Source: an uncultured Spirochaetota bacterium
GTDB lineage: Bacteria; Spirochaetota; Brevinematia; Brevinematales; JAOACQ01
Length of the DNA stretch: 64,000 bases
Direction of reading: 5' to 3'
Assembly (NCBI GenBank): GCA_963835575.1
Contig: CAWIGG010000002.1
Coordinates: 198,141 to 262,140, forward strand
Shown: positions 1 to 64,000 of the stretch, one piece after another
Layout of the letters: every line of letters begins with the position of its first letter
Numbering within the stretch: the first letter of the stretch is position 1
Made by a program: the position numbers and the translations under genes
The notes under the pieces: generated by a model
Database searches by the model: none
Told to the model about the DNA's origin: nothing
What the model saw: only the letters and a program-made list of their open reading frames with translations

Positions 1-274
1 TCCAGCGTAGCGTCTTCTGTTGCGGTCAGTTCGAGCAGATCGAGTGTTGCGTCTTCGACAGCAGTAAGTTCAAGCCTGGCCGCATCCAGCGTAGCGTCTT
101 CTGTTGCAGTTAGTTCGAGCAGATCGAGCGTAGCATCTTCAGTTGCGGTAAGCTCCAGCCGGTCGAGCGTAGCTTCTTCAGCAGCAGTCAGCTCGAGCCG
201 GGCTGCATCCAGTGTTGCAGCTTCTAGCGTGGCTTCCAGCGTCGCAGTGTCCAGTGCGGCTTCAAGTACAGCCG
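1..274 (+). repeat. Ser-rich linker-coding degenerate tandem repeat (~39-nt / 13-codon period)
   Basis: Iterated AVSSSRSSVASSV-type units read directly from frame 1. Confidence 0.8.
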
Positions 275-597
275 GCGGATATGCTGTGAATTATACAGTC
301 AATAATGACTGGGGTGCGGGCGCTACATGCACGGTGACCATAAAGAACAATTCCGCTACAGCCCTCAGTAGCTGGTCTCTTGTCTGGACTTTTGCAGGCA
401 ACCAGGCTATAACCCAGATATGGAGCGCCAGTCAGACTACCAGCGGTGAAACAGTGACAGCCGTGAATTTAAGCTACAACGGTACGATCGGCGCGAATGG
501 CGGAACGCAGAGCTTCGGCTTCAATTTGAGCTACAGCGGGTCCAATGCAAAACCGACTTCGTTCACTCTGAACGGAACGGCATGTACAACATATTAA
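1..597 (+). CDS. 3' part of a secreted carbohydrate-active enzyme gene (5' end outside window): Ser-rich linker + CBM2-like module
   Basis: Frame 1 is open from nt 1 (SSVASSVAVSSSRSSVASS...). Ends GGYAVNYTVNNDWGAGATCTVTIKNN...FTLNGTACTTY*, the cassette shared by 17 downstream genes. DNA closely similar to 28680-29156. Confidence 0.85.
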   Translation, partial: SSVASSVAVSSSRSSVASSTAVSSSLAASSVASSVAVSSSRSSVASSVAVSSSRSSVASSAAVSSSRAASSVAASSVASSVAVSSAASSTAGGYAVNYTVNNDWGAGATCTVTIKNNSATALSSWSLVWTFAGNQAITQIWSASQTTSGETVTAVNLSYNGTIGANGGTQSFGFNLSYSGSNAKPTSFTLNGTACTTY

Positions 598-991
598 GTG
601 AAATTCCCGGAAATGTTTCCGGTCTCATTAGGGGATAGATAAATCTCTATAGTGAGGAAAAGTTATTAATAGATATGTCATTCAGCCCTGTCCGGACGGA
701 TGCCGCATCCCCCCGACCGCGGTATTCGGTTCCGAACAGGGCGATTTTTAATGGATCCATAAACGAAATTCAGTTCAGATCATTCATTCGTCTTTTCCAT
801 GATCAGCGAATTGGTTAAAGATTAAAAAAGTTAATATTTTAAAAACAGCAGCCGGCATTCGGCGGTATATGGCGTAAATGCCGTTTATCTGCCGATAACT
901 CGTATAAAATTCTTCCATTTCTTTAATTGAGTAAAATTCTTGAATTTTCCAGAGTTTTTAATCATTTCAATGTCCTACCGTAAGTCGGATT

Positions 992-1062
992 AAAACCATA
1001 CTTAAGGTATTGTCAAATCAATACTATGAGTCTGCATAGATTTTATTGGAAGATTTTATAAT
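992..1062 (+). promoter_or_regulatory. Twin direct-repeat promoter motif upstream of GH9 gene
   Basis: AAAACCATACTTAAGGT (992-1008) and degenerate AAATCAATACTATGAGT (1015-1031) in 23-nt register. TATAAT at 1057-1062, ATG at 1124. Same architecture at four other loci. Confidence 0.5.
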
Positions 1063-1123
1063 ATTTATTATCAAAAGTTTAAGAAGAAAATTCATTTCAT
1101 AAAAAACTGTAAGGAGGAAAATT

Positions 1124-3643
1124 ATGAAGAAAATCTTTGGTTTAAAGAGAATAATCGCTCTTTTAACCTTGATGACGGCGGGCATCGTTATTTCTTTGTT
1201 TATCGCTTCATGCTCTACGTCGATTAATTCTGGCGGTAATAATGGTTTTACAGACCAGAATTCTCAAACTAAGGCAGGAGGCTATAACTACGGTGAAGCC
1301 CTCCAGAAGGCCATTATGTTCTACGAGTTCCAGAGGTCTGGAACAATCCCTTCAGATCAGAGAGACAACTGGAGAGGGAACTCCGGTATGAGCGACGCAG
1401 TCCTCGGCGGTTACTATGACGCCGGCGACCATGTCAAATTCAACCTTCCCATGGCCTTTTCAGCCAGTATGATGGCCTGGTCTCTCTATGAAAACGCTTC
1501 GGCTTATACGGCCACTGGTCAGACCGCTTATATTCAGAAAGCGATCCAGTGGGTTTGCGACTACCTTGTCGGATGCCAGAGCGGAAACATCTATCAGATC
1601 GGCGACGGCAGTCTGGACCATGCCTGGTGGGGTCCCTGCGAAGTCATGCAGATGTCAAGACCTGCGGCATCATCGGCTCAATGTTCTGCCGTATGGGGAG
1701 AAAGCGCCGCCGCTCTTGCCGCCGCTTCCAAAGTGCTCGGCAATTCTTCCTACCTGTCGGCTGCGAAGACCTATTTCAGCAAGGCTGAAAGTGCTATGAG
1801 CGATTCCGGTTATACCGCCGCTAACGGTTATTACAATTCCTGGAGCGGTTTCTATGATGAACTGGTCTGGGCGGCAGTATGGCTCTATATTGCCTCCGGT
1901 GACAGCACATATTTAACGAAAGCTCAAACCTATTTTGGAAATATCGGGATGGAAGGACAGTCTTCCAACGTTGCTTACAAATGGACACAATCTTGGGACG
2001 ACAAGCATTACGGCGCAGAGCTTTTGCTTGCCAAGTTAACAGGCGGCGCCCAATATAAAACAGCCATTGAAAACAACCTGGACTACTGGACCACAGGCGG
2101 TCCTGACGGCTCCAAGATTACTTATACTCCCAAGGGTCTGGCCCATCTGGATAACTGGGGATGTATCAGGTACGCTATGGGCGCTTCAACTCTAGCTTTT
2201 TGCTATGCCAACTGGTCCGGCGCGAATGCCACAAAAGCCGCCACTTACAAGTCTTTTGCTGAAACGCAGGTCAATTATGCTCTCGGCAGCACAGGCAGAA
2301 GCTATATAATCGGTTTCGGAAGCAATTATCCCCAGCATCCGCACCACAGAACGGCTGAAAGCTCATGGGCAGACAGCCAGACAGTACCGCCCTATTGCCG
2401 TCATACACTTATCGGCGCATTGGTCGGCGGTCCTGACGCAAGCGACAATTTTACCGACGATGACAGCCAGTATCAATACACTGAACCGGCCTGCGACTAT
2501 AACGCATGCTTGATCGGCGCACTGGCATATATGTATAATTCCTACGGCGGTACACCGGTAGCCAACTTGACGGCTAATGAAACTCCTTCCAACCTGGAAT
2601 ATTTTGTTCAGACTGCGCAAAATGCCACAGGAAATAACTTCTTTGAAGTCAAGTTTGATTTGTTCAACGAGTCAGGGTGGCCGGCAAGGGCGCTTTCAAA
2701 CTCTGTGTCATTCCGCTACTTTTTTGATATTTCCGAACTTGTTGCAAAAGGGCATACCGCTAGTGATATTACCCTTACCGTCAATTACAATCAGGACAGC
2801 GCGGGTGTAGCCACACTGAAGCAGTGGAGCGGGAATATCTATTATATCAATGTCAACTGGACCGGATTGATCTATCCCGGCGGACAGTCGATGTACAAGA
2901 AAGAAATTCAGGTCAGGTTTACTTATCCGACAGACGTGACAAACGATAACTCCAATGACTGGTCCTACCAGTATTTTAACAATGTAGTTACAACCGGAAC
3001 AACAAATAACCCCAATGTGCCTGTATACATCAATGGGACGAAAGTTTATGGTAATGAACCCGGCGCAGCTTCTTCTTCAGCTGCTTCATCTGTAGCCGCG
3101 AGTTCACGTCCAGCATCCTCAGTAGCAGCATCCTCAATAGCAGCAAGCTCAGTGGCAGCATCTTCATCATTGGCCGCATCATCCATAGCTGCTAGTTCAC
3201 GGTCGAGCGTAGCATCCTCAGTAGCAGTCAGCTCGAGCCGGTCCAGTGTTGCGTCTTCAGTAGCAGTTTCCAGCGTTGCATCTTCAGTTGCTGTTTCCAG
3301 CGCAGCTTCTTCAGTCAGCGGCGGATATGCGGTTAATTACACCGTCAATAATGACTGGGGCGCGGGCGCTACATGCACGGTGACCATTAAGAACAATTCC
3401 GCTACAGCCCTCAGCAGCTGGTCTCTTGTCTGGACTTTTGCAGGCAACCAGGCGATCACGCAGATCTGGAGCGCAACGCAGACTTCCAGCGGTGAAACGG
3501 TGACTGTCAATAACCTGAGCTACAATAATGTCATCGGCGCGAACGGCGGAACGCAGAGCTTCGGCTTCAATTTGAGCTACAGCGGATCCAATGCAAAACC
3601 GACTTCGTTCACTTTGAACGGAACGGCATGTACACTTTACTAA
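1124..3643 (+). CDS. GH9 endoglucanase (Cel9A/E4-type) - CBM3c - Ser linker - CBM2-like; predicted lipoprotein
   Basis: AGGAGG RBS. Signal peptide ending IASC|S. GH9 motifs GGYNYGEALQKAIMFYEFQRSG, YYDAGDHVKF, QYTEPACDYNA. CBM3c-like FFEVKFDLFNESGWPARA..SFRYFFDISE. Terminal GGYAVNYTVNNDWGAGATCTVT...LNGTACTLY. Confidence 0.9.
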   Translation: MKKIFGLKRIIALLTLMTAGIVISLFIASCSTSINSGGNNGFTDQNSQTKAGGYNYGEALQKAIMFYEFQRSGTIPSDQRDNWRGNSGMSDAVLGGYYDAGDHVKFNLPMAFSASMMAWSLYENASAYTATGQTAYIQKAIQWVCDYLVGCQSGNIYQIGDGSLDHAWWGPCEVMQMSRPAASSAQCSAVWGESAAALAAASKVLGNSSYLSAAKTYFSKAESAMSDSGYTAANGYYNSWSGFYDELVWAAVWLYIASGDSTYLTKAQTYFGNIGMEGQSSNVAYKWTQSWDDKHYGAELLLAKLTGGAQYKTAIENNLDYWTTGGPDGSKITYTPKGLAHLDNWGCIRYAMGASTLAFCYANWSGANATKAATYKSFAETQVNYALGSTGRSYIIGFGSNYPQHPHHRTAESSWADSQTVPPYCRHTLIGALVGGPDASDNFTDDDSQYQYTEPACDYNACLIGALAYMYNSYGGTPVANLTANETPSNLEYFVQTAQNATGNNFFEVKFDLFNESGWPARALSNSVSFRYFFDISELVAKGHTASDITLTVNYNQDSAGVATLKQWSGNIYYINVNWTGLIYPGGQSMYKKEIQVRFTYPTDVTNDNSNDWSYQYFNNVVTTGTTNNPNVPVYINGTKVYGNEPGAASSSAASSVAASSRPASSVAASSIAASSVAASSSLAASSIAASSRSSVASSVAVSSSRSSVASSVAVSSVASSVAVSSAASSVSGGYAVNYTVNNDWGAGATCTVTIKNNSATALSSWSLVWTFAGNQAITQIWSATQTSSGETVTVNNLSYNNVIGANGGTQSFGFNLSYSGSNAKPTSFTLNGTACTLY
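3065..3319 (+). repeat. Ser-rich linker-coding degenerate tandem repeat
   Basis: AASSSAASSVAASSRPASS...VAVSSSRSSVASSVAVSS between CBM3c and CBM2-like module. Confidence 0.8.
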
Positions 3644-3671
3644 GCAGAGTTAATTTTGAGTAACTAAATAA

Positions 3672-3709
3672 AAGCAGAGGTTGGGGCATGCCCCGGCCTT
3701 TGCTTCTTA
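3672..3709 (+). terminator. Hairpin terminator candidate
   Basis: AAGCAGAGGTTGGGGCATGCCCCGGCCTTTGCTT palindrome after the stop codon; weak T tract. Confidence 0.5.
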
Positions 3710-3754
3710 AATAGGAAAGAATTCTAATATCATCCTGAAAAAAGGAGGAGAAAA

Positions 3755-5596
3755 ATGATAAAGAGAAACAAAGTGAAACTAATTTTATTAGGTTTAGGTG
3801 CAATGTTTTTTGTTCTCCAGTTTTCTACCTGCTCATTACAGTCTAATCAGGAAACTGGACAGCAAAACAATACGACGGCTGTCAATACACAGAAAGCCAC
3901 GGTTTCCAGCGTCGGGCGTCTGACAGGCGTCAACTGGTTCGGATTTGAAACCGGAAACTTCTGTCCCCATGGTCTCTGGTCCAGAGACTATAAATCCATG
4001 TTGAAGCAGATCAAAGACCTCGGTTTTAACTGTATTCGTATGCCCTGGTGCAACGATATGCTGTCGGCAACTCCCAACAGCATACAGATCAACGCTTCAG
4101 GCGTGGACGCGTACACAGGTCAGACCGGCCTGAACATGGACCTGGCCGGACTTTCTTCAATCCAGGTAATGGACAAGGTAATCGATGAGGCAACCAGGGT
4201 CGACGGTATAAAGATCATCCTGGACAACCATTCAAAGACACATGACAACTATAATAATGAAACATTATGGTACACATCATCCTGTTCGGAAAGCCAGGGT
4301 ATTTCGGATTGGCTTACTCTAATCAACCGTTATAAGAATAACGCGTATGTTTGCGGGGCCGATCTGAAGAACAAGCCTCATGGCAATATGACTACAGGTA
4401 TGAGACCGCCTGCGACCTGGGGTTATGATGAACCCGGTCAGGGAACGACAGACTGGAAAGCGGCCGCCGAAAGGATCGGTACCGCCATCCTTAACGCCAA
4501 TCCCAATATGATCATCATCGTGGAAGGCGTGGAATGCTATTACAATTATCCTACGGATACTGTTACCAACTTCTTCTGGTGGGGCGGCGAATTATCAGGT
4601 GTTGCAGACCATCCTATCACTGCTATTCCTTCTGCCCAGCTGATGTATTCTGTTCATGAGTACGGTCCCGAAGTCTATAATCAGTCCTGGTTCCAGGATT
4701 CCACATTCCCGAACAATATGCCTGCCATCTGGGACAAACATTACTATTTTATTAAAAAGAATGGCATAGGCTCTCTGTTCTTCGGTGAATTCGGCATAAC
4801 GGAATCCGCAGTAGAAGCCGGCGGAGTGGCAGCCACATGGTATAAGAACTTTATGGCATATATCGGAACCGCCAACAGCTGGACATTCTGGTGCATCAAC
4901 CCGGATTCCGGCGACACCGGCGGTATATTACAGAACAACTGGGTTACTGTAGAGCCGTCTAAATACGCGGTTTTGAAACCCTATCTGGCCGCTCAATTCT
5001 CGCCTCTCGGCGGAGCAAGTTCATCTTCATCCTCTACTGTATCTTCAGTTGCTGCGAGTTCGAGCCGGGCAGCATCCTCAGTGGCAGTCAGTTCGAGCAG
5101 ATCGAGCGCAGCTTCTTCAGTCGCTGCAAGCTCCAGCCGGGCCGCATCCAGCGTTGCTTCATCTATAGCCGCTAGTTCACGGTCCAGTGTTGCTTCTTCT
5201 GCAGCGGTTAGTTCGAGCCGGTCGAGCGCCGCATCCAGCGCCGCGGCTTCCAGTACTGCCGCTTCATCAGGCGGCGGATATGCTGTTAATTATACGGTTA
5301 ATAATGACTGGGGCGCAGGCGCCACATGCACGGTGACCGTTAAGAACAACAGCGCTACGGCTGTAAATGGATGGTCCTTAGTATGGACTTACGCTGGCAA
5401 TCAGACGCTGACGCAGATTTGGAACGCCACATATACCGCAAGCGGAGAGACCATTACCGTCACAAACGCAAGCTTTAACAATGTCATAAGCGTAAACGGC
5501 GGGACGCAGAGCTTCGGCTTCAATCTGAGCTACAGCGGGTCCAATGCAAAACCGGCTTCGTTCACTTTGAACGGAACGGCTTGCACAACATACTAA
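3755..5596 (+). CDS. GH5 cellulase-type lipoprotein - Ser linker - CBM2-like; acid/base Glu replaced by Lys
   Basis: AGGAGG RBS. Signal ending FSTC|S. GVNWFGFETGNFCPHGLWSRDYKSMLKQIKDLGFNCIRMPW. DLKNKPHG where paralogues have DLKNEPHG. Nucleophile region FFGEFG retained. Confidence 0.85.
   Translation: MIKRNKVKLILLGLGAMFFVLQFSTCSLQSNQETGQQNNTTAVNTQKATVSSVGRLTGVNWFGFETGNFCPHGLWSRDYKSMLKQIKDLGFNCIRMPWCNDMLSATPNSIQINASGVDAYTGQTGLNMDLAGLSSIQVMDKVIDEATRVDGIKIILDNHSKTHDNYNNETLWYTSSCSESQGISDWLTLINRYKNNAYVCGADLKNKPHGNMTTGMRPPATWGYDEPGQGTTDWKAAAERIGTAILNANPNMIIIVEGVECYYNYPTDTVTNFFWWGGELSGVADHPITAIPSAQLMYSVHEYGPEVYNQSWFQDSTFPNNMPAIWDKHYYFIKKNGIGSLFFGEFGITESAVEAGGVAATWYKNFMAYIGTANSWTFWCINPDSGDTGGILQNNWVTVEPSKYAVLKPYLAAQFSPLGGASSSSSSTVSSVAASSSRAASSVAVSSSRSSAASSVAASSSRAASSVASSIAASSRSSVASSAAVSSSRSSAASSAAASSTAASSGGGYAVNYTVNNDWGAGATCTVTVKNNSATAVNGWSLVWTYAGNQTLTQIWNATYTASGETITVTNASFNNVISVNGGTQSFGFNLSYSGSNAKPASFTLNGTACTTY
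5016..5269 (+). repeat. Ser-rich linker-coding degenerate tandem repeat
   Basis: ASSSSSSTVSSVAASSSRAASSVAVSSSRSS... up to GGGY. Confidence 0.8.
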
Positions 5597-5669
5597 GGCG
5601 AATAAATAGCGAGATATTTTAAGAAGCTCTCAATTAGGGAGTGGAACCATAAAAACCAATCTCCATGTT

Positions 5670-5708
5670 ATATCCCCCCTCCCTTATCAGGGTGGGGGGA
5701 TATTTTTT
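5670..5708 (+). terminator. Rho-independent terminator
   Basis: ATATCCCCCCTCCC-ttatc-AGGGTGGGGGGATAT followed by TTTTTT. Confidence 0.75.
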
Positions 5709-6038
5709 ACAGAGAAAGCGTTTTAAAAAATAAAGGAGGATAAAAACCTGACTAAGGTTTTAAGTAATAACAGAAAAATAAGGTTTATGATAAAAAATTA
5801 TATTTTATAAAAAAGAAAGGGTTTTGAATCAAGAAAGGATATAATAAAAATATTTTATGGTATTGAAAGCATATCTTTTTTCACTCAGTCCTTTCCTTTA
5901 AGGCTTTATTACCCTTTTATTATTAATCTTTAACGATAAGAACGGGATGCGTTATTATGTTTTTATAATATTTTTTTAGTAAAATAATGGTATTGAGGTT
6001 AAAGTAGTACAAATATTTTAAAAAGGAGTGTGAAAGTT

Positions 6039-7850
6039 ATGAAGAGAATTCTTTCGGCAGTTATTTTACTCATTGCCGCCGTATCCTGTTCGGTTTTGGA
6101 TAACGGCAGTAATTCAGTAAATAGCGGGCAGAATCAGACTGGAAATACTGTAAAAGCGGCGCCGGCCGGGTTTGTTTACGCGCAGGGCACGCAGTTCATG
6201 ATCGACGGAAAGCCTTTCTATTTCGCCGGCTGTAACGCCTACAGCATCTTTACCGTCGGAGAGGACTGGATGACCAATTCAACCAACGATATTGAAAACT
6301 ACGCGATCGGCAAGACAAACATTGATACCTTTATGAGCAACATGGCGGTCATCGGCGTCAAGGTCTTGAGGACCTGGGGCTTCGATCACCAGGCCTGGAT
6401 GGGATATGAACCCGCGAATGGTGTATATAATGAAGCGCAGTTCATGAAATTCGACTATATCCTGCAGTCAGCCCAGAAATACGGCATCAAGGTGATCATT
6501 GTACTGGAGAATTATTGGGCGGATTATGGCGGTATAGATGCGGTACTGCAATGGTTTGGCCTTCCTTCAGGGGATTATGCGTCCAGGGTAGCATTTTTTA
6601 CAAATGCGAGCTGCATTCAGTCTTATAAAAATTATGTCCAGCACTGGTTAACCAGGCTCAACCATTACACATTGAAGACTTACAGCGCCGATCCCGCAAT
6701 ATTTTCCTGGGAATTGATGAACAAACCGAGAGGCCCGAATGGGGATAGTACCGGTACCATATTGAGGGCCTGGGTTGATCAAATGGGTTCGTATATCAAG
6801 AGCCTGGATCCGAACCATATGGTCAGCGCCGGTTTAGAGGGTCATGGAACAAAATACGGCTTCGGAGGCGATGAAGGCAACCCGTTTGTTTACATACATC
6901 AATCGCCTTATATTGATTTCTGCACGGCCCATCCTTATCCCGATGAAAGCTGGGCAAACCTTACTACAAACCAGGCTGCGGCATTGGTCGATGCATGGAT
7001 TGCCGACGCGCATGGCGTCGTCGGAAAGCCTTTTGTAATGGAGGAGTTTAATACTCATAACAATAAACAAGCCTACTGGACGGCCATGTATACGGAAATT
7101 GAAAATAAAAACGCCGCAGGGGACTGCTTCTGGAATTTTAATCTTTCTTCGACAAGCGATTTCGATATGCTTCCCGGGGATGCAGTTTTGACAGGTGTAT
7201 TTATGCCCCATGCCGCTAAAATGGCCTCCAAAAGCGGACCAGTCGGTTCTTCCAGCAGCGCGGTATCCTCAGTTGCTGTGAGTTCCAGCCGCTCCAGTAC
7301 TGTTTCATCAGCTGCGGTAAGTTCGAGCCTGTCGAGCGCAGCTTCATCAACGGCAGTCAGTTCGAGCAGATCAAGCGCGGCTTCATCAACAGCGGCAAGC
7401 TCCAGCAGATCGAGCGCAGCATCCTCTGTAGCAGTCAGCTCGAGCCGATCCAGTGTTGCGTCTTCAGTAGCAGTTTCCAGTGTTGCATCTTCAGTTGCTG
7501 TTTCCAGCGCAGCTTCTTCAGTCAGCGGCGGATATGCGGTTAATTACACCGTCAATAATGACTGGGGCGCGGGCGCTACATGCACGGTGACCATTAAGAA
7601 CAATTCCGCTACAGCCCTCAGCAGCTGGTCTCTTGTCTGGACTTTTGCAGGCAACCAGGCTATAACCCAGATATGGAGCGCCAGTCAGACTACCAGCGGT
7701 GAAATAGTGACTGCCGTGAATTTAAGCTACAATGGCACGATCGGCGCGAACGGCGGGACGCAGAGCTTCGGTTTTAATCTGAGCTACAGCGGTTCGAACG
7801 CAAAACCAACGTCGTTCACTTTGAATGGAACGGCATGCACACTTTATTAA
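6039..7850 (+). CDS. GH5 beta-mannanase-type lipoprotein - Ser linker - CBM2-like; acid/base Glu replaced by Lys
   Basis: ATG 6039 sits 10 nt after GGAG (the ORF-track GTG 6030 is less likely). Signal ending AVSC|S. FVYAQGTQFMIDGKPFYFAGCNAY, VLRTWGF. WELMNKPRG where paralogue 27264 has WELANEPRC. FVMEEF retained. Confidence 0.8.
   Translation: MKRILSAVILLIAAVSCSVLDNGSNSVNSGQNQTGNTVKAAPAGFVYAQGTQFMIDGKPFYFAGCNAYSIFTVGEDWMTNSTNDIENYAIGKTNIDTFMSNMAVIGVKVLRTWGFDHQAWMGYEPANGVYNEAQFMKFDYILQSAQKYGIKVIIVLENYWADYGGIDAVLQWFGLPSGDYASRVAFFTNASCIQSYKNYVQHWLTRLNHYTLKTYSADPAIFSWELMNKPRGPNGDSTGTILRAWVDQMGSYIKSLDPNHMVSAGLEGHGTKYGFGGDEGNPFVYIHQSPYIDFCTAHPYPDESWANLTTNQAAALVDAWIADAHGVVGKPFVMEEFNTHNNKQAYWTAMYTEIENKNAAGDCFWNFNLSSTSDFDMLPGDAVLTGVFMPHAAKMASKSGPVGSSSSAVSSVAVSSSRSSTVSSAAVSSSLSSAASSTAVSSSRSSAASSTAASSSRSSAASSVAVSSSRSSVASSVAVSSVASSVAVSSAASSVSGGYAVNYTVNNDWGAGATCTVTIKNNSATALSSWSLVWTFAGNQAITQIWSASQTTSGEIVTAVNLSYNGTIGANGGTQSFGFNLSYSGSNAKPTSFTLNGTACTLY
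7246..7525 (+). repeat. Ser-rich linker-coding degenerate tandem repeat
   Basis: GSSSSAVSSVAVSSSRSSTVSS... up to SGGY. Confidence 0.8.
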
Positions 7851-7902
7851 AAAATGTTGAGAGCGGCCCTGATATTTAGGAATGAATAAGATAGTTAAAA
7901 AT

Positions 7903-7935
7903 CCTCCCTCATTTATTTGAGGGAGGAACGCTTTT
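7903..7935 (+). terminator. Rho-independent terminator
   Basis: CCTCCCTC-atttattt-GAGGGAGG then T-rich tail. Overlaps the ORF-track TTG start at 7917, which I therefore reject. Confidence 0.65.
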
Positions 7936-7964
7936 ATCTTAAGAAAATTTTTGAGGAGAGTTTT

Positions 7965-10781
7965 ATGAAGAAGGTCTTTGCAATGGTTTTAGTGATAATG
8001 GCATACCTGATTATAACAGCTTGTCAGGTAATGGTTTTCAATCATGATGAGACTATTCATGATAGAATAGGGAGCAAGGCCCTCCTTTCCAACGGAATTC
8101 CAACCGTGGCATGGGTTAAGGATATTAATGCGGGAGGCTATATCGACGGCGCGTCCATCGGCGGTTTCGGCGCGGGCACGATCACTCTTCGCTTTGATGG
8201 AAATTTTTACAGAGGAAGGCTGAATATCAGCGAGAGTAATATGACTGTCGATACAAGCTGTAACTTTTATATATACCAGAAGCCGTCCGGGCAGAGCGCC
8301 GTATTTAAAAAGCTTAACGCTGCGACTCTTGGTTCGGGCCAGGCAAATTATTATTCTCTCTTTCCGGTTTCCTGGGTTGATTATTATGGAAGCGCATTCA
8401 CGGCCAAAGTCAAAGTTAAGCAGTTCAGTCCGATCATTCCCGGCGACTACCAGAGAACAAGCTATCCGGTGGGCATTTATGTCTGGTCTATCTCGAATCC
8501 GACCAGTTCTCCATGCGATGTGGCCATCATGCTGACCTGGAACAATAATTTCAGCGGCAGTACGGCTGCGGCTTTTGTTTCTAATAATAATAAAGGCATC
8601 ATTTTACAGAGGAGCGGCACTTCGGCCGCCGCTGAAAAGAACCAGGGAGAGTTTACCCTGGCCTCCCAGGAACAAACCGGAGTTTCCGTCACATATGAAT
8701 CGGCGACAGCGGTCTCAACCCTGGAAAATGATTTCTCGACAAACGGCACTCTCAAAAATTCAACGGGCAGCCATACCAACGGCGCTGTTGCTTTCAAAGT
8801 AACGCTTGCTGCCGGTCAGTCCATAAATATTCCCATCGTCCTGGCATGGGATATTCCGATTGTCCAGCTGGGGAACAAGTGGTACAGGGAATACACCAGG
8901 TATTTCAGCCGTTCAGGACTGAATTCCTCCGCGATTGCGAATGAGGCTCTCAATAATTATACGGCCTGGCAGTCGTCTGTGGACAGCTGGCAGAATAACA
9001 TCATCAACAGTTCGGTATACCCGGATTGGCTGAAGACAACGCTCTTCAACGAACTCTATTATTATTTTGTAGGCGGGACAATCTGGGAGGCCGGAGCCGC
9101 TTCGGGCCAGGCTGATAACGCAAGCGAGGATATGTTCAGTCACATGGAATGCTACGATTACGCTTTTTACGGCACATCGGACGTCCGGTTCTACGGTTCG
9201 TGGCCTCTGGCATTGCTCTGGCCTAACCTGGATAAACAGGCCGTGAAGCAGTTCAGCGACAGCATCTATAATAATAGAAGCGACCGCCCGGCGGCGCTGG
9301 GCACATGCGCGCATGATTTCGGGACAACAAACAATGTCTTTACAATATGGAACGCTTATACATACAGGGATTCCACAACCTGGAAGGATCTTAATTCCAA
9401 GTTTGTCCTGATGGTTTACAGGGATTATGTCCTGACGGGCAAAAGCGACACGACATTCCTGAATTACTGCTGGACGTCCGTCAAAACGGCGATGACCAAG
9501 GTCAAGGGACAGGATACGGATTCCGACGGCCTTCCAAATTCCACTGGAATCGATCAGACTTATGATGATATGAGCCTCTCCGGCAATACGGCCTACTGCG
9601 GAAGCCTCTTCCTTGCGGCATGTCTTGCCGCCAAGCAGATCGCGCTGGCAATGGGAGATTCTTCAACCGCAAGCACCTACCAGTCCTGGTATGACCAGGG
9701 CAAGGCCAGCTTTGAATCCAAGCTCTGGAACGGTTCCTACTATAATATAGATACCGGCAGTTCGGCGACAAACAGGATCATGAGCGATCAGCTTTGCGGT
9801 GAGTGGTACGCAAAAGCGCTTGGTCTGGGTAATATTCTGGACAGTTCTCATATTTCGAGCGCTTTCACCGTGATCTATCAGAACAACTTTAAAAAATTCG
9901 ACAGCGGTACGCATGGTGTGGTCAATGTCATGACAAGCAGCGGTTCGATTGACAGCACAAGCTCCCAGACACGGGAGATGTGGGTCGGGACTGCCTGGGG
10001 CGTTACGGCGGGAATGATCCAGGAGGGATTGACATCGCAGGCGTCCGAGATCGGGAACAGCCTTTACAGTACGATCTATTTGAACAATCAGCTCTATTTC
10101 AGGACGCCGGAAGCCTGGCAGTCGGGGGTCTCATCTATAAGGGCTTATTATTATATGAGAGCCAATGCCGTTTGGGCTGTCAAATACGCTTATGATAACG
10201 CCGGAACACCGGCCAGCTCATCCTCATCAATCAGTTCGAGCGTTATATCGAGTGCGGCATCATCAACAGCTGTCAGTTCAAGTCTGTCTAGCGCTGCTTC
10301 ATCAACAGCAGTAAGCTCGAGCCGCTCAAGCGTTGCATCGTCAGTTGCGGTCAGTTCGAGCAGATCGAGCGTTGCATCGTCAGTTGCAGTCAGTTCGAGC
10401 CGGGCCGCATCCAGTGCGGCTGCGAGCGTTGCTTCCAGTACAGCCGCTTCATCAGGCGGCGGTTATGCTGTTAATTATACCGTCAATAACGATTGGGGCG
10501 CGGGCGCTACATGCACAGTTACTGTAAAGAACAATAGCGCAACAGCAGTAAACGGCTGGACCTTAGTATGGACATTCGCAGGTAATCAAACTCTGACACA
10601 GATATGGAACGCTGCATATACCGCAAGCGGAGAGACCATTACCGTCACAAACGCAAGCTTTAACAATGTCATAGGCGCGAACGGCGGGACGCAGAGCTTT
10701 GGTTTCAATTTGAGCTACAGCGGATCCAATGCAAAACCGGCTTCGTTCACTTTGAACGGAACGGCCTGCTCAGTTTATTAA
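7965..10781 (+). CDS. GH116 (GBA2-type beta-glucosidase family) lipoprotein - Ser linker - CBM2-like
   Basis: GAGGAG RBS before ATG 7965. Signal ending ITAC|Q. IGGFGAGTI; HMECYDYAFYGTSDVRFYGSWPLALLWP; GLPNSTGIDQTYDDMSLSGNTAYCGSLFLAACLAA, which matches the GH116 nucleophile and acid/base regions as I recall them. Confidence 0.8.
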   Translation: MKKVFAMVLVIMAYLIITACQVMVFNHDETIHDRIGSKALLSNGIPTVAWVKDINAGGYIDGASIGGFGAGTITLRFDGNFYRGRLNISESNMTVDTSCNFYIYQKPSGQSAVFKKLNAATLGSGQANYYSLFPVSWVDYYGSAFTAKVKVKQFSPIIPGDYQRTSYPVGIYVWSISNPTSSPCDVAIMLTWNNNFSGSTAAAFVSNNNKGIILQRSGTSAAAEKNQGEFTLASQEQTGVSVTYESATAVSTLENDFSTNGTLKNSTGSHTNGAVAFKVTLAAGQSINIPIVLAWDIPIVQLGNKWYREYTRYFSRSGLNSSAIANEALNNYTAWQSSVDSWQNNIINSSVYPDWLKTTLFNELYYYFVGGTIWEAGAASGQADNASEDMFSHMECYDYAFYGTSDVRFYGSWPLALLWPNLDKQAVKQFSDSIYNNRSDRPAALGTCAHDFGTTNNVFTIWNAYTYRDSTTWKDLNSKFVLMVYRDYVLTGKSDTTFLNYCWTSVKTAMTKVKGQDTDSDGLPNSTGIDQTYDDMSLSGNTAYCGSLFLAACLAAKQIALAMGDSSTASTYQSWYDQGKASFESKLWNGSYYNIDTGSSATNRIMSDQLCGEWYAKALGLGNILDSSHISSAFTVIYQNNFKKFDSGTHGVVNVMTSSGSIDSTSSQTREMWVGTAWGVTAGMIQEGLTSQASEIGNSLYSTIYLNNQLYFRTPEAWQSGVSSIRAYYYMRANAVWAVKYAYDNAGTPASSSSSISSSVISSAASSTAVSSSLSSAASSTAVSSSRSSVASSVAVSSSRSSVASSVAVSSSRAASSAAASVASSTAASSGGGYAVNYTVNNDWGAGATCTVTVKNNSATAVNGWTLVWTFAGNQTLTQIWNAAYTASGETITVTNASFNNVIGANGGTQSFGFNLSYSGSNAKPASFTLNGTACSVY
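10211..10454 (+). repeat. Ser-rich linker-coding degenerate tandem repeat
   Basis: Units 10308-10346 and 10347-10385 both encode AVSSSRSSVASSV but differ at 6 synonymous positions. Confidence 0.85.
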
Positions 10782-10894
10782 TCTTAAAAGCGGCTGAATT
10801 TACGGCAGCCGCTGAGCCTGAAGATACTTTTTATGAAAAAGAGTTTGGCTAGGGAAATTTCTTAGGTTAAAAAATTTTTATAGGAGGCAGATAT

Positions 10895-12172
10895 ATGAGA
10901 CTATTTAGTAAGTTTTTTGCGGTAGCAGCAGTTTTTACTTTAATGCTTGGTTGCTCGGTCGCTCCTTCTTCGAATGAAAATCCGGTGGGAGCAATCGGCA
11001 GTACTCCGGTGAACAAAGCGACTGTCACGCTTTCGGCGCAGTATGACATTTGTTGGATCGCTTCAACGACGTCAAATTACTGTGTACAGCAGGACGTCTG
11101 GAACCCGATCAGCGGATGGGTGCAGACCATGACGGTAGATAACCAGACTGGAGACTTTACAGTCGCATCGTGCAACGCGAACTATACAGGCGGATCGCCC
11201 ATGTCTTACCCGTCTATTTACAAAGGGAACCATTACGGTACGATAACCAGAAGCAGTGGTATGCCTATGGCGGTAAGCGCGTTAAGCAGTTTGAACTGCA
11301 CATGGACAGCCACTACTATCAGTTCAGGCATCTGGGATGCCGCTTATGATGTATGGTTCGAAAACGGTACTTACTCAAGCGGTAATTACAACGGGGCCGA
11401 GCTGATGATCTGGGTTGCCCATCTTGGAGGAACCCAGCCTGTCGGTTCGCAGGTAGCGTCATCGGTATCACTCGGCGGATCAACCTGGAATGTATGGTTT
11501 GGAAACTCAGGCTGGAATGTAATATCTTATGTGAGAACAGCTAATGGATCATCAGGCAGTTTTGATGTAAAAGCCTTTATCAATGACGCTGTAAGCAGAG
11601 GTTATATCCAGAATAGCTGGAACCTGGAAGCTGTTGAGGCGGGTTTCGAAATCTGGTCGGGCGGAGTCGGTCTGAAATCCTCCGGTTTTACAGTTTCGGT
11701 TAACGGCGGCGGCGGCACATCATCCACGCCGGCTGCCAGTTCGAGCCGTTCAAGCGCAGCTTCGAGTGTTGCATCCTCAGCTGCGGTGAGCTCCAGCCGC
11801 TCGAGTGTTGCTTCCAGCGCAGCGGCTTCCAGTACAGCTGCTTCATCAGGCGGATATGCGGTTAATTACACCGTCAACAATGACTGGGGCGCGGGCGCTA
11901 CATGCACAGTTACTGTAAAGAACAATAGCGCAACAGCAGTAAACGGCTGGACCTTAGTATGGACATTCGCGGGCAATCAGACGCTTACGCAGATCTGGAA
12001 CGCTACATATACCGCAAGCGGCGCTACAGTTACCGTCAAAAACGCAAGTTATAACAATGTTATCGGCGCGAACGGTGGAACGCAGGCTTTCGGCTTCAAT
12101 CTGAGCTATAGCGGTTCAAACGCCAAGCCGACAGCGTTCACTTTGAACGGTACGGCATGCTCACTTTATTAG
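10895..12172 (+). CDS. GH12 endoglucanase lipoprotein - Ser linker - CBM2-like
   Basis: AGGAGG RBS. Signal ending MLGC|S. SYPSIYKG, AYDVWF, GAELMIWV, WNVW, EAGFEIWSGG. Confidence 0.85.
   Translation: MRLFSKFFAVAAVFTLMLGCSVAPSSNENPVGAIGSTPVNKATVTLSAQYDICWIASTTSNYCVQQDVWNPISGWVQTMTVDNQTGDFTVASCNANYTGGSPMSYPSIYKGNHYGTITRSSGMPMAVSALSSLNCTWTATTISSGIWDAAYDVWFENGTYSSGNYNGAELMIWVAHLGGTQPVGSQVASSVSLGGSTWNVWFGNSGWNVISYVRTANGSSGSFDVKAFINDAVSRGYIQNSWNLEAVEAGFEIWSGGVGLKSSGFTVSVNGGGGTSSTPAASSSRSSAASSVASSAAVSSSRSSVASSAAASSTAASSGGYAVNYTVNNDWGAGATCTVTVKNNSATAVNGWTLVWTFAGNQTLTQIWNATYTASGATVTVKNASYNNVIGANGGTQAFGFNLSYSGSNAKPTAFTLNGTACSLY
11717..11848 (+). repeat. Ser-rich linker-coding degenerate tandem repeat (short, ~3.5 units)
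   Basis: TSSTPAASSSRSSAASSVASSAAVSSSRSSVASSAAASSTAASS. Confidence 0.8.
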
Positions 12173-12246
12173 AAATTGAAGAACGGCAGTGCAATAGCCG
12201 GTTCGTTAAAGCAGAACATTGACACTGCAAAAAAATGACTGAATCA

Positions 12247-12277
12247 ACCTCCCTCTAAATCAGAGGGAGGTTTTTTT
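12247..12277 (+). terminator. Rho-independent terminator
   Basis: ACCTCCCTCT-aaatc-AGAGGGAGGT + TTTTTTT. Confidence 0.8.
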
Positions 12278-12300
12278 ATGATAATTTTATAAAGTAAGAG

Positions 12301-12373
12301 AAAATCCATACTCAAGGTACTGTTAAATCCATACTCAAGGTTTGCCATATTTTAAAAAGTATTTGTTTATAAT
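12301..12373 (+). promoter_or_regulatory. Twin direct-repeat promoter motif upstream of GH9 gene
   Basis: AAAATCCATACTCAAGGT (12301-12318) and TAAATCCATACTCAAGGT (12324-12341) in 23-nt register. TATAAT 12368-12373. ATG 12424. Confidence 0.55.
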
Positions 12374-12423
12374 ATAAATTCGTTAGTAATGTCATGGAAT
12401 AATATAAATAAAGGAGGAAAAGC

Positions 12424-15021
12424 ATGAAAAGTATTTTTAAGAACAGTTTATCATTATTATCTTTATTTGCTCTCCTATTCTTCTTTTTATTTTTTGCTTC
12501 CTGTTCTCTCAATTTTAATAATGGTAAAAACTCCGAAGGTTTTTCAGGATTGAATCATGCGGCAACAAAAGCGACATCATTCAATTACGCCGATGCGTTC
12601 GCCAAGTCGATTCTTATGTATGATGTGAACTGGTGCGGACCGGATGCCGGTTCGAACCGCCTTCCATGGAGGGGTCCATGCCACACAAGCGACGGCGCCG
12701 ATGTGGGACTGGACCTGTCCGGCGGTTTTCATGACTGCGGCGATCATGTCAAGTTCGGCCAGACGCAGTGTTACTCCGCCGCTACCCTTGGGTGGGCATA
12801 TTATGAGTTCAAGGATGTTTTCGTTGCCAAAGGTCAGGATGCTTATCTGCTGAAAGTTCTCAAGCATTTTACGGATTATTTTCTGAAATGCTTCCCGAAC
12901 GCTAACACATTCTATTATCAGTGCGGAGACGGGGCGACCGACCATCCCTACTGGGGTCCGCCTGAACTGCAGACCCTGTCCATCAGCACCAGACCGACTC
13001 TCTACTCGGCCACTCCGACAGCGCCGGGTTCCGATGTCTGCGGCGATGCAGCCGCGGCCCTGGCTCTCATGTACCTGGATTACAAAGATAAGGATTCGGC
13101 TTACGCCTCAAAATGTCTGACGGCGGCTCAGGGTATTTATACGCTTGGGAAAACCTATCCAGGCCTCTCCCAGAGCGGCGGGTTTTACGGGGCGAGCATT
13201 TACCTTGATGATCTCAGCTGGGGCGCCTTATGGCTTTATATGGCAACGAGCAACAGCACCTATATGACTGATATCAGCAACTATTTGGTCAGTGCGGGCA
13301 TCTCTGAAGCGAACCAGTACGCCAACAGCTGGACTTACTGCTGGGATAACGTATGGGCCGGCGTGTTTGTCAAATTGGCCCAGATCACGAATAGGGGACT
13401 TTATAAATACTGCGCGGATTATAATATGAATTACTGGGTTTCCAATATCTCCAGAACCCCCGGCGGTTTCTGCTTCCTCAATTCCTGGGGAAACTGCAGA
13501 TATGTCTCGGCCCAGTGCATGCTGGCAATGGTATATAATAAAACCGTATCCAACCAGGCCTATGTTGATTTCACAAAATCACAGATAGATTATATACTGG
13601 GTAATAATCCGCTGAGCCTTTCGTATGAATGCGGTTTTGGAACGAACTATCCTCATTTCCCGCATAACCGCGCGGCAAGCGGACGGTTTGAATATCCGCC
13701 TGCCAATGAACATAAGACCGATCCGGAAAGGCATCTGCCTTATGGATTTCTGGTTGGCGGCCCGGATGCCAACGATAATTTCAGCGATGATCCCAATAAC
13801 TTTGTATTCACTGAGGGCGGTATCGATTACAATGCCGGGTTTGTCGGAGCTCTCGCGGGCATGACCGCAATTTACGGCATGTCTCAGACTCCGGAAGCGA
13901 CGCCCGGGATAGAGTCCACGAACTCACCTTACTATATCAGCGCCTATGTCGCTTCAGAGAACAATCAGGGGTCGACCATTTATGCCTATTTGAATAATAT
14001 ATCGGTTCTTCCCCCGCATTATGAGACAAACTTGTCATTCAGGTACTTTGTGAATTTGAGCGAATACTTTTCCACGAATTCGAACGTGACCAGCGCCGTG
14101 ACATGCTCCGTCTATTACGGACCTACCAATGCGGTTGTGTCGGTATTACAGCCATGGGATGCGGCAAACGGGATTTATTACATCGAAGCCAGTGCTCCGA
14201 ATTCGCTGTTATACGGAAAAGTTCCCTTTGAGTTTTCCCTTCATGCCTATGACTACACATGCTGGAATCCGTCTAACGATTTCTCCAGAACAGGACTGAC
14301 AACCGCCACGAACGATGTCATGACAGTCTATATTCCGGTGTACCGGAACGGGGTGCTGATATACGGCAATGAACCTCCGAAAGGCGGTTCATCCAGCAGT
14401 ACGGCGTCTTCAACAGCAGTCAGCTCAAGCCGGGCCGCATCCTCAATAGCAGCAAGCTCGAGCCTGGCCGCGTCCAGCGTCGCTTCTTCTGCGGCAGTCA
14501 GTTCGAGCCGCTCCAGCGCGGCATCTTCAGCGGCGGTCAGTTCCAGCAGATCGAGCGCTGCATCTTCAACAGCAGTCAGCTCAAGCCGGGCATCAAGTGT
14601 TACAAGCAGTGCCGCGTCATCGGCTGCCGTGAGTTCGAGCCGGGCTGTGTCCAGTGCGGCTTCAAGTGTCGCGGTTTCCAGCACAGCAGCCTCGTCAGGC
14701 GGATATGCAGTTAATTATGCCGTCAATAACGATTGGGGCGCAGGCGCCACTGTGACCGTGACGATTAAGAATAATAGCACGACAGCGGTCAATGGATGGA
14801 CACTGGTCTGGACTTACGCCGGCAATCAGGCAATCACGCAAATATGGAACGCCACGCAGACATCTAGCGGCGAAACGATTACTGTAAATAGCTTAAGCTA
14901 TAGTGGAACAATCGGCGCGAACGGCGGGACTCAAAGTTTCGGTTTTAATCTGAGCTACAGCGGAACAAACGCCAAGCCGGCTGCGTTTACTTTGAACGGG
15001 ACTGCCTGTTCACTATATTAA
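12424..15021 (+). CDS. GH9 endoglucanase - CBM3c - Ser linker - CBM2-like; lipoprotein
   Basis: AGGAGG RBS. Signal ending FASC|S. NRLPWRGPCHTSDG, GGFHDCGDHVKFG, FVFTEGGIDYNAG. CBM3c-like LSFRYFVNLSEY. Confidence 0.9.
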   Translation: MKSIFKNSLSLLSLFALLFFFLFFASCSLNFNNGKNSEGFSGLNHAATKATSFNYADAFAKSILMYDVNWCGPDAGSNRLPWRGPCHTSDGADVGLDLSGGFHDCGDHVKFGQTQCYSAATLGWAYYEFKDVFVAKGQDAYLLKVLKHFTDYFLKCFPNANTFYYQCGDGATDHPYWGPPELQTLSISTRPTLYSATPTAPGSDVCGDAAAALALMYLDYKDKDSAYASKCLTAAQGIYTLGKTYPGLSQSGGFYGASIYLDDLSWGALWLYMATSNSTYMTDISNYLVSAGISEANQYANSWTYCWDNVWAGVFVKLAQITNRGLYKYCADYNMNYWVSNISRTPGGFCFLNSWGNCRYVSAQCMLAMVYNKTVSNQAYVDFTKSQIDYILGNNPLSLSYECGFGTNYPHFPHNRAASGRFEYPPANEHKTDPERHLPYGFLVGGPDANDNFSDDPNNFVFTEGGIDYNAGFVGALAGMTAIYGMSQTPEATPGIESTNSPYYISAYVASENNQGSTIYAYLNNISVLPPHYETNLSFRYFVNLSEYFSTNSNVTSAVTCSVYYGPTNAVVSVLQPWDAANGIYYIEASAPNSLLYGKVPFEFSLHAYDYTCWNPSNDFSRTGLTTATNDVMTVYIPVYRNGVLIYGNEPPKGGSSSSTASSTAVSSSRAASSIAASSSLAASSVASSAAVSSSRSSAASSAAVSSSRSSAASSTAVSSSRASSVTSSAASSAAVSSSRAVSSAASSVAVSSTAASSGGYAVNYAVNNDWGAGATVTVTIKNNSTTAVNGWTLVWTYAGNQAITQIWNATQTSSGETITVNSLSYSGTIGANGGTQSFGFNLSYSGTNAKPAAFTLNGTACSLY
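14389..14697 (+). repeat. Ser-rich linker-coding degenerate tandem repeat
   Basis: SSSSTASSTAVSSSRAASSIAASSSLAASS... up to SGGY. Confidence 0.8.
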
Positions 15022-15067
15022 TGATTGGAATATTGGACTTATGTAAAAATTAATAAAGTTATAGGAC

Positions 15068-15108
15068 AGCCGGGTTGGTTCTTACCAACCTGGCTTCTGT
15101 TTTTTTTT
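15068..15108 (+). terminator. Rho-independent terminator
   Basis: AGCCGGGTTGGT-tctt-ACCAACCTGGCT then T9 run. Confidence 0.75.
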
Positions 15109-15264
15109 AAATAAGTAAAATATATTATTAAAGAAGAGGAAGGCCTGTATTGAGGATAAATTAATAAGAGTCTAAGTTAAGGTTTTGTTATCTCGGAAAA
15201 ACGGGGATTTTCGAAAGTTTAAACTGAGCCTGAAAATTTAAAATTTTAGATTAGGAGGATAAAT

Positions 15265-17826
15265 ATGAAAAAAGCTGTTATGCTTTTTCTGGTTCTTTCA
15301 ATTTTTGCATTTTTTTGGATGTTTTCATGCAGTGTTATGCCTGGAGGTAAAGGCAATAATGTAATCAGTCATGGTACAGATTCCAGGGCAACCAGCTTCA
15401 ATTATGCCGATGCCTTCTCCAAAGCCATCATGTTTTATGAGGCGAGCTGGTGCGGGCCTGACGCGGGATCCAACCGGCTGCCTTGGAGGGCGGCATGCCA
15501 CACGAGCGACGGCGCGGATGTCGGGCTGGATTTGACCGGCGGTTTTCATGACTGCGGCGACCATGTCAAGTTCGGTCTGACACAGGTCTACTCGGCCGCG
15601 ACACTGGGCTGGGCTTATTATGAATACAAGGATGTTTTCACGGCTAAAGGCCAGGACGGCTATCTGTTGAGGATATTAAAGCATTTTACGGATTATTTCC
15701 TGAAGTGCTACCCGAATGCAACGACCTTTTACTACCAGTGCGGCGAAGGAAATTCAGACCATATCTACTGGGGCCCGCCGGAACTGCAGACTACCGCTAT
15801 TACGCCGAGGCCCACTCAATATGTTGCCAATACTTCTACACCAGCGTCGGATGTCACGGCTACCGCTGCGGCAGCCCTGGCTCTGATGTATATGAACTAT
15901 CTGGATAAAGACTCGGCTTATGCCAATAAATGCCTGACTGCGGCTAAAAGCCTCTATACTTTTGCTAAAACCTATCTGGGCTTAAGCCAGAGCGGCGGAT
16001 TTTATACTTCCAGCGGCTACTGGGACGATCTCTGCTGGGGGGCTGTCTGGCTTTATACGGCAACAACAAACAGCAGTTATCTGAATGATGTGAATACTTT
16101 CCTCTCCAATAAAAATATCACCGATTCGAGCCCCTACAATAATCACTGGACCCACTGCTGGGACGATCAATGGGGAGGGGTATTTTTAAAACTGTCCCAG
16201 ATAACCAACAGGCCTCTGTTCAAATTCATAGTCGAGGATAACCTGAGCTACTGGATGACCAATGTGGCCAGAACACCTGCCGGTTTTTGCTATTTTAATT
16301 CATGGGGAAACTGCAGATATGTGGCCGCGGAATGCATGCTGGCGCTTGTCTATTATAAATCCACAACAAATCAGGCGTATCTTGATTTTGCCAAATCGCA
16401 GATAGATTATATTCTGGGCAATAATCCGAATGGCTTTTCATGCGAAGTGGGCTTTGGGAACAACTATCCGCACTTTCCTCACCACCGTGCGGCCAGCGGA
16501 CGGTTTGAGTATCCGCCTGCAAATGAATCCTCGAAAGATCCGGAAAGGCACCTGCTTTACGGAGCGCTTCCAGGCGGCCCCTCAGACGGCAGCGATAACT
16601 ATGTGGATGATATAAGCCAGTACGCGAGCACCGAGGTCGGTATTGATTATAACGCCGGATTTGTGGGAGCTCTGGCCGGGATAGTCCAGCTTTACGGCAT
16701 GTCGCAGACCCCGGAAGCCACACCCGGCATAGAAACCAATGCACAGTATTATGTTACTGCCTATATATCGGAGGAGAATAATACGCATTCAACGGTCATG
16801 GCCTATCTGAATAATATTTCAGTCCTTCCGCCGCATTATGAGACAAATCTTTCTTTCAGATATTTTGTGAATTTAAGCGAGTACACCAATCCGACCAGCG
16901 CCGTGACCGCTTCTCTCTGGTGGGCGCCGTCGAACGCTGTCATCTCGGCACTGCAGCCATGGGATACTGCGAACAGTGTTTATTATGTGGAACTCAAAGC
17001 CACGGGCATGCCGATGTACGGCCCAATTCCTTTTGAATTTGCGGTGAATGCGTATTCCTATTCCTGCTGGAACCCTTCCAATGATTATTCTAGGACAGGA
17101 CTGACCACTTCCACCAACAGCGTCATTACCACTTATATCCCGGTATACAGGAACGGGGTTCTGATATTCGGTAATGAACCTCCGAAAGGCGGTTCATCCA
17201 GCAGTACGGCGTCTTCAACTGCTGTCAGCTCGAGCCGGGCCGCATCCTCAATAGCAGCAAGCTCGAGCCTGGCTGCGTCCAGCGTAGCTTCTTCCGCGGC
17301 AGTAAGCTCCAGCCGGTCCAGTGCGGCATCTTCAACGGCGGTCAGTTCGAGCAGATCGAGCGTTGCATCTTCAACTGCCGTCAGCTCGAGCCGGGCCGCA
17401 TCCAGTGCGGCTTCAAGTGTTGCCTCCTCGGTTGCTGTGAGTTCCAGCCGGGCCGCAAGTGTCGCTTCCAGCGTCGCGGCTTCCAGTTCGGCAGCCTCAT
17501 CAGGCGGTTACGCTGTTAATTATACGGTTAATAACGACTGGGGCGCCGGAGCCACAGTTACGGTAACAATGAAGAACAATTCCGCTTCGGCCCTTTCGAG
17601 CTGGTCTCTTGTTTGGACATATGCAGGCAATCAACAGATCACCCAGATCTGGAGCGCCACGCAGACAACCAGCGGCGAGACAGTTACGGCCGTCAATCTC
17701 AGCTATAACGGCACGATCGGGGCAAACGGAGGGACACAGTCCTTCGGCTTTAACATGAGCTACAGCGGATCGAATGCCAAACCGACGGCTTTTACGCTGA
17801 ACGGGACGGCATGTACGACCTATTAG
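15265..17826 (+). CDS. GH9 endoglucanase - CBM3c - Ser linker - CBM2-like; lipoprotein
   Basis: AGGAGG RBS. Signal ending MFSC|S. Same GH9/CBM3c motifs as 12424 (GGFHDCGDHVKFG, YASTEVGIDYNAG, LSFRYFVNLSEY). Confidence 0.9.
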   Translation: MKKAVMLFLVLSIFAFFWMFSCSVMPGGKGNNVISHGTDSRATSFNYADAFSKAIMFYEASWCGPDAGSNRLPWRAACHTSDGADVGLDLTGGFHDCGDHVKFGLTQVYSAATLGWAYYEYKDVFTAKGQDGYLLRILKHFTDYFLKCYPNATTFYYQCGEGNSDHIYWGPPELQTTAITPRPTQYVANTSTPASDVTATAAAALALMYMNYLDKDSAYANKCLTAAKSLYTFAKTYLGLSQSGGFYTSSGYWDDLCWGAVWLYTATTNSSYLNDVNTFLSNKNITDSSPYNNHWTHCWDDQWGGVFLKLSQITNRPLFKFIVEDNLSYWMTNVARTPAGFCYFNSWGNCRYVAAECMLALVYYKSTTNQAYLDFAKSQIDYILGNNPNGFSCEVGFGNNYPHFPHHRAASGRFEYPPANESSKDPERHLLYGALPGGPSDGSDNYVDDISQYASTEVGIDYNAGFVGALAGIVQLYGMSQTPEATPGIETNAQYYVTAYISEENNTHSTVMAYLNNISVLPPHYETNLSFRYFVNLSEYTNPTSAVTASLWWAPSNAVISALQPWDTANSVYYVELKATGMPMYGPIPFEFAVNAYSYSCWNPSNDYSRTGLTTSTNSVITTYIPVYRNGVLIFGNEPPKGGSSSSTASSTAVSSSRAASSIAASSSLAASSVASSAAVSSSRSSAASSTAVSSSRSSVASSTAVSSSRAASSAASSVASSVAVSSSRAASVASSVAASSSAASSGGYAVNYTVNNDWGAGATVTVTMKNNSASALSSWSLVWTYAGNQQITQIWSATQTTSGETVTAVNLSYNGTIGANGGTQSFGFNMSYSGSNAKPTAFTLNGTACTTY
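17194..17502 (+). repeat. Ser-rich linker-coding degenerate tandem repeat
   Basis: SSSSTASSTAVSSSRAASSIAASSSLAASS... Confidence 0.8.
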
Positions 17827-17874
17827 GTGATCGGTCAGAAATGAAATATAAGAAATAATTTCAAAGGAGGATTT

Positions 17875-19845
17875 GTGAAAAATTCAAAATTCGCTTTGCT
17901 TTCAGGATTGATGCTATTGGTACTTCCATTATGTTTGACATGCAGCCTGAATATGTCAGGTAACAATGACAAAGGCGCCATTTCTGAAACAAGCGTGAAA
18001 AAAGCGACCACAGGTTTCTCCATCAGCGGCAGGAATCTGATTGACGCCAATGGCAATCAGTTCATTTTAAGAGGTATTGCCCATGCGCATGTCTGGTATG
18101 AGAGCCAGATTACCAATGCTTTGAGCGGCATCAAAAGCGTGGGTGCCAACTGCGTCAGGATTGTCCTGGGCTGCGGAGTCCAGTGGGGCCCGAATACAGC
18201 CGCCGATGTGTCCAATGTGATCGCATTATGCAAGGCAAACAGGCTGATCGGAATACTCGAAGTGCATGATACCACCGGTTACGGGGATGCCTCAGCGGCA
18301 TGCAGCCTGGCCACGGCGGTGACATACTGGCAGTCGATCAAGAGCGTCCTGGACGGACAGGAAAAATACATCATTATCAATATCGGGAATGAGCCGTACG
18401 GCAACAACAATGTCGCCAACTGGGTCGCTGATACGGAGAACGCTATTAAATCGATGAGAAGCGCCGGGTTCCAGCATACGCTGATGGTAGATGCTCCAAA
18501 TTGGGGGCAGGATTACTCTTTTATGATGCTGACCAATGCCACAGCGGTGTTTAATTCCGATGTGAACAAGAATACGATTCTCTCGGTACATATGTATGAA
18601 GTTTATCAAACCATCACACCCATTACAAATTATATAACTCAATTTATGGCCTTGAATCTTCCCCTTGTGATCGGCGAGTTTGGATGTTCAAATAACGGGC
18701 AATATGTGGATGCGGCCGATGTCATGGCGACAGCACAGTCGCAGGGAATCGGCTACATGGCCTGGTCCTGGTGTGGGAACAGCTCCCCAGTTCTGGATAT
18801 GGTCGTTAATTGGGATGCCAGCCAGTTGACGAGCTGGGGAAATATGGCGATTAACGGTGCCAACGGCATTAAAGCCACTGCTAAAGAATGCACGGTATTC
18901 AGCGGTGTATCATCCAGTTCGGTTTCCAGTATTTCGTCCGCCGTGAGCTCCAGCCGCTCGAGTGTCGCATCTTCAGTGGCTGTGAGTTCGAGCCTGTCCA
19001 GTATTGCTTCTTCAGTTGCTGTCAGCTCCAGCCAGGCGAGCAGTATAGCCAGTTCCGCTTCATCCTCAGTCCAGTATCAGAATATTACTCTTCCGTTCAG
19101 CTTTGACGGCGCGGGAGAATTATACTGGCAGACAAGCGGTACGATCACCAGCATGAATTCCTGGAATCTTGATGCGCTGGATGTGAATGGGACAAGCTTT
19201 AAAAATGTGTATGTCGCCGGAAGCAGCCTGCCCGCGAAACAGAATGGATACTACTACATTCACTATAAGGGGTCATATTCCTATAGTCATGTTGAAATTG
19301 CCGGCACATCAGGATCGGTGAGCAGCAGTTCGATAGCTGTCAGTTCCAGCCCGGCAAGCAGTGTCGCTTCTTCAATAGCGGCAAGCTCCAGCCGTGCAGC
19401 CTCTTCAATAGCAGCTAGCTCTAGCAGATCGAGTATTGCATCTTCAGTAGCAGTCAGCTCAAGCCTGGCCGCATCCAGTGTCGCTTCCAGTGCGGCATCG
19501 AGCACGGCTTCCAGCACAAGCGGCGGGTATGCAGTGAATTATACCGTCAATAATGACTGGGGCGCGGGCGCCACAGTCACGGTAACCATAAAGAACAATT
19601 CCGCAACGGCCCTTTCGAGCTGGTCTCTTGTCTGGACATTTGCGGGCAATCAGCAGATCACTCAGATCTGGAGCGCCACGCAGACAACCAGCGGCGCGAC
19701 CGTTACTGCGAATAGTTTAACTTATAACGGCGCGATCGGCGCGAACGGCGGGACGCAGAGTTTCGGCTTCAATTTGAACTACAGCGGCTCGAACGCCAAA
19801 CCGACGTCGTTTACTCTAAACGGGACGGCATGTACGCTCTATTAG
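17875..19845 (+). CDS. GH5 (subfamily-8-like) beta-mannanase - linker - X module - linker - CBM2-like; lipoprotein
   Basis: GTG start 5 nt after AAGGAGG, 48 nt after the previous stop (operonic). Signal ending LTC|S. FILRGIAHAHVWY, GANCVRIVL, ILEVHDTTG, INIGNEPYG, MVDAPNWGQD, VIGEFG. Confidence 0.8.
   Translation: MKNSKFALLSGLMLLVLPLCLTCSLNMSGNNDKGAISETSVKKATTGFSISGRNLIDANGNQFILRGIAHAHVWYESQITNALSGIKSVGANCVRIVLGCGVQWGPNTAADVSNVIALCKANRLIGILEVHDTTGYGDASAACSLATAVTYWQSIKSVLDGQEKYIIINIGNEPYGNNNVANWVADTENAIKSMRSAGFQHTLMVDAPNWGQDYSFMMLTNATAVFNSDVNKNTILSVHMYEVYQTITPITNYITQFMALNLPLVIGEFGCSNNGQYVDAADVMATAQSQGIGYMAWSWCGNSSPVLDMVVNWDASQLTSWGNMAINGANGIKATAKECTVFSGVSSSSVSSISSAVSSSRSSVASSVAVSSSLSSIASSVAVSSSQASSIASSASSSVQYQNITLPFSFDGAGELYWQTSGTITSMNSWNLDALDVNGTSFKNVYVAGSSLPAKQNGYYYIHYKGSYSYSHVEIAGTSGSVSSSSIAVSSSPASSVASSIAASSSRAASSIAASSSRSSIASSVAVSSSLAASSVASSAASSTASSTSGGYAVNYTVNNDWGAGATVTVTIKNNSATALSSWSLVWTFAGNQQITQIWSATQTTSGATVTANSLTYNGAIGANGGTQSFGFNLNYSGSNAKPTSFTLNGTACTLY
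18907..19068 (+). repeat. Ser-rich linker-coding repeat (linker 1)
   Basis: SSSSVSSISSAVSSSRSSVASSVAVSSSLSS... Confidence 0.75.
19069..19305 (+). other. Unassigned ~80-aa X module (putative carbohydrate-binding)
   Basis: VQYQNITLPFSFDGAGELYWQTSGTITSMNSWNLDALDVNGTSFKNVYVAGSSLPAKQNGYYYIHYKGSYSYSHVEIAG, bracketed by two linkers. Recurs at 34548 and 36720. Confidence 0.6.
19306..19521 (+). repeat. Ser-rich linker-coding repeat (linker 2)
   Basis: TSGSVSSSSIAVSSSPASSVASSIAASSSRAASS... Confidence 0.8.
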
Positions 19846-19905
19846 GAATAGGAATGCGTCAGCATGATCGCCAAAAATTTTGATGCGGTAAAATAATATT
19901 GAATC

Positions 19906-19945
19906 ATCCTCCCTCCGGATTTCGGAGGGAGGATTTTTTATTTTA
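19906..19945 (+). terminator. Rho-independent terminator
   Basis: ATCCTCCCTCCG-gattt-CGGAGGGAGGAT + TTTTTA. Near-duplicate of the terminator at 23446. Confidence 0.8.
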
Positions 19946-20019
19946 ATAATCTTCATGATTTTATAGAAATGTATCCCTGGTATCTGCGTCTTTTCATGTT
20001 ATTATTATTTTTTTAAATA

Positions 20020-20047
20020 TTGCATTTTTTTTAAACAGGTATATAAT
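20020..20047 (+). promoter_or_regulatory. Sigma-70-like promoter candidate for the sensor kinase gene
   Basis: TTGCAT (20020-20025), 16-nt spacer, TATAAT (20042-20047), 20 nt before TTG start 20067. Confidence 0.4.
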
Positions 20048-20066
20048 TAAGTAACTGGGGGTTCGT

Positions 20067-22460
20067 TTGGAAACTAAACAAAATCCCGGTAAAAAGGCGC
20101 TTCCCATATTGTTTACATTAGCGGGTTGTCTAATCCCTGTTTTTATTATTTTGATAGTCTATTCTATATACCGCATTCCGGAAAAAGATAAATCCAGCAT
20201 AATTCAATTGACCGGTGTCTGGAAAATTCAGGAAGGTTTAAACCCGGATTGGACCAGGCCGGGCCTGGATGATTCAGGCTGGAAAGAAATCAAATTACCC
20301 GGAAGCTTTTATAACCAGGGCTTTCATGAAAAGTACCTGACATTAAGAAAAGATTTTACTTTAAATACAAATATGGAAAACCAGGACCTGTTTTTATTCA
20401 TCGGCGGCACCGGCGGTTCAATGGGTATGGTTTATATGAACGGATTTAAAATCGGCGAAATCGGAATGATTGTGAACGGCAGAAAGACACAGGGGGCCGA
20501 TGAAAAATTCGGGTTTTATATTAATAAACATAATATCTTAAACGGGGCGGCCGATGTTAAAAATACAATCAGCATTGAATTTGATACTATAACGCCGAGC
20601 TATGACGGTGTGCAGGACCCAAGGATCCTTCTGGGTACCTACAATAGTTTAAGATCATATTATGAGAAAAATATTTCGGCAAGTTTGTTTTTTCAATACG
20701 GGATCATATTTACCGGCATATTTGCCCTGATCATTTTATTTTTACTTTTGATGACTGAATGGGGATCACCCAACCGCAATAAATATGTTTCTACCATATT
20801 CTTTGTGTTTTCGGCAATTTTATATAATTTATTTTTTACGAATGTTTTTGTCAGATATGTTTTTGATACAATATTACTATCCAAATTATTAATTTTATCG
20901 ATTGTTTTTTTATGCCCGGCAACCCTGGATTATGTCCAGTATTTCTTTACCAATAAGACGAATATATTGTCAAAAATAAACAGAGTGGTTTGTTTGCTTG
21001 TTGTTGTAATGGTTTTTGCCATTCAGGATTTTGTCATAGTCAAATTGATCCATGGCTATTTTATCATGTACTTTTTTGTTGTAATTGTATATATATGTGC
21101 CTTTTGTGTGGCCCATACTCTTAAAGCCCGGGAAAAGTACAATGCCGTTGTTATTACTGTTTCGATTATAATCGGCGCGGTTTCAGGTATTTCCGACCTG
21201 TTGACCAACTTGGGATTGATTCATATGCCGCTTTTATTCAGCATTACCATTTCCATTTTTATTGTGATGAGCGCCATGGTGATTATCGCTGATTTTATAA
21301 AGATCAGCGATTATAATAAAACACTTTCTCTGGAATTGAGCCAGTTGAACGTGAACCTTGAAGCCAAGGTTTCTGAAAGGACAAAGGAATTGAGCCAGGC
21401 CAATGAAAAACTGAAGAAGCTGGATACTGTTAAAAACGATTTTATTGCCAATATTACCCACGATTTCCGGTCTCCTCTCACAGTCATACTGAATACGGCG
21501 GATTTAAACTTAAAAGAACACAAAGACAATCCTTATAAAAGTGAATTTGAAATGATACTGTCTTCTTCCTACCGCATGAAAAATTATATTGACCGGCTTC
21601 TGGATTTAGCGAAGATGGATGCGGGGGCCATAAAACTAAAAATCAGAAAAACAGATATTGTACAATTTTTAGAAACAATCGCAAGTTATTATCAATCGGC
21701 GATAATAAATACCAACATCAAAATTATAACCAGTTTTCCTGAAATTCCGGTGGAAAATTTTTATACTGACGAGGAAAAATTGGATGAGGTAATCAGCAAT
21801 ATCCTGTCCAATGCGATCAAATATGTCAGTATTGAAAACGGGATTATAGAAATTGAGGTGAGAGATGAACCGGATACGGTCCTGATTATTATATCAGACA
21901 ATGGCATAGGAATACCTGAAGATAAACTGGAATTTATTTTTGAGAGGTTTGAACAGCTGGAAAGCGGGAGAAATACAAAATTCAGCGGGAGCGGGATCGG
22001 TCTTGCTTTTGCAAAACAGCTGGTGGAATTTATGAAAGGAAAAATATGGGCGGAATCGGGAGGTGAAAATAAGGGCTCCAGATTTATGATCAGGCTGCCG
22101 AGAGGCAAAGCCGCTTTTGATGATCAAGAAATTTCAACCGAATCAATGAAAGCGACATCCTTATCCCGTTTCAAGAAATTGGTAGAGTATGATATCGGTA
22201 GAAAAATTCAAAAAGAAGAACTGGAATTTTATATCAAGGAAAGAAATAAAGAAAACGAATTTGTCCTCAAAAAAAGCGTGATATTAATAATTGACGATGA
22301 AAAATCAATCGCCGGAATCGTGATGAACTATCTTCTAATCAATGGATTTGAAAACTTTATTATCGCTAATAACGGTAAAACCGGCCTGAAAGCCGTGTAT
22401 CAATACACGCCGGATGTCATATTGTGCGATTATAACATGCCCGGGGCTCACGGGCAGTGA
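20067..22460 (+). CDS. Sensor histidine kinase (7TMR-DISMED2-like sensor + 7 TM + HisKA + HATPase_c) with N-terminal half of a receiver domain; 5' part of a frameshifted hybrid gene
   Basis: TTG start. Extracytoplasmic LTGVWKIQEGLNPDWTRPGLDDSGWKEIKLPGSF...LTLRKDFTL. Multiple TM helices. H-box ANITHDFRSPLT. DNGIGIP, GSGIGLAFAKQLV. REC start VILIIDDEKS...DVILCDYNMPG, then a premature stop. Confidence 0.8.
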   Translation: METKQNPGKKALPILFTLAGCLIPVFIILIVYSIYRIPEKDKSSIIQLTGVWKIQEGLNPDWTRPGLDDSGWKEIKLPGSFYNQGFHEKYLTLRKDFTLNTNMENQDLFLFIGGTGGSMGMVYMNGFKIGEIGMIVNGRKTQGADEKFGFYINKHNILNGAADVKNTISIEFDTITPSYDGVQDPRILLGTYNSLRSYYEKNISASLFFQYGIIFTGIFALIILFLLLMTEWGSPNRNKYVSTIFFVFSAILYNLFFTNVFVRYVFDTILLSKLLILSIVFLCPATLDYVQYFFTNKTNILSKINRVVCLLVVVMVFAIQDFVIVKLIHGYFIMYFFVVIVYICAFCVAHTLKAREKYNAVVITVSIIIGAVSGISDLLTNLGLIHMPLLFSITISIFIVMSAMVIIADFIKISDYNKTLSLELSQLNVNLEAKVSERTKELSQANEKLKKLDTVKNDFIANITHDFRSPLTVILNTADLNLKEHKDNPYKSEFEMILSSSYRMKNYIDRLLDLAKMDAGAIKLKIRKTDIVQFLETIASYYQSAIINTNIKIITSFPEIPVENFYTDEEKLDEVISNILSNAIKYVSIENGIIEIEVRDEPDTVLIIISDNGIGIPEDKLEFIFERFEQLESGRNTKFSGSGIGLAFAKQLVEFMKGKIWAESGGENKGSRFMIRLPRGKAAFDDQEISTESMKATSLSRFKKLVEYDIGRKIQKEELEFYIKERNKENEFVLKKSVILIIDDEKSIAGIVMNYLLINGFENFIIANNGKTGLKAVYQYTPDVILCDYNMPGAHGQ

Positions 22461-23361
22461 AGTTCATGACGCGATAGTTGATAACCCGAAATACAATCAA
22501 ATTCCATTTATATTTTTGTCCGCTGTGGCGGATAGAAATTTAATTATTGAACGCAGGGAAAAAGGGGCAAATGCTTATTTAAAGAAACCGATAGATGAAA
22601 ATGATCTTGTGCTGACGGTAAATCTTCATCTGAAAAAATATTTTGAATATTTAAAAACCCTGGAGCTTGCGGCCATAGATGAACTAACAGGATTATACAA
22701 CAGGCGGGAAATCATCAAGCGGCTGCATGAAGAGCTGGCTGTCAGAAAATTTATGGAATTATCGCTTATATTTTTTGATGTAGACCATTTTAAAGAAATA
22801 AACGACCGGTACGGCCATCCCATCGGCGATCGGGTTTTAAGAACTATAGGAAGAATCATAAAAGGAAACCTCAGGCCCTATGATATATCGGCAAGATATG
22901 GAGGAGATGAGTTTCTGATAATCCTGCCTCAAACAAATTCGGAAAATGCCGTTCGGGTAGCGGAAATATTAAAAAAGAGTTTCGCCGAAGAAAAAATCCT
23001 TCAAAGTGAGAATGTTCTTGCTATTACCTGCAGTTTCGGTATTTCATCACTGATCGGCAACCAGAAAGACCTTGAAAAAGAACTGCATTTGAAGGATTTA
23101 AAAAAGATTTATGAGATAAAAGATTCCGCGAAAGCAGATTGGAAAATGATTCGGGAGACAAAAGAAAAGATTGCCGAAGTTCTAATAAGTTTTGCCGACA
23201 AAGCGCTTTATCAATCAAAAAAAACGGTGTGCGAAGACTGCGGATATTATTCTGAAAAAGAAGAAGATTTTCATAATAACAAATGCCCGAAATGCGGAAG
23301 TAAAAAACTGTCCGGCAGGAATAAAGTCAGTCTGTATTCGCATGATGAAAGCGCTGGTTAA
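22414..23361 (+). CDS. Rest of receiver domain + GGDEF diguanylate cyclase + C-terminal Cys4 zinc ribbon; 3' part of the frameshifted hybrid gene
   Basis: From 22447 reads LTGSEVHDAI...FIFLSAVAD...ANAYLKKP (REC continuation). FFDVDHFKEINDRYGHPIGDRVL, ARYGGDEFLIILP. CEDCGYY...CPKCGSKK. Confidence 0.8.
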   Translation: MSYCAIITCPGLTGSEVHDAIVDNPKYNQIPFIFLSAVADRNLIIERREKGANAYLKKPIDENDLVLTVNLHLKKYFEYLKTLELAAIDELTGLYNRREIIKRLHEELAVRKFMELSLIFFDVDHFKEINDRYGHPIGDRVLRTIGRIIKGNLRPYDISARYGGDEFLIILPQTNSENAVRVAEILKKSFAEEKILQSENVLAITCSFGISSLIGNQKDLEKELHLKDLKKIYEIKDSAKADWKMIRETKEKIAEVLISFADKALYQSKKTVCEDCGYYSEKEEDFHNNKCPKCGSKKLSGRNKVSLYSHDESAG

Positions 23362-23445
23362 AATGTAATATAAGCGACTTTTGATAAAAGAACAAATCAA
23401 AACGGACGTTCGATTTTCAAACAGCATACATAGGAAGTTGAATCA

Positions 23446-23480
23446 TCCTCCCTCCGTAATCCGGAGGGGGGATTTTTTTG
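23446..23480 (+). terminator. Rho-independent terminator (also the group IIC intron insertion site)
   Basis: TCCTCCCTCCG-taat-CCGGAGGGGGGA + TTTTTTTG. The intron 5' GTGCG begins 3 nt later. Confidence 0.8.
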
Positions 23481-23482
23481 TT

Positions 23483-24355
23483 GTGCGCCCGGCAGGGCGC
23501 ACGTTCTTGCGGGTGAAAGTCCCGTATGCACCCGGTAAGGGGAATCCCTCACCAGTTTGTGAACTTCTCCGGGCAGCCGGACAAACTGGTGAGGGACAGA
23601 CGGCAAGGGTGTCCGCCGTGAGGCGGAATCTGAAGGAAGCTGCAGGCAAAGCACTGGTCTGACGAACAGAAACCGCATAGAGGCGGCACTGCTGGGTGAG
23701 ACGGCAATTATCGTTAAAGCCCGATACTTACACAGAAAGCAATGGCGTAGATGCGGCAGACATAAGTGTGAAGGAACGAGCGCATTACCCGGGGAGGTCT
23801 GACAGCCTGCCACATATTGGCTATTGTCATCGAAAGGTGATAAGAGGGGTTTTCAGAAGTCAGCAGAAGCCATAGTAACCTCTTGACCGGAGGCGAAGGG
23901 CAGAACCAAACTATAGGAGTACCGCTATGAATCCTGACACGGTAACTTACGCAGAAGCGGAAGGAAACTTTCCGGCTTTGACAAAGGATAGGGACGGAAT
24001 TCCGAAGAATAGCCAAAGCGCGTGTATCCGTGCAGAGAGTCAAAGAAGGAGTACACCGGATGAAACAAATTTAATAGAGCGTCTGGTCAAACGCGAGAAC
24101 ATGCTGGAAGCTTATCACAGGGTGGTAAGCAATAAGGGGGCGGCGGGAGTTGACGGAGTCACTGTAAAACAGCTAAAAGGCTTCATCAACAAACATATGA
24201 ACATCGCCTTTCCTAAGAAATTATTCGACAGTATGGGACTCGTATCGATGCTGAACAAGATTTGTATTTATCAGAAATTATATTTTGGAACCGCCGTATA
24301 CGGAACCGTACGTACGGTGGTGTGAGAGGTCGGCGGGTGTAAACCCGCCTCCTAC
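23483..24355 (+). mobile_element. Group II intron, bacterial class C-like, with internally deleted IEP ORF
   Basis: 5' GTGCGCCCGG. Domain V hairpin CCGCCGTATACGG-AAC-CGTACGTACGGTGG (24291-24320) with a CGC triad and 2-nt bulge. Short domain VI ending ...CCTAC. Residual RT ORF. Position directly 3' of a terminator stem-loop. Confidence 0.75.
23927..24325 (+). pseudogene. Remnant of the intron-encoded reverse transcriptase/maturase (N-terminal RT0 region fused to the extreme C-terminus)
   Basis: LIERLVKRENMLEAYHRVVSNKGAAGVDGVTVKQLKGFINKH joins directly to ...FPKKLFDSMGLVSML...GTAVYGTVRTVV. RT domains 1-7 and X are absent. Confidence 0.7.
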
Positions 24356-24437
24356 TCAATTATTTTTTCTACAGGAAGATAAGAATGCTCCGGATGTCTT
24401 TTCATGTAATCTATCTTAAAAAATTTCTGTTAAGCAA

Positions 24438-24510
24438 AAAAACCATACCCAAAGTACTGTCAAATCCATACTCAAGGTTTGCCCTGTTTTAAAAAGCGGT
24501 TATTTATAAT
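24438..24510 (+). promoter_or_regulatory. Twin direct-repeat promoter motif upstream of GH9 gene
   Basis: AAAACCATACCCAAAGT (24439-24455) and AAATCCATACTCAAGGT (24462-24478) in 23-nt register. TATAAT 24505-24510. ATG 24555. Confidence 0.55.
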
Positions 24511-24554
24511 ATTAACCTATATATAATGTGGAATAATATAAATTAGGAGGAAAT

Positions 24555-27182
24555 ATGAAAACTATGAAGAGAAGTTTGCCATTATTATCATTACTGGTAG
24601 TTGTGTTCTTCTTTTTAATTTCGGCTTCCTGCTCCTTGTCATTTAAAAATGATAATAATTCAGGCGGTTCTTCCGGATTGAACTCCAATCCGTTAAAAGC
24701 TACATCTTTTAATTATACCGACGCTTTCGCCAAATCAATCCTGTTTTATGAGGCCAACTGGTGCGGGCCTGACGCCGGTTCAAACCGCCTTCCATGGAGA
24801 GGTCCCTGCCACACGAGCGACGGCGCGGATGTCGGGCTTGATCTCACAGGCGGTTTTCATGACTGCGGCGACCACGTCAAGTTCGGCCAGACCCAGGCTT
24901 ACGCCGCGTCCACGCTGGGCTGGGCATATTATGAATTCAAGGATGTGTTCGTTTCCAAGGGCCAGGACGTTTATATGCTTAAGATCCTGAAGCATTTTAC
25001 GGACTATTTCCTTAAGAGCTTTCCGAACGCGAACACGTTTTATTATGAGTGCGGAGACGGAACGACAGACCACGCTTACTGGGGCCCGCCCGAATTACAA
25101 ACGACTGCTATTACAACGCGTCCCACTCTTTATGTCGCTAATCCGACAACGCCGGGTTCCGATGTCTGCGGCGATACGGCTGCCGCTCTCGCTTTGATGT
25201 ACTTGAACTATCTGGACAAAGATTCGTCTTACGCGAACAAATGCCTCACTGCCGCGAAAAGCCTTTACACGCTGGGCAAAACCTATTTAGGCCTCAGCCA
25301 GGCCGGCGGATTTTACGCCCCAAGCGGCTACTGGGATGAACTGAGCTGGGGAGCCGTCTGGCTCTATCTGGCGACAACAAACACCAGTTATTTGAACGAT
25401 GTGTTGACTTTCATGTCAAATAAGAATATTACCGATTCCAATCCCTATAACAATCATTGGACGCATTGCTGGGACGATGTCTGGGGAGGAGTATTCGTTA
25501 AAATGGCGCAGATCACAAACAGGCCGCTCTTTAAATCAGTTGCGGAAGAAAATTTGAGCTACTGGATGACCGGCCTTACCAGAACGCCCGGCGGGCTCTG
25601 CTACCTGAACTCCTGGGGCAACTGCCGGTATGTCGCGGCCGAATGTATGCTGGCCCTTGTTTATAACAAAACGGCAACCAACCAGGCATACGCCGATTTC
25701 GCTAAATCACAGATCGACTATATTCTGGGCAATAACCCGCATAGTTATTCCTATGAAATCGGGTTCGGGACAAGCTATCCGAAGTTTCCTCACCACCGCG
25801 CGGCCAGCGGGCGTTTTGAGCATCAGCCTGCCAATGAGTCCAAGGATGATCCGGAAAGGCACCTTCTCTACGGCGCTCTTCCCGGCGGTCCGGATTCCAG
25901 CGATAATTACACCGATGATGTGGAACAATATGTTTACACCGAAGTCGGGATCGATTATAACGCCGGTCTTGTCGGGGCTCTGGCTGCCCTGACGAAAACA
26001 TACGGCGCCTCCCAGAGCCCTGAGGCTACTCCCGGCATTGAATCTACCAACGCGCCATGTTATGTCACCGCTTATGTGATGAATGAGGCCTCCGACCATT
26101 CGACAATCAGGGCGTTTTTCCACAATGATTCCGTGCTGCCGCCTCATTATGAAAATCAGCTGTCCTTCCGTTATTTCTTTAATTTAAGCGAATATTTCGC
26201 CCAGGGTCTGAACGCCAGTGCAGTAACCTCATCCATATTCTACTCGGCCTTAAGCGGAGGGACCCTGACTGCCCCGACCGTATGGGATGACGCGAATCAT
26301 ATATATTATGTTGAAGCCAGCATTGCCGGATCAGATTTGTACGGCAAAGCCGAATTTCAGTTCTCGCTGGCGTCCTACGGCGCCGCTATCTGGGATCCGT
26401 CCAATGATTTTTCCAGGACTGGGCTTTCAACTGCAACTAATGACATAATAGCAACCAATATTGCTGTTTATAGAAACGGCGTCAAAATATTCGGGAATGA
26501 GGCGCCCAAGGGCGCCACTTCCAGCAGTACGGCGTCTTCTGCTGCCGTCAGCTCGAGCCTGGCCGCATCCAGTGCGGCTTCAAGCGTTGCCAGCAGTGTT
26601 GCCTCATCGGCTGCTGTGAGTTCGAGCCTGGCCGCATCCAGCGTCGCTTCTTCTGCGGCAGTCAGTTCGAGCAGGTCTTCCGCAGCGAGCAGCGTGGTAT
26701 CCAGCGCCGCATCTTCAGCGGCTATCAGTTCCAGCAGATCAAGCGTAGCATCTTCTGCAGCGGTTAGCTCGAGCCGGTCGAGCGTCGCATCCTCTATTGC
26801 TGTGAGTTCGAGCCTGGCCGCATCCAGTGTTGCTTCCAGCACAGCTGCTTCATCCGGCAGCGGATACGCTGTTAATTATACTGTTAATAATGACTGGGGT
26901 GCGGGCGCTACATGCACAGTGACAATAAAGAACAATTCTGCCACAGCCCTTTCGAGCTGGTCTCTTGTCTGGACATTTGCGGGAAATCAGCAGATCACTC
27001 AGATCTGGAGCGCTGCGCAGACAACCAGCGGCGAGACAGTTACGGCCGTCAATCTCAGCTATAACGGCACGATCGGCGCGAGCGGCGGGACTCTGAGCTT
27101 CGGATTAAATTTAAGCTACAGCGGAGCGAACGCAAAGCCGACGGCGTTTACACTGAACGGGACGGCATGCACACTCTATTAA
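24555..27182 (+). CDS. GH9 endoglucanase - CBM3c - Ser linker - CBM2-like; lipoprotein
   Basis: AGGAGG RBS. Signal ending SASC|S. GGFHDCGDHVKFG, YVYTEVGIDYNAG, LSFRYFFNLSEY. Confidence 0.9.
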   Translation: MKTMKRSLPLLSLLVVVFFFLISASCSLSFKNDNNSGGSSGLNSNPLKATSFNYTDAFAKSILFYEANWCGPDAGSNRLPWRGPCHTSDGADVGLDLTGGFHDCGDHVKFGQTQAYAASTLGWAYYEFKDVFVSKGQDVYMLKILKHFTDYFLKSFPNANTFYYECGDGTTDHAYWGPPELQTTAITTRPTLYVANPTTPGSDVCGDTAAALALMYLNYLDKDSSYANKCLTAAKSLYTLGKTYLGLSQAGGFYAPSGYWDELSWGAVWLYLATTNTSYLNDVLTFMSNKNITDSNPYNNHWTHCWDDVWGGVFVKMAQITNRPLFKSVAEENLSYWMTGLTRTPGGLCYLNSWGNCRYVAAECMLALVYNKTATNQAYADFAKSQIDYILGNNPHSYSYEIGFGTSYPKFPHHRAASGRFEHQPANESKDDPERHLLYGALPGGPDSSDNYTDDVEQYVYTEVGIDYNAGLVGALAALTKTYGASQSPEATPGIESTNAPCYVTAYVMNEASDHSTIRAFFHNDSVLPPHYENQLSFRYFFNLSEYFAQGLNASAVTSSIFYSALSGGTLTAPTVWDDANHIYYVEASIAGSDLYGKAEFQFSLASYGAAIWDPSNDFSRTGLSTATNDIIATNIAVYRNGVKIFGNEAPKGATSSSTASSAAVSSSLAASSAASSVASSVASSAAVSSSLAASSVASSAAVSSSRSSAASSVVSSAASSAAISSSRSSVASSAAVSSSRSSVASSIAVSSSLAASSVASSTAASSGSGYAVNYTVNNDWGAGATCTVTIKNNSATALSSWSLVWTFAGNQQITQIWSAAQTTSGETVTAVNLSYNGTIGASGGTLSFGLNLSYSGANAKPTAFTLNGTACTLY
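26517..26855 (+). repeat. Ser-rich linker-coding degenerate tandem repeat (longest, ~115 codons)
   Basis: TSSSTASSAAVSSSLAASSAASSVASS...SSTAASS, counted from the translation. Confidence 0.8.
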
Positions 27183-27208
27183 ATTTAAAATCTTTATTTT
27201 GATCTAAA

Positions 27209-27240
27209 TATACCGTCCTTCGTTATGAAGGGCGGTATAT
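27209..27240 (+). terminator. Hairpin terminator candidate
   Basis: ATACCGTCCTTC-gttat-GAAGGGCGGTAT; weak T tract. Overlaps the ORF-track start 27225, which I reject. Confidence 0.45.
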
Positions 27241-27263
27241 TTCCATACAGGGAGAAAAGTTTT

Positions 27264-29156
27264 ATGAACATGAGACAAAAATCACAATTATCAAAAAGTA
27301 TTATCCTGATTTTTCTGGCTTTAATAATGGGCTCCTGTACGGTTTTATCACCGGACCACGTTAATAGCGGCAGTCAGATAAATAATAATACTGAGAGAGC
27401 AACGGACATGAATAGTTTTGTCAAGACTTCCGGAACGCAGTTTGTCGTCAGCGGGAAAACTTTTTATTTTAACGGGGCCAACCAGTATTATCTGTTCTAC
27501 AAATCCCATGCCATGGTTACCGAGGTTATCACCGATGCCGCCGCTCTGGGACTTACCGTTATCAGGACCTGGGGTTTCTGCGACGGAGCGCCAAAGGACA
27601 ACAACTTCGGCTTCCAGCAGAGCGCCGGGGTTTATGATGAGGCGACATTCAAACAGATGGATTTTACGATCAATACCTGCAAACAATACGGCATCCGTCT
27701 GGTTATCCCGCTGGTCAATAACTGGGACGATATGGGCGGTATGGACCAGTATGTCATATGGGCAGGAGCTTCAGCTCATGACGATTTTTACACAAACGTG
27801 CAGTGCCGGACCCTTTATAAGAGCTATGTCAATTATTTTTTGAACAGGACGAATTCTATAACGGGAGTCGTGTATAAAAACGATCCCACCATCATGATGT
27901 GGGAACTGGCCAATGAGCCCCGCTGCGACAGCGACATGACCGGCATGAAGCTGAGCAACTGGATCAATGAAATGGCCGGTTATATCAAGAGCATCGATCA
28001 GAACCATCTGGTTTCGATCGGTTCAGAAGGATTTTTCAAGGGGGTCGGATACGGCTATCTTTATGACGGCTCTTCGGGATGTGATTTTGTCGGCCATAAC
28101 AGGATCCAGTATATTGACGCGTGTTCCGCTCATCTTTATCCATCCAGCTGGGGCATTTCCACGAACGATGCCGTCAACTGGATCATTATGGGGGCGACGA
28201 ACGCTCATGTCACAGTAGGCAAGCCGTATTATCTGGGTGAATTCGGTTATCCGGATCATACCGCGCGCAATCAGATTTATCAGGACTGGTACAATACGCT
28301 TTATGCTTACAACGCGGACGGGGCCATGTTCTGGCTTCTGAGCGGCCATCAGGATGACGGTTCCCTCTATCCGGACTATGACGGTTTTACCGTCTATTAT
28401 CCCCAGGACACAAATACATGCGCCGTTATATCGGCATACTCCGTCAAGGCAAACGCCGAAACCGGGCAAACCCCGGCTTCCGCGGCCAGCAGTACTGCTG
28501 TATCTTCTGTCAGTTCGAGCCGGTCTTCCAGCAGTGCGAGCAGCGCAGTTTCCTCGTCAGTCATTTCCAGCCGCTCGAGCTCGAGCGCGGCAATTTCATC
28601 GGCAGTCAGTTCGAGCCGGTCGAGCGTTGCATCCTCAATTGCCGTAAGTTCGAGCCATTCCAGTGCAGCTTCTTCTGCGGCTGTGAGTTCGAGCAGATCG
28701 AGCGTAGCATCTTCAGTTGCGGTAAGCTCCAGCCGGTCGAGCGTAGCTTCTTCAGCAGCAGTCAGCTCAAGCCTTGCCGCATCCAGTGTTGCAGCTTCTA
28801 GCGTGGCTTCCAGCACAGCAGTTTCATCAGGCAGCGGATATGCAGTTAATTACACCGTCAACAATGACTGGGGTGCGGGCGCAACATGCACAGTGACGAT
28901 TAAGAACAATAGCGCGACAGCCCTCAGCAGCTGGTCTCTTGTCTGGACTTTTGCAGGCAACCAGGCTATAACCCAGATATGGAGCGCCAGTCAGACTACC
29001 AGCGGTGAAACAGTGACTGCCGTGAATTTAAGCTACAACGGTACGATCGGCGCGAGCGGCGGGACTCAGAGCTTTGGCTTCAATCTGAGCTACAGCGGAT
29101 CCAATGCAAAACCGGCTTCGTTCACTTTGAATGGGTCGGCGTGCACGCTTTATTAA
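27264..29156 (+). CDS. GH5 (subfamily-7-like) beta-mannanase lipoprotein - Ser linker - CBM2-like
   Basis: ATG 27264 after GGGAGAAAAG. Signal ending IMGSC|T. FVKTSGTQFVVSGKTFYFNGANQYY, VIRTWGF, WELANEPRC, YYLGEFGYPD. Confidence 0.85.
   Translation: MNMRQKSQLSKSIILIFLALIMGSCTVLSPDHVNSGSQINNNTERATDMNSFVKTSGTQFVVSGKTFYFNGANQYYLFYKSHAMVTEVITDAAALGLTVIRTWGFCDGAPKDNNFGFQQSAGVYDEATFKQMDFTINTCKQYGIRLVIPLVNNWDDMGGMDQYVIWAGASAHDDFYTNVQCRTLYKSYVNYFLNRTNSITGVVYKNDPTIMMWELANEPRCDSDMTGMKLSNWINEMAGYIKSIDQNHLVSIGSEGFFKGVGYGYLYDGSSGCDFVGHNRIQYIDACSAHLYPSSWGISTNDAVNWIIMGATNAHVTVGKPYYLGEFGYPDHTARNQIYQDWYNTLYAYNADGAMFWLLSGHQDDGSLYPDYDGFTVYYPQDTNTCAVISAYSVKANAETGQTPASAASSTAVSSVSSSRSSSSASSAVSSSVISSRSSSSAAISSAVSSSRSSVASSIAVSSSHSSAASSAAVSSSRSSVASSVAVSSSRSSVASSAAVSSSLAASSVAASSVASSTAVSSGSGYAVNYTVNNDWGAGATCTVTIKNNSATALSSWSLVWTFAGNQAITQIWSASQTTSGETVTAVNLSYNGTIGASGGTQSFGFNLSYSGSNAKPASFTLNGSACTLY
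28476..28829 (+). repeat. Ser-rich linker-coding degenerate tandem repeat
   Basis: ASAASSTAVSSVSSSRSSSSASS... Confidence 0.8.
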
Positions 29157-29319
29157 GGGCAGTTCTAAAAACTCACATTTTTAGAACTGCCGACCTTGTT
29201 TTAGATCATGCGGCCGCTGAGTTCGCGCGGCGAACTCCACGCGGCAGCGATAGTTACAAAAACAAGGAATTTATTTTATAGGGGGCAGTTCCAAAAACTT
29301 AAGGTTTTTGGAACTGCCC
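29157..29319. mobile_element. MITE-like 163-bp insertion with terminal inverted repeats and TTAA target duplication
   Basis: TIRs GGGCAGTTCTAAAAAC / GTTTTTGGAACTGCCC. TTAA at 29153-29156 and 29320-29323. The paralogous empty site tatTTAAgtgaaatt is at 591-604. Confidence 0.7.
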
Positions 29320-29330
29320 TTAAGTGAAAT

Positions 29331-29356
29331 TTCCGGAAATATTTCCGGTTTTTTAT
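29331..29356 (+). terminator. Rho-independent terminator (displaced from its gene by the MITE)
   Basis: CCGGAAAT/ATTTCCGG palindrome followed by TTTTTT. Confidence 0.6.
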
Positions 29357-29503
29357 GATGGGATAGAAGAATATTTATAATGAGAAAAAGTTAATAATAG
29401 ATAAGTCATTCAGCCCTGTCCGGGCCGGTGCCGCATCCCCCCCCGACCGCGGTATTCGGTTCCGGACCGGGCGAAAATGACGGATAAAAAATGGAGGAAC
29501 ATT

Positions 29504-31288
29504 ATGTCAGGGAAAAAATCAGGAAAACTTTTCTGTCTGTTTTTAGCAGGCGTGTTTTTTGTTCTTCAATATGCAGGCTGTTCTTTACAGTTACCGCAGG
29601 ATTCCGGAACGCAGAGTCTGATGGTTAATCAGCCCAGAGCGACCGTCAGCAGTGTCGGACGTCTGACAGGCATCAACTGGTTCGGCTTTGAGACCAGCGC
29701 TTACTGCCCGCATGGACTGTATATCAGGGATTATAAATCCATGCTGAAACAAATCAAGGATCTGGGATTCAACTGTATCCGCCTGCCGTGGTGCAACGAT
29801 ATGCTGACTCAGACCACCCCTCCCTCGTCCATTCAAATCAACACAAATGAAAGAACGGATGCCTATACCGGCCTGCATAACCTGAATGCCGATCTCGCCG
29901 GTTTGTCCCCTATACAGGTCATGGACAAGGTAATTGATGAAGCTACCAGAGTCGACGGTCTTAAGATCATTCTGGACTGCCATTCGCATACTGTTGACAA
30001 CTATAATAATGAACCTTTATGGTACACATCATCCTGTTCAGAAAGTAAAGCGATTTCCGATTGGGTCTTACTTATTAACCGTTATAAGAATAACCCCTAT
30101 GTCTGCGGAGCAGACCTCAAAAACGAACCCCATGGCAATATGGGCTCATCCGGTATGAAGCCTCCCGCCACCTGGGGTTATGACGAGCCCGGTCAGGGAA
30201 CAACAGACTGGAAAGCGGCCGCTGAAAGGATCGGTACCGCCATCCTTAACGCCAATCCCAATATGATCATCATCGTGGAAGGCGTGGAATGCTATTACAA
30301 TTATCCGACCGACACAGTCACCAATTTCTTCTGGTGGGGCGGCGAATTATCAGGCGTTGCCGACCATCCTATCACCGCTATTCCTTCCGCTCAGCTAATG
30401 TATTCGGCGCATGAATATGGTCCTCATGTGTATAACCAGCCCTGGTTTCAGGATTCGACTTTCCCGAATAATATGCCGGCCATCTGGGACAAGCACTATT
30501 ATTTCATCAAGAAGAATGGAATCGGCTCTCTCTTCTTTGGTGAATTCGGTATTATGGAATCTGAAGTTGACGCCGGCGGCGTGGCAGCCACATGGTATAA
30601 GAACTTTATGGCTTATATCGGAACCGCCAACAGCTGGACATTCTGGTGCATCAATCCCGACTCAGGAGACACCGGCGGTATATTACAGAGCGACTGGGTT
30701 ACGGTAGAAACGGGTAAATATAATATATTAAAGCCTTATCTGGCCGCTCAATTCTCTCCTCTCGGCGGCGGATCAAGTTCATCTTCCTCCTCTGTCGCGG
30801 CGAGTTCGAGCCTGGCCGCATCCAGCGTTGCGTCTTCGGTAACAGTCAGCTCCAGCCGTTCGAGCGCCGCTTCATCTATAGCTGTCAGCTCGAGCCGGGC
30901 CGCATCCAGTGTGGCTTCCAGTGTTGCGGTTTCCAGTATAGCTTCCAGCACAGCCGCTTCATCAGGCGGTTACGCTGTTAATTACACAGTCAATAATGAC
31001 TGGGGCGCAGGAGCTACGTGCACAGTAACAGTTAAGAATAACAGTGCGGCGGCTCTTTCCAGCTGGTCTCTTGTCTGGACATTCGCGGGCAATCAGCAGA
31101 TTACGCAGATCTGGAGCGCTTCTCAAACGACCAGCGGCGAAACGGTAACAGCCGTCAATCTCAGTTACAACGGTGCGATAGGAGCGAACGGCGGGACACA
31201 GAGCTTCGGCTTTAATCTGAGCTACAGCGGTTCCAACGCCAAACCCGCGGCTTTTACTCTGAATGGGACAGCTTGTACAACTTATTGA
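29504..31288 (+). CDS. GH5 cellulase-type lipoprotein - Ser linker - CBM2-like
   Basis: ATG 29504 after TGGAGG. Signal ending YAGC|S. GINWFGFETSAYCPHGLYIRDYKSMLKQIKDLGFNCIRLPW, DLKNEPHG, FFGEFG. Confidence 0.85.
   Translation: MSGKKSGKLFCLFLAGVFFVLQYAGCSLQLPQDSGTQSLMVNQPRATVSSVGRLTGINWFGFETSAYCPHGLYIRDYKSMLKQIKDLGFNCIRLPWCNDMLTQTTPPSSIQINTNERTDAYTGLHNLNADLAGLSPIQVMDKVIDEATRVDGLKIILDCHSHTVDNYNNEPLWYTSSCSESKAISDWVLLINRYKNNPYVCGADLKNEPHGNMGSSGMKPPATWGYDEPGQGTTDWKAAAERIGTAILNANPNMIIIVEGVECYYNYPTDTVTNFFWWGGELSGVADHPITAIPSAQLMYSAHEYGPHVYNQPWFQDSTFPNNMPAIWDKHYYFIKKNGIGSLFFGEFGIMESEVDAGGVAATWYKNFMAYIGTANSWTFWCINPDSGDTGGILQSDWVTVETGKYNILKPYLAAQFSPLGGGSSSSSSSVAASSSLAASSVASSVTVSSSRSSAASSIAVSSSRAASSVASSVAVSSIASSTAASSGGYAVNYTVNNDWGAGATCTVTVKNNSAAALSSWSLVWTFAGNQQITQIWSASQTTSGETVTAVNLSYNGAIGANGGTQSFGFNLSYSGSNAKPAAFTLNGTACTTY
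30773..30964 (+). repeat. Ser-rich linker-coding degenerate tandem repeat
   Basis: SSSSSSSVAASSSLAASSVASSVTVSSSRSS... Confidence 0.8.
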
Positions 31289-31373
31289 TCAGAATAAAAA
31301 ATTCCGGTAAAAAGGTTGAGGCTTTCCCCGGCCTTTTTGCTCATCTCATAAATAAAAAAAATGGAGGAACATT

Positions 31374-33215
31374 ATGTCAGGAAAAAAATCAGGAAAATTC
31401 TTCTGTCTATTTTTAGCAGGCGCGTTTTTTGTTCTTTATTTTGCCGCTTGTTCTATACAGCCTGCACAGGATTCCGGGGCGCGTAGTCCGGCGGTCTTTC
31501 AGACCAGGGCGACAGTCACTGTCAATAACGTGGGAAGGCTGACCGGTGTGAACTGGTTCGGCTTTGAAACAGGGAATCTCTGTCCCCATGGTCTCTGGTC
31601 GAGAGACTACAAATCCATGCTCAAGCAGATTAAAGACCTGGGCTTTAACTGCATCCGTTTGCCCTGGTGTATTCCCGCGCTGACGGGAAGTCCGTCCAGT
31701 ATCCAGATCAATGTTTACGGGATAGATGCCTACACAGGCCAGACTAATTTAAATGCCGATCTGAGCGGTCTATCCTCTATTCAGGTTATGGATAAAATCA
31801 TCGAGGTGGGAACACAGACTTATGGCCTTAAATTTATACTTGACTGTCATTCGCTTGTCGCCGATCAATACCAGAGCGAACCGTTGTGGTACACTTCCGG
31901 CGTTTCGGAAAGCCAATGGATTTCCGCATGGACGACCATTGTCAGCCGTTATGCGAATAATTCTTATGTGATCGGATGTGATCTGAAAAATGAGCCGCAT
32001 GGCAATACCGGCACCGGCTATAAACCCCCTGCGACATGGGGATATCAGGCTTCCGGTTACGATGCATCGTCAAGTCCCACCGACTGGAAAGCGGCCGCTG
32101 AAAGGTGCGGTAAGGCGATTCTTGCGGTTAATCCCAATATCATTATCATGGTAGAAGGTGTGGAGCAATATAATAACGATTATTTCTGGTGGGGCGGCAA
32201 TTTGGAAGGAGTGGCATCAAACCAGATCAGCACTTCCAGTATTCCTGCAAGCCAGTTGATGTATTCCTGGCATGAATACGGCCCGGAGGTTTTCAACCAG
32301 TCCTATTTCACGAATTCCAGTTTTCCGAACAATATGCCCGCGATCTGGGATCAATTTTACTATTTTATCAAAAAGCAGAATATTGCGCCCCTGTATCTTG
32401 GGGAGTTCGGCATAACGGAAGCCGGAGTCGACGCCGGTGGAACTGCGGCGACATGGTACAAGTCTTTAATGGCGTATGTGGGCAGTAATGTCAACTGGAC
32501 GTTCTGGTGCATAAACCCTGATTCGGGAGATACAGGAGGCATCCTCCAGGATGACTGGGTCACTGTCAATACGGGCAAATACAATATTCTGAAGCCTTAT
32601 CTGGCCGCTCAATTTTCACCCCTCGGCGGCGGGTCAAGTTCATCTTCATCCTCTGTTGCAGCGAGTTCGAGCCTGGCCGCATCCAGCGCTGCGTCTTCGG
32701 TAACAGTCAGCTCCAGCCGTTCGAGTGCTGCATCATCAGTTGCTGTGAGCTCCAGCCGGTCAAGTGCAGCTTCTTCAGTTGCTGTGAGCTCCAGCCGTTC
32801 GAGTGTTGCATCATCGGCAGCAGTCAGTTCAAGCCTGGCCGCATCCAGTGCGGCTTCCAGCGCTGCGTCGAGCGCGGCTTCCAGCACATCCGGCGGTTAT
32901 GCCGTAAACTACAATGTCTCTAATGATTGGGGCACGGGCGCCACTGTCACGGTGACGATAAAGAATAATTCTGCCGCGGCCCTCTCGAGCTGGTCTCTTG
33001 TCTGGACATTCGCGGGCAATCAGCAGATTACGCAGATCTGGAGCGCTTCTCAAACGACCAGCGGCGAAACGGTAACAGCCGTCAATCTCAGTTACAACGG
33101 CATGATCGGAGCGAACGGCGGGACACTGGCTTTCGGATTTAACCTGAGCTACAGCGGCTCGAACGCCAAGCCGGCGGCCTTTACCCTGAACGGCACGGCA
33201 TGTACGTTATATTAA
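31374..33215 (+). CDS. GH5 cellulase-type lipoprotein - Ser linker - CBM2-like
   Basis: TGGAGG RBS. Signal ending FAAC|S. GVNWFGFETGNLCPHGLWSRDYKSMLKQIKDLGFNCIRLPW, DLKNEPHG, YLGEFG. Confidence 0.85.
   Translation: MSGKKSGKFFCLFLAGAFFVLYFAACSIQPAQDSGARSPAVFQTRATVTVNNVGRLTGVNWFGFETGNLCPHGLWSRDYKSMLKQIKDLGFNCIRLPWCIPALTGSPSSIQINVYGIDAYTGQTNLNADLSGLSSIQVMDKIIEVGTQTYGLKFILDCHSLVADQYQSEPLWYTSGVSESQWISAWTTIVSRYANNSYVIGCDLKNEPHGNTGTGYKPPATWGYQASGYDASSSPTDWKAAAERCGKAILAVNPNIIIMVEGVEQYNNDYFWWGGNLEGVASNQISTSSIPASQLMYSWHEYGPEVFNQSYFTNSSFPNNMPAIWDQFYYFIKKQNIAPLYLGEFGITEAGVDAGGTAATWYKSLMAYVGSNVNWTFWCINPDSGDTGGILQDDWVTVNTGKYNILKPYLAAQFSPLGGGSSSSSSSVAASSSLAASSAASSVTVSSSRSSAASSVAVSSSRSSAASSVAVSSSRSSVASSAAVSSSLAASSAASSAASSAASSTSGGYAVNYNVSNDWGTGATVTVTIKNNSAAALSSWSLVWTFAGNQQITQIWSASQTTSGETVTAVNLSYNGMIGANGGTLAFGFNLSYSGSNAKPAAFTLNGTACTLY
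32634..32891 (+). repeat. Ser-rich linker-coding degenerate tandem repeat
   Basis: SSSSSSSVAASSSLAASSAASSVTVSSSRSS... Confidence 0.8.
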
Positions 33216-33254
33216 AATCCGTTTCAAAATAAATTGATAAGGAGGAAAATTTTT

Positions 33255-35348
33255 ATGAAAAAAGCGGGTTTTTTAGTTTTTGCGGGAATAGGCCTCTTAC
33301 TGTTTTCACTGTACTTTGCTTGCAGCCTGAACCTCGGAGCAAGCAATAACGGTAAAGGCAATGCCCCAGGAATAACCATACCCAGGGCCTTTGGCGATAG
33401 GATCACGGTCTCCGGCACCCAATTTTTCGCGGGCAGCAGCCGGATTTGGATCAACGGCGCTAATACGCCATGGAACAGCTGGGATGATATGGGCGGTACT
33501 ATGGATACTAATTGGTGGAACACTGAGTTTCAAACTCTGCATACTAATGGCATTAATGCCACACGCGTCTGGCTCATCTGCAGCGGTGATGTCGGAATTG
33601 TTATAGACAGCAGCGGCTATGTCTCAAACGCTACCGCCACTTTCTGGAATCACCTCGACAGTCTTATGCAGATATGCCAGAATCAACAGGTATATCTTGA
33701 CGCTACCTTAATATCATTCGATTGTGTTAAGAACAATACTGCCTCTAACTGGAAAAATATGTTTAATAGTGACAGCAGTATTGATTCATTTGTCAGTAAT
33801 TTCTTGATTCCTTTAGTTAACCGTTACAAAAATAATCCCTGGCTCTGGACTATTGATCTATGCAATGAACCGGATTGGCTTTTCGAGACTTATGGTATTC
33901 CATGGAACCGGATTCAGACATATTTCGCTAAATGCGCTGTAGGAATCCATGCGAACAGCAGCATCCTGGTCAATGTTGGAATGGCAATAATCAAATATAA
34001 TAGTACTACATGCGCCGGTGCTCAGGGTAATATGGTAAGCGACGCCTCACTGCAAGCATTAGTGGGAGGCGATACAAGGGCGAAAGTCGATTTTTGGAAT
34101 GTTCACTACTATCCCTGGATGGATCCATACTGGCCGGTTCCATTTAACGTGACACCGGTTGTTTTCGGTCTTGACGCGAGCAAACCGTCGATAGTCGGGG
34201 AATGCCCGGCTAAGGATTCGACAAACCATACTATTATAGGGGATTATGAAAATGCTTACCAGAATGGCTGGCAGGGAGTCATGCCATGGACGGCCAACGG
34301 TGTGGATGCTAACGGAGACATCACTACTTTGGGGCCTGCTACCCTGGCATTCCTGGGCAATCATTACAGTCTTGTGTTTCCAGGCGGAACTAATAGCAGC
34401 TCGTCTAGTTTATCCAGCAGTTCGAGCACTTCGACTTCGCTCAGTGCAAGCTCTGCGTCATCGGCTGTTAGTTCAAGCCGTTCGAGTGCCGTATCCAGCA
34501 CTGTCAGTTCGATCAGCTCGGCAGCAAGCTCTTCGTCCGCTTCCGCACAGTATCTGAATATCAATCTTCCCTTTACTAATGATGGAGTAGGAGAATATTA
34601 CTGGCAGACAAGCGGCACGATTACCAGCATGAACTCATGGAATCTCGATGCTCTGGATGTGAATGGAACAAGCTTTAAAAACGTTTATGTCAGCGGCAGC
34701 GGCCTGCCCGCGAAGCAGAACGGGTACTACTATATTCACTATAAAGGCTCCTATTCCTACAGTCACGTTGAAATTGCCGGCTCCGGAACGGTAAGCAGCA
34801 GCTCCGTTACCTCGGCCGCAAGCAGTTCGAGTTCTGTGTCATCCGCGGCGAGTTCGAGCCTGGCCGCATCCAGCGCTGCGTCTTCGGTAACAGTCAGCTC
34901 CAGCCGGTCAAGTGCAGCTTCTTCAGTTGCTGTGAGCTCCAGCCGTTCGAGTGTTGCATCATCGGTAGCAGTCAGTTCCAGCCTGGCTGCATCCAGTGTG
35001 GCTTCCAGCGCCGCATCGAGCGCGGGAGGATACGCTGTGAATTACAATGTCTCTAATGATTGGGGCGCGGGCGCCACAGTCACGGTAACGATAAAGAATA
35101 ATTCTGCCGCAGCCCTTTCGAGCTGGTCTCTTGTCTGGACATTCGCTGGTAATCAGGCGATCACTCAGATCTGGAGCGCTTCTCAAACGACCAGCGGCGA
35201 AACGGTAACAGCCGTCAATCTCAGTTACAATGGTGCGATCGGAGCGAACGGCGGGACACTGGCTTTCGGATTTAACTTGAGCTACAGCGGTTCCAACGCC
35301 AAACCGACGGCTTTCACGCTGAATGGAACGGCATGTTCAACATATTGA
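33255..35348 (+). CDS. Clan GH-A, GH5-like (mannanase-like) lipoprotein - linker - X module - linker - CBM2-like
   Basis: ATG 33255 after AAGGAGG, 40 nt after the previous stop. Signal ending YFAC|S. RIWINGANTPWNSWDDMGG, TRVWL, IDLCNEPDW, SIVGECP. The family call is less certain than for the others. Confidence 0.7.
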   Translation: MKKAGFLVFAGIGLLLFSLYFACSLNLGASNNGKGNAPGITIPRAFGDRITVSGTQFFAGSSRIWINGANTPWNSWDDMGGTMDTNWWNTEFQTLHTNGINATRVWLICSGDVGIVIDSSGYVSNATATFWNHLDSLMQICQNQQVYLDATLISFDCVKNNTASNWKNMFNSDSSIDSFVSNFLIPLVNRYKNNPWLWTIDLCNEPDWLFETYGIPWNRIQTYFAKCAVGIHANSSILVNVGMAIIKYNSTTCAGAQGNMVSDASLQALVGGDTRAKVDFWNVHYYPWMDPYWPVPFNVTPVVFGLDASKPSIVGECPAKDSTNHTIIGDYENAYQNGWQGVMPWTANGVDANGDITTLGPATLAFLGNHYSLVFPGGTNSSSSSLSSSSSTSTSLSASSASSAVSSSRSSAVSSTVSSISSAASSSSASAQYLNINLPFTNDGVGEYYWQTSGTITSMNSWNLDALDVNGTSFKNVYVSGSGLPAKQNGYYYIHYKGSYSYSHVEIAGSGTVSSSSVTSAASSSSSVSSAASSSLAASSAASSVTVSSSRSSAASSVAVSSSRSSVASSVAVSSSLAASSVASSAASSAGGYAVNYNVSNDWGAGATVTVTIKNNSAAALSSWSLVWTFAGNQAITQIWSASQTTSGETVTAVNLSYNGAIGANGGTLAFGFNLSYSGSNAKPTAFTLNGTACSTY
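34392..34547 (+). repeat. Ser-rich linker-coding repeat (linker 1)
   Basis: NSSSSSLSSSSSTSTSLSASSASSAVSSSRSS... Confidence 0.75.
34548..34781 (+). other. Unassigned X module (second copy)
   Basis: QYLNINLPFTNDGVGEYYWQTSGTITSMNSWNLDALDVNGTSFKNVYVSGSGLPAKQNGYYYIHYKGSYSYSHVEIAG. Confidence 0.6.
34782..35024 (+). repeat. Ser-rich linker-coding repeat (linker 2)
   Basis: SGTVSSSSVTSAASSSSSVSSAASSSLAASS... Confidence 0.8.
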
Positions 35349-35430
35349 TAATATGAATATTCTGGGCTGGCGGATTACGTCAGCCCGGAAATATAAAAAG
35401 TGAAGAATTGAGAAGAAATCACACTTCAGT

Positions 35431-35446
35431 ATAAACACGTGTTTAT
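35431..35446. promoter_or_regulatory. Perfect 16-bp palindrome, candidate operator upstream of GH10 gene
   Basis: ATAAACAC|GTGTTTAT, 125 nt upstream of ATG 35571. The equivalent position upstream of the GH10 paralogue is degenerate. Confidence 0.3.
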
Positions 35447-35570
35447 AGAAAAAGTATGAACGGACAGGTTCATTTCTAAGGCCTGAACTGAAGGCTATTC
35501 GTTTTTCATGTGAGGTTAAAAAAAGATTAAATTTTTCATCTCAATAAAAAATAATCGAAAGGAGGTTTTT

Positions 35571-37496
35571 ATGAATCACTTGAAGGTTAAAGCGATTTTA
35601 CTGTTCGGAAGCATACTGTGCTTTTTATGGTCATGCTCCGTAAACCCTATGAGTGAGAAAGGCCAGTCATTGTCTTTCACTGGGGTGAAAGCGACGGCGA
35701 ACGGAAAGTTTTTGGGAAATATCTGGGGAGGCAATACCGAACCTCTGAACTTCAGCAAGTATTGGAACCAGGTGACGCCTGAAAACGCAGGAAAATGGGG
35801 ATCAGTGGAATTGTCCCAGGGCACTTACAACTGGAGTGATCTGGATGCGCAGTACAGTTATGCCAAATCCAAAGGCTTCCCGTTTAAGTTTCATAATCTG
35901 GTATGGGGAAGCCAGCAGCCGAGCTGGATCAGTTCATTATCTGCCACAAACCAGGTGCTGGCTGTAATTGATTGGATCTCGAATGTCGGCGCAAGATACT
36001 CAAACCTTGATTTTATCGACGTGGTCAACGAACCGATTAAAACCGGCCAGCCTCCCTATGGGGCGGCCATCGGCGGCAGCGGTTCGACGGGATGGGACTG
36101 GGTCATTTTTGCATTTACGGTGGCACGGAAATATTGCGGCAATGCAAAACTGCTTGTTAATGAATACAGTGTGGAAAATGATACCTCTGCAGCAGCGCAA
36201 TACACCAATATTATCAATTTGCTGAAAAGCCGTAATCTGATAGATGGAGTGGGGATCCAGGGCCATTATTTCAGTTTGGACAGTGATGATACCGGTACTT
36301 TATCAAACTGTCTGTCAATTATATTGTCCACAGGCCTTCCGATTTACATTTCTGAGCTTGACCTTGACGGAGATGATGCGACTCAGCTTTCCAGATACCA
36401 AAAATATTTTCCGATCCTCTGGAATTACTCAACGATTAAAGGCGTCACACTCTGGGGATACATCCAGGGTTCAATCTGGACAACAAACGCTTATCTCTTA
36501 ACCACTTCCGGGACGGAACGCCCGGCATTGACCTGGCTGATGCAGTATGTCGGCAATACTACCTCGACCAGTTCCAGCAGCCCGGTTGCGTCTTCCAGCA
36601 GCGCGGCTTCGTCCGTACCTGTAAGCTCCAGCCGGTCGTCCGCGGCGAGCAGTATTGCTTCTTCAGTTGCTGTCAGCTCCAGCCAGGCGAGCAGTATAGC
36701 CAGTTCCGCTTCATCCTCAGTCCAGTATCAGAATATTACTCTTCCGTTCAGCTTTGACGGCACGGGAGAATTATACTGGCAGACAAGCGGTACGATCACC
36801 AGCATGAATTCCTGGAATCTTGATGCGCTGGATGTGAATGGGACAAGCTTTAAAAATGTGTATGTCGCCGGAAGCAGCCTGCCCGCGAAACAGAATGGAT
36901 ACTACTACATTCACTATAAGGGGTCATATTCCTATAGTCATGTTGAAATTGCCGGCACATCAGGATCGGTGAGCAGCAGTTCGATAGCTGTCAGTTCCAG
37001 CCCGGCAAGCAGTGTCGCCTCTTCAATAGCGGCAAGCTCCAGCCGTGCAGCCTCTTCAATAGCAGCTAGCTCTAGCAGATCGAGTATTGCATCTTCAGTA
37101 GCAGTCAGCTCAAGCCTGGCCGCATCCAGTGTCGCTTCCAGTGCGGCATCGAGCACGGCTTCCAGCACAAGCGGCGGGTATGCAGTGAATTATACCGTCA
37201 ATAATGACTGGGGCGCGGGCGCCACAGTCACGGTAACCATAAAGAACAATTCCGCAACGGCCCTTTCGAGCTGGTCTCTTGTCTGGACATTTGCGGGCAA
37301 TCAGCAGATCACTCAGATCTGGAGCGCCACGCAGACAACCAGCGGCGCGACCGTTACTGTGAATAGTTTAACTTATAACGGCGCGATCGGCGCGAACGGC
37401 GGAACGCAGAGTTTCGGCTTCAATCTGAGCTACAGCGGCTCGAACGCCAAGCCGGCAGCATTTACTTTGAATGGGACGGCATGCTCGACTTATTGA
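35571..37496 (+). CDS. GH10 endo-xylanase lipoprotein - linker - X module - linker - CBM2-like
   Basis: AGGAGG RBS. Signal ending LWSC|S. YWNQVTPENAGKWGSVE, FKFHNLVWGSQQPSWI, IDVVNEP, LVNEYSVE, GVGIQGHYF, IYISELDL. Confidence 0.9.
   Translation: MNHLKVKAILLFGSILCFLWSCSVNPMSEKGQSLSFTGVKATANGKFLGNIWGGNTEPLNFSKYWNQVTPENAGKWGSVELSQGTYNWSDLDAQYSYAKSKGFPFKFHNLVWGSQQPSWISSLSATNQVLAVIDWISNVGARYSNLDFIDVVNEPIKTGQPPYGAAIGGSGSTGWDWVIFAFTVARKYCGNAKLLVNEYSVENDTSAAAQYTNIINLLKSRNLIDGVGIQGHYFSLDSDDTGTLSNCLSIILSTGLPIYISELDLDGDDATQLSRYQKYFPILWNYSTIKGVTLWGYIQGSIWTTNAYLLTTSGTERPALTWLMQYVGNTTSTSSSSPVASSSSAASSVPVSSSRSSAASSIASSVAVSSSQASSIASSASSSVQYQNITLPFSFDGTGELYWQTSGTITSMNSWNLDALDVNGTSFKNVYVAGSSLPAKQNGYYYIHYKGSYSYSHVEIAGTSGSVSSSSIAVSSSPASSVASSIAASSSRAASSIAASSSRSSIASSVAVSSSLAASSVASSAASSTASSTSGGYAVNYTVNNDWGAGATVTVTIKNNSATALSSWSLVWTFAGNQQITQIWSATQTTSGATVTVNSLTYNGAIGANGGTQSFGFNLSYSGSNAKPAAFTLNGTACSTY
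36561..36719 (+). repeat. Ser-rich linker-coding repeat (linker 1)
   Basis: TSTSSSSPVASSSSAASSVPVSSSRSS... Confidence 0.75.
36720..36956 (+). other. Unassigned X module (third copy)
   Basis: DNA identical to 19069-19305 apart from one mismatch I could find (GAG -> GTG in the peptide). Confidence 0.6.
36957..37172 (+). repeat. Ser-rich linker-coding repeat (linker 2)
   Basis: Same sequence as 19306-19521 (offset 17651). Confidence 0.8.
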
Positions 37497-38743
37497 TAAT
37501 AATGAATATTCCGGGCTGGCGATATACGTCAGCCCGGTTATATAAAAAAATAGGAATTGTAATAGTATGATGAAAATCAATACTTTTATATAAACTCTTG
37601 TTTTTGTAGAATAAACAACCAAACTGGCAAGTTTTTAATGCGTCTTGATTGAAGTCTCTGCCGTGTTAAGTGTGAGGTTTTAAATAATAATGAAATTTTT
37701 TGTTTCAATAATGAATATAAGAAAGGAGTATGCTATGAAGCTATTGAAGATGAAAGTTTTATTACTGTCCGGAAGCATGCTGTGCTTTTTATGGTCATGC
37801 TCGTAAGCCCTTTGAGTGAGAAAAGTCAGTCATTGTCTTTCACCGCGGTGAAAGCGACGGCGAGCGGAAAGTTTCTGGGTAATATCTGGGGAGGCAGTTC
37901 CGAGCCCCTCAATTTCAGTACATACTGGAACCAGGTGACTCCTGAAAACGCCGGGAAATGGGGTTCCGTGGAATCCAGCCAGGGAACCTATAACTGGAGC
38001 GCATTGGACGCGCAATACAGTTATGCTAAATCCAGAGGATATCCTTTTAAATTCCATAATCTGATCTGGGGCAGCCAGCAGCCTGCCTGGATCAGCACTT
38101 TGTCGGCCGCGAACCAGGTGCTGGCGGTCATCGATTGGATTTCGAATGTCGGCGCGAGATACAGCAATTTAGACTTCATAGATGTGGTCAATGAACCTCT
38201 GCATTCGCCGCCCTCCTATTCGAATGCGATGGGCGGAAGCGGCTCCACCGGCTGGGACTGGATTGTTTTTGCATTTCAACAGGCGCGGAAGTATTGCGGG
38301 AATGCAAAACTGCTTATCAATGAGTATGGCGTGGAGGGCAACACCACGGCCATGGCAAACTACACGAATATCATCAGTATTCTTAAGGCTTCGAATTTGA
38401 TAGATGGAGTGGGAGTCCAGGGGCATGATTTCAGTCTTGACGGCTGTTCACTAAGCACGCTGTCGAACTGCTTGTCTATGATTGCGGCCACAGGATTGCC
38501 GATCTATATTTCGGAGCTTGATCTTTCATCTACTGATGACACTGTCCAGCTTGGTCTTTATCAGAAGTATTTCCCGGCATTGTGGGAAAATCCGGATGTC
38601 ATGGGTGTTACTTTGTGGGGTTATATTCAAGGCTCAATATGGACTTCCAATGCTTTTCTTCTCTACACAAACGGCACGGAACGCCCTGCTCTGACATGGC
38701 TGACGAATTATGTGAGAGGCGGGGCTTCTTCTGCAGGCGGATC

Positions 38744-39188
38744 CATCCAGGTTTTTTTCTACAACGGAAATACCAGTACATCAGTAAACAGCCTTTCCCT
38801 TAATTTTCTTATATCCAATACGGGACTCTCCATCATCAATTTAACCAATGTGACTCTCCGCTATTACTACACCATTGACAGCGCAACGAATCAGATCTTC
38901 AACTGTAATTACTCGACTTTAGGCAACAGCAGTGTGACCGGAAGTTTTGTAACGATGCCGAATCCCGGGCCGACTGCAGACAGATATGTTCAGATCGGCT
39001 TTACGAGTGCGGCCGGAAGCCTGTATGCCGGGAATAGCGCTGTGGTTCAAGTTGCGGTAAATAAAAGTGACTGGTCCAGTTATATACAAACAAATGATTA
39101 TTCATTTAATTCCTCGGCCGCAACATATACGTCCTGGTCAAAAGTGACCGGGTATATCTCAGGCACGCTTGCATTTGGCACAGAGCCG
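38744..39188 (+). other. CBM3-like module inside the GH10 gene
   Basis: IQVFFYNGNTSTSVNSLSLNFLISNTGLSIINLTNVTLRYYYTIDS...NKSDWSSYIQTNDYSF...VTGYISGTLAFGTEP. Confidence 0.75.
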
Positions 39189-39521
39189 TCTTCCGGCAGT
39201 TCCTCATCCATCTCAAGTGTGAGTTCCAGTCTATCCAGTTCATTAAGCAGTTCCGTTATTTCCTCGAGCAGCAGCCGTTCCGCCGCATCATCTTCGGTCA
39301 GCTCCAGCCTGAGCTCGAGTAAATCGTCGAGCAGTGTGTCCAGTCCTGCTTCGAGCAGCAGCCGTTCCAGCGTTGCATCCAGCATTTCCTCATCAGTAGC
39401 AGTGAGTTCCAGCCTTTCCAGCGTTGCGTCATCGGCAGCGGTGAGCTCGAGCCTGGCAGCATCCAGTGTTGCTTCAAGCGTTGCTTCCAGTGCAGCATCG
39501 AGCGCGGCATCCAGCACAAGC
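39189..39521 (+). repeat. Ser-rich linker-coding degenerate tandem repeat
   Basis: SSGSSSSISSVSSSLSSSLSSSVISSSSSRS... Confidence 0.8.
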
Positions 39522-39918
39522 GGCGGGTATGCAGTTAATTATACAGTCAATAATGACTGGGGCGCAGGGGCTACGTGCACGGTGACCATAAAGAACAACA
39601 GCGCCGCAGCCGTAAACGGATGGACATTAGTCTGGACATTTGCGGGTAATCAGACTCTCACACAGATTTGGAACGCAACTGACACCCAGAGCGGAGCAAC
39701 TGTTACCGTTAAGAACGCGAGCTTTAATAATATCATCGGAGCGAGCGGCGGGACCCAGAGCTTCGGATTTAATTTGAGTTACAGCGGTTCGAATGTTAAA
39801 CCCGCGGCATTTACTTTAAACGGTACGGCATGCACACTTTACTGAAGAAAATTAATGGCGAAATTAATTTTAACGCTCTTAATAAGATAATGAAACCATA
39901 AAAAATAATCTCCATGTT

Positions 39919-39955
39919 ATCTCCCCTCCCTTTTAGGGCGGGGGGGATATTTTTT
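39919..39955 (+). terminator. Rho-independent terminator
   Basis: ATCTCCCCTCCC-tttt-AGGGCGGGGGGAT + ATTTTTT. Homologous to the terminator at 5670. Confidence 0.75.
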
Positions 39956-39993
39956 AAAGATGGTTTGTATTTTTAATAAATAAAGATGAATAA

Positions 39994-40065
39994 AAAAACC
40001 GTACTCAAAGTATTATAAAAACCGTACTAAAGGTTTAATAATGTTATGCAAGCGAGATTTATAAT
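39994..40065 (+). promoter_or_regulatory. Twin direct-repeat promoter motif (long leader to 40396)
   Basis: AAAACCGTACTCAAAGT (39995-40011) and AAAAACCGTACTAAAGGT (40017-40034) in 23-nt register. TATAAT 40060-40065. Confidence 0.5.
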
Positions 40066-40395
40066 AAATGACCTTAAAAAGGTTTTGAATGAGAAAGGAT
40101 ATAAAATTAAGAATGATAGTTGTCTCAAGTTTTTTGATTCGTTTTTTACCGGGTCCTTTCATGTGATTTATTGATATGCCTTTTTATATATGTAATTTCA
40201 TCAACTGTTAATAGAAACAAGCTTAAGTGTTTTTTGTCAGCGGGGGAATAATTGCCGGGTTGTCATTGATTTATGCCGATGTTTTTATTTATTGATAAGG
40301 AGGTTTTCAAGGCTTTAATAACGTGGGTTTGAGAAAAGAATGGATTAAACAGGGAGGCTGATTGTGATAAAAAATATTTTATAAGGAGTAATGAC

Positions 40396-43098
40396 ATGAG
40401 AAAAGTATTTCCAAGAAAGCAATTTTGGCTTACTTTGATGTTTTTTGCTGTCGGTATTTCTCTAGCAGTAATCGTATCTTGTTCCCTTTCAACTTTTGGA
40501 GGCGGTCCTAATGCGGATTACTCTAAAGTCAATCATGCGCCGAGCTATCCGGGTGTGGCAACACGGGCGGCTCCTATGGTCATTGATACCAATGTCTCGG
40601 TTGATGCTTCAACTGTTGTCAGGACCATGCCGGACGATTTGTTCGGGAACAACATTGCGGCCTGGGAAGGGAGTACGGATGGGAAGGACGCCTTTTTGAA
40701 TGACTTCATGAAGATAAGCGGCATGAAACTGATCCGTTATCCCGGCGGTTCATGGGCAGATATCGTGGCCTGGGACACGGTCGGAGTGCCTTCAAGCAAT
40801 TCATGGGAGCTGGACAATAATGAGTCAATAGCTTTTGCGAAAGCAGCCGGAGCCAATCTCCAGGCGATCGTCAACTTCAGCGGATACTGGGACGGCGTTC
40901 AGCATACACCGGCCGATGCGGTGGCTAAAGCGTCCAACTGGGTCGCCTATATGAAGAACACCGCCGCTTTTCCAATTAAATACTGGGAAATCGGCAATGA
41001 ATCATACGGCAGCTGGGAACAGGGCTACACAAATGGAGCCGCCTATGGCAGCCGTTTTGCCGATTTTTATAAGGCAATGAAAGCCATTGATTCCACGATC
41101 CAGATCGGGGCCGTTTCCACGCCTTACGATAACGGCGACAGCTATACAGGATATTACTGGTGGATGAGGGATATGTTATCCAATTCAATAGCAAAAGGAG
41201 TGATTCCGGATTACCTGATTATCCATACCTATCCGATGGACGAAGCCATGTCGGCCGATGCCGACGCAAGGCTGTTACAGGCGCCCTGGACGATATCTCA
41301 ATTGACGGCTAACCTGGACCAGATCGTGGCCAATTATGCCGGATCAAGCTATGTTGGAAAGATTCCATATAGAATGACGGAATACCGTTCCGTTTTGAAC
41401 AGCCGCGGCCAGACGATCACTTTCCTGGACGCAATGTTCACGGCACAGTACATCATGGAAATGGCGAAACACGGCTGGGCCGGGGCCAATTTGTGGAATA
41501 TCAGGAACGGTATGAGTACCAGTTATAATGGAGATTACGGCATATTTCAAAAAACCAGTTCAGGAACTGTTATTGACGACTATTACACAACTTATCTTGT
41601 GTTCCCGTTCCTGAGCAGTAAATTCGGGCGCAGCATGGTCAATGCGTCGGTCACAAGCAATTCCTATATCAATGCCTATGCTGCCAAGGATGCATCCGGT
41701 AATCTGACCATATTGCTGATCAATAATTCTCCGGATACAGACCTTACGGCCCAGGTGAACATTACCGGTTTTACCGCCGCGACAAACGGGTTGGAATGGG
41801 TGCTGGCTCCGGCCGGTATGACGGCGAGCGGCGCCACAACACCAATACAGGAATGCACGAATATTTCCTATAACGGTGTGGTCCACCCGAGCGCTCAAAC
41901 TGCTTATTACACGAGCGGCATACCGATAAAAACAGGGACGAATTTTCCGGTTCCAGTGAAAAAAAGCACGATGGTTCTGGTTAATGTTCCCAGTACGGCC
42001 AATGCCAGCAGTTCATCATCCGTTTCTTCCATGTCTTTCGCTTCTTCCAGCAGCCGTCCGAGTGATATTGTGCAAACTATTCCCGGAAAAGTTATTGGGG
42101 ATTATTATACGAATATGAACGGCATTCAAGTTGAATCCTGCGGCGATTCAAACGGCGTTGGAGACGGATACGATATCGGTTATATAGATTATGGAGATTG
42201 GTGCGATTACAACGTTAATGTCCAGAGTACGGCAAATTATAATGTGGAATTCAGGATCGCAGGCGCAACACCGGCTGGATGTATCCAGATTTATACGAAT
42301 GGACAATGGATCATGCAGACGATATCTACTCTACCGGCAACAACTGGATATCAGGACTGGACTTCCTATAATACAAATTTCACACTGACTGCCGGGCGTT
42401 ATGTACTGCGGGTCTTTTTCAACGGGAACGGCTTTAACTTCGAATATGCCAATTTCACGATACCGGGCGGTTCTTCATCGAGTTCCAGCGCAGCATCTTC
42501 GGTACCGGCAAGCTCCAGCCGTTCGAGTGTTGCGTCCAGTGTGGCTTCGAGTATTGCATCGTCAACCGCAGTGAGTTCAAGCCGTGCCGCGTCCAGCGTC
42601 GCTTCTTCAGTTGCCGTCAGTTCGAGCCGGTCGAGCGCTGCATCCTCAGCGGCAGTAAGCTCCAGCAGATCGAGCGCTGCGTCTTCTGTGGCTGTGAGTT
42701 CGAGCCGGGCCGCATCAAGTGCAGTTTCCAGTGCTGCGGTTTCCAGTGCGGCTTCCAGCACAGCCGCTTCATCTGGCGGTTACGCCGTGAATTATACTGT
42801 TAATAATGACTGGGGCGCAGGCGCCACTTGCACGGTGACCATTAAAAACAATAGCGCGGCAGCCCTCAGCAGCTGGTCTCTTGTCTGGACCTTTGCAGGC
42901 AACCAGGCTATAACCCAGATATGGAGCGCCAGTCAGACTACCAGCGGTGAAACGGTGACAGCCGTCAATCTCAGTTACAACGGTGCGATAGGAGCGAACG
43001 GCGGAACACAGAGTTTCGGCTTTAATCTCTCATACAGCGGGTCCAATGCCAAACCAACAGCATTCACTTTAAACGGAACTGCATGTTCAATTTATTAA
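40396..43098 (+). CDS. Clan GH-A (beta/alpha)8 hydrolase (GH51/GH30/GH79-like, family unresolved) - CBM6 - Ser linker - CBM2-like; lipoprotein
   Basis: AAGGAG RBS. Signal ending IVSC|S. LIRYPGGSWADIVAWD, KYWEIGNESYGSWEQGY, YRMTEYRS. C-terminal beta-sandwich. CBM6-like module. Confidence 0.75.
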   Translation: MRKVFPRKQFWLTLMFFAVGISLAVIVSCSLSTFGGGPNADYSKVNHAPSYPGVATRAAPMVIDTNVSVDASTVVRTMPDDLFGNNIAAWEGSTDGKDAFLNDFMKISGMKLIRYPGGSWADIVAWDTVGVPSSNSWELDNNESIAFAKAAGANLQAIVNFSGYWDGVQHTPADAVAKASNWVAYMKNTAAFPIKYWEIGNESYGSWEQGYTNGAAYGSRFADFYKAMKAIDSTIQIGAVSTPYDNGDSYTGYYWWMRDMLSNSIAKGVIPDYLIIHTYPMDEAMSADADARLLQAPWTISQLTANLDQIVANYAGSSYVGKIPYRMTEYRSVLNSRGQTITFLDAMFTAQYIMEMAKHGWAGANLWNIRNGMSTSYNGDYGIFQKTSSGTVIDDYYTTYLVFPFLSSKFGRSMVNASVTSNSYINAYAAKDASGNLTILLINNSPDTDLTAQVNITGFTAATNGLEWVLAPAGMTASGATTPIQECTNISYNGVVHPSAQTAYYTSGIPIKTGTNFPVPVKKSTMVLVNVPSTANASSSSSVSSMSFASSSSRPSDIVQTIPGKVIGDYYTNMNGIQVESCGDSNGVGDGYDIGYIDYGDWCDYNVNVQSTANYNVEFRIAGATPAGCIQIYTNGQWIMQTISTLPATTGYQDWTSYNTNFTLTAGRYVLRVFFNGNGFNFEYANFTIPGGSSSSSSAASSVPASSSRSSVASSVASSIASSTAVSSSRAASSVASSVAVSSSRSSAASSAAVSSSRSSAASSVAVSSSRAASSAVSSAAVSSAASSTAASSGGYAVNYTVNNDWGAGATCTVTIKNNSAAALSSWSLVWTFAGNQAITQIWSASQTTSGETVTAVNLSYNGAIGANGGTQSFGFNLSYSGSNAKPTAFTLNGTACSIY
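42079..42462 (+). other. CBM6-like module
   Basis: IPGKVIGDYYTNMNGIQVES...IGYIDYGDWCDYNVNVQSTANYNVEFRIAG...TTGYQDWTSYNTNFTLTAGRYVLRVFF. Confidence 0.7.
42472..42774 (+). repeat. Ser-rich linker-coding degenerate tandem repeat
   Basis: SSSSSSAASSVPASSSRSSVASSVASS... Confidence 0.8.
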
Positions 43099-43120
43099 AG
43101 AAAAAAGCTCATTAACATCT

Positions 43121-43157
43121 TTCTGCCCCCGCAAATAGCGGGGGCAGAATTTTTTTC
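43121..43157 (+). terminator. Rho-independent terminator
   Basis: TTCTGCCCCCGC-aaata-GCGGGGGCAGAA + TTTTTTT. Confidence 0.85.
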
Positions 43158-43217
43158 AGCAGAACGGCTGTCATGAATTTCAAGGGTTCATCGTTTAAAT
43201 CTTACCATTGGTAGGAT

Positions 43218-43290
43218 AAAAACCATACCCCGGGAACGGGTAAAACCATACCTTTTGTCCAGACGGATTAATGCGGTTGTTTTTTATAAT
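43218..43290 (+). promoter_or_regulatory. Twin direct-repeat promoter motif upstream of GH8 gene
   Basis: AAAAACCATAC (43218-43228) and AAAACCATAC (43242-43251) in 23-nt register. TATAAT 43285-43290. ATG 43421. Confidence 0.5.
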
Positions 43291-43420
43291 AATAGGCCCT
43301 GATTAAGGTTAAAAAATAAAAACAATTATCCCAAATGATTTTACCGCGATTTGCATCTTTTTATTATTTATCAGATATCAACGAAAGAAATATTACATAT
43401 AAAAAAGGAGGAAAAGAAAA

Positions 43421-45211
43421 ATGAGGAAAATCTTAGTAAGGTTTCTGCTTCTTGCTCTAACTCTTGCGGCCGCATTGTGTGTTGTGTCATGCGCGTTATC
43501 AATCCCGGACGGATCGAATCAGGGTGAAAAATCCCAGCCTTTGGGTTCGGGCTTGAGGGCCGCTCCGGTAGGCAGCGGCGCGTATCCTTACGGAACTGTT
43601 CTCGGGAATGACAATCAAATGCTTGTCAACAGCTACAGCACCTGGAAATCGAAATACGTCACTTCTTCCGGGGCGTCGGGTTATCTGAGGGTCCAGCGCC
43701 CGGAAAATAACAATGATACTGTTTCGGAGGGCATCGGCTACGGCATGCTTATTGCCGTTTATATGAATGACCAGGCGACATTCAACTCTCTGTGGAGCTA
43801 TGCCCAGAAGTATCTGGACGCCGACGGCCTGATGAACTGGCAGATTGACAGTTCCGGGAACGTTATCGGACAGAACGGGGCCACGGACGCCGATGAGGAT
43901 ATGACTCTGGCACTGGTTGCCGCCGATAAATTATGGGGCGGCTATACTTCTCAGGCCACGGGCATGATCCAGAAAATTTATAATAACGAGGTCGAAAGCG
44001 GCACCTACTGCATAAAGCCGGGTGATGTCTGGGGCGGATCGGCATGTATGAACCCATCGTATTTTGCCACAGCGGAATACCGGGTTTTCGCACAGTATTC
44101 CGGCAATACAGGCTGGACTTCCGCGGCATCGGAATGCTATACGGTTTTAAACGCTAATAAAAACGCCACTACCGGTCTGGTGATGGACTGGTGCCAGGCT
44201 AACGGTACCCCTTCTTCCCAGCAGCCCGGTGGAACCAATTATCTCTATGATGCTTGCCGCGTTCCGATGAGAATATCTCTGGATTATCTGTGGTTCGGGA
44301 CTTCAAGCGCACAGACTTTCCTGAATACAATGATCGGCTGGTTTGCCAATATCGGCGCAGCAAATATTAAGTCCAGTTATACTGTAACCGGGACCCCGCT
44401 TGTGACTTACCAGGATTGCGCCTTTTTAGGGCCCATCGCTGCCGGTTCATGCTCGGCATCAGTCAGTTCAACTTTCAGGTCTGATATTTTTACCGATTTG
44501 ACCAACAGGGGCGTTAATAACAATTACTATAATGATTCTCTGGCAATGATCTGCATGCTGATCACAACCGGACACTTCCCGAATCCTCTAACTTTGAGCG
44601 GGAACTCTTCATCTTCCGCAGCTGCCAGTTCGAGCCGTTCCAGCGCCGCCTCTTCAGCAGCTGTGAGCTCCAGTGCAAGCGTAGCTTCTTCTGCCGCTGT
44701 GAGTTCGAGCCGGTCGAGCGTCGCTTCTTCAGTTGCCGTCAGTTCGAGCCGGTCGAGCGCTGCATCCTCAGCGGCAGTAAGCTCTAGCAGATCGAGCGCT
44801 GCGTCTTCTGTGGCTGTGAGTTCGAGCCGGGCCGCATCAAGTGCAGCTTCCAGCGCCGCAGTGTCCAGTGCGGCTTCAAGTACAGCCGGCGGATATGCTG
44901 TGAATTATACAGTCAATAATGATTGGGGCGCAGGCGCTACATGCACGGTAACCATAAAGAACAATAGCGCCGCGGCTGTAAACGGATGGACCTTAGTATG
45001 GACTTACACGGGTAATCAGACTCTCACACAGATATGGAACGCTGCATATACTGCAAGCGGAGAGACCATTACCGTCACAAACGCAAGCTTTAACAATGTT
45101 ATCAGTGCTAACGGCGGGACTCAGAGCTTCGGCTTCAATTTGAGCTATAGCGGATCCAATGCCAAACCAACGGCGTTTACGCTGAACGGGACGGCATGTA
45201 CAACGTACTAA
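43421..45211 (+). CDS. GH8 glycanase lipoprotein - Ser linker - CBM2-like
   Basis: AGGAGG RBS. Signal ending VVSC|A. NNDTVSEGIGYGMLIAVYMND, GATDADEDMTLALVAADKLWG, PSYFA, DACRVPMRISLDY. Confidence 0.85.
   Translation: MRKILVRFLLLALTLAAALCVVSCALSIPDGSNQGEKSQPLGSGLRAAPVGSGAYPYGTVLGNDNQMLVNSYSTWKSKYVTSSGASGYLRVQRPENNNDTVSEGIGYGMLIAVYMNDQATFNSLWSYAQKYLDADGLMNWQIDSSGNVIGQNGATDADEDMTLALVAADKLWGGYTSQATGMIQKIYNNEVESGTYCIKPGDVWGGSACMNPSYFATAEYRVFAQYSGNTGWTSAASECYTVLNANKNATTGLVMDWCQANGTPSSQQPGGTNYLYDACRVPMRISLDYLWFGTSSAQTFLNTMIGWFANIGAANIKSSYTVTGTPLVTYQDCAFLGPIAAGSCSASVSSTFRSDIFTDLTNRGVNNNYYNDSLAMICMLITTGHFPNPLTLSGNSSSSAAASSSRSSAASSAAVSSSASVASSAAVSSSRSSVASSVAVSSSRSSAASSAAVSSSRSSAASSVAVSSSRAASSAASSAAVSSAASSTAGGYAVNYTVNNDWGAGATCTVTIKNNSAAAVNGWTLVWTYTGNQTLTQIWNAAYTASGETITVTNASFNNVISANGGTQSFGFNLSYSGSNAKPTAFTLNGTACTTY
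44606..44887 (+). repeat. Ser-rich linker-coding degenerate tandem repeat
   Basis: SSSSAAASSSRSSAASSAAVSSSASVASS... Confidence 0.8.
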
Positions 45212-45219
45212 AATAAAAA

Positions 45220-45288
45220 AGCGGGCGTCCCTCACCAGTTTGTCAAGCTCCACCTGAGAAACAAACAAACTGGTGAGGGACGCCCGCT
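45220..45288. terminator. Long (24-bp stem) bidirectional terminator hairpin between convergent genes
   Basis: AGCGGGCGTCCCTCACCAGTTTGT-21 nt-ACAAACTGGTGAGGGACGCCCGCT, A-run upstream, T-rich downstream. The inner 15-bp arms are identical to a hairpin inside the intron (23546-23595). Confidence 0.7.
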
Positions 45289-45310
45289 ATTACTACTTTA
45301 TTATCTTATT

Positions 45311-45835
45311 TCAATTGTCTCTATGGTCTCTTTTTTTATCTTCCCTGCCGGGCTTCTCTTTAGCGTTTTTTCCTCTTTGACTATTATCATTCCCTTTCTT
45401 TGGTTCTTCATTTTTCCAGCCGCGTTTGTCCCAGTATTTATTCTTATGCCATTCCTTCCAGTGGGCCTTTGTGTCATTCCATTTTACTTTTACCGCATCA
45501 TTCCGTGAATCTCTCCACCTGGGAGGCATATGCGTGATTGCGTAGGGAACACGCCGGTTATCAACAACAACCCAGTTCCCGGAATAATTATCCGATCTGT
45601 ACCAGCCCCCCTGCAATGGCCTCCACCAGAAGCCTTCATAAAAGAAAATGTCGTTGTTATCGGAAGATGTGTAGTAGATATAGGTGCCCGGTATAACAAT
45701 CAGATCTGGATTGGAACCTAAAACGATATTGGCCACAGTTTTGTGAACGATAAGTGATGCAGTGGCAGCAGGCGCCTGTGAGAAAAGCGCCGCAATAAAC
45801 AAAAAGATCAGAATGAAAAAGGTTCTTTTCAACAT
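45311..45835 (-). CDS. Secreted hypothetical protein with aromatic/Gly-rich core and Lys/Arg-rich tail
   Basis: AAGGAG RBS. Signal peptide MLKRTFFILIFLFIAALFSQAPA. FFYEGFWWRPLQGGWYRSDNYSGNWVVV. No family recognised. Confidence 0.6.
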   Translation of the reverse strand: MLKRTFFILIFLFIAALFSQAPAATASLIVHKTVANIVLGSNPDLIVIPGTYIYYTSSDNNDIFFYEGFWWRPLQGGWYRSDNYSGNWVVVDNRRVPYAITHMPPRWRDSRNDAVKVKWNDTKAHWKEWHKNKYWDKRGWKNEEPKKGNDNSQRGKNAKEKPGREDKKRDHRDN

Positions 45836-45950
45836 ACTGTACTCCTTTTTTAAAATTTGTTTATACGATTAAATAATATAACCCAAAAAGTCTTAAGAAT
45901 CAAGGATTAATCCGATTAAAAAAACAGCAGCGGGATCAAAATGGGAAGGA

Positions 45951-47729
45951 TCAGAAAGGCCATTCTGGGAGCCATTTCAGTAATTGAACATAGTCTCTGC
46001 CGGCCGGCATTCCGGAAATGACCGGATAAAAGATGATAAAAAGGGCCGCCGCGGCCGCCAGCCAGCCGTAAATCAAAAACCGGGTCCATGTTTTCTTTTC
46101 CGTAATATGACGCATTATATAAACGGCGCAGAGGACCATAAAAGGAACGGCCGCGTAGAAATGATAAATCCAGGTCAGTCTCTGCACAAGAATCCACGGG
46201 AGATACTGGGCAAAAAAGCCCGTCAGGATGAAGAAAGCCTTTTTGTCCCTTGTTTTAATACCGGCGATAAGGCATGCTATGACAGCCAGAATGCCCGGCC
46301 ACCAGACCGCTGGATTTCCCATGGCGGCTATGGTGGAGACGGTGACGGCCGGAAAATATTCATGGCCGCTGTAGTACCAGACGGGTTTCAGCATCAGCGG
46401 CCATGTCCACCATTTTGAAGCGTAGGGATGTGTTGCATTGAGGCTGGTATGATAGCGGAGCATGTTCAGCTGGTTGCCCAGGATCTGGTCCAATCCCGGG
46501 CCGCGCGCGAAAGGCGTGGGCAGGTAGGAAAGAACATATACTGACGCGGGAATGACGATGAATGACAGCGCGGCAATCCCGGCCAGCTTGAGGATTTGCC
46601 CGGGATAGCGCCTGACGGAAGCCTTGAGCGTTTCCGCATCTCCGTCCGGAATATTTTTCCCCGCATTGATTTTCCGGGCCGCGCAGGAACGGTATTCCTG
46701 AAAACTCCTGAAGACGGCCGCAAAGAAAATAACGGCAAGTCCCGCGCCGGCGTAAAAAGAAATCCACTTGACCGATATGCCGAGTCCGAAAAAAAGTCCG
46801 CTGAGGAGGAGCGGACAGGCCGCTTTTTTAAGGCCGTTTTTAAAAAGGTCCCCGCTGTAAAAACAGTACATGAAATAATACATCAGAATGATAAAAAAGA
46901 CGGCAAATGTGTCGACAGTCCCTATCCGGGATTCTGTAAAATGGAGAAAATCGGCCGCGAACAGTATCAGCGCGAAAAACGCGTATTTCCGGCTGTTGAA
47001 TAATCCGCGGGCGAGCAAGTAAAGAATGATGAGCATGCCGATCCCGAAGAGGGCGCCCATCACGCGCCAGCCGAAGGGGCCCATGCCGGAAAGAAATATT
47101 CCGCCTGCGATGATCAGTTTGCCGAGGGGCGGATGCGTCCACTCAAAAGGCTCCATTCCATGAAGATATTCGTACGCCGTCCGGGCCGTGTAAATTTCGT
47201 CAAAATACATACTATTATAGAAGGAAGGAGTAAAAGGAACGGCCGCCTGTTCGTCAAAAAGGTTGGCCGGAGAACCTTCGCTTAACGGGCTGATTTTTAC
47301 CGGGATGATATTTTTTACTCTTAAAAGGCGGTACATATTATTTTCTTCTCCCCAGATGCCGGCCTCGTAAAGAGTGGAACCGGGAATTTCCACTGTCAGC
47401 CGGATAAAAGCGGCGCTGAAATCATATTCCGTCCTTTTCCAGGCAAAAAGAGAGGGGATGAGGGCCCGGTCTTTCATCCAGTTTGTGCCGTCCTGTGAAT
47501 ATTCCAGATCGTATCGCCCTTCGCCGCTTATACCGCCGAAACAGGAAATATATTTTACGTCTTGTTTTCCGCCCAGGTCAATAATAAAGCTTTCACTTTG
47601 TGCGGCCGGCTTCCAGCCGGTGCGGGGGCTTTTCGGGCTTCCGAGATTAAGGAAGGCGATAAAGCTGTACACGCATAATAACAGGCAGAGGAATATCAGC
47701 TCCTTGTTTGTAAAGGGAAGTCTGGTCAT
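45951..47729 (-). CDS. GT-C fold, GT39/PMT-like polyprenyl-phosphate-sugar:protein O-glycosyl(mannosyl)transferase with discoidin-like insert
   Basis: YFDEIYTARTAYEYLHGMEPFEWTHPPLGKLIIAGG (loop-1 DE motif). Many TM helices. C-terminal WIYHFYAAVPF. Insert GWKPAAQSESFIIDLGGKQDVKYISCFG..YDLEYSQDGTNW after TM1. ATGA overlap with the upstream gene. Confidence 0.8.
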   Translation of the reverse strand: MTRLPFTNKELIFLCLLLCVYSFIAFLNLGSPKSPRTGWKPAAQSESFIIDLGGKQDVKYISCFGGISGEGRYDLEYSQDGTNWMKDRALIPSLFAWKRTEYDFSAAFIRLTVEIPGSTLYEAGIWGEENNMYRLLRVKNIIPVKISPLSEGSPANLFDEQAAVPFTPSFYNSMYFDEIYTARTAYEYLHGMEPFEWTHPPLGKLIIAGGIFLSGMGPFGWRVMGALFGIGMLIILYLLARGLFNSRKYAFFALILFAADFLHFTESRIGTVDTFAVFFIILMYYFMYCFYSGDLFKNGLKKAACPLLLSGLFFGLGISVKWISFYAGAGLAVIFFAAVFRSFQEYRSCAARKINAGKNIPDGDAETLKASVRRYPGQILKLAGIAALSFIVIPASVYVLSYLPTPFARGPGLDQILGNQLNMLRYHTSLNATHPYASKWWTWPLMLKPVWYYSGHEYFPAVTVSTIAAMGNPAVWWPGILAVIACLIAGIKTRDKKAFFILTGFFAQYLPWILVQRLTWIYHFYAAVPFMVLCAVYIMRHITEKKTWTRFLIYGWLAAAAALFIIFYPVISGMPAGRDYVQLLKWLPEWPF

Positions 47730-49303
47730 TGTTTCATCCTTATCTCATTATTCTCTGGAATTCCCGCTTCCGATGAAATAAACAGGAGAGGGTTTCTGTT
47801 TTTAATAAACAGGTCATAGCCGGTTTTTACAAGCCATGCAAGGGCCGTCAGATGGAGAAATGAAATGATAAAAAAGAACTGGTCGAACCGGGGAACATAG
47901 AATGAGTTCATCAGGCTGAACTGAAAGACATACCCTGTATTGAGAAAATGCAGCAGGCTTAAGAACCCGGTGATCAGAAAAATCCTTTTGTCTTTTGTGA
48001 AAATGAAAGCAATCAATCCCAGGGCGATGGCCGGGTAGAGGTACCGTTCATGCATCCTGGAACTTAAAATAAAAACCGCCGTGATAATAAATAAAGCCGT
48101 ATAAGAATAAAATTCCCGTCCTTTATTTTTCAGGAAGACAAACACGGCCCATCCCAGTACGGCAAATATAAATACAAATCCCCAGATGGAATAGGGCAGG
48201 AAAAGAAATGTTTCCGAATCAGGCATCCCGTTGCCTCCGGAAAGGGAGAATAAATTGGCAGCGTTCAGGCTCGCGTAGGGATAGAGGGCAAGGGAGTCCG
48301 TGTATTTTTTGAAAATCCAGAACGGACCCTGTATGACGGAAAAGGGAATGATGCCGAGGATGAAAACGAGAATGCCGGCCCCCGCGCCGGCCAGGAACGT
48401 CCGCAAGCCTCCTTTTCTAATGAAGGCAAAAATAAGGAGCGGGGCGAAGATCAGCGCCTGCGGTTTGATAAGAAGGGCGGCGGCGAAAAAGCAGCACGCT
48501 TGAACGGCCTTTTTTTCAATCAGAAGTATCAGCGTCAGCAGGATGAAGAGGGTGAATACGGAATCGATCTGGCCCCAGACCGCGGAATTCAGGATAATAG
48601 CGGGATTAAAAAGAAAGAGAGCGCTCAGAACAAAAGCCTGCCGGCCGCCTCCGTTTTTTTCCGCATGGCGGAAGATGAAAAAAGCGGTCAGGAGGTCGGC
48701 TATGATTGCCGGCAGTTTAAGAATAATAATATAAAGCCGGGAATCCTGAGGAAGCATAAAGATTTTTCTGATGGCGCCTATGATGTATAAAAAATAGATA
48801 TATCCGGGGGGATAGTCCGCGAAAATTCCTATATAGAAGCCCGGTAGTCCCCTGTCGGCGGCCTGGATCGCCCATGCGGAGAAATTATGTATGTCGACGG
48901 GATGCCCTTTAAAGGAAACGGCGAGGATGACGCGGAGGATGAGGCCGGCGGCGAAAAGGATGGAAAGGCCCCGGAAATTTATTTCTTTATTCGCAGTGCC
49001 GTCAAAAGATTTTTTCTGTAATAAAAAATAGCCTGCCGCCAGAAGCGCGGCGTAGGCAAGGGTAATAATCAGGAGGACCGGGATCGAGACGGGGTTTCCA
49101 GGTTGGGTGTCAGTCACCATCGGGGCCGCCATGTTTGCCAGCTTCATAAAGAAAGGCTGAACAGGTGTGAATTTTAGGACAGCCTGTCCATCTTCGACCC
49201 GGATGCCGGGTAAATGGGAAATTGTGTTTTCCACCGGGAAAAGACGGCCGCAAAAAGAGAGCGCAATAATAATGAATAAGAGTTTAACGAGCCTTTTATT
49301 CAT
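47726..49303 (-). CDS. GT-C fold membrane glycosyltransferase (DUF2029 / Gpi18-like mannosyltransferase family)
   Basis: Polytopic membrane protein. VDIHNFSAWAIQAADRGLPGFYIGIFADYPPGYIYFLY. Translationally coupled to the PMT-like gene. Confidence 0.65.
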   Translation of the reverse strand: MNKRLVKLLFIIIALSFCGRLFPVENTISHLPGIRVEDGQAVLKFTPVQPFFMKLANMAAPMVTDTQPGNPVSIPVLLIITLAYAALLAAGYFLLQKKSFDGTANKEINFRGLSILFAAGLILRVILAVSFKGHPVDIHNFSAWAIQAADRGLPGFYIGIFADYPPGYIYFLYIIGAIRKIFMLPQDSRLYIIILKLPAIIADLLTAFFIFRHAEKNGGGRQAFVLSALFLFNPAIILNSAVWGQIDSVFTLFILLTLILLIEKKAVQACCFFAAALLIKPQALIFAPLLIFAFIRKGGLRTFLAGAGAGILVFILGIIPFSVIQGPFWIFKKYTDSLALYPYASLNAANLFSLSGGNGMPDSETFLFLPYSIWGFVFIFAVLGWAVFVFLKNKGREFYSYTALFIITAVFILSSRMHERYLYPAIALGLIAFIFTKDKRIFLITGFLSLLHFLNTGYVFQFSLMNSFYVPRFDQFFFIISFLHLTALAWLVKTGYDLFIKNRNPLLFISSEAGIPENNEIRMKQ

Positions 49304-50092
49304 AATAGTACCTACAGCTCAAATAAGATTTTCCCCGACCTTTATAGCAGGATATAACTATAGGCCAAATAAAGAGGTCTGTCAAGAAAGTGTGGAGGGC
49401 AGGCGCGGCCTCCGATTTAATCGGGGAGATTGTTCACTTTCTTTTGTCCGGATTGCCTGTCGGTTATTTCATTTTCGGAGTCAAACCAGCCCCTTACAAT
49501 AAGCGGGCAAGACAAGCAAAAGAAAGTGAACCGAAAGAAAAATGCCTATTTCGAGGCCATTTTCATACGAAGCTATCGGATTGTATGGATGTGTGTTATC
49601 CGGCTTTTAATAAACAGTTCATTGTAATAATAGCCGCCTTAAATCGCTGTCCTTGCCCAGCACCACTTTGAGGACGGGCAATCAAAGTGGTGCTGGGCGT
49701 CGGTTTTGACATCCGTGTCAAAAGCATGCGCCTCTCTTCTATTATAATATAAACGGATAGCACGACTTTATATTGAGATATTTAATGCGCAGATTATGGC
49801 TAATGGAAAATGGCCTCTGGAACGGGGGGATGAAGAACTGGATGGAGTAAAAAATAAAAAACAAACAACGGACTTTAAGCAAAGAAGCCGTCATTGCGAA
49901 CAACACATATTCTCCATTGCCGCTGATTTGAGCGTGAAGCAATCTGTCTGCATAAAATAGTGAAGATGATTAAGAAAAAAATTATAGCTGTGCCGCCACT
50001 ATTGTTACTGGATATCCCCTCCTGCAGACGGTAAGCCCGGCCTTTTTCGTTCCGCATTTGACAAACGCCGGGATAATGTGTTAAACTGAATC

Positions 50093-50211
50093 GATTGGTA
50101 GGAATAGATTTGGGGATTAAATTACTATGTTTTGCTGAAAAAGCAAAGCAATTTTAAGCGTACTTGTTATGTTAACAGCATTGGGGCATGCGGAGAGGCA
50201 TGCCTTTTTTT
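50093..50211 (+). ncRNA. Candidate small RNA or leader (promoter + internal hairpin + terminator, no ORF)
   Basis: TTGACA (50058-50063), 17 nt, TTAAAC. Hairpin TTTGCTgaaaaAGCAAA. Terminator GGCATGC-ggagag-GCATGCC + T7 (50185-50211). Confidence 0.25.
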
Positions 50212-50309
50212 GTTTGAGAAGGAAGTAAAAAGGATTATTTCAGCTATAATAAGATATACAAAAGTCCTATAAAAATTATTGTAAATTTTGATAGAATAGG
50301 AGGTTGCTT

Positions 50310-50936
50310 ATGAAATCCGGCAGTTATTTCTCATGGTTCCAAGAAAATTGGTATAAAGCCGGGGTATTGGTCGGAATAATCTTGATTGTTTACCTTTTTG
50401 CACTTGTACTTCCAAATAATTTGCTGCTTTTTGTCCTGTTAATGTATACCCCTCTATATTATCTTCACGAGACTGAAGAATATATTTTTCCAGCCGGTTT
50501 TTACCAGTTTTTTAATAAGAATATATTCAAGACAGATCCGGAAAATGGTCCGCTTGAAACAAAATCTATATTTTGGATTAATATGGTTTATGTATGGATT
50601 GCCATACCAATTTTCAGCCTACTAGCCATTGTTGATTTGCGATGGGCGGCATGGTTGCCCTATTTTTTCATATTTCAAGCGTTTAGTCATCTAATTCTGG
50701 GAATTGTTGGTAAAAAGCTCCTTAACCCGGGTATGATTTCGTCATGGTTAGTGCATGTACCTTGGGGAATCTGGACAATAATTCTCCTGATGAATGCAAA
50801 AGTTATATTGAATCCATTCTGGAATTTATACCTGCTGATCGGTTTGCTGCTTAATGGAACCCTGCCAATCGTGGGACGTTTTCTTCTGGCGCGATACAAC
50901 AGTAAGAAAAGTGTGGGCAAATCTCGTGCGTCATAG
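50310..50936 (+). CDS. HXXEE-domain membrane protein
   Basis: ATG 50310 is 7 nt after TAGGAGG. Motif YYLHETEEYIF. Multiple TM helices. Confidence 0.6.
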   Translation: MKSGSYFSWFQENWYKAGVLVGIILIVYLFALVLPNNLLLFVLLMYTPLYYLHETEEYIFPAGFYQFFNKNIFKTDPENGPLETKSIFWINMVYVWIAIPIFSLLAIVDLRWAAWLPYFFIFQAFSHLILGIVGKKLLNPGMISSWLVHVPWGIWTIILLMNAKVILNPFWNLYLLIGLLLNGTLPIVGRFLLARYNSKKSVGKSRAS

Positions 50937-51291
50937 TTTTGCCTCTGTATTTTAAGATATTTTAGAATAAGTATTTGGAATATCATATAAGTTAAATCGT
51001 TAATAAATAATTTGTACCGGACTTTTGTATATCAGCGGCTATACGCTCCGCTCCGTCCTCACTAGCATTCCGGGCGGTGCTCGGCCTGACGGCAAATTTG
51101 GCTTTGTCATCTTTTTTGCGCGTGGGATGCAAAAAAGATGACAACCCTGCGGGACGCCAAACTTCTTCTACGCGCACCGTTATACGAAATTTGCCGGGCC
51201 GAAGCTGGTTGTGTGGTGTTTTCAGGCATCCTTGCCTGAAAACAGCGTAAGGTATATAATCAATCTTTAAATAAAACAAAGGAATTAAAGA

Positions 51292-54200
51292 ATGAGAAAA
51301 CAAGAGGGGCTTTTAATAGTTGAAGAGAAAGTAGATGATTTCAACAGAAACGAAAGTACTTACCTTTCAAAAAACTTTCAGGAAACGGAAGCGAGGACCC
51401 GGTTCATTGACCCGCTTTTTACAGCTCTCGGCTGGGAACTGGAACAAACCGGCCTGAACCGTCAATGCTGGGATGTTTACCGTGAATTCTCGCAGAGGGA
51501 CGATTCATCCACTAAAAAGCCCGATTATGCTTTCAGGATCAAAGAAAAAGGCGCGCCCCATAATAAATATAAAGAAAAATTCTTTGTCGAGGCGAAAGCC
51601 CCATGGGTCCCTCTTACAGACGCAAAGCCCGTCTTTCAGGCCAAAAGATACGCCTTTTCATCTCATGGCAAAGCCCCCATCGTCATTCTCACCGACTTTC
51701 AGGAATTCCGGGTTTTCAACGGCCTGGAAAGACCGCGTTTCGAAAATCCTCTGCAGGGATTGATTAAAGAGCTGGATTTAAAATATACCGATTATTCAGT
51801 TAAATGGGATTTACTCTGGGCCAACTTTTCAAAAGAAGCCGTTTATGACGGAAGCATAGATATCCTTGCGGGAAAAGTTTCCAGGAGTACAAAAACATTG
51901 GACGATGAATTTCTGAATGATATTATCGAATGGAGAGAAACGCTCGCACGGAATGTCGCCATCCGGAATAATAACCTGTCCGTCGATGAAATCAATGAAG
52001 CCGTTCAAAGAATTCTTGACCGTTTTGTCTTTATCAGAAACCTTGAGGACAGAAACATTGAAGACGAGAACCTTCTTATAAATCTTGTGGACCGTCAGGA
52101 CGGCGGGGACGCGCATTTTTATAAATGTATCGTCCCGGTATTCCGTAAATTCGATATTGATTATAACGGCCTTCTTTTTAAAAAACATTTCAGCGAAGAC
52201 CTGGAAATTGATAATAAGGTCATTAAAGATATCATTAAAAGCATGAGTTCGCAGGTCTCACCTTTCCGGTTTGATATCATAGAGCCTGAAATATTGGGGC
52301 GGATTTATGAAAGATTTCTCGGCTCCAAAATCCGGCTGACGGAAGACCACCATGCGAAGGTCGAGGAAAAACCGGAAGTGCGCCATGCCGGGGGCGTTTA
52401 TTACACGCCGGAATATATCGTCAAATACATCGTTGAAAACACCGTGGGAGCGTTATTAAAAGGTGAAACCGCCGCCACAGACAGGAATGTCTGTGGTACC
52501 ACCGGCATTCCTGCCGGTGGAGGTATGCCCCCCGAAGAAATCGAGAAAATTAAAATACTCGACCTCGCCTGCGGTTCGGGAAGTTTCCTGCTTGGGGCTT
52601 TCGGCTACCTGATAAAATACCATCAGGATTATTACTCCGGTCTTTCCAAAACCGCCCGGAAGAAATACAAAGACGATTTTTTTGAAACCCCGGACGGAGA
52701 AATCCGCCTGACCCTGCGGAAGAAAGGCAAAATCCTGAAAAACAATATTTTCGGCGTGGACATCGACAGGGAGGCCACGGAAGTGGCAATTATGAGCCTT
52801 TATTTAAAACTGCTGGACGAGGGTTTTGACAAAGGGCAGGCTTTACTATTTATGAAGGGCCATATTCTGCCGGATATGACGGCGAATGTGAAGTGCGGGA
52901 ATAGTTTGATTGGCACGGATTACTTTGAAGGAATGCTAAAGATAAACGATGAGGAATTTAAGAAGATCAATCCTTTCGATTGGGAGAAAGAGTTTTCTGA
53001 AATACTAAAAAAAGGCGGCTTCGATTGTGTGATTGGGAACCCGCCGTATATTCGTATTCAAGAGCTTAAGGAATATCAACCTGAAACCATTCCCTACTTA
53101 AAATCAAAATACTATTCTGCTTTATCTGGAAATATTGACATTTATGTAATTTTCGTGGAAAAAGGGCTAAGTTTATTAGATAAAAATGGTAAACTTGGAT
53201 TTATTCTTCCAAGTAAATTTTTTGCCACTGATTATGGAACAGCATTACGAAAAATTATTTCAGAAAAAAAGGCTTTGAATAAAATAATTGATTTTGGACA
53301 TTCACAAGTATTTGAAAATGCAACTACTTATACCTGTTTATTATTCCTATCAAATGAACCGGTTAATAAAATGAATTATACCAAAGTTATTAATACATCT
53401 GAGATGCTCAAAGATGAAACAATGTCAATATTAATAGAGAATGATAAACTTACTGATTCTCCATGGATATTTGCTACAAATACAGAAAATCTAATAGCTG
53501 AGAAATTATTAAATAATTGTGTGCCGTTGAGTATGATATCAAGAATTGGGCGTGGCTCTAGTTCAGGAAATGATGATGTTTTTATGCTAAAAATTAAAAA
53601 CGGTTCTTTCTTTACACGGCAAGACGAAAGTATTAATATTGAAAAAGAAATTCTACGCGTACCTATTTATGCAACTGATTTCAATCGTTTTAGTTTTGCA
53701 CCAGATTCTGGAGAACTAATTATTTTTCCTTATAAAGTCAATAATAATGATTATGAATTGATTTCTGAAAATGAAATAAAAAACAATTTCCCTAAAGCAT
53801 ATAAATATCTTTATACACATAAAAAGGAATTGGAGGCACGCAAACAATTTAAAACATGGTATAGTTTTAGTGCTCCAAGAAATTTAGAAGTTCATGAAAA
53901 AGCGCATATTCTTGTACCACTTTTAGCGGATCGTGGTTTGTTTTGTCGGCTTCCACTGGAATCCAATAATTATTGTTTAATGGCTAGTGGAGGATTTAGT
54001 ATAACAATAAATAGCGAGTGTGGATTATCTCCAAATTACATACTAGGTTTATTAAATTCACGCGTATTATTTTGGCGTCTTCGTTCAATTAGCAATATAT
54101 TTCGAGGTGGATGGATTACTTGTACAAAACAATATGTCGAAACATTACCAATATATAAAATCAATTTTTCTGTTGAAAGAGATAAATTTCATTATGACAG

Positions 54201-54384
54201 TATGGTATCCTTTGTAGATCAAATGCTTTCCGTTCAAAAAGACCTGCAAAAATCTAATACCGATCAGGGGAAAGCCCTTTTAAACCGGCAGATTGAAATG
54301 CTCAACAGCCAGATTGATAAACTGGTATATGAGCTGTATGGATTGACGGACGAGGAGATAAAAGTGGTGGAGGGGAAGGAATGA
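51292..54384 (+). CDS. Type IIG restriction-modification enzyme (N-terminal PD-(D/E)xK nuclease + gamma-class N6-adenine methyltransferase + TaqI-C-like specificity region)
   Basis: KKPDYAF...FFVEAKAPW. Motif I ILDLACGSGSFLLGAF. Motif IV VIGNPPYIR (53038-53049). 1030 aa single chain. Tail LYGLTDEEIKVVEGKE. Confidence 0.85.
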   Translation: MRKQEGLLIVEEKVDDFNRNESTYLSKNFQETEARTRFIDPLFTALGWELEQTGLNRQCWDVYREFSQRDDSSTKKPDYAFRIKEKGAPHNKYKEKFFVEAKAPWVPLTDAKPVFQAKRYAFSSHGKAPIVILTDFQEFRVFNGLERPRFENPLQGLIKELDLKYTDYSVKWDLLWANFSKEAVYDGSIDILAGKVSRSTKTLDDEFLNDIIEWRETLARNVAIRNNNLSVDEINEAVQRILDRFVFIRNLEDRNIEDENLLINLVDRQDGGDAHFYKCIVPVFRKFDIDYNGLLFKKHFSEDLEIDNKVIKDIIKSMSSQVSPFRFDIIEPEILGRIYERFLGSKIRLTEDHHAKVEEKPEVRHAGGVYYTPEYIVKYIVENTVGALLKGETAATDRNVCGTTGIPAGGGMPPEEIEKIKILDLACGSGSFLLGAFGYLIKYHQDYYSGLSKTARKKYKDDFFETPDGEIRLTLRKKGKILKNNIFGVDIDREATEVAIMSLYLKLLDEGFDKGQALLFMKGHILPDMTANVKCGNSLIGTDYFEGMLKINDEEFKKINPFDWEKEFSEILKKGGFDCVIGNPPYIRIQELKEYQPETIPYLKSKYYSALSGNIDIYVIFVEKGLSLLDKNGKLGFILPSKFFATDYGTALRKIISEKKALNKIIDFGHSQVFENATTYTCLLFLSNEPVNKMNYTKVINTSEMLKDETMSILIENDKLTDSPWIFATNTENLIAEKLLNNCVPLSMISRIGRGSSSGNDDVFMLKIKNGSFFTRQDESINIEKEILRVPIYATDFNRFSFAPDSGELIIFPYKVNNNDYELISENEIKNNFPKAYKYLYTHKKELEARKQFKTWYSFSAPRNLEVHEKAHILVPLLADRGLFCRLPLESNNYCLMASGGFSITINSECGLSPNYILGLLNSRVLFWRLRSISNIFRGGWITCTKQYVETLPIYKINFSVERDKFHYDSMVSFVDQMLSVQKDLQKSNTDQGKALLNRQIEMLNSQIDKLVYELYGLTDEEIKVVEGKE

Positions 54385-54446
54385 CTAACTACAGATAAAT
54401 AGATGCACATGGATAGAAAACGGCCCGAATCTGTGTTTATCCGCGC

Positions 54447-54457
54447 TTAATTAACCC
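54447..54457 (+). repeat. Direct repeat TTAATTAACCC (left copy)
   Basis: An identical 11-mer recurs at 57734-57744. The two copies bracket the ATPase + membrane-protein genes. Confidence 0.6.
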
Positions 54458-54481
54458 ATACGTGGGCAGGGAGGATGAATA

Positions 54482-57103
54482 ATGATGCTAAGAGAGTTTC
54501 ATAATTTTATGATTGAACTTGCAGAAAAATCTGTTTCAGATGATGTTAAACGGATGGGAAATATTATCTTGAAATATCTTAATGAAATTATTCCTCTTAG
54601 CACTGCATATGGTCAGCGATCAAAAAAGATTATCGAATTAGCACAAAACGAATTTGAAAAAATAGTTCCACAAATTACTGTTTCTACAGAGTCTAATCAG
54701 GAAGATGAATTTGCTATCAGTCGATTAAAAAGTATTGAAATTGAATCATTCAGGGGTTTTAATCAAAAAGAAATATTTGATATAGATGCGCCGATAGTTC
54801 TACTTTATGGTCCCAATGGTTCAGGAAAAACCAGCTTTTGTGAGGCGTTAGAATATTCCCTTTTAGGGTTTGTGGAAGAAGCAGAGGTAAAACGGTTTTC
54901 AAACACAGATTACCTCAAGAATGCAAGAACAGATAGGCTTGAATTTCCTATACTAAAAGCAATTAATGCCAAAGGAGAAATGATTCTGGTTTCTCAGAAT
55001 GATGCAATTTACAGATTTTGTTTTGTTGAAAAAAATAGAATAGACGACTTTTCCCGCATGGCTGCAAAGTTACCTGCTCAACAAAATAAATTGATCGGCA
55101 CTCTTTTTGGCTTGGATTCTTTTGATGAGTTTGTGAAGGGATTTTCCAATGAACTAGATTCGAGATATATCGATTTAATCGGTCAAAAAACTATTGAATT
55201 GCAAGAAAAGAGAAAAACTCTCAGTGCTGACGAACAAATAGCTGCATCAGCGGAAAAAGATTTTGAAGAACTTACATCAACTGAAAACAAGACGGTATCA
55301 GAATTTAAATCTGATATGAATTATCCCGATTTTGTTGCTTATCTTGGTACTATAGAGAAACCTGGCAGAATTCAAGAACTCGAACAATTAATAGAAAAAC
55401 AAATACCGAAAAAAATTGGATTGACTCTTTCAATACTTAAAGAGATTGATAATTCACTGACATATTCTCTAGAGAAAATTAATAGTTATGAAAAAACACT
55501 GGAGGCCAAAAGGAATCAGATTTCTTTTCGTAACTTGTATCGGGCAGTAAAAGAACTACATACTGAAAATCCTGATATTTGTCCTGCTTGTTCCACCCCT
55601 TTGAAAAAAGTTGCTCAAGATCCCTATTTAAGAGCAGAAAATGGATTAAAAGAATTGGAAAATCTTTCAGAATTAGAACAAAATTTATCTGATTACAAAG
55701 CGGCACAGCAAAAATCTTTAAGTGATTTGTTTCAATTGGTGAAATCTGCGGTTGATTTTGAACAGACTTGCTTAAATCATGAATTAACCAATGTTCCGAA
55801 TTCTGAAAAAGAAATGACATGTGATTTGTGGCTGAATTTTAAGCAAGACTCTGGTGATGACGGTTTGAATTGGCAGAAATTGGAAAATATTATTAGTAAA
55901 ATAGAAGAATATGATAATAAAATTGAAGAACTTGAAAATGAGCGCGATAGTTATATTGTTGAAATTAAACAGCTAAGAATATATAGGGAAGAGGTTGTTC
56001 GTCATGATGAAGCCCGCAAGAAGAAAAATGAAACTATTGAGAAGGCTAAAAAAAATATAATTCAATTTGAAACAGATAATAAAAAGCTAATTGAAGAAGT
56101 AGAATCAGAAAAGCAAAATATAGAAACAAATAAAAGAATTGCGGGCGCTTATAAAATTTTCGTTGAAGAACTGAATATCTATCGAAAGGAATTGCCAGAA
56201 AAATTGATAGCAGATTTAGCAGATAAAGTTAAGGAACTCTACAATGGGTTTAATCGAGCGGACCAGGATGGTGACCTTTTAGCGGAGATTCGTTTGCCTC
56301 TTGTCTGTGGAAGTAAAATTGAAGTTGCTTTCAATAGCGAACCAACTCATTTTTTTGATGCGTTGCATGTATTAAGTGAAGGACATATCCGATGTTTAGG
56401 ATTATCCATATTATTGGCAAAGAATTTAAAACAAAAGTGTCCTCTTTTGATTTTTGATGATCCTGTTAATGCAATAGATGATGATCATCGAGAAGGAATT
56501 CGTAGAACAATATTCGAAGATAGTTTGTTTGCCGATTCACAAATAATTCTTACTTGTCATGGAGAAGAGTTCTTTAAGGATGTTCAGAATTTATTAGGTG
56601 TGAAAAAAGTAAAAGAAACAAAAGCATTTACGTTTATTCCACATATTGGAGATAATCAGATTATAGTTGATTCATCACCTACCCCAAGAAACTATGTGGT
56701 TGCTGCGAGAAATCACTTTTCTAAAGGTGAAATTCGTGAATCATTGGCAAAAAGTAGACGAGCATTGGAATTTCTCGCGAATGAAACATGGAAGTTTGTT
56801 GCCAAATATGGTGATGGTTCTCTTGCATTGACAATAAAAGGCCCAAAAGAAAGGTTAGAATTAAGAAATCTAATAGAGAAATTGAGTTCTAAAGTTAAAA
56901 AAAGTAATTTTATACACAATGAAAAAGATAAATTATCTTCAGCTTTATCATCTTTATTAGGTATTGATGGACAATCACGAGAATGGAGATATTTAAATGG
57001 TGGTACACATGAAGAGGAAGACCGGGAAGAATTTGACCGACCAACAGTTCAAACAATTGTTGAATCTCTTGAAAAAACAGATGAGGTGATAAGGGCTGAA
57101 TAA
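54482..57103 (+). CDS. RloC/PrrC-like ABC (Rad50/SMC-type) ATPase with coiled-coil CxxC zinc hook and C-terminal putative anticodon-nuclease domain
   Basis: Walker A LLYGPNGSGKTS (54809-54832 covers GPNGSGKT). Long coiled-coil with CPAC (55580-55591). Signature LSEGHIRCLGLS. Walker B LLIFDDPVNAIDDDH. C-terminal SRRALEF (R-x3-E) and YLNGGTHEEE. Confidence 0.7.
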   Translation: MMLREFHNFMIELAEKSVSDDVKRMGNIILKYLNEIIPLSTAYGQRSKKIIELAQNEFEKIVPQITVSTESNQEDEFAISRLKSIEIESFRGFNQKEIFDIDAPIVLLYGPNGSGKTSFCEALEYSLLGFVEEAEVKRFSNTDYLKNARTDRLEFPILKAINAKGEMILVSQNDAIYRFCFVEKNRIDDFSRMAAKLPAQQNKLIGTLFGLDSFDEFVKGFSNELDSRYIDLIGQKTIELQEKRKTLSADEQIAASAEKDFEELTSTENKTVSEFKSDMNYPDFVAYLGTIEKPGRIQELEQLIEKQIPKKIGLTLSILKEIDNSLTYSLEKINSYEKTLEAKRNQISFRNLYRAVKELHTENPDICPACSTPLKKVAQDPYLRAENGLKELENLSELEQNLSDYKAAQQKSLSDLFQLVKSAVDFEQTCLNHELTNVPNSEKEMTCDLWLNFKQDSGDDGLNWQKLENIISKIEEYDNKIEELENERDSYIVEIKQLRIYREEVVRHDEARKKKNETIEKAKKNIIQFETDNKKLIEEVESEKQNIETNKRIAGAYKIFVEELNIYRKELPEKLIADLADKVKELYNGFNRADQDGDLLAEIRLPLVCGSKIEVAFNSEPTHFFDALHVLSEGHIRCLGLSILLAKNLKQKCPLLIFDDPVNAIDDDHREGIRRTIFEDSLFADSQIILTCHGEEFFKDVQNLLGVKKVKETKAFTFIPHIGDNQIIVDSSPTPRNYVVAARNHFSKGEIRESLAKSRRALEFLANETWKFVAKYGDGSLALTIKGPKERLELRNLIEKLSSKVKKSNFIHNEKDKLSSALSSLLGIDGQSREWRYLNGGTHEEEDREEFDRPTVQTIVESLEKTDEVIRAE

Positions 57104-57171
57104 AGCATTAAAAATAATGAATAACTCCAAAATTTAATAAAAAAGAATTATTAATAAGTGAGGATATAAAA

Positions 57172-57708
57172 ATGTTAAGATGGATATTCTTTTTGTTAAG
57201 TTTAATAGCATTCTGTATTCTAGCTTTTGTTCTATGTCCTGGAAAAGGATTTGCAATATCAGGTTTATTAATTGGAATTTACGGTTTTGGCGCAACAATT
57301 TATACTCTTCAAAAAGGAAACATTATTCGGGAAGCTGAATTTATTGAAAGACTATGTGGCGTTTTTGAAAGGCCAAATATCAGCAAACTTTATTATAAAA
57401 TTGAATATAATCATTTGTCCTCTATTTTAGATGAATCAGAAGATGAGAAAGATTTAGATGAATTGATTAGTTTTTTTGATAGTATGGAGTATTATCATAA
57501 GAAAAAAATAATCTCCGATGATGAAGTGGAATTTGTTGCTGTTGAATTGTTGACAGTTTATGAGAATGAAGTTGTCCGCCAATACATTAAGAAAGTTCAA
57601 AAATATTTCAATAAATATCAGCATGATATTATTCCATCAACTGGTTTTCAAGATTTAGCTGAGAAATTAATAAAAGAACCGAAATACAGTATTTATAAAA
57701 AGAAATGA
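57172..57708 (+). CDS. Small membrane protein (two N-terminal TM helices + acidic/helical cytoplasmic domain), unknown function
   Basis: GAGGA RBS. MLRWIFFLLSLIAFCILAFVL / ISGLLIGIYGFGATIYTL. AT-rich like the upstream ATPase gene. No family recognised. Confidence 0.55.
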   Translation: MLRWIFFLLSLIAFCILAFVLCPGKGFAISGLLIGIYGFGATIYTLQKGNIIREAEFIERLCGVFERPNISKLYYKIEYNHLSSILDESEDEKDLDELISFFDSMEYYHKKKIISDDEVEFVAVELLTVYENEVVRQYIKKVQKYFNKYQHDIIPSTGFQDLAEKLIKEPKYSIYKKK

Positions 57709-57733
57709 TCAGCGAAACTATGTTCATCTGTGG

Positions 57734-57744
57734 TTAATTAACCC
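57734..57744 (+). repeat. Direct repeat TTAATTAACCC (right copy)
   Basis: Identical to 54447-54457. Both copies lie just after a stop codon. Confidence 0.6.
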
Positions 57745-57825
57745 TTAAGGCAGTATTTAATATGGAAAGAACAATTGGGGTTGAATAAAAAAGCAAAATG
57801 TTAACAAATATTTTAGGGGGTATAT

Positions 57826-58713
57826 ATGAAGAAAATTTTCCTTACTCTATTATTCTTGGTTCCGGGTTCTTTCCTGTTTCCCTGGACAGACGGCGGTCAT
57901 AAACTCGTCGGCTATATCGCCGGGGAGTATTTGAGTGCTGCCGCGTGCAGCAATATCTACAAATTTATCAAGAACGATCTTACCGCTGGTTCCAATTCAC
58001 TGGAACAGCAGGTCAAGGCATGGATCATTCAGATAGCCCCGGATGCCGATTATATTTCAAATAAGGTGGGCGCCTGGCACTATATTGATTTACCGGAAGC
58101 CTCGAATTGGACGAGAAATGATATCTCAGCCTATATAGCTGCCAATACCGATAATGTCGTTTCTCAATTATCAAACGAAACGGCTTTCTTTGCAAAAGGT
58201 AAAAATAAGCCCGATTCCAAGGCTTACACCAATTTAATGCTTTTGATCCATTTTGCAGGCGATATCGCTCAGCCGATGCATAATATCGACTTTAACGGCG
58301 ACAGCGGCGGTAATGACCGGGTATTCACCAATCTGTACGAATTTTATCAAGGGCACAACAAAAGAGTCAGTCTGCATCTTCTGTGGGATTTGGAGGCAAA
58401 TACCAATGATGTAACGGATATTGACGGAAAAGGGAAAGAATTGGCGTCGGATATTTCAAACATGATATTGACTAACGCCGGTTTGATAGCCAATTGGACG
58501 AACGGCTCGTTAATCGACTGGTCTTATGAGAGTTATTTGATCGGGAGAAATATTTATTCCAATCTTTCGATAACCAATGGGACTAAATCAATGTTGGCAA
58601 TGACTAATTTCTCTGAATACAGGTCAAATAATCAAGAGACAGCGTTTATGCAGATTAAAAAAGGCGGATTCAGATTAGCCTATTTGCTGAATACCCTATT
58701 CGGGAAAAAGTGA
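57826..58713 (+). CDS. Secreted S1/P1-family zinc nuclease
   Basis: Signal peptide ending FLFP|W, giving mature N-terminal Trp (WTDGGHKLVGYIA, compare WGxxGH). LLIHFAGDIAQPMH. SLHLLWD. Confidence 0.8.
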   Translation: MKKIFLTLLFLVPGSFLFPWTDGGHKLVGYIAGEYLSAAACSNIYKFIKNDLTAGSNSLEQQVKAWIIQIAPDADYISNKVGAWHYIDLPEASNWTRNDISAYIAANTDNVVSQLSNETAFFAKGKNKPDSKAYTNLMLLIHFAGDIAQPMHNIDFNGDSGGNDRVFTNLYEFYQGHNKRVSLHLLWDLEANTNDVTDIDGKGKELASDISNMILTNAGLIANWTNGSLIDWSYESYLIGRNIYSNLSITNGTKSMLAMTNFSEYRSNNQETAFMQIKKGGFRLAYLLNTLFGKK

Positions 58714-58802
58714 CCCGGATGACACGGATGGGAACTGCTTAAAGTTAAATTAAAAATTGGGGGATAAAAAATTTCCCCAAAATTTATCGTAAGGATGGCA
58801 AA

Positions 58803-58856
58803 ATGGCCCGGAAGAAGACGGAGGAGGAGATTAAGGTGGTGGAGGGGAACGGTTAA
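58803..58856 (+). pseudogene. Orphan 3' tail of a second R-M/methyltransferase gene
   Basis: Encodes ...KKTEEEIKVVEGNG*. The DNA gacggaggaggagattaaggtggtggaggggaacggttaa parallels the 51292 gene tail gacggacgaggagataaaagtggtggaggggaaggaatga (54346-54384). Confidence 0.5.
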
Positions 58857-59579
58857 ATGATAGAAAGCCGGGAAAATATTTTATTCCGCGGGAAATACCG
58901 CGCAAAAACCACACGGCTGCCGAATTGGGATTACGGTGCGAACGGTTTTTATTTCGTAACCATCTGTCTTAAAAACCGGGAATGTGTTTTCGGCAATGTG
59001 ATTGACGGCAAAATGGTCCTGTCCGAAACCGGAAAAATTGCCGGTCAATTTTGGAAGGCCATACCGGAACATTTTCCGTTTGTAATCCCGGATGAATATA
59101 TTATCATGCCGGACCATATCCATGGGATAATTGTAATTAATAAAAATGATGACAATGATAATGCCGTAATACCTGCACCCGTAACCGTAACCGAATCCGA
59201 AACCGCGGTAGTAGAGACAAGGCAATGCCTTGTCTCTACGAATACGAATACGACGAATACGAAAATGAATACGAATACCGGTAATATGGGTATTACGAAT
59301 ACGGGTATTATGGATAATACAATATCGGAAACAACGGATTCGGGAACGAATAATATTAAATCCCGGTTTCAGGACCAGGGTTCGAGAACATTATCATCAA
59401 TCATCGGTTCGTATAAATCGGTATGTAAAAAAACAATCAATAGAATACAAAACGCCATTGATTTTCAATGGCAATCCCGTTTCCATGACCATATCATCAG
59501 GGATGAACGGGCATTGATAAATATCAGGAATTATATTATCAATAATCCCGCAAATTGGGAAACGGATGAGGAACGATAA
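58857..59579 (+). CDS. IS200/IS605-type Y1 (HUH) transposase-like protein, REP-associated (RAYT)-like, with low-complexity insertion
   Basis: FYFVTICLKNRECVFG. HUH motif MPDHIHGIIV. SIIGSYKS. WQSRFHDHIIRDERALINIRNYIINNPANW. ~55-aa insert rich in T/N. Confidence 0.75.
   Translation: MIESRENILFRGKYRAKTTRLPNWDYGANGFYFVTICLKNRECVFGNVIDGKMVLSETGKIAGQFWKAIPEHFPFVIPDEYIIMPDHIHGIIVINKNDDNDNAVIPAPVTVTESETAVVETRQCLVSTNTNTTNTKMNTNTGNMGITNTGIMDNTISETTDSGTNNIKSRFQDQGSRTLSSIIGSYKSVCKKTINRIQNAIDFQWQSRFHDHIIRDERALINIRNYIINNPANWETDEER
59238..59318 (+). repeat. Degenerate hexanucleotide (ACGAAT)n microsatellite inside the RAYT-like CDS
   Basis: acgaat acgaat acg acgaat acgaaa atgaat acgaat ... encodes TNTNTTNTKMNTNTGNMGITNTG. 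Preceded by the 14-bp-arm palindrome GTAGAGACAAGGCA a TGCCTTGTCTCTAC (59211-59239). Confidence 0.75.
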
Positions 59580-59597
59580 ATATCTAGGGAGAAACTC

Positions 59598-60635
59598 ATG
59601 AGAAAAAAGAAGAATCAAATGGTACCCGACAATACCTATACCGAGTTTTTGCTTTATACCACGCCGAACGGCAAGGTAAAAGTAGAGATATTTCTGCATG
59701 ATGAAAACATCTGGCTTACACAGGATAAAATCGCGCTTTTATTCGGGGTGCAAAGGCCTGCAATTACTAAGCATTTAAAAAATATTTTCGAAAGCAAAGA
59801 ACTTATTGAAAAATCAGTTAGTTCCATTTTGGAACATACTGCCGGAGACGGCAAAACTTATAAAACAAAATTTTACAATCTCGACGCCATTATTTCCGTG
59901 GGCTATCGTGTTAATTCCGCGCAGGCGACTCATTTTCGTATCTGGGCGACCGAACGGCTGAAAGAGTATATCATCAAAGGTTTTACCATGGATGACGAGC
60001 GGCTTAAAAATCCGCAAAATATCTTCGGGCAGGATTATTTTGAGGAACAATTAGCCCGCATTCGGGATATTCGATCGAGCGAACGCCGTTTTTATCAAAA
60101 AATTACCGATATCTATGCAGAGTGTAGCGCCGATTATGACAGTGAGAGCGAAGAAACCAAAGTCTTTTTCGCGACCGTGCAGAATAAATTACATTGGGCT
60201 ATCAGCAGGCAGACTGCCGCCGAAATAATTTATTCCCGTGCCGATAGTCAAAGACAGAATATGGGGCTGACCAACTGGAAAAACGCTCCCGATGGACAAA
60301 TACGAAAAACAGATGCGGGTATTGCTAAAAATTATTTAAATGAAAAAGAGCTGGACCGGCTTAATCGCGTTGTTTCGATGTATCTGGATTATGCCGAATT
60401 GCAGGCAAATAATCGTAAAATAATGAACATGAAAGATTGGATCGCTAAATTAGACGCTTTCTTACAATTCAATGAAAAAGAGATTTTAACCAATCCCGGG
60501 AAAGTAACCGCTGAAATTGCCAAAGTTTTCGCCGAAAATGAACATGAAAAGTATCGTGTCATTCAAGACAAATTGCTGGAGTCTGATTTTGATAAAGCAA
60601 TAAAGCGGCTTGAGGGTAGGAATAAATCTCATTAG
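59598..60635 (+). CDS. RhuM-family protein (virulence/defence-island associated)
   Basis: FLLYTTPNGKVKVEIFLHDENIWLTQDKIALLFGVQRPAITKHLKNIFESKEL...VGYRVNSAQATHFRIWATERLKEYIIKGF. Confidence 0.75.
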   Translation: MRKKKNQMVPDNTYTEFLLYTTPNGKVKVEIFLHDENIWLTQDKIALLFGVQRPAITKHLKNIFESKELIEKSVSSILEHTAGDGKTYKTKFYNLDAIISVGYRVNSAQATHFRIWATERLKEYIIKGFTMDDERLKNPQNIFGQDYFEEQLARIRDIRSSERRFYQKITDIYAECSADYDSESEETKVFFATVQNKLHWAISRQTAAEIIYSRADSQRQNMGLTNWKNAPDGQIRKTDAGIAKNYLNEKELDRLNRVVSMYLDYAELQANNRKIMNMKDWIAKLDAFLQFNEKEILTNPGKVTAEIAKVFAENEHEKYRVIQDKLLESDFDKAIKRLEGRNKSH

Positions 60636-60912
60636 TCCCAAAAACATCCGCGTGGGACTTGTGGTGAGCTTGCCGAATCCATTGGGGTTCAATAATCATT
60701 TTCAATAAAATAAAAAAGGTTCTGAAACAAAATCCTTTTATCTGCCGGGCGTAGCCCACCCCAAAAATCCCCCATCGTCCTATGTTATGGTATGCATCGA
60801 GAAAAGCATCCAGGCGGCTTTAATAAAACTAAATCCTATTAATCCGCATTAATCCGTGCAAATCTGTGTGAGAAATCGGATATTATAAAAAAGAATCTCT
60901 GCAAATCCCCGC

Positions 60913-62361
60913 TTAAATCAGTGTCAACGCCGTAATAACGCCAAAGATCAAAAACAAAAAGACAAACGCCAGTTTTATTGCCGGAACATTCCCGGCAAGC
61001 GCTTCCCCGATCTTTTTGCTGGAAACGCCGAAATAGACCAGGATGAAGATCAATACCAGCGGGATGATAAACGCGATGTTGTAGATCAAAAGATAGATCA
61101 GGCCGGGAAACCGCTCGTCCGAATTCTGGACCATATAGCCGATCACCGGCAGGTAAACCTGCCCGGTGCAGACTAGTGTGAATAGTGAAACAATGAATCC
61201 CAGTAAGAGCGAGCTGAGAAAAATACTGTAGTCTTTCATCTGCATGCGGATGTTATGCCGGACGGCTTTCTGAAAGAAGTCGGGCAGTTTGAGGATCATC
61301 TCGTTATTTTTCCCCTGCCGGGCTTTGATGAAATCGAAAAAGCTCAGCACGGCCAGGACCGCGAGAACGGCGATCAAAATGTATTTAATGGTTATCGAGA
61401 CGGCAGGGTAGAACGAAATGGTTTTGACGAATTGGAACAGCCCCAGCCCGATGAGGAAGTACGTCAGGAAGACGGAGAAGATGTAAATGATCCCCGAAAG
61501 GAGAATGCTCCTGGCCGATTTCAACTGGAGCGTCAGGTAGGAGATCAGCAGGATGATCACGGTAAAGGCGCAGGGATTAATGCCGTCCAGAAGGCCGGCG
61601 GAAAAAACGGCGATAACGCTGATTCCCTTATTGAGGTTATTCATGCCGGAACCGGAATCATTTCCCTCGGTCAATTTTATGATCGCGTCCTTTCCGAAAT
61701 AGTTTTTCCCCTTGTAAACCAGGATCGGCAAGTCGGGATAGAACCCCATCTTTTTAACGAATTTATCCGCGCTCTCTTTGTTTTCATTTATTTCCAGATT
61801 ATAGTAATTGATGATGATGCCGCTGTCCCGGCCTATTATCCATCCGAGCAGTTTATTAATGACCGGAATACAGCTCTCGCAGTGTATGTTGTTCATGATC
61901 GTCGCAATATTATTGGATTCAAGAGTGCTCATATCAAGGTTTGTCAGGTAGTTGATTCTTCTGTCGTAATCCTTGTGCGGGCCGGCCGCGGGATTATTGA
62001 TGATCCCGATGACGGTTAGAATAATATCCGGGGTGTCTTTATCGTTTGATTTAACGGCGATATGCCTGGAAAGGACTCCGTCAAAACTCTTTTCTATTTT
62101 GACTGTAAAGCCGATGACAACCGACCTGTTTTTTTCGAGGGAATACGCTTTATCATTGGTCAGGACTAATCCTTCATCGGGAGTTATGGATAGATTTAAA
62201 ACAGTATTCCCGGCGTTCGAAACGGTAAAGCCGCCCTCGATGCTCCGGCCGCTCTCAATGAAGCCGAAATTATATTCGGAAGGCTCTATGCTTAATTTCG
62301 GACTTGCGAATAGATATGCCGAATAAAAAATAAAGGTCATGATAATAAAAATTCTTAACAT
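60913..62361 (-). CDS. Membrane thiol-disulfide oxidoreductase: DUF1573/ASH-like beta-sandwich + CxxC thioredoxin-like region + CcdA/DsbD-type TM domain
   Basis: Signal. PKLSIEPSEYNFGFIESGRSIEGGFTVSNAGNTVLNLS. CESC. TM core LLDGINPCAFTVIILL and LVCTGQVYLP. Confidence 0.7.
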   Translation of the reverse strand: MLRIFIIMTFIFYSAYLFASPKLSIEPSEYNFGFIESGRSIEGGFTVSNAGNTVLNLSITPDEGLVLTNDKAYSLEKNRSVVIGFTVKIEKSFDGVLSRHIAVKSNDKDTPDIILTVIGIINNPAAGPHKDYDRRINYLTNLDMSTLESNNIATIMNNIHCESCIPVINKLLGWIIGRDSGIIINYYNLEINENKESADKFVKKMGFYPDLPILVYKGKNYFGKDAIIKLTEGNDSGSGMNNLNKGISVIAVFSAGLLDGINPCAFTVIILLISYLTLQLKSARSILLSGIIYIFSVFLTYFLIGLGLFQFVKTISFYPAVSITIKYILIAVLAVLAVLSFFDFIKARQGKNNEMILKLPDFFQKAVRHNIRMQMKDYSIFLSSLLLGFIVSLFTLVCTGQVYLPVIGYMVQNSDERFPGLIYLLIYNIAFIIPLVLIFILVYFGVSSKKIGEALAGNVPAIKLAFVFLFLIFGVITALTLI

Positions 62362-62539
62362 TTTTCACGTCCTTATGATGCATTGAAGCATGTTTACCCT
62401 TTGTTTTACAGGCTTCAAGGCCCGTTTTGTTGACTGTTATTATAACTCTTTTTATACTTAATGTACATGAAAAAGGCTGGTTTTTCAAAGAGGCTTTAAT
62501 TCATAAACCCGATATTCATTATGCTGGAGGAATAGCGTT

Positions 62540-63865
62540 ATGAAAAGAAAAAATATTTTGATAAATTTTCCGGCGGTCATTTTGATTCTCTCCGTCCTGG
62601 CTTTAGCAGGATGCGCCGTTAAGAAGAAACCTCTCGGCTTTCATGCCCTGAAGATAAACGGGCAGTTCGTGGATGCCGTAATTTTTCAGGAAGAATATAA
62701 CAAGTATTTTGAAAATTTCAGCAAAAATTCCAGGATAATGAGGATGACTGATGATGAACGAGAGGCAGAGGTTCTCCAGAAAGTTATAGATAGGGAGATT
62801 ACTGAAAATTACATCACAAACCGCAAGGATATCGTTGTCACGGATCAGGAAGCGGCTGATTTTTTGAACCATTATATCAAGCCGGGCATGTATATGGATA
62901 TTGATGAGGATGAGCCGGTTCCCCTGAGCTACAGGGATGTCGTTGTCAGCCAGGCAATTTTTTACTCCGTCAAACCCTATCTGATGAGGATGAAGATCAT
63001 CCCTGAACTGGCCGGAAAGTATCATATTACCGTCAGTCAGAAAGAGATAAAGGATGAATACAATCGGCAGCTTAAAAATAATTATCTTGTCATCGGGAGG
63101 CATATAGTTTTGCCGAATGGGCAGATGGAGCTCGCCAATGAACTCGCGGAAAAAATGAAAAAAGAGTCCGATGTCGCCGATCTGGTCCAGAAATATTCCA
63201 TAGACGCCGACGCGAAGGATAAAGGCGGGGTGATGGGGAATATCGCCAATGCCCCGATTACGCCCGATTTTCCAAAAAAAATGCTGAATGTCAGGCCAAG
63301 GGAAATCATCAAGCCTATCCAGCTTAAATACGGGATCGAGATCATCAGGATAGATGATGTCCTCCAGTTTAATCATACAGAGGATGAGATCGGGAAAAGC
63401 ATCCTGATGAATAAATTCTATACTTCACCGGCCTATCATGACTGGGTGGAAACTCTGAAATCCGGCAATAATATAGAAGTTGTCGATCCGGTATTCAAGG
63501 CATACGATCTTTATAAAACCGGCAAATACGCGGAAGCCGCGCCTCTCTTCATAAAATTATACCAGACCGGGAAAGCTCGTGATAAACTGGACATGGCAGT
63601 GGACAGTTTTAAAAAATCGGGTGATGGAATTGATGTTGTCCATTGGAGTGAGGAAGGCGTAAAAGCTTTTCCCGCTTTCAGGTGGAATTATTATCTGTCC
63701 CAGGCCGTTGGGTTCATGATGCAGCAGAAAACAAATGACTGTCTCCTGGCCATGAAGAACGCTGAAAAAGCGGCCGGCGATGAAATCTTAAAAGAAATAA
63801 CCGATCAGTATTTTGCATTGGGTTTGACCAACGAGGGCAGCAGATATAGCAGCGGCGGAAAATAA
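62540..63865 (+). CDS. Parvulin-type peptidyl-prolyl isomerase lipoprotein (SurA/PrsA/PpiD-like)
   Basis: GGAGG RBS. Lipobox LALAGC|A. GRHIVLPN...DKGGVMGNIA...PIQLKYGIEIIRID. Confidence 0.65.
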   Translation: MKRKNILINFPAVILILSVLALAGCAVKKKPLGFHALKINGQFVDAVIFQEEYNKYFENFSKNSRIMRMTDDEREAEVLQKVIDREITENYITNRKDIVVTDQEAADFLNHYIKPGMYMDIDEDEPVPLSYRDVVVSQAIFYSVKPYLMRMKIIPELAGKYHITVSQKEIKDEYNRQLKNNYLVIGRHIVLPNGQMELANELAEKMKKESDVADLVQKYSIDADAKDKGGVMGNIANAPITPDFPKKMLNVRPREIIKPIQLKYGIEIIRIDDVLQFNHTEDEIGKSILMNKFYTSPAYHDWVETLKSGNNIEVVDPVFKAYDLYKTGKYAEAAPLFIKLYQTGKARDKLDMAVDSFKKSGDGIDVVHWSEEGVKAFPAFRWNYYLSQAVGFMMQQKTNDCLLAMKNAEKAAGDEILKEITDQYFALGLTNEGSRYSSGGK

Positions 63866-64000
63866 CCGGATTCCATTAATTCCTTCATTAAATCATACCT
63901 GATAATTCTTAAACAATTCAACAGACATATTCATGTCGCTTATCACAATAAAGTTTAATCATACTTATAGTCGGACAAAAACAGTACTTTTCGTACGGAC

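What the first reader, a model, noticed from the sequence alone, without database searches (positions are those of the whole stretch)
4370..4378. GH5 cellulase paralogue with the catalytic acid/base Glu replaced by Lys (N-K-P instead of N-E-P)
**Seen.**
- Codons 4370-4378 read AAC AAG CCT (DLKNKPHG).
- The two close paralogues read DLKNEPHG (29504 and 31374 genes; AAC GAA CCC in the former).
- The rest of the protein is conserved and full length, including the nucleophile region FFGEFG, the signal peptide, the linker and the CBM.

**Established.** In clan GH-A/GH5 the Glu of the N-E-P motif at the end of strand 4 is the general acid/base.

**Inference.**
- This is a maintained pseudo-enzyme that could act as a substrate-binding or sensing lectin. 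Alternatively it is an enzyme with altered chemistry.
- It is not a decaying pseudogene.
- The neighbouring mannanase carries the same substitution, which argues against a random error.
Basis: partly seen in the sequence, partly recalled or inferred. Interest (0 to 1): 0.6.

Follow-up and report, generated by a model that had tools for sequence, protein, structure and literature searches.

The report
Two neighbouring GH5 enzymes lacking acid/base Glu
Two adjacent, otherwise intact cell-surface plant-fibre enzymes (a cellulase and a mannanase) each carry lysine in place of the glutamate needed to cut sugar chains, so they most likely bind fibre without cutting it; this kind of dead enzyme is known, but conservation and function could not be tested here.

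Summary
Window 4370-4378 reads AAC AAG CCT, and K207 of the GH5_1-CBM2 protein (3755..5596) aligns with the acid/base Glu of solved GH5_1 endoglucanases (E162 in E1, E201 in EGPh). The neighbouring GH5_7 mannanase (6039..7850) reads AAC AAA CCG at the equivalent position.

Both lysines are in the public assembly record. They are unique: about 355 other GH5_1 domains and 120 mannanase homologues all have Glu.

Both genes are otherwise well kept:
- dN/dS is 0.08 against the Glu-bearing paralogue, with no extra amino-acid change on the Lys lineages.
- The nucleophile, the other cleft residues, the ribosome-binding sites, the lipoprotein signals, the linkers and the CBM2 modules are all intact.

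Random decay or random base-call error hitting the same residue twice is improbable (about 0.002 even after allowing for ascertainment). I found no sequence context that would explain systematic miscalling.

Best reading (about 0.55): genuine, selectively retained, hydrolytically dead fibre-binding lipoproteins.

The limits are that no orthologue exists in the databases, so conservation of Lys is untested. Reads were unavailable. The window also holds two homopolymer frameshifts. Natural non-catalytic GH5 modules are already described, so this is a new member of a known kind, of moderate interest.

The parts
3755..5596 (+). Gene A: 613-aa lipoprotein-type GH5_1 endoglucanase homologue + Ser-rich linker + CBM2, with Lys at the acid/base position
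   Evidence: ORF. Pfam PF00150 at 5.9e-41 and PF00553 at 1.1e-28. Identical to database protein P0001. Shine-Dalgarno AAAGGAGGAG upstream.
3755..3832 (+). Signal peptide ending in the lipobox-like FSTC (Cys26 at 3830-3832)
   Evidence: Read from the translation. The same ..SCS/..ACS/..GCS pattern occurs in the other enzymes of the cluster. No dedicated predictor was run.
3911..5005 (+). GH5_1 catalytic (beta/alpha)8 domain
   Evidence: phmmer hit to 1ece at E = 2e-87. AlphaFold pLDDT 88.9. Foldseek top hit 1ece with TM 0.81-0.84.
4370..4378 (+). N206-K207-P208 (AAC AAG CCT). The K207 codon at 4373-4375 replaces the general acid/base Glu.
   Evidence: Glu is present in all other aligned homologues.
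4787..4789 (+). Nucleophile Glu345 (FFGEFG), retained
   Evidence: In the model it lies at the end of strand 296-302 in domain numbering.
4937..4939 (+). N395 (AAC) where every other homologue has Asp. This is a second change at an otherwise invariant column, and also a G>A change.
5270..5593 (+). CBM2 cellulose-binding module of A, preceded by the Ser-rich linker at about 5006-5269
6039..7850 (+). Gene D: 603-aa lipoprotein-type GH5_7 beta-mannanase homologue + linker + CBM2, with Lys at the acid/base position. The mechanical ORF starts at GTG 6030.
   Evidence: ORF. Identical to P0121 from ATG 6039. PDB hits 9m20, 8gf3 and 1rh9 at E = 4e-47 to 1e-43. The database gives PF26410 for P0121. Shine-Dalgarno AAAGGAG upstream.
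6720..6728 (+). N-K-P of the mannanase (AAC AAA CCG). The K codon is at 6723-6725. It is K229 counted from ATG 6039 and K232 counted from GTG 6030.
   Evidence: It aligns with Glu of 'WELMNEPR' in solved mannanases and in 120 of 120 other homologues.
7044..7046 (+). Nucleophile Glu of the mannanase (VMEEF), retained
7527..7847 (+). CBM2 of D
29477..31288 (+). Paralogue B (GH5_1-CBM2), with Glu (AAC GAA CCC at 30122-30130). It is 87% identical to A in the catalytic domain and shares patches of gene conversion with A.
31374..33215 (+). Paralogue C (GH5_1-CBM2), with Glu (AAT GAG CCG at 31989-31997)
27225..29156 (+). Distant mannanase paralogue E (GH5_7-like, CBM2), with Glu (AAT GAG CCC at 27912-27920)

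Best explanation
Both lysines are real. They mark two hydrolytically dead (or severely crippled) GH5 paralogues that are kept as folded, cell-anchored glycan-binding proteins.

Each protein is exported and probably lipid-anchored through its N-terminal Cys. Each is tethered to fibre by its C-terminal CBM2. Each still has a complete substrate cleft and nucleophile.

Without the general acid, the cleft cannot protonate the glycosidic oxygen of a sugar leaving group. It can therefore hold a beta-1,4-glucan chain (A) or a mannan/glucomannan chain (D) without cutting it. Possible roles are a holdfast, a chain-capturing surface protein, a sensor or a decoy, acting beside the active paralogues of the same cluster.

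Shown: the substitutions, their position, their uniqueness, and the strong constraint on the rest of both genes.

Inferred: loss of hydrolysis (from established clan GH-A mechanism and from acid/base mutants used to trap substrate), selection for the substitution, and the binding role.
For: **Position.** K207 aligns with E162 of E1 and E201 of EGPh. The EGPh E201A variant was crystallised with intact cellotetraose according to its PDB title. The mannanase K aligns with Glu of WELMNEPR.

**Not degenerating.**
- A against B gives dS 1.10, dN 0.084 and dN/dS 0.077.
- Derived amino-acid changes are 15 on A against 19 on B, and 20 on D against 24 on its closest active homologue P0122.
- 52 of 54 and 35 of 37 otherwise-invariant columns are kept, including the nucleophile and N of the NEP motif.
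- Allowing at most one further hit on about 53 invariant codons bounds any neutral drift after E>K to roughly 0.04 substitutions per site or less. This is my calculation.

**Non-random.** Only 4 hits on invariant columns occur in the two proteins, and 2 of them are the acid/base Glu. The probability is about (2/54) x (2/37), or 0.002, before requiring the same product residue. This is my calculation. A generic loss of function would far more often be a stop codon, a frameshift or another missense change.

**Signals intact.** Both Shine-Dalgarno sequences, both signal peptides, the linkers and the CBM2 modules are intact.

**No context for systematic miscalling.**
- GAACGA occurs 13 times and TCGTTC 8 times, all intact.
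- The identical 10-mer AACGAACCGA keeps G in the GH10 gene at 36027.
- AACGA is not depleted.

**Precedent.** Natural non-catalytic GH5 modules are described, including a GH5_1-derived group and lipoproteins near GH5_8 (PMC3526467). Other precedents are a conserved dead GH26 in a mannan locus (PMC12704710) and a non-enzymatic decoy paralogue of a GH12 (PMC12003678).
Against: - No orthologue carries Lys, because no orthologue exists in any collection searched. Long-term maintenance of Lys is therefore undemonstrated.
- The constraint statistics average over the whole history since divergence and would look the same if both substitutions were very recent.
- The same window has two homopolymer frameshifts. 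Either the assembly has errors or the genome carries fresh lesions.
- A also has D395N at an invariant column, and D has F126Y. This could be the first sign of relaxation.
- The one experimentally studied analogue I read (S. copri GH26B) showed no binding to any glycan tested.
- No binding or activity data exist for these proteins.
Confidence: 0.55

Rival explanations
1. Very recent strain-specific inactivating alleles. Both E>K changes are fresh loss-of-function mutations in genes made redundant by the many paralogues. The genes are at the very start of pseudogenisation and have no new role.
For: - Lys is unique and not seen in any relative.
- The window also holds a frameshifted HK-REC-GGDEF gene, a GH10 gene cut off from its signal peptide, and a degraded group II intron. 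Lesions are therefore accumulating here.
- A and D each have one further change at an invariant column.
- The cluster is highly redundant: three GH5_1 genes and four mannanase-type GH5 genes.
Against: Two independent random lesions landing on the same catalytic residue and giving the same amino acid in adjacent genes is improbable, at about 0.002 or less even when only hits on invariant columns are counted. The target for generic loss of function (stops, frameshifts) is hundreds of times larger. No other sign of relaxation is present.
Confidence: 0.15
2. Assembly or base-calling artefact. The true bases are G at 4373 and 6723, and both proteins are ordinary active enzymes.
For: - Both changes, and D395N, are G>A transitions before an A. 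That is the class of error that methylation induces in nanopore consensus, with minimal motif RA/TY (PMC11610573).
- Two homopolymer-length frameshifts in 64 kb (GGGG for GGG at about 22441-22447, and G for GG at about 37803) are typical of long-read-only assemblies.
- The source contig is 2.05 Mb and occurs once in the databases.
- A type IIG methyltransferase gene lies in the window.
Against: - Random substitution errors at about 1e-5 to 1e-4 per base cannot hit two acid/base codons.
- A context-specific error is not supported. 21 GAACGA/TCGTTC sites are intact, including GATGAACGAG at 62756. The identical AACGAACCGA keeps G at 36027. AACGA is not depleted.
- An 834-bp recently converted repeat pair differs at only a few positions, so the substitution error rate is low.
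Confidence: 0.08
3. Enzymes with residual or altered chemistry. The Lys variants might still turn over substrate slowly. They might act only on substrates with good leaving groups or an anionic group that pairs with Lys. They might favour transfer over hydrolysis.
For: - The nucleophile and all other cleft residues are retained.
- Retaining glycosidases without an acid/base can still form the glycosyl-enzyme with activated substrates. This is established knowledge of thioglycoligase-type mutants and of GH1 myrosinase, which naturally lacks the acid/base.
- Aspeborg et al. note that GH5 modules with incomplete machinery might have alternative mechanisms.
Against: - No glycoside hydrolase family is known to me to use Lys as the general acid.
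- Natural cellulose and mannan have poor leaving groups that require acid catalysis.
- There is no compensating change near the active site. The flanking residues are the same as in the active paralogue.
- Both subfamilies otherwise show zero tolerance for change at this column.
Confidence: 0.1
4. Conditional restoration of Glu by A-to-I mRNA editing (AAG>IAG and AAA>IAA are read as Glu).
For: The only support is that both Lys codons are one A>I step from Glu. That is true of any E>K change.
Against: Known bacterial mRNA editing by TadA needs a TACG loop motif (my knowledge). Neither site (GAACAAGCC, GAACAAACC) contains it. There is no other evidence.
Confidence: 0.01

Closest known systems
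GH5 subfamily 1 endo-beta-1,4-glucanases (Acidothermus cellulolyticus E1, PDB 1ece; Pyrococcus horikoshii EGPh, PDB 2zum/3qhn)
   Same: Same fold and about 40-55% identity. The nucleophile Glu, the Asn of NEP, and the His/Tyr/Trp/Arg cleft residues are the same. The modular layout with a cellulose-binding module is the same.
   Different: The acid/base Glu (E162 in E1, E201 in EGPh) is Lys. All roughly 355 other natural members examined have Glu.
Engineered acid/base mutants of GH5_1 used to trap substrate (EGPh E201A-cellotetraose, PDB 3qhn)
   Same: The same residue is removed, giving a cleft that holds an uncut oligosaccharide (PDB title).
   Different: Here the change is natural and goes to a long cationic side chain rather than Ala. 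Binding has not been measured.
Natural non-catalytic GH5 modules (Aspeborg et al. 2012: GH5_30; a Xanthomonas GH5_1-derived module fused to expansin and CBM63; lipoproteins near GH5_8; one GH5_48 member)
   Same: These are GH5 modules with incomplete catalytic machinery. One group arises from GH5_1 and one consists of lipoproteins. The lone GH5_48 case is otherwise still similar to its subfamily, as here (PMC3526467).
   Different: The described groups sit on long, fast-evolving branches and form small clades. A and D show no acceleration, differ by essentially one residue, and have no relatives that share the loss.
Segatella copri GH26B, a predicted-inactive mannanase homologue in a glucomannan utilisation locus
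   Same: It is a dead clan GH-A paralogue encoded beside active mannan-degrading enzymes, predicted to lie at the cell surface and proposed to be a binding protein (PMC12704710).
   Different: Both catalytic Glu are lost in GH26B, and the loss is conserved in more than 60 genomes. No binding was detected for it. Here only the acid/base is lost, and conservation is untestable.
Phytophthora XLP1, the non-enzymatic paralogue of the GH12 xyloglucanase XEG1 (decoy)
   Same: It is an inactive paralogue kept next to, or together with, an active enzyme and under selection (PMC12003678).
   Different: XLP1 is eukaryotic, belongs to a different family and is a truncated protein whose role is to bind a host inhibitor. 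No inhibitor context is known here.

Membership tests
Glycoside hydrolase family 5, subfamily 1 (retaining endoglucanases, clan GH-A) | Sequence and fold homology to the (beta/alpha)8 GH5 catalytic domain | tested here: met
   PF00150 at 5.9e-41. 1ece at E = 2e-87. AlphaFold model with Foldseek TM 0.81-0.84 to 1ece.
Glycoside hydrolase family 5, subfamily 1 (retaining endoglucanases, clan GH-A) | Nucleophile Glu at the end of strand 7 | tested here: met
   E345 in FFGEFG, an invariant column.
Glycoside hydrolase family 5, subfamily 1 (retaining endoglucanases, clan GH-A) | General acid/base Glu in the N-E-P motif after strand 4 | tested here: not met
   K207 (AAG, 4373-4375) aligns with E162 of E1 and E201 of EGPh. 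The protein is therefore a homologue of the family but does not meet its catalytic definition.
Glycoside hydrolase family 5, subfamily 1 (retaining endoglucanases, clan GH-A) | Hydrolysis of beta-1,4-glucan | not testable with these tools
   Requires enzyme assays.
GH5 subfamily 7-type beta-mannanases (neighbouring gene D) | Homology plus the nucleophile Glu and the acid/base Glu of WELxNEPR | tested here: not met
   Homology is met (9m20, 8gf3 and 1rh9 at E = 4e-47 to 1e-43) and the nucleophile is kept (VMEEF). The acid/base residue is Lys (AAA, 6723-6725). 120 of 120 other homologues have Glu.
Natural non-catalytic GH modules / pseudo-glycosidases acting as binding proteins | Loss of at least one catalytic residue in an otherwise intact, expressed-looking gene | tested here: met
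Natural non-catalytic GH modules / pseudo-glycosidases acting as binding proteins | The loss is conserved among orthologues (maintained state) | tested here: inconclusive
   No orthologue was found. The nearest relative of A is the Glu-bearing paralogue B (74% over the full length). The nearest relative of D is P0122 (78% in the catalytic domain, Glu, different genomic context).
Natural non-catalytic GH modules / pseudo-glycosidases acting as binding proteins | Purifying selection continuing after the loss | tested here: inconclusive
   Overall dN/dS is 0.077 and there is no lineage acceleration. The date of the E>K change on the branch is unknown.
Natural non-catalytic GH modules / pseudo-glycosidases acting as binding proteins | Glycan binding without turnover | not testable with these tools
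   Requires binding and activity assays.
CBM2 cellulose-binding module | Match to the family profile over its full length | tested here: met
   PF00553 at 1e-28, profile positions 3-101 of 101, for A and D. 18 intact copies lie in the window.

The most novel reading that the evidence does not exclude
A spirochaete-type fibre degrader (the nearest named relatives are Brevinematales MAGs) has converted a cellulase and a mannanase, in parallel and by the same single E>K step, into non-cutting chain-holding lipoproteins. These would work beside their active paralogues as a minimal, one-residue route to surface glycan-binding proteins, analogous in role to the SGBPs of Bacteroidota loci or to decoy paralogues.
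Probability: 0.4. Interest if true: 0.55.

Novelty: new member of a known kind. Interest (0 to 1): 0.4.

Why it matters
If the lysines are real and retained, this locus shows the earliest possible stage of turning a glycoside hydrolase into a binding protein. One residue is changed and everything else is still under constraint, and it has happened twice in neighbouring genes of different subfamilies.

That would supply clean natural material for asking what a dead enzyme cleft adds to a CBM-bearing surface protein in a lipoprotein-based cellulolytic system. It would also caution against counting such genes as active cellulases or mannanases in genome-based estimates of degradative capacity.

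If the lysines are errors or fresh lesions, the finding is ordinary.

Tried and rejected
**Source and orthologue searches**
- Exact-protein contig look-ups for A, D, P0002 and P0004 found nothing on record. The source organism and its neighbourhood beyond the window could not be retrieved. Cluster look-up gave no names.
- A single-protein scan of GTDB representative genomes found no relative. The profile scan found 78 loci at 66% identity or less, all with Glu.
- I looked for synteny among the nearest relatives. P0003 sits in a tandem GH5-CBM64 pair in an unrelated context, and P0122 is on a 4.7-kb contig. Neither is an orthologue.
- Exact DNA scans of JGI metagenome contigs, with R at the variable base, gave 0 hits for both sites.

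**Searching for other NKP-bearing GH5_1 proteins**
- I designed a Lys-weighted profile probe.
- The padded probe returned only 8 candidates and did not recover the positive control P0001. That search is uninformative, not negative.

**Systematic G>A conversion or miscalling at a shared motif**
- All three G>A changes at invariant columns share GAAC-G-A.
- I rejected this as an explanation. AACGA and GAACGA are not depleted, and identical contexts keep G.

**Other ideas**
- TadA-type mRNA editing is rejected because neither site has a TACG motif.
- Full-text searches for a natural E>K acid/base variant in GH5, and for a cellulolytic Brevinematales with CBM2, returned nothing relevant.
- I considered the mutation spectrum of the CBM2 copies as an error gauge. 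It was only partly pursued, through one 834-bp repeat pair.
Full report
**1. The observation**

Window 4370-4378 reads AAC AAG CCT. It lies in a 613-aa ORF, 3755..5596 on the + strand, which I call A. The local peptide is GADLKNKPHGNM.

Pfam assigns a GH5 catalytic domain (PF00150, 5.9e-41) and a C-terminal CBM2 (PF00553, 1.1e-28).

- B reads AAC GAA CCC at 30122-30130.
- C reads AAT GAG CCG at 31989-31997.

The neighbouring ORF, D, runs 6030..7850. Its likely start is ATG 6039. It reads AAC AAA CCG at 6720-6728, in WELMNKPRG.

The database proteins P0001 (613 aa) and P0121 (603 aa) are identical to A and D. Both come from one 2.05-Mb contig held by NCBI and ENA. The Lys codons are therefore part of the deposited assembly, not a peculiarity of the window.

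**2. Is it the acid/base position?**

phmmer against all PDB chains gives Acidothermus cellulolyticus E1 (1ece) as the best match, at E = 2e-87.
- 'dlkNKPh' of A aligns with 'dlhNEPh' of E1. Counting along the chain, that Glu is residue 162. From my knowledge of the E1 structure paper, E162 is the proton donor and E282 the nucleophile.
- The same column is E201 of Pyrococcus horikoshii EGPh by count. The PDB entry titles name E201A and E342A as the substrate-trapping mutants.

An AlphaFold2 model of the catalytic domain has mean pLDDT 88.9. It places K three residues after strand 155-160 and the FFGEFG Glu at the end of strand 296-302. Its best fold match in the PDB is 1ece, with TM 0.81-0.84.

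For D, the top PDB matches are GH5 beta-mannanases (9m20, 8gf3, 1rh9, at E = 4e-47 to 1e-43). K aligns with Glu of their 'WELxNEPR' motif.

The refutation condition 'the motif is not at the acid/base position' is therefore not met.

**3. How unusual is it?**

| Set examined | Residue at the acid/base column |
|---|---|
| 120 best database homologues of A, plus the window paralogues | Glu in 121 of 123; the only Lys are A and its database copy |
| 120 best database homologues of D, plus the window paralogue | Glu in 120 of 122; the only Lys are D and its database copy |
| 82 GH5_1 genes in 78 loci of GTDB species representatives | Glu in all |
| 152 domain alignments from 144 further representatives of 50%-identity clusters (exhaustive HMMER search of 1.84 billion proteins) | Glu in all |

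The other clan GH-A enzymes of the window keep N-E-P or N-E-S. These are GH5 at 17875 and 33234, GH10 at 35571 and 37782, and a GH51-like protein at 40396. By eye, the GH9, GH12 and GH8 enzymes keep their acidic residues.

So two adjacent genes, and only those two, carry the change.

**4. State of the two genes**

A and B are old paralogues. Over the catalytic domain dS is 1.10, dN is 0.084 and dN/dS is 0.077. Patches of recent gene conversion are present, with 60 codons differing only at 9 synonymous sites.

I polarised the A/B differences with about 120 outgroups. This gives 15 A-derived and 19 B-derived amino-acid changes. D and its closest active homologue P0122 are 78% identical with dS saturated. 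They give 20 D-derived and 24 P0122-derived changes. Neither Lys lineage is accelerated.

Of the columns that are invariant in all other homologues:
- A deviates at 2 of 54 (E207K and D395N).
- D deviates at 2 of 37 (E232K and F126Y, numbered from GTG 6030).
- The nucleophile, the Asn of NEP and the His/Tyr/Trp/Arg cleft residues are all kept.

Both genes have strong Shine-Dalgarno sequences, signal peptides ending in a Cys, Ser-rich linkers and intact CBM2 modules.

If the domain had drifted neutrally after E>K, one further hit on about 53 invariant codons bounds that drift to roughly 0.04 substitutions per site or less. This is a small fraction of the branch and is my calculation. Either the substitutions are recent, or selection on the fold and cleft has continued.

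**5. Chance, error or selection?**

The chance that one of A's two hits and one of D's two hits are both the acid/base residue is about (2/54) x (2/37), or 0.002. This is before requiring Lys in both. Generic loss of function has a much larger target in stops and frameshifts. Random decay is therefore a poor explanation.

Random base-call error is worse still.

I examined a systematic error. All three G>A changes at invariant columns sit in GAAC-G-A. Methylation-induced nanopore errors are mostly A/G or C/T ambiguities with a minimal RA/TY motif (PMC11610573). Against that:
- 13 GAACGA and 8 TCGTTC sites are intact, including GATGAACGAG at 62756.
- AACGA is not depleted.
- The identical 10-mer AACGAACCGA keeps its G in the GH10 gene at 36027.

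A caution remains. The window holds two homopolymer frameshifts:
- An extra G in CCCGGGG splits a receiver domain between ORFs 20067..22460 and 22414..23361.
- A missing G separates the signal peptide of the GH10 gene at 37782 from its body.

The assembly, or the genome, is therefore not lesion-free. Without reads I cannot exclude an artefact.

**6. Orthologues**

The key test, conservation of Lys in relatives, could not be done.
- The closest protein to A among 5.8 billion is its Glu-bearing paralogue B (74% over the full length, 87% in the catalytic domain). Next is a metagenomic GH5-CBM64 (P0003, 74% in the domain) that lies in an unrelated tandem pair.
- The closest protein to D is P0122, on a 4.7-kb contig.
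- The source genome is absent from the contig index and from the GTDB representative set.
- DNA scans of JGI metagenomes for either site found nothing.
- A Lys-weighted probe search failed technically.
- The nearest named taxa are Brevinematales and Spirochaetota MAGs, at 63-66% identity.

**7. Mechanism**

In clan GH-A retaining enzymes, the Glu of N-E-P protonates the leaving glycosidic oxygen and then activates water. This is established knowledge.

Without that Glu, cleavage of a sugar leaving group is reduced by orders of magnitude, while substrate binding is preserved. This is why EGPh E201A could be crystallised with cellotetraose (PDB title).

A Lys at that position leaves the cleft and the nucleophile in place (shown). 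It should give a protein that holds a glucan chain (A) or a mannan chain (D) without cutting it (inferred).

With an N-terminal lipid anchor (inferred from the Cys-containing signal peptides) and a C-terminal CBM2 (shown), the most likely role is a non-hydrolytic fibre- or chain-binding surface protein working beside active paralogues. I give this about 0.55.

Rivals:
- Fresh strain-specific lesions with no new role: 0.15.
- Altered or residual chemistry: 0.10.
- Assembly artefact: 0.08.
- mRNA editing back to Glu: 0.01. Neither site has a TACG motif.

**8. Comparison with what is known**

By homology, A is a GH5_1 protein and D a GH5_7-type protein. By the catalytic definition of those families, one defining feature (the acid/base Glu) was tested and is not met.

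Natural non-catalytic GH5 modules are already described by Aspeborg et al. 2012 (PMC3526467):
- subfamily GH5_30;
- a Xanthomonas group derived from GH5_1;
- lipoproteins near GH5_8;
- a lone GH5_48 member that the authors consider a possible snapshot of the early steps.

Other precedents:
- A dead GH26 paralogue, conserved in more than 60 Segatella copri genomes, sits in a glucomannan locus. No binding was detected for it (PMC12704710).
- Phytophthora keeps a non-enzymatic GH12 paralogue as a decoy (PMC12003678).

The present case differs in three ways. It is minimal, with one residue changed and no acceleration. It occurs in two neighbouring genes of different subfamilies. It has no relatives that share the change.

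**9. Verdict**

It is a new member of a known kind (naturally inactivated GH5 modules), pending read-level confirmation. Interest is moderate at 0.4. The parallel E>K in adjacent genes is a real oddity that is cheap to test, but dead glycosidase paralogues are an established phenomenon.

Noticed in passing
window 22414-22460 (ORFs 20067..22460 and 22414..23361, + strand): A 7TM-sensor histidine kinase / receiver / GGDEF gene in the middle of the cluster is split by a +1 frameshift in CCCGGGG. Pfam finds Response_reg positions 1-57 in the first ORF and 53-110 in the second. This is either a real pseudogene or a homopolymer assembly error.
   Followed up: partly
window 37735-37806 and 37782..39845 (+): The GH10-CBM3-CBM2 gene is separated from its own signal peptide and lipobox (MKLLKMKVLLLSGSMLCFLWSCS*) by a 1-base deletion: TCGTAA where the paralogue implies TCGGTAA.
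   Followed up: partly
window about 23400-24360 (+): A group II intron remnant. Rfam hits are RF02001 (141.7 bits, 23612-23782), RF01998 (23821-23901) and RF00029 domain V/VI (24289-24360). Only a short N-terminal piece of the reverse-transcriptase ORF remains (23927..24325).
   Followed up: partly
window 229-45211 (+), 18 genes: This is a very large one-strand CAZyme cluster: four GH9, three GH5_1, four mannanase-type GH5, two GH10, one each of GH12, GH8 and GH116, one GH51-like protein, and a partial gene at the window start. Every protein ends in a near-identical CBM2 behind a Ser-rich (SSxAxSS) linker. Most begin with a Cys-containing lipoprotein-type signal peptide. Several also carry CBM3, CBM64 or CBM6.
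   Followed up: partly
window 18999-19832 vs 36650-37483; also 4475-4650 vs the matching part of 29477..31288: Recent gene conversion between distant cluster members. One 834-bp tract (CBM64-linker-CBM2) has 14 mismatches, most of them at its end. A tract of about 60 codons in A and B differs only at synonymous sites.
   Followed up: partly
window 45951..47729 and 47726..49303 (- strand): Two membrane glycosyltransferases lie directly after the cluster. One is PMT (protein O-mannosyltransferase)-like with an F5/8 type C hint, and the other is GT87/ALG6-like. They are candidates for O-glycosylating the Ser-rich linkers.
   Followed up: no
window 7917..10781 (+): A GH116 (GBA2-type beta-glucosidase) fused to a CBM2. 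It lies immediately downstream of the two Lys-bearing genes, behind a strong terminator-like hairpin at 7902-7927.
   Followed up: no
window 4937-4939 and 6405-6407: Second changes at otherwise invariant columns: D395N in A (AAC, also G>A) and F>Y in D (TAT). Their structural roles are unknown.
   Followed up: partly
window 51292..57103 (+): An Eco57I/MmeI-like type IIG restriction-modification enzyme (1030 aa) is followed by an SMC/AAA_21-type ATPase (873 aa). An Eco57I-type site, CTGAAG, happens to lie 8 nt upstream of the K207 codon (4361-4366). The enzyme's specificity is unknown.
   Followed up: no
AlphaFold model of window 3887-5014: Model confidence drops to a mean pLDDT of 57 for residues 161-170 of the domain, the loop that starts at N-K-P. 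It is 95-98 in the flanking blocks. This could be loop flexibility, or a conflict between Lys in the query and Glu in the alignment.
   Followed up: no

Follow-up and report, generated by a model that had tools for sequence, protein, structure and literature searches.

A GH5 mannanase-type lipoprotein carrying lysine at the catalytic acid/base position, with a parallel change in the adjoining cellulase, in an uncultured Spirochaetota bacterium

The gene at 6030-7850 of the window, which is the whole stretch of 64,000 nucleotides analysed here, encodes a GH5 mannanase-type lipoprotein in which the catalytic acid/base glutamate is replaced by lysine. The adjoining GH5 cellulase gene, which belongs to an unrelated clade, bears the same replacement. 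Judging from sequence, we slightly favour the reading that the mannanase-type protein would be a hydrolysis-dead, cell-tethered glycan-binding protein.

The mannanase-type gene and its active site

The open reading frame 6030-7850 (+) is uninterrupted over 606 codons, and the ATG at 6039 is its likely start, giving a protein of 603 amino acids (P0001), which is deposited in NCBI/ENA with the identical Lys. A Shine-Dalgarno-like AAGGAG, read directly, is present at 6023..6028 (+), 10 nt 5' of this ATG. The translation begins with a lipoprotein-type signal peptide, MKRILSAVILLIAAVS, followed by a lipobox Cys with its codon at 6087-6089 (together 6039..6089, +). The signal including the Cys, MKRILSAVILLIAAVSC, was recognised by its pattern, and suggests that the protein may be tethered to the surface or membrane. 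The GH5 catalytic-type (beta/alpha)8 domain of the mannanase clade (6159..7250, +) was identified by matches to solved structures, AlphaFold2 and Foldseek, and PF26410 (GH5_mannosidase) is a precomputed assignment on P0001. It is followed by a Ser/Ala-rich repetitive linker (7251..7538, +; from the translation, repeat families D2 and D3) and a C-terminal CBM2 cellulose-binding module (7539..7847, +; PF00553, E 3.8e-28; repeat family D1), one of the 18 CBM2 copies in the cluster. The stretch 7410-7709 shares 95% DNA identity with 3203-3502. NCBIfam matched the linker/CBM2 part and nothing else. The architecture thus read, signal peptide with lipobox, GH5, linker and CBM2, includes no anti-sigma domain. 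A terminator-like hairpin with a 10-bp stem was found 3' of the gene (7902..7927, +) as a consensus match only; on the + strand its T-run (tail ACGCTTTTAT) is weak, and the - strand has a stronger one.

The codons at 6720-6728 (+) read AAC AAA CCG in frame with the gene (WELMNKPRG), as reported in the preliminary description, and place Asn-Lys-Pro where GH5 enzymes have Asn-Glu-Pro, at the end of strand beta4. The Glu of the GH5 N-E-P motif is the catalytic acid/base. The Lys (codon AAA, 6723-6725) is residue 232 of the reading frame, 229 of P0001 and E189K in domain numbering; it aligns with the N-E-P Glu of the solved GH5 mannanases 8gf3, 9m20 and 1rh9, and its codon is one transition apart from GAA. 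All close relatives have Glu at this position (118/118). Lys was found there in none of about 260 relatives, including the 78%-identical sister P0361 (NEPRC), and no other genuine Lys was present among 143 representatives (50% clustering). The literature searched yielded no specific description of a GH5 acid/base changed from Glu to Lys. The gene was found in one genome only, no close relative was detected in metagenome contigs, and no match was obtained for P0001, P0122 or three window ORFs in exact-protein look-ups.

The rest of the catalytic site is kept. The catalytic nucleophile, the second E of FVMEEF at the end of strand beta7 (7044..7046, +), aligns in its motif with those of 8gf3, 9m20 and 1rh9, and its column (E296) has Glu in 146 of the 146 aligned segments covering the position. 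The columns R71, N118, N188, H258, Y260, E296 and W325 (domain numbering, alignment A3) are invariant with the Lys-bearing protein included, and the other GH5 active-site residues, Arg of beta2, Asn of beta3, His and Tyr of beta6 and Trp of beta8, are retained. With the linker and the CBM2 also present, the earlier statement that neither the nucleophile nor any other module was lost is supported.

Solved GH5 mannanases match the protein at E 7e-47 with 26-32% identity. The AlphaFold2 model has eight strand/helix units (pLDDT 93.8, pTM 0.93), and in Foldseek it reached a TM-score of 0.85 with 8gf3 and of 0.82-0.85 with GH5_7 mannanases. From its sequence, the protein would belong to a PF26410 clade nearest to GH5_7, distinct from GH5_7 proper and possibly corresponding to GH5_17. 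Dockerins are present in many relatives, in keeping with what is described for GH5_17, and the relatives are divided between Bacillota and Spirochaetales MAGs.

The adjoining cellulase and the origin of the two genes

The neighbouring gene (3755..5596, +) encodes an E1-type GH5 cellulase with CBM2, also a lipoprotein. The parallel Glu-to-Lys change attributed to it was found at 4370-4378, where the codons read AAC AAG CCT (KNKPHG). Its Lys207 (codon AAG, 4373-4375) corresponds in the alignment to the DLHNEPH Glu of 1ECE, and 119/119 relatives have Glu at the position. A canonical paralogue with intact NEP is encoded at 29504..31288 (+); the two cellulases share 83% identity over the whole protein and 87% over the catalytic domain. 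Lineage-specific changes number 19 in the Lys-bearing cellulase and 15 in its Glu-bearing paralogue, and deviations at conserved columns (95% level) number five and six, respectively.

The preliminary description explained both changes by a duplicated mannanase and cellulase pair. The gene at 27264..29156 (+) indeed encodes a canonical GH5_7 mannanase with CBM2 and an intact NEP, and the Glu ascribed to it is present (GCC AAT GAG CCC CGC TGC, WELANEPRC, 27909-27926). It is, however, no close paralogue of the Lys-bearing mannanase: the catalytic domains are only 35-36% identical and fall in different GH5 clades, and 27264 matches 8gf3 at E 1.7e-105 versus 7e-47 for the Lys-bearing protein. Gene order is also reversed, cellulase followed by mannanase at the first site and mannanase followed by cellulase at the second. 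Therefore, the duplicated pair fails for the mannanase. Whereas the cellulase has a paralogue in the window, the true sister of the Lys-bearing mannanase is the metagenomic protein P0361, at 78% identity. Gene conversion between the two Lys sites was rejected, since they share only 8 nt and the genes come from unrelated clades. A CpG deamination hotspot, in which the Asn codon AAC and GAR form a CpG, was likewise rejected, with observed/expected CpG at 1.09.

Proposed loss of hydrolysis and selection, and alternative explanations

With Lys in place of the general acid/base Glu, the GH5 domain would no longer cut glycosidic bonds, as expected from the established retaining mechanism of GH5 and clan GH-A. 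The cleft would still hold a beta-mannan or glucomannan chain, like engineered acid/base mutants, while the protein would be attached to cellulose by its CBM2 and to the cell by its lipid anchor. The protein lies within a cluster of about 18 lipoprotein glycoside-hydrolase genes, inside which it would serve as a glycan-capture or adhesion protein. The N-termini of the cluster glycoside hydrolases are hydrophobic and end in Cys, except for a frameshifted GH10 copy whose signal peptide is in another frame. The cellulase at 3755, minimally converted in the same way, would capture glucan chains. We infer that binding was retained and that the Lys change was selected. The non-hydrolytic form proposed earlier stands in so far as the acid/base Glu is gone and a binding role is plausible; its origin from a duplicated pair does not hold for the mannanase, and its link to a 7TMR kinase is unsupported.

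It is a tentative proposal, to which we give somewhat less than even weight, that two adjoining lipoproteins of different GH5 clades were converted by the same change and kept by selection to form a layer for glycan capture or adhesion. Such a layer would resemble in function the surface glycan-binding proteins of Bacteroidota, here within a system of CBM2-tagged lipoprotein cellulases in a bacterium outside the Bacteroidota.

A dN/dS comparison had been suggested for both Lys-bearing genes. It was informative for the cellulase, whose catalytic domain has a dN/dS of 0.08 against the Glu-bearing paralogue. For the mannanase it was dropped, since comparison with the 78%-identical sister already shows saturation at synonymous sites (pN 0.136, saturated pS 0.75; pS 0.75-0.91 against every available relative), and a polarised branch comparison with P0361 was used instead. 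It placed 31 changes on the Lys-bearing branch and 27 on that of the Glu-bearing sister (p = 0.69). In neither Lys-bearing gene was evolution accelerated over that of its counterpart with Glu, although with two very recent Lys changes the equal branch lengths would be uninformative about selection after them. No signs of decay (frameshift, stop or accelerated change) were found across the 606 codons of the mannanase-type gene.

At first count, against 118 relatives, the Lys-bearing protein deviated at 10 of 51 conserved positions of the catalytic face, whereas the relatives averaged 1.7 and all stayed below 10. After new relatives were added nine deviations were counted, and five of these nine are common to P0361, which retains the Glu. 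Therefore, a remodelling of the face specific to this protein was largely withdrawn, except for E78Q, F83Y, A122D and E189K. Changes on the face make up nine of the 31 on its branch and six of the 27 on the sister branch, which is not a significant difference, and its deviations at conserved positions off the face are ordinary.

An incipient pseudogene, in which redundant copies were recently lost by relaxed selection or drift and the Lys is the first disabling change with no new role, is an unlikely explanation, yet it accounts for several observations. The same locus contains two frameshifts, one in a kinase-GGDEF gene (+1, inside the receiver domain) and one in a GH10 copy. An independent Logan contig aligns without gaps to a window stretch away from the Lys codon and is identical to it at 4407 of 4408 bases; the frameshifts are therefore probably real, and gene inactivation is under way at the locus. 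For each of the three glycoside hydrolases affected, the window encodes another one predicted to have similar activity, and possible back-ups for the two Lys-bearing proteins are 27264 for mannan and 29504 and 31374 for glucan. Very recent changes also predict equal branch lengths. However, a random first change could strike any of the roughly 370 codons of the catalytic domain, or could be a frameshift or stop, so that the same Glu becoming the same residue in two adjoining genes is very unlikely on this explanation. As neither gene shows an excess of amino-acid change, the random loss of the same catalytic residue in both is very unlikely, with a probability roughly estimated at below 1e-3. 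The mannanase-type gene also has its reading frame, signal peptide, linker and CBM2 intact and all remaining invariant residues in place. Very few mutations can abolish catalysis in a protein that has to be kept, and two of them, Glu-to-Lys included, need a single transition.

It is improbable that the protein is still an enzyme with altered chemistry or substrate, for example one performing transglycosylation or acting on substrates that need no acid. The acid/base could be supplied from elsewhere, such as the new Asp at domain position 122, or the Lys could pair with an anionic substrate. In agreement with this, the nucleophile and the residues of the -1 subsite are kept, charge changes near the cleft are specific to this protein (E78Q, A122D, E189K and D194N), and transglycosylation is possible in GH5_7 enzymes. 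Nonetheless, acid/base mutants of the retaining enzymes of clan GH-A drop by orders of magnitude in activity on natural glycosidic bonds. The literature search also revealed no described GH5 enzyme having Lys at the acid/base, and the cellulase at 3755 has its Lys without accompanying cleft changes. Very little weight is given here to a role of the Lys in altered chemistry, such as transglycosylation or anionic-glycan recognition. GH5 proteins with incomplete machinery were nevertheless suggested to perhaps "possess alternate mechanisms" (Aspeborg et al., PMC3526467).

A sequence or consensus error, with G as the true base at 6723, is highly improbable. A single transition separates the codon from GAA, the Lys codon is known from one assembly, and that assembly contains the two frameshifts. 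The same change would nevertheless have had to occur a second time, independently, in the catalytic codon of the cellulase gene, and the Lys is present in the deposited protein. Systematic base-calling error at AACGARCC was rejected, since six other copies of the motif in the window are intact. The agreement of the gap-free Logan contig elsewhere in the window also speaks against an error, as do the changes specific to this protein that bunch just after the Lys (C/Y192G, Q193P and D194N).

Equally improbable is an extracellular sensor, in which the dead domain reports oligosaccharides to the 7TMR-DISM histidine kinase encoded in the same cluster at 20067: the GH5 module of Rsi24C, its acid/base lost, does work as a carbohydrate sensor, but it is fused to an anti-sigma factor whereas the present protein is a stand-alone lipoprotein with CBM2, and the signalling to this kinase once suggested finds no detectable link, the kinase gene being 12 kb off, not adjoining, and its frame split by the +1 frameshift in the receiver domain.

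Relation to known non-catalytic glycoside hydrolases

Non-catalytic GH5 modules have been described in GH5_30, in a lipoprotein subgroup near GH5_8, in one member of GH5_48 and in Rsi24C-GH5 of C. thermocellum, which has lost its acid/base and binds cellulose (Aspeborg 2012, PMC3526467). Similar to these, the Lys-bearing mannanase has a GH5 fold with incomplete catalytic machinery; like one of the subgroups it is a lipoprotein, and like the lone GH5_48 member it otherwise resembles its active relatives. However, it belongs to another clade (PF26410, nearest GH5_7, possibly GH5_17), and its adjoining, unrelated GH5 gene bears the same change. The Aspeborg subgroups are on long branches suggesting rapid evolution, whereas the present protein shows no acceleration over its sister with Glu. 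Rsi24C has its GH5 module joined to a transmembrane anti-sigma factor, a fusion absent here, where a CBM2 is present instead.

BACOVA_03431, an inactive GH10 surface lipoprotein of a xylan utilisation locus of Bacteroides ovatus, binds xylan (Rogowski et al. 2015, PMC4491172). Both proteins are lipoproteins of clan GH-A with a (beta/alpha)8 fold, have lost a catalytic residue and are encoded among active glycanases. BACOVA_03431 has lost the nucleophile and the -2 subsite, whereas the present protein has lost the acid/base. The former is a GH10 protein of a SusC/SusD locus and the latter a GH5 protein in a window among whose proteins no SusC/D-like domains were detected. Polysaccharide binding was demonstrated at the cell surface for BACOVA_03431, while for the Lys-bearing mannanase it is predicted.

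The active GH5_7 endo-beta-1,4-mannanases BlMan5_7 (8gf3), tomato LeMAN4a (1rh9) and T. reesei Man5A (1qno) share its fold (TM-score 0.77-0.85) and the placement of the NxP and nucleophile motifs at 26-32% identity. It differs from them by the Lys for the acid/base Glu and would belong to a distinct clade. The chitinase-like lectins of GH18, an analogy cited in PMC4491172, keep a glycosidase fold and cleft, have lost catalytic residues and act as lectins; they differ in fold family, organisms and biology, and serve as an analogy only. The change from glycoside hydrolase to non-catalytic protein is thus already documented in GH5, GH10 and GH18, and the conceptual gain is modest.

Automated annotation would label both Lys-bearing genes as active glycanases, and the enzyme inventory of the cellulolytic cluster would be over-counted if they encode binding proteins. 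If the preferred reading is true, the cluster includes proteins dedicated to chain capture, each derived from an enzyme through one residue change. The minimally altered natural pair would also offer a clean system for a direct comparison of the Lys protein with its Lys-to-Glu revertant and with the catalytic sister. Such a comparison would show how a glycoside hydrolase is converted into a lectin-like protein, and any role of the converted protein in cell adhesion or oligosaccharide retention.

Acid/base position of the mannanase-type protein

The ORF at 6030-7850 (the target) encodes a GH5 mannanase-type lipoprotein of 603 aa with a likely start at ATG 6039, preceded by AAGGAG at 6023-6028 (+). 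Bases 6720-6728 read AAC AAA CCG in frame with the ORF, and the translation around this motif is ...IFSWELMNKPRGPNGD... The protein possesses a lipoprotein-type signal peptide (MKRILSAVILLIAAVS-C) and a catalytic-type domain of 364 residues, followed by a repetitive Ser/Ala-rich linker and a C-terminal CBM2. In retaining enzymes of clan GH-A the general acid/base is the Glu following an Asn at strand 4, and the nucleophile is the Glu of strand 7. The target domain matched solved GH5 endo-mannanases (E 7e-47 for 8gf3 and 3e-44 for 1rh9), with its Lys aligned to the Glu of their N-E-P and its FVMEEF to their nucleophile motif. An AlphaFold2 model of the domain, built from 65 relatives (pLDDT 93.8, pTM 0.93), forms a (beta/alpha)8 barrel with all eight strand/helix units, in which the Lys is located three residues past strand 4 and the nucleophile where strand 7 ends. 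The top Foldseek matches of the model were GH5_7 mannanases (TM-score 0.85 for 8gf3), and Pfam PF26410 (GH5_mannosidase) was found on relatives of the target.

The neighbouring gene (3755-5596) encodes an E1-type GH5 cellulase (E 9e-88 to Acidothermus E1, 1ECE), whose Lys207 aligns with the Glu of DLHNEPH in 1ECE. Its codons at 4370-4378 are AAC AAG CCT (KNKPHG), and the canonical mannanase gene 27264 reads GCC AAT GAG CCC CGC TGC (WELANEPRC) at 27909-27926. Every direct observation of the preliminary description was correct. The motif AACGARCC is intact at six other sites in the window, which makes a systematic motif error unlikely, and CpG hypermutability was not indicated in the window (observed/expected 1.09). 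The assembly seems accurate, since over 45070-49477 the independent Logan assembly of ERR10755942 shows a single mismatch in 4408 bp and is free of gaps. The Lys also belongs to the public record, as the identical protein P0001, deposited in NCBI/ENA on a 2.05-Mb contig, carries it too. A sequence error behind the Lys codon is very improbable.

N-E-P occupies the site of the target's Lys in 118 of its 119 best relatives (48-65% identity); for the exception, P0088, the motif was not locatable. When 1.84 billion cluster representatives were searched exhaustively with HMMER, two closer relatives emerged, P0361 (78%) and P0362 (68%), both canonical (NEPRC and NEPRY, respectively). Among 143 representatives, the aligned acid/base position was Glu in all aligned segments except five: an apparent "YKP" in a fragment with a scrambled N-terminus, N-G-P in a truncated protein, the degenerate N-terminal GH5-like domains of two two-domain proteins, and a gap. 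The nucleophile Glu was present in 146/146 aligned segments. The Lys of the neighbouring cellulase was likewise unique among 119 relatives, and every other glycoside hydrolase checked in the window retains its catalytic motifs. Proteins P0421 and P0457 (also P0413 and P0496) are 750-820 aa long and have two GH5_mannosidase-like domains each. In the N-terminal domain of P0421 and P0457 neither Asn nor Glu of N-E-P is present (DAP, DRP), and the C-terminal domain is canonical; GH5 domains of the same superfamily can thus become inactive by a further route.

Divergence of the Lys-bearing genes

The two Lys-bearing genes had been described as a duplicated mannanase and cellulase pair. Only the cellulase has a true paralogue in the window (29477; 83% identity over the whole protein, 87% in the catalytic domain), together with a further relative, 31374 (69%). 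The mannanase does not fit this description: the catalytic domains of the target and 27264 are just 35-36% identical, 27264 being a genuine GH5_7 enzyme (E 1.7e-105 to 8gf3) and the target part of another clade, in which Bacillota proteins with dockerins are frequent. The gene order also differs, with cellulase followed by mannanase at the first site and mannanase followed by two cellulases at the second. The cluster genes do resemble one another in their C-terminal part, where linker and CBM2 occur in 18 copies.

The dN/dS of the mannanase was not estimable (comparison with the nearest DNA loci gave a pS of 0.83-0.91, and comparison with L013, the locus of P0361, a pS of 0.75 and a pN of 0.136). 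For this reason, the residues at which the target and P0361 differ were polarised with P0362 and the family majority as outgroups, which assigned 31 changes to the target branch and 27 to the P0361 branch, with 22 ambiguous (binomial p = 0.69). For the Lys-bearing cellulase and its paralogue, dN/dS in the catalytic domain was 0.08 at a dS of ~1.1. With 31374 as outgroup, the Lys lineage received 19 changes and the Glu lineage 15, and deviations at conserved columns numbered 5 in the Lys gene versus 6 in its paralogue (95% conservation) and 16 versus 20 (80%). Accelerated protein evolution was thus seen in neither Lys lineage. This leaves two readings: the two substitutions arose very recently on the scale of these long branches, or purifying selection has acted on the two proteins ever since the change.

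Compared with the first relatives, the target deviated at 10 of 51 conserved catalytic-face positions (relatives' mean 1.7, none reaching 10). A target-specific remodelling of this face was largely rejected, as P0361 has five of the nine deviations that were counted after adding the newly found relatives: D29S, H81M, E121x, Y192x and Y327F (domain numbering; adding 43 gives ORF numbering). Most of the face divergence is therefore older than the Lys and compatible with an intact Glu. On this face, only the target carries E78Q, F83Y, A122D and E189K, and Q193P and D194N come directly after its Lys; at comparably conserved face positions the P0361 branch shows H229Q only. This difference between the branches is suggestive and not significant.

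The locus and its broken genes

The window harbours about 18 glycoside-hydrolase genes, each ending in a C-terminal CBM2, including four GH9, several GH5, two GH10, and one each of GH116, GH12 and GH8. All possess a lipobox except the frameshifted GH10 copy. The roughly 300-nt CBM2 module with Ser-rich linkers occurs in 18 copies between 269 and 45182 (+), at 66-88% identity to the reference copy. The target's CBM2 stretch (7410-7709) is 95% identical in DNA to 3203-3502, in the GH9 gene two genes upstream, and copies 18999-19298 and 36650-36949 are 100% identical. These close pairs suggest ongoing module exchange or gene conversion.

Genes 33234-35348 (+; CNEP motif, CBM64, CBM2) and 40396-43098 (+; GNES motif, CBM6, CBM2) have catalytic domains without a match among the Pfam models searched, the latter with a weak NCBIfam match to the arabinofuranosidase ArfA. 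A group II intron at 23612-24360 (+), flanked by the GGDEF gene and a GH9 gene, has lost most of its reverse-transcriptase ORF. Rfam placed D1-D4 at 23612-23901 (+) and D5/D6 at 24289-24360 (+), and all that is left in the residual 132-aa ORF (23927-24325, +) is an N-terminal stretch similar to the start of a reverse transcriptase. Adjoining the cluster, 45951-49303 (-) encodes a PMT-family (GT39) protein O-mannosyltransferase and a GT87-like membrane glycosyltransferase, which could speculatively O-glycosylate the Ser-rich linkers. Downstream, 51292-60635 (+) encodes a 1030-aa Eco57I/MmeI-type fused restriction-modification enzyme, an SMC/AAA-type ATPase, an S1/P1 nuclease and a RhuM-family protein, and is likely a mobile or defence region. 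On L013 (ENA ERZ25039509 contig_152672, 1844-4732), P0361, the target's closest relative, is likewise a lipoprotein, with CBM3 and CBM64 rather than CBM2. The next gene encodes a GH10 lipoprotein that shares 83% identity with window gene 35571, so that a similar system with other binding modules exists in a related organism.

Two cluster genes look truly broken, so gene inactivation does occur in this locus. One gene (20067-23361, +) underlies both the 7TMR-DISM histidine kinase ORF (20067-22460) and the receiver/GGDEF ORF (22414-23361), and is split by a +1 frameshift in CCCGGGG near 22441-22447, within the receiver domain. Removal of one G restores a single 1098-aa kinase/GGDEF ORF reading ...DVILCDYNMPGLTGSEV...; the split either marks a pseudogene or stems from a homopolymer slip. 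In the GH10 gene 37782-39845 (+), a 1-nt frameshift directly after the lipobox (about 37730-37810) leaves the signal peptide and lipobox (MKLLKMKVLLLSGSMLCFLWSCS) out of frame with the mature protein; its paralogue 35571-37496 is intact.

Possible roles of the Lys-bearing proteins

That a redundant copy lost its function recently would agree with this inactivation, and every affected hydrolase has a second window gene of similar predicted activity. We nevertheless consider such a loss rather unlikely. Each Lys lineage has a handful of excess changes at most, and we estimate the chance that one falls on the acid/base codon at a few percent per gene, and that both adjacent genes are hit there at less than about 1e-3, before demanding the same residue. 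Plain loss of function can be reached via hundreds of different mutations, whereas a folded, binding-competent protein without hydrolysis has very few mutational options, Glu-to-Lys being one of the two that a single transition can reach. These considerations are inferential, but they favour a retained non-hydrolytic role over random decay, and on balance the target is somewhat more likely than not a hydrolysis-dead, cell-tethered glycan-binding protein. GH5 mannan-active acid/base mutants do bind substrate, since they have been crystallised with manno-oligosaccharides, as in the engineered E202A mutant 4nrr among the Foldseek matches.

Altered catalysis by the Lys protein is improbable. A sensor for the 7TMR kinase is hardly credible, given that the kinase gene itself looks broken and that the target is stand-alone, whereas in the precedent Rsi24C the GH5 is fused to an anti-sigma factor. 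Of the preliminary interpretation, the non-hydrolytic role is thus favoured, and the duplicated pair and the weakened proposal of signalling to the kinase are not.

Non-catalytic GH5 modules have been described in subfamily GH5_30, in a lipoprotein subgroup close to GH5_8, in one GH5_48 member "still similar to other members", and in the cellulose-binding Rsi24C-GH5, which lacks the acid/base (Aspeborg et al. 2012, PMC3526467). BACOVA_03431, a xylan-binding surface lipoprotein with an inactive GH10 domain, has been likened to GH18 lectins (Rogowski et al. 2015, PMC4491172). The present case would join these inactive-glycanase binding proteins. What is particular to it is that two neighbouring genes of different GH5 clades carry one and the same minimal change, in sequences otherwise untouched and in a lipoprotein/CBM2 system without SusC/D genes. 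It introduces no new principle, but as a candidate for natural conversion of an enzyme into a lectin the target is clean and testable.

Follow-up and report, generated by a model that had tools for sequence, protein, structure and literature searches.

A paired sequence unit, placed at a fixed distance upstream of TATAAT boxes at five promoters of a glycoside hydrolase gene cluster, is most probably a tandem operator for one sequence-specific activator, which would be encoded outside the window (the whole 64-kb stretch of DNA analysed) and would make the element the mark of a lineage-specific (hemi)cellulose-utilisation regulon; we put the probability of this reading at roughly 0.6. Since the five promoters share one layout and the same layout recurs in relatives, the docking site of an activator is the most likely function. 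The preliminary description of this DNA had proposed a regulon signature consisting of tandem activator sites at the -35 region, and sequence comparison supports the proposal, as the geometry is fixed across lineages, the -35 hexamer is missing and non-CAZyme DNA of the organism and its relatives lacks the element. An architecture of tandem activator sites combined with a missing -35 hexamer is textbook, and the kind of control element is familiar, while the motif sequence and the regulon, found in uncultured cellulolytic bacteria, are new.

Twin Units at Five Promoters of the Window

Five intergenic sites on the + strand carry paired AAAWYCRTAC-N5-GT units, 23 nt apart, followed by TATAAT. 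The core positions, TATAAT boxes and gene starts first listed for these loci were all correct on re-check, and so were the two distances, namely a unit-to-unit offset of exactly 23 nt and a distance of 38–39 nt from the CCATAC core to TATAAT, each in 5/5 window promoters. Counted from the start of the proximal unit, TATAAT begins 42–43 nt downstream at the five promoters. The 18-mer consensus proposed at that stage reflects a real motif, with seven matches in the window at up to three mismatches against 0.14 expected; the shorter form AAAWYCRTAC-N5-GT describes the units better and is the sole part left in the fifth promoter (w5). The full pattern (twin unit, N32-34, TATAAT) has five matches in the window against 0.00 in 100 shuffles, and a position weight matrix (PWM) scan of the window scored the ten units at 17.8–25.5 bits, the next best match reaching 14.8. 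All ten units are intergenic, lie on the + strand and stand ahead of + strand genes.

At the first promoter (w1), the distal unit at 992–1014 (AAAACCATACTTAAGGTATTGTC, 24.8 bits) and the proximal unit at 1015–1037 (AAATCAATACTATGAGTCTGCAT, 17.8 bits) are preceded by a weak third unit in the same register at 969–991 (3.8 bits, above the 99th percentile of background), all on the + strand. The putative -10 box of w1 lies at 1057..1062 (+), 42 nt from the proximal unit start and with no -35 match, and by position its targets are a GH9-CBM3-CBM2 gene (1124–3643, +) and probably also a GH5-CBM2 gene (3755–5596, +). The second promoter (w2), the reference copy of the preliminary description, has its units at 12302–12324 and 12325–12347 (+) and its TATAAT at 12368..12373 (+), 43 nt from the proximal unit start, ahead of a GH9-CBM3-CBM2 gene at 12424–15021 (+). 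No -35 hexamer is present at 16–18 nt in w2, where TTGCCA lies 20 nt from TATAAT, and a terminator (12246–12272) stands directly ahead of this site. The third promoter (w3), a paralogue of w2, comprises units at 24439–24461 and 24462–24484 (+) and TATAAT at 24505..24510 (+), with a GH9-CBM3-CBM2 gene (24555–27182, +) and a GH5-like gene (27225–29156, +) as targets. Promoters w2 and w3 share the same proximal unit and have 62% identity in their downstream flanks, so that the window holds about four independent instances of the element. Among non-paralogous promoters, the flanks are only 22–50% identical, which is near random, against 61–89% for the units.

The fourth promoter (w4) lies downstream of a terminator at 39925–39947 and carries its units at 39995–40017 and 40018–40040 (+), with TATAAT at 40060..40065 (+) followed by a leader of about 330 nt and a gene for a CBM6-CBM2 protein (40396–43098, +). 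The last of the five, w5, has a terminator ahead of it (43121–43149), a weak third unit at 43196–43218 (TAAATCTTACCATTGGTAGGATA), a distal unit at 43219–43241 and a proximal unit at 43242–43264, all on the + strand, followed by TATAAT at 43285..43290 (+) and a GH8-CBM2 gene at 43421–45211 (+). As strong terminators stand just upstream of w2, w4 and w5, each of these sites heads a transcription unit.

Degenerate single copies had also been noted upstream of 6030 and 15265, and remnants are indeed found there; they turn out to be decayed paralogous promoters, scoring below 9 bits and having lost TATAAT. The relic upstream of 6030 (5742..5800, +) is a paralogue of the w4 promoter in which the units are largely gone and TATAAT has turned into TTATAT, and the relic upstream of the GH9 gene at 15265 (15139..15200, +) is a diverged relative of w2 and w3, again with no TATAAT.

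A probable sixth twin site, absent from the preliminary description, begins at 63955 and 63978 on the + strand and runs to position 64000, with TTAATCATACTTATAGTCGGACA and AAAACAGTACTTTTCGTACGGAC in the 23-nt register; it scores 12.8 bits by PWM, with E = 0.0017 over model positions 6–45. This site lies 18 kb beyond the cluster and its -10 box would be expected near 64021; the end of the window cuts it, leaving its -10 and the gene it regulates out of view.

Gene Cluster and Genomic Setting

About 17 glycoside hydrolases and binding proteins are encoded at positions 1–45211, with GH9 (four genes), GH5, GH8, GH10 (two genes), GH12, GH116, CBM6 and CBM64 among the families represented, and all of these proteins combine a C-terminal CBM2 with a lipoprotein signal peptide. 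The element is found at about 5 of the 11 transcription units of the cluster, a partial coverage that counts against the activator reading. The lone signalling gene within it (20067–23361) encodes a carbohydrate-sensor hybrid kinase with 7TMR-DISM, HisKA, REC and GGDEF domains. The earlier statement that the window encodes no DNA-binding regulator holds on an annotation check that included small ORFs. An Rfam search of the window returned a group II intron remnant only, and neither the motif nor the long leaders gave a match.

Genes for outer-membrane efflux (OEP), Prc and Bat-like proteins point to a diderm lineage. For the GT39 and Prc proteins, the closest named homologues reach 45–49% identity and come from mixed phyla. 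Goldbacteria, with GH5, GH8, GH9 and GH44 in their repertoire (PMC7031533), would be one candidate for the lineage.

Anatomy of the Units

Unit anatomy was counted over 15 distal and 15 proximal units from 15 promoters, in the window and in the related lineages described below. Positions A0-A2, C5, T7-A8-C9, G15 and T16 are invariant in distal and proximal units alike, and the distal units additionally have A17 (15/15), Y18, K19, R20 and T21, with GTA at positions 15–17 in 13–15 of the 15. The distal unit can be written as an A-tract followed by an imperfect 19-bp dyad, AAA-AYCRTAC-N5-GTAYKRT. Its symmetry is well above chance, with 60 mirrored matches against 27.8 +/- 4.2 in arm-shuffled controls; for the proximal units the count is 41 against 21.6 +/- 3.8. 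The proximal units keep the left arm, while GTC or GTT replaces GTA on the right, position 17 being C in 10/15 (GTCY), and this difference between distal and proximal units at position 17 is consistent across lineages. Distal units outscore proximal ones in 10/15 promoters, including 5/5 in the window.

Several distal units are perfect palindromes, such as AACCATAC-CTAGA-GTATGGTT in the related locus L115 and ATCATAC-N5-GTATGAT in a low-GC group of species (group A); perfect arms reach 8 nt at the second L115 site (L115b), 7 nt in 4/5 group A orthologues and 6 nt in L119. Even unusual left arms are mirrored on the right, as in TAGTAC-TTAAA-GTACTA of L119. A third upstream unit in register is clear at the first L115 site (L115a) and in L133 and weak in w5 and w1. 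The units had first been described as direct repeats; their tandem arrangement stands, and the description has to be amended in that each unit is an imperfect dyad and that the distal and proximal units differ systematically. The junction GTAYKRTT-AA-AAYCRTAC was also considered as the true palindrome and ranked lower, its centre falling at about -54.5 and the best-conserved arm, the distal left one, being left without a partner.

Conservation in Other Uncultured Lineages

At least three other uncultured lineages show this layout with an unchanged distance to TATAAT; there the element precedes genes for GH9, GH10, CBM6/CBM64 and CBM4_9 lipoproteins and the flanks have diverged. Across 15 promoters, TATAAT lies 42–44 nt from the proximal unit start. 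The closest GH9 relative with DNA available is L115 (37% GC), at 68% identity. In L115, three units in the 23-nt register followed by TATAAT stand before a CBM6/CBM64 gene, and a second site with two units and TATAAT stands before a GH10 leader. The second-best match of the L115 Prc protein, at 57% identity, is the Prc of the window organism, which on these comparisons is a relative of the L115 organism.

A metagenome scan with the full pattern (twin unit, N32-34, TATAAT) returned 21 stretches, 13 of which belong to this element family, L115-like contigs (L115/L137) among them. In L119 and L123, the element precedes a GH9 lipoprotein gene, and L123 has an extra site before a BsuPI-like gene. 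Moreover, in five species of the low-GC group (27–33% GC), it precedes an orthologous gene for a 200-aa CBM4_9 lipoprotein. In the alignment of these five species, conservation covers the 46-bp twin unit, TATAAT and the ribosome-binding site and leaves out the flanks, the N5 spacers and the spacer between unit and TATAAT, a pattern that reads as a classic phylogenetic footprint.

The element is absent from the GH9/GH48/CBM2 clusters of other lineages (L138, L141, L142/143), and no match occurred in a 52-kb control set of non-CAZyme sequence taken from the window organism (L144) and from the sister genomes L145 and L147. A scan of a genome collection with the twin core alone gave at least 114 stretches; among the matches listed, almost all were due to chance or to unrelated repeats, such as a Bacteroidales element (TTGAAAACCATACC), a 23-nt tandem array of Treponema RUI344 and Microcoleus repeats. 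A twin match in the Firestonebacteria MAG L041 stands before icd/mdh-like genes and was rejected, since it lacks G15, TATAAT and a CAZyme gene. L140 was set aside as a lead to the regulator; sugar sensors of the LuxR and GGDEF types lie near a GH9 gene there, but the locus has one weak unit only (E = 0.006). The pattern ATAC-N5-GTAT had no match in the literature searched, in which subscription journals were thinly covered.

Promoter Core and Proposed Mode of Activation

A sigma-70 consensus scan with 16–18 nt spacing found no -35 hexamer for any of the five TATAAT boxes of the window. Neither a -35 nor an extended -10 is present in most promoters of the wider set, and two promoters (L117 and L119) have a TGn extended -10. 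If TATAAT is the -10 box and occupies -12 to -7, the dyads are centred at about -43, -66 and -89, and the proximal unit spans about -55 to -33. A perfect -10 without a -35, a weak proximal site next to a strong symmetric distal one and the conserved spacing together point to a class II-type activator acting as two to three cooperating dimers, and we infer that the element is best read as bound cooperatively by a dimeric activator, at sigma-70 promoters that lack a -35.

In the proposed mechanism, a helix-turn-helix dimer would be anchored on the distal dyad, and a second dimer would then be recruited cooperatively, and probably in a signal-dependent manner, to the weaker proximal site. The proximal dimer would replace the missing -35 contact and recruit the sigma-70 holoenzyme in the style of class II activation. 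The signal would presumably be a breakdown product of cellulose or hemicellulose, or a pathway fed by a corresponding sensor.

Among the closest known systems, LysR-type regulators offer a parallel for such a dimeric activator. At LysR-type promoters, occupancy of the weak proximal site has been reported as the activating, ligand-dependent step (PMC8407307). For BenM, CatM and CatR, the recognition site lies near -65 and the activation site near -35, compared with about -66 and -43 here, and in both cases a strong dyad anchor is followed, about two turns of the helix downstream, by a weaker site of lower symmetry next to the -35 position, leaving about 50 bp for a tetramer or two dimers to cover. 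As in a LysR activation site, the proximal units are weaker, have fewer mirrored matches and end at about -33. The element differs in that its dyad, RTAC-N5-GTAY, is of the T-N9-A type and not a T-N11-A box, and in that it serves many scattered operons, keeps a 23-bp register and has an optional third upstream unit. It also differs in its surroundings: LysR genes are usually transcribed divergently from their targets, and no LysR or other helix-turn-helix gene adjoins the sites in the window, L115, L119, L123 or L124. As no regulator gene of any kind adjoins these sites, no protein is tied to the motif, a point against the activator reading.

Alternative Readings of the Element

The alternative that survives best also makes the element an activator operator, but has each unit of about 18 bp read asymmetrically, as a direct repeat, either by a monomer of the AraC/XylS type that brings two helix-turn-helix motifs to each unit or by a LytTR- or OmpR-type response regulator. 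We consider this unlikely, and yet a variant to be taken seriously, given that conservation of the right arm falls far short of that of the left arm and its A-tract. The same imbalance, together with the single orientation in which the units always occur and the survival of left arms only in w5, counts against a dimer on each unit. Asymmetric reading would also suit the invariance of AAAWYCRTAC, G15 and T16, which distal and proximal units share in a constant orientation to the gene, as well as the AAA tract, which is not mirrored. Recognition by AraC/XylS proteins (araI1-I2, XylS at Pm) involves asymmetric half-sites of about 17 bp, directly repeated in a 21-bp register, with araI1/I2 logic combining a strong distal unit and a weak proximal unit abutting -35. 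The present element is alike in its tandem units of about 17–18 bp two turns apart, in the higher score of the distal unit and in a proximal unit that overlaps the -35 region of a promoter lacking a -35 hexamer, and AraC-type pairs are the activating part of a sugar-utilisation regulon, as would be the case here. It differs in its register of 23 bp, its internal dyads and its unrelated sequences, and there is no AraC-family gene in the window. LytTR sites are 9-bp direct repeats with a 12-bp gap (also a 21-bp register) just upstream of -35, and here the arm is 10 nt, the gap 13 nt and the register 23 bp, with an inverted partner arm inside each unit. The 11-bp direct periodicity of the OmpR/PhoB type is not seen either, and no gene for any such regulator lies near a site. 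In addition, the distal units are clearly dyad-symmetric and arm variants are mirrored in L119 (TAGTAC...GTACTA) and in group A (ATCATAC...GTATGAT), which speaks against asymmetric reading.

A repressor or dual regulator is a less probable candidate, and we would not expect it to be the answer. Such a protein would occlude the upstream promoter, with its alpha-CTD and sigma region 4 contacts, until released by an inducer, and TATAAT alone would drive basal transcription. Activation and repression are inseparable from site position alone, and in actinobacteria LacI-type repressors (CelR/CebR) acting at palindromic operators common to many cellulase genes are the rule. Their operator, TGGGAGCGCTCCCA, is a 14-bp palindrome found at actinobacterial cellulase genes as a single repressor site overlapping the promoter or leader. 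The likeness lies in a palindromic operator that defines a cellulose regulon by its presence at many cellulase genes; in addition, the proximal unit reaches about -33, and the TGn extended -10 of L117 and L119 could allow transcription independent of an activator. The units, however, are placed entirely ahead of the core promoter, where activator sites are typically located, and the conserved asymmetry of weak proximal and strong distal sites would be superfluous for simple occlusion. No CelR/CebR-type box was recognised in the window, where TGGGAGCGCTCCCA has one intragenic match with three mismatches against 2.05 expected. With neither a -35 nor an extended -10 at most of the promoters, unaided transcription should be weak, which also counts against a repressor.

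The preliminary description had offered, as its second reading, that the repeat forms an extended -35 for an alternative sigma factor dedicated to these genes. A sigma-I-like factor would be an example; the reading did not hold up and is now considered very improbable. The sigma-I promoter rule is AAA (extended -35), N13-14 and CGWA (-10) (PMC4711584), and sigma-I has been described from Bacilli and Clostridia (PMC10575876). The AAR of the first unit, followed after 13 nt by the C(G/A)TA of the second, is superficially like this rule, and CGTA or AGTA does occur in the proximal units of w4, L115b and L123b. However, 12/15 proximal units have CATA and not CGWA, so that only 3/15 follow the rule, and the conserved arm ends 32–34 nt before a canonical, invariant TATAAT at fixed distance, that is, before a sigma-70 -10. 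The unit, moreover, is present in two to three copies, and conservation is highest in the distal copy, upstream of which there is no partner. The reading fails on this distance from arm to -10, on copy number and on the sigma-I consensus. In addition, no sigma or anti-sigma gene and no sigI-rsgI operon is present in the 64-kb window, and the lineage looks diderm (OEP, Prc), in contrast to the Bacilli and Clostridia from which sigma-I is described. The sigma-I/RsgI promoters of cellulosome genes in Clostridium thermocellum and relatives are comparable as a dedicated cis signature common to many (hemi)cellulase genes and tied to extracellular polysaccharide sensing (PMC4711584); there the signature is the promoter itself, whereas here a canonical TATAAT is kept and the signature is a repeated upstream operator.

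Equally little credence is given to a non-regulatory repeat, copied as a promoter segment with the gene duplications of the cluster or representing a mobile-element end: w2/w3 and w4/upstream-of-6030 are paralogous promoter regions, and similar-looking AAAACCATAC repeats in a 23-nt register occur in the Bacteroidales element and the Treponema tandem array, but w1, w4 and w5 have like units in unrelated flanks, paralogous copies without units are also without TATAAT, which indicates that promoter and units decay together, and conservation before non-homologous genes of other lineages, with diverged and unrelated flanks, excludes a purely duplicative origin.

A Possible Link to c-di-GMP

The BldD box, TNAC-N5-GTNA, is a 13-bp pseudo-palindrome bound by a c-di-GMP-dependent helix-turn-helix dimer (PMC4151990). 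The distal RTAC-N5-GTAY has the AC-N5-GT core and its spacing in common with this box, and differs in the outer base, which is R here and T in the BldD box, so that the outer T/A pair is not shared; BldD is, furthermore, an actinobacterial repressor of developmental genes with a C-terminal domain that binds c-di-GMP, and no BldD-like gene is known from the organism analysed. Given the sensor kinase-diguanylate cyclase in the cluster, which is predicted to make c-di-GMP, the resemblance may be of interest as a lead by analogy. The upstream region of the sensor gene itself (20067–23361) is without the motif, and in the related loci L115, L119, L123 and L124 the motif has no GGDEF gene as a neighbour. 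A link of the regulator to c-di-GMP, raised in the preliminary description, is speculation. Its fullest form, a master activator of lipoprotein-anchored, CBM2/CBM64-tagged cellulases whose DNA binding would be gated by c-di-GMP from the embedded 7TMR-DISM/HisKA/REC/GGDEF sensor, is a long shot; if true, it would constitute a circuit from polysaccharide through c-di-GMP to the transcription of cellulases. To our knowledge, no example of such wiring of cellulases to c-di-GMP has been described in a cellulolytic bacterium.

Meaning for the Lineage

The element amounts to a cis signature of about 70 bp that is highly specific, with 0 false matches in the 52 kb of control DNA, and it could be used to list the full lignocellulose regulon of these uncultured genomes. 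It could also serve to find the regulator, either as bait in DNA pull-down or DAP-seq or through phylogenetic profiling, and a pair of inducible promoter and regulator would be a possible practical yield. The lineage has no cultured relatives, and its cellulases are lipoproteins with a C-terminal CBM2 or CBM64; knowing how this lipoprotein cellulase system is switched on would be new for the lineage.

Sensor Gene and Its Surroundings

Inside the hydrolase cluster, the gene for a carbohydrate-sensor kinase/diguanylate cyclase (window 20067-23361) is presented as a hybrid kinase ORF and a downstream REC-GGDEF ORF, which meet near 22441-22447 and share one receiver domain, half of it lying in each. 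Deleting one G of the GGGG run at ~22443-22446 recovers ...DYNMPGLTGSEVHD... across this junction and yields one protein of ~1100 aa, with 7TMR-DISM, HisKA, HATPase, REC and GGDEF in a single chain. The split near 22441-22447 is either a homopolymer error of the long-read assembly or a genuine frameshift/pseudogene. A second instance of c-di-GMP/sugar sensors adjoining cellulase genes, in another GH9 lineage than that of the window, is found on contig L140 (15858-22670), where the cellulase gene is flanked by proteins in which a sugar-binding domain (Peripla_BP) is joined either with GGDEF or with both PAS and a LuxR-type helix-turn-helix.

A group II intron remnant (23612-24360) separates the sensor gene from w3, the twin-unit promoter before the GH9 gene at 24555. 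It is recognized by three Rfam matches, which span domains D1-D4 together with the 3' end, contains a truncated reverse-transcriptase ORF (23927-24325), and stops ~80 nt before the distal unit of w3.

Hydrolase Proteins and Neighboring Genes

All of the hydrolase and CBM proteins encoded by the window cluster (1124-45211; 17/17) carry a lipoprotein signal peptide (...[AS]C[S]...), and the same 17/17 have Ser/Ala-rich linkers and a near-identical C-terminal CBM2. Two of the mechanically assigned ORF starts, at 37782 (GH10) and 29477 (GH5), are probably wrong. The GH10 start is likely the ATG at 37735, with which a signal peptide is regained. For the GH5 gene, a start near 29504 is likely, in agreement with its paralogue at 31374. 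Adjoining the cluster on the minus strand are genes for a GT39 (PMT-like) enzyme and a GT87-like membrane glycosyltransferase (45951-49303), by which the linkers may be glycosylated. Farther along, a defence or mobile island of lower-GC flavour (51292-60635) contains an Eco57I/MmeI-type restriction-modification fusion, an SMC/AAA ATPase, an S1/P1 nuclease and a RhuM-family gene.

Non-Coding Elements and Leaders

A conserved element of ~150 nt occurs in two copies (598-745 and 29324-29476; 81% identity), each beginning directly past the stop codon of a CBM2 gene and containing two GC-rich hairpins, the second of which runs into a T-run in just one copy. The element had no match in Rfam and may be nothing more than a duplicated 3' flank. 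The leader of ~330 nt (40066-40395) that follows w4, the twin-unit promoter before a CBM6-CBM2 gene, has blocks, such as GGTTTTGAATnnAGAAAGGATATAA and GTCCTTTC, kept in a paralogous region (5800-6029) upstream of the gene at 6030; Rfam gave no family for the leader. L115, a motif-carrying contig of a related uncultured lineage, contains a repeated non-coding element of ~0.9 kb (9060-9990 and 12570-13500), also without an Rfam match, which separates the contig's GH9 and GH10 genes from the promoter/upstream gene. The start of this element, in reverse complement (CCCCGCTGTGGAGGG), is found immediately upstream of the motif in L119, another such contig, as well.

Reach of the Proposed Regulon

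A probable sixth twin site, again with the 23-nt register, is present at 63955-64000, downstream of a SurA/PpiC-like gene (62540-63865), and its target gene lies past the window end. The regulon therefore reaches outside the hydrolase cluster.

Follow-up and report, generated by a model that had tools for sequence, protein, structure and literature searches.

What occupies the spacer between a histidine-kinase/GGDEF gene and a GH9 cellulase gene, and what does the 132-aa open reading frame (ORF) located there encode? The original prediction for this locus described a small class C group II intron that is inserted behind an intrinsic terminator and has lost the inner part of its protein gene. 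The locus was reanalyzed within the whole stretch of DNA, 64 kb in length and termed the window in the following, with Rfam models, related introns from metagenomes and protein databases. The reading that accounts best for the data, and to which we assign a probability of about 85%, is a class C intron with a deleted protein gene that is inserted at the end of a terminator T-tract and is non-autonomous. The intron lies in sense orientation after the terminator of the histidine-kinase/GGDEF gene and 195 nt upstream of the GH9 gene. All features are compiled in Table 1.

Table 1. Features of the intron and of its twin target site in the window. A slash marks the deletion junction.
Feature	Position	Strand	Characteristics or evidence
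Paralogous unoccupied terminator	19906-19943 (hairpin 19906-19934)	+	Terminator scan, repeat comparison
Terminator-type hairpin in the 5' exon, ATCCTCCCTCCG-TAATC-CGGAGGGGGGAT	23445-23473	+	Terminator scan; 12 bp, 8 of them G-C
T-tract TTTTTTGTT	23474-23482	+	Last 3 nt GUU (23480-23482) = IBS1
Complete group IIC intron, deltaORF	23483-24360 (878 nt)	+	Rfam, L001 alignment, 3' ends of ~120 relatives, covariation
5' splice-site consensus GUGCG (GUGYG sequence)	23483-23487	+	Sequence; relatives
Stable hairpin in domain I	23546-23595 (50 nt)	+	-32.9 kcal/mol; alignment and fold
Domain I core, RF02001 (group-II-D1D4-3)	23612-23782	+	141.7 bits, E 2.5e-29; full-length model match
AGGAA bulge AUCUGAAGGAA, 11 nt, unpaired	23628-23638	+	RF02001 alignment
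EBS1 loop GCAAUUAU	23704-23711 (EBS1 = AAU, 23706-23708)	+	Covariation
EBS3	G23750	+	Motif GUA-N-AUG; covariation
RF01998 (group-II-D1D4-1)	23821-23901	+	66.3 bits; full-length model match
Remnant ORF in domain IV, 132 aa	23927-24325	+	Residues 1-88, N-terminal extension and RT motif 0; residues 89-132, last 44 residues of the intron protein
Deletion junction ATCAAC/AAACAT	24190-24191	+	1047 nt (349 codons) absent relative to P0165; in frame
RF00029 (domains V/VI)	24289-24360	+	49.7 bits; full-length model match
Domain V, 30 nt	24291-24320	+	CCGCC base (CGC triad), 9-bp basal stem, 2-nt AC bulge, 3-bp distal stem, GAAC loop
Domain VI	24323-24358	+	Bulged branch-point A 24354; 4-bp basal helix UGAG/CUCA
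IBS3, first 3' exon nt U	24361	+	G-U wobble with EBS3 G23750

Identification of the intron and its ends

An Rfam scan of the whole window yielded exactly three matches. All of them are to group II intron models, they are located on the plus strand, and they are colinear. Each match covers its model in full length and exceeds the curated threshold (32 bits for RF02001, 35 bits for RF01998 and 40 bits for RF00029); the models represent domains I-IV and V/VI. These scores rule out a chance match, and the presence of a group II intron, a mobile and self-splicing RNA, at 23483-24360 is beyond reasonable doubt. Rfam detects no second group II intron in the 64 kb.

The start of the intron was placed correctly by the original prediction: GTGCG begins at 23483, directly after the terminator hairpin and its tail. 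Relatives have GUGCG, GUGUG or GUUYG at the homologous position. The 3' end, in contrast, had been assigned to CCTAC at 24355 and has to be moved 5 nt downstream to 24360 (…CCUACUCAAU), with 24361 as the first nt of the 3' exon. In domain VI, CCUAC forms the 3' strand and contains the branch-point A; it is followed by the basal helix and the final AU.

The corrected 3' end is supported by several observations. The RF00029 alignment extends to 24360, and in it the A of CCUAC forms the domain VI bulge. Among the DNA relatives, the closest one found is a full-length intron of 1883 nt in a Spirochaetota MAG (L001, CAWCLF010000001.1). Its similarity to the window copy continues to …CCTACTCTAT, compared to CCTACTCAAT in the window, and the sequences beyond are unrelated. 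L002 and L003 both represent a Streptococcus intron that is more distantly related; they are identical through …CCCCTACTCGAT and one T and then diverge. A 41-nt query that spans domain V and the first part of domain VI was matched exactly by at least 120 metagenome contigs. Nearly all of them read …YCCUACUCGAU, and the next base is variable (mostly T, also A, C and G) and followed by unrelated sequence. Furthermore, of 57 distinct domain VI sequences, 55 adopt a fold in which two helices flank a bulged A at the seventh position from the 3' end, and the distal stem of this domain is built from quite different sequences among the copies. A 24-nt repeat that starts exactly at 24356 (24356-24379 versus 27829-27852, 88%) was considered as support for an end at 24355; it lies within a coding region and was rejected as a chance repeat.

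Architecture and class of the ribozyme

Class C introns have been defined as small introns with a CGC triad, a domain V distal stem that is 2 bp shorter than in IIA and IIB introns, an 11-nt AGGAA bulge (epsilon-prime region) and an EBS3 as in IIB introns. Moreover, their EBS1-IBS1 pairing comprises 3-4 bp, a terminator stem-loop is found instead of EBS2, and the splice site is located 3-11 nt past the stem (PMC1702495). Of these features, all but the absence of EBS2 were checked and found in the window copy. The assignment to class C is therefore supported. In particular, the sequence and the RF00029 alignment agree with the predicted domain V, including its CGC triad, its GAAC loop and its 2-nt bulge.

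The same CGC triad, 3-bp domain V distal stem, AGGAA bulge, 3-bp EBS1-IBS1 pairing and EBS3-IBS3 pairing occur in the bacterial IIC introns B.h.I1 of Bacillus halodurans and O.i.I1 of Oceanobacillus iheyensis, which are also inserted a few nt past an intrinsic terminator hairpin and carry the bulged A at a distance of 6 nt from the 3' end (PMC1702495, PMC4748821). The distance between branch point and intron end is 6 nt in the window copy, too, in line with the spacing rule of 6-7 nt (PMC4748821). The 4-bp basal helix of domain VI differs from the helix of 3 bp that is present in most IIC introns (PMC4748821).

No part of the ribozyme is missing, and the scores are comparable to those of full-length relatives; with RF02001, the window copy reaches a score as high as that of the best relative. 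Judged from its sequence, the ribozyme looks intact. We assume that it closely resembles the crystallized O. iheyensis intron. A feature that sets the window copy apart from B.h.I1/O.i.I1-type introns and that counts against the preferred explanation is the stable hairpin in domain I. It represents an insertion of ~43 nt that is missing in 8 aligned relatives; in these, a short UAGCY loop is found at this place. L001 is devoid of the insertion. The idea that this hairpin is a repeat or a small mobile element was rejected, since no further copy was found in the window or in 124 fetched loci.

Recognition of the target site

Target recognition was deduced from covariation between intron and exons. 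A BLAST search with the first 130 nt of the window intron located the 5' end in 8 copies only and was replaced by a conserved domain I anchor combined with the 5'-end motif. This provided 30 aligned copies in which both ends can be placed, and for comparison, exons were shuffled among these copies 5000 times. For EBS1-IBS1, 79 of 87 positions are paired across the 30 copies versus 44.6 +/- 4.3 after shuffling, and none of the 5000 shuffled sets reaches the observed value. The pairing comprises 3 bp, AAU:GUU in the window and AUA:UAU in L001. EBS3-IBS3 is paired in 28 of 30 copies versus 21.6 after shuffling, a value reached once in 5000 shuffles. Here, A:U is the commonest pair, and U:A (L001 and L083), U:G (L008), G:C (L079) and G:U (window) are found as well. 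This means that in L001 both EBS1 (AUA) and EBS3 (U) have changed together with the flanks of this copy, UAU/A. Covariation of the two pairings fixes both splice sites independently of sequence similarity. Together with the ends of the relatives, it leaves the predicted 5' end at 23483 in place and replaces the predicted 3' end by 24360.

The intron is inserted where the T-tract ends, at a distance of 9 nt from the base of the terminator stem. The proposed distance of 3 nt after the terminator depends on how the end of the terminator is defined; the last 3 nt of the tract are IBS1 itself. The terminator hairpin occupies the place that IBS2 has in IIA and IIB introns. Location behind a terminator, which the original prediction had proposed to check in other copies, is common to the relatives: a strong hairpin is present immediately 5' of the splice site in 26 of their 27 distinct 5' exons. 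L001 is inserted 8 nt after a terminator-like hairpin.

The near-duplicate terminator that had been put forward as an unoccupied potential target was confirmed and carries a compatible site. Both terminators share a 41-nt stretch of 90% identity that reaches 7 nt upstream of the stem. The twin contains an empty AUU/U site (19940-19942/19943), 8 nt past the stem and 3.5 kb away from the intron, that fits both EBS1 and EBS3 of the window intron. A third terminator of the same family is located at 12246-12272. The window comprises 7 further terminator-like hairpins with EBS1/EBS3-compatible sites, the twin included. All of them are empty, which fits a low or no current mobility of the element. 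When the intron is removed from the spacer 23362-24554, a colinear alignment of the remaining sequence to the spacer that follows the twin terminator is obtained across the insertion point (score 105 versus 34 +/- 5 for shuffles, maximum 50). This paralogous spacer is the nearest stand-in for an uninterrupted site.

Loss of the protein-coding part

The 132-aa ORF is the sole long sense ORF of the intron and is preceded by an AGGAG ribosome-binding site 7 nt upstream. No Pfam domain was detected in the encoded protein, and a PDB search with it matched only 5HHJ, 7UIM and 6AR1, the latter labelled GsI-IIC RT. We take 5HHJ to be another IIC RT, and 7UIM is presumably the IIC RT from Eubacterium rectale.

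The origin of the ORF became evident from a search with the conceptually repaired L001 protein. It identified P0165, a protein of 481 aa with the domains RVT_1 and GIIM. The 132-aa ORF corresponds to P0165 minus residues 89-437, and both flanks (88 and 44 residues) are 100% identical to P0165 residues 1-88 and 438-481, respectively. RVT_1 (113-319) and GIIM (336-410) are both situated wholly within the deleted stretch. The original prediction that the ORF joins the RT N-terminus to the last ~40 residues of the maturase is thus in exact agreement with P0165 on both sides, and motif 0 is retained, whereas RT motifs 1-7 and domain X are missing. The final 12 residues (GTAVYGTVRTVV) are domain V read as protein. 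The comparison with full-length copies defines the deletion at the protein level (P0165) and at the DNA level, where L001 has ~1045 extra nt at the position of the junction; a full-length ancestor would have comprised ~1925 nt. In view of the 100% identity between the retained parts of the ORF and the full-length protein, the deletion probably took place recently. Having lost the RT and maturase domains, the element is non-autonomous, as had been proposed.

P0165 also allows the protein lineage to be judged. In the PDB, it scores 473 bits with GsI-IIC RT, 373 bits with 7UIM, 147 bits with LtrA (IIA) and 121 bits with the maturase reverse transcriptase 6ME0, which presumably is a IIB protein. 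It contains RVT_1 and GIIM only and no endonuclease domain. Based on these match scores of the full-length protein, the intron protein appears to belong to the class C lineage. In this respect, the full-length parent of the window copy resembles the proteins of B.h.I1/O.i.I1-type introns, which likewise have RVT_1 and GIIM and IIC RTs as best matches. The window copy itself differs from them in that its protein gene is a 132-aa fusion of two ends.

Relatives and sibling copies

L001 is 83-88% identical to the window copy at the nucleotide level over the ribozyme and both ORF ends. In contrast to the window copy, it is full length, and two frameshifts and an in-frame TAG are present in its protein gene. 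Sufficient upstream sequence is available for 47 metagenomic copies. The distance between domains I and V is that of a full-length intron in 43 of them and short in 4. Two of the short copies, L109 and L037, are complete IIC introns without an ORF; they comprise ~620 nt, and each is located behind its own terminator and has full Rfam matches. In addition, three independently deleted intron proteins with differing junctions (P0018, P0027 and P0111) were found in protein databases. The short copies L109 and L037 together with these deleted proteins indicate that loss of the protein gene recurs in this lineage.

Related copies are also recorded on large contigs. The window ORF is recorded on a 2,045,547-bp contig. 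The same contig encodes P0167, a 409-aa protein of a diverged sibling intron, in which a frameshift cuts short GIIM; the P0167 sequence is reproduced in an independent read-level contig. The intact P0165 is located on a 486,560-bp contig. P0001, a 132-aa twin of the window ORF with the same 349-residue deletion and one substitution (A72V), is found on a contig of 1,066,873 bp.

ORF-less bacterial group II introns are rare and nearly always accompanied by related introns in the genome, whose proteins may act in trans (PMC4424553); they are listed as 'ORF-less' in the Zimmerly database (PMC8919778). The window intron appears to fit this pattern. It shares with ORF-less and IEP-degenerate bacterial introns (PMC4424553, PMC8919778) an intact ribozyme without a working RT or maturase and the presence of related introns, here P0167 on the same contig and P0165 with its identical ORF ends. 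For these introns, a protein provided in trans is the expected mode of action, and the same would apply to the window copy. Unlike them, it has a deletion that is precisely defined and probably recent, with flanks that are 100% identical. It also keeps an open in-frame remnant of the ORF, whereas L109 and L037 lost the ORF entirely.

Origin and fate of the element

The preferred explanation comprises the following steps. A class C intron inserted in sense orientation at the end of the T-tract after the histidine-kinase/GGDEF gene. Its target is read via EBS1-IBS1, which pair over 3 bp (AAU:GUU), and via a single pair between EBS3 and IBS3 (G:U). One in-frame deletion in domain IV, 349 codons in length, took the whole RT and maturase part. 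As the element probably cannot produce a maturase/RT of its own, it would depend on a class C protein in trans, for example that of the full-length P0165 sibling, for efficient splicing and for any retromobility. The ribozyme is intact, as is the 5' part of domain IV, and the element is therefore predicted to be still a substrate for such a protein. Points that weigh against this explanation are the frameshift in the maturase domain of P0167, the location of the intact P0165 on a separate contig of 486,560 bp, and the seven empty target sites. Due to its location in an intergenic spacer behind a terminator, the intron is probably rarely transcribed and near neutral for the host.

Two alternative readings share the intron identity but differ in what they assume about its present activity. 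The element might be an inert fossil, i.e., the same IIC intron, no longer spliced or mobilized, a recently disabled copy that awaits decay. This is a serious possibility, albeit a tentative one, and is given a higher weight than a mini-intron mobilized in trans. The decay of the protein genes in related copies, with two frameshifts and an in-frame TAG in L001 and the maturase frameshift in P0167, points to it, and so do the seven compatible terminator sites in the window that are empty, a near-identical twin among them. On the other hand, the ribozyme is undamaged: its RF02001 score equals that of the best relative, and its domain V recurs unchanged in at least 120 copies. Moreover, the intact parent protein P0165 exists, and another large contig carries P0001, a 132-aa ORF that has the same deletion and differs from the window ORF by one substitution. 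P0001 is also among the findings in favor of the opposite reading, an actively propagating mini-intron whose short form is copied to new terminators by the protein of a sibling acting in trans, comparable to a MITE. We regard this as doubtful. It would account for the occurrence of the same 349-residue deletion, apart from A72V, on two different contigs (1,066,873 versus 2,045,547 bp), and independent ORF-less IIC relatives (L109 and L037) behind other terminators in metagenomes are consistent with it. A hint at a different context comes from the neighboring GH9 gene, for which no homologue of at least 90% identity turned up outside the contig of the window; the search for its homologues returned only paralogues on the same contig (~70% identity) and distant relatives. 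However, P0001 might just represent the orthologous locus, taken from a sister strain or from another assembly, and the window contains a single copy despite its compatible empty sites. The more specific claim based on the P0001 junction, that the deleted form is a non-autonomous retroelement which a sibling's protein has already copied to at least one other terminator, is unlikely.

Two further readings concern the ORF itself, and both are very improbable. If the 132-aa fusion were a selected product, e.g., an RNA-binding or regulatory fragment, its in-frame junction would be under selection. The deletion is exactly in frame, and the ribosome-binding site and the start codon are kept, but one in three random deletions is in frame, the ORF is without a Pfam domain, and its last 12 residues are merely translated domain V. 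In addition, the junctions of P0018, P0027 and P0111 differ, L109 and L037 do not have such an ORF, and no conservation of this junction, accompanied by an excess of synonymous changes, was found across many diverged copies. It is just as hard to credit that the intron is truly full length and the deletion stems from a collapse or a wrong join in the assembly. Repeated introns are a frequent source of breaks and errors in assemblies, and many metagenome contigs end inside these introns; yet the junction is clean and in frame, and two large contigs encode the 132-aa product in slightly differing versions.

Conclusions and perspectives

For annotation, the analysis implies that the 132-aa ORF consists of the two ends of an intron protein and is not a gene of unknown function, and that the spacer upstream of the GH9 cellulase gene houses an 878-nt ribozyme. 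The intron is a well-documented but ordinary case of a known, uncommon type of degenerate mobile element, and it does not challenge the current understanding. Its value lies in a clean, probably recent example of the loss of a bacterial group II intron protein gene by one in-frame deletion of 1047 nt with a known parent protein. As both exon-binding pairs have been identified and a matching empty target is located 3.5 kb away, it offers a convenient substrate for tests of IIC trans-mobilization. If the deleted form had indeed been copied to another terminator, a Spirochaete-type genome would have been caught at the birth of a miniature group IIC intron family.

Related introns

The closest full-length relative of the intron is found at locus L001 (4001-5445) in a Spirochaetota MAG. 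There, the ribozyme is intact and located behind its own terminator, and the protein gene is degenerate: its frame is shifted twice and interrupted by one TAG codon, changes that could be Nanopore errors or genuine decay. Two complete ORF-less IIC introns, L109 and L037, each have a terminator hairpin immediately 5' of the intron; the 5' end of the L109 intron is atypical (GGUAUG or GUAUG).

L002 and L003 (Streptococcus sp. Marseille-Q5986, 3703-5366) carry IIC-like intron copies that are 99.8% identical, only from 3703 on. The domain I core model RF02001 (group-II-D1D4-3) has no match in either copy. About 200 nt before the common part begins, L003 has a terminator with GTGTATAGGG after it. 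These copies may be 5'-truncated or mosaic. Contig L074 contains two intron matches. The similarity of one of them, like that of the L104 copy, stops mid-domain VI; both look like 3'-truncated or rearranged copies.

Features in the window and ORF-less relatives
Feature	Coordinates	Strand	Remarks
Terminators of one sequence family	12246-12272; 19906-19934; 23445-23473		TGAATCAnCCTCCCTC…GAGGGAGG + T-run
Histidine kinase ORF	20067-22460		797 aa; C-terminal end is first half of receiver domain
GGDEF ORF	22414-23361		315 aa; N-terminal start is second half of receiver domain
Weak sigma-70-like match	23799-23827	+	CTGACA-17-TATTGT; consensus match only
GH9/CBM3/CBM2 cellulase	24555-27182		
L109, complete ORF-less IIC intron	about 4329-4955	-	~620 nt; metagenome contig
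L037, complete ORF-less IIC intron	about 8131-8743	-	~620 nt; metagenome contig

Genomic surroundings of the intron

Upstream of the intron, the receiver halves (Pfam Response_reg 1-57 and 53-110) are distributed over the histidine kinase and GGDEF ORFs, which overlap at 22414-22460, and translation of this overlap in the alternative frame yields …DYNMPGLTGSEV…. Therefore, one surplus G splits a hybrid kinase-receiver-GGDEF gene. The overlap includes the G-run CCCGGGG (22440-22446), where the surplus G would be either a genuine frameshift or a sequencing error.

Within the intron, the putative sigma-70-like match is directed downstream toward the GH9 gene. Promoters that face outward have been described in IIC-attC introns (PMC3001079).

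Between this cellulase gene and another gene, which ends near 19845, a 300-nt stretch is 82% identical (regions 26520-27120 and 19000-19800), and both contain Ser/Ala-rich linker repeat arrays. Two more paralogues (P0290 and P0291, ~70% identity) are encoded on the same contig. The spacers 3' of the second and third terminators can be aligned across ~160 nt with a score of 105 (34 +/- 5 for shuffled sequences). Together, the three-terminator family and its alignable spacers look like a repeated terminator-plus-spacer module, which appears to be partially associated with paralogous cellulase genes.
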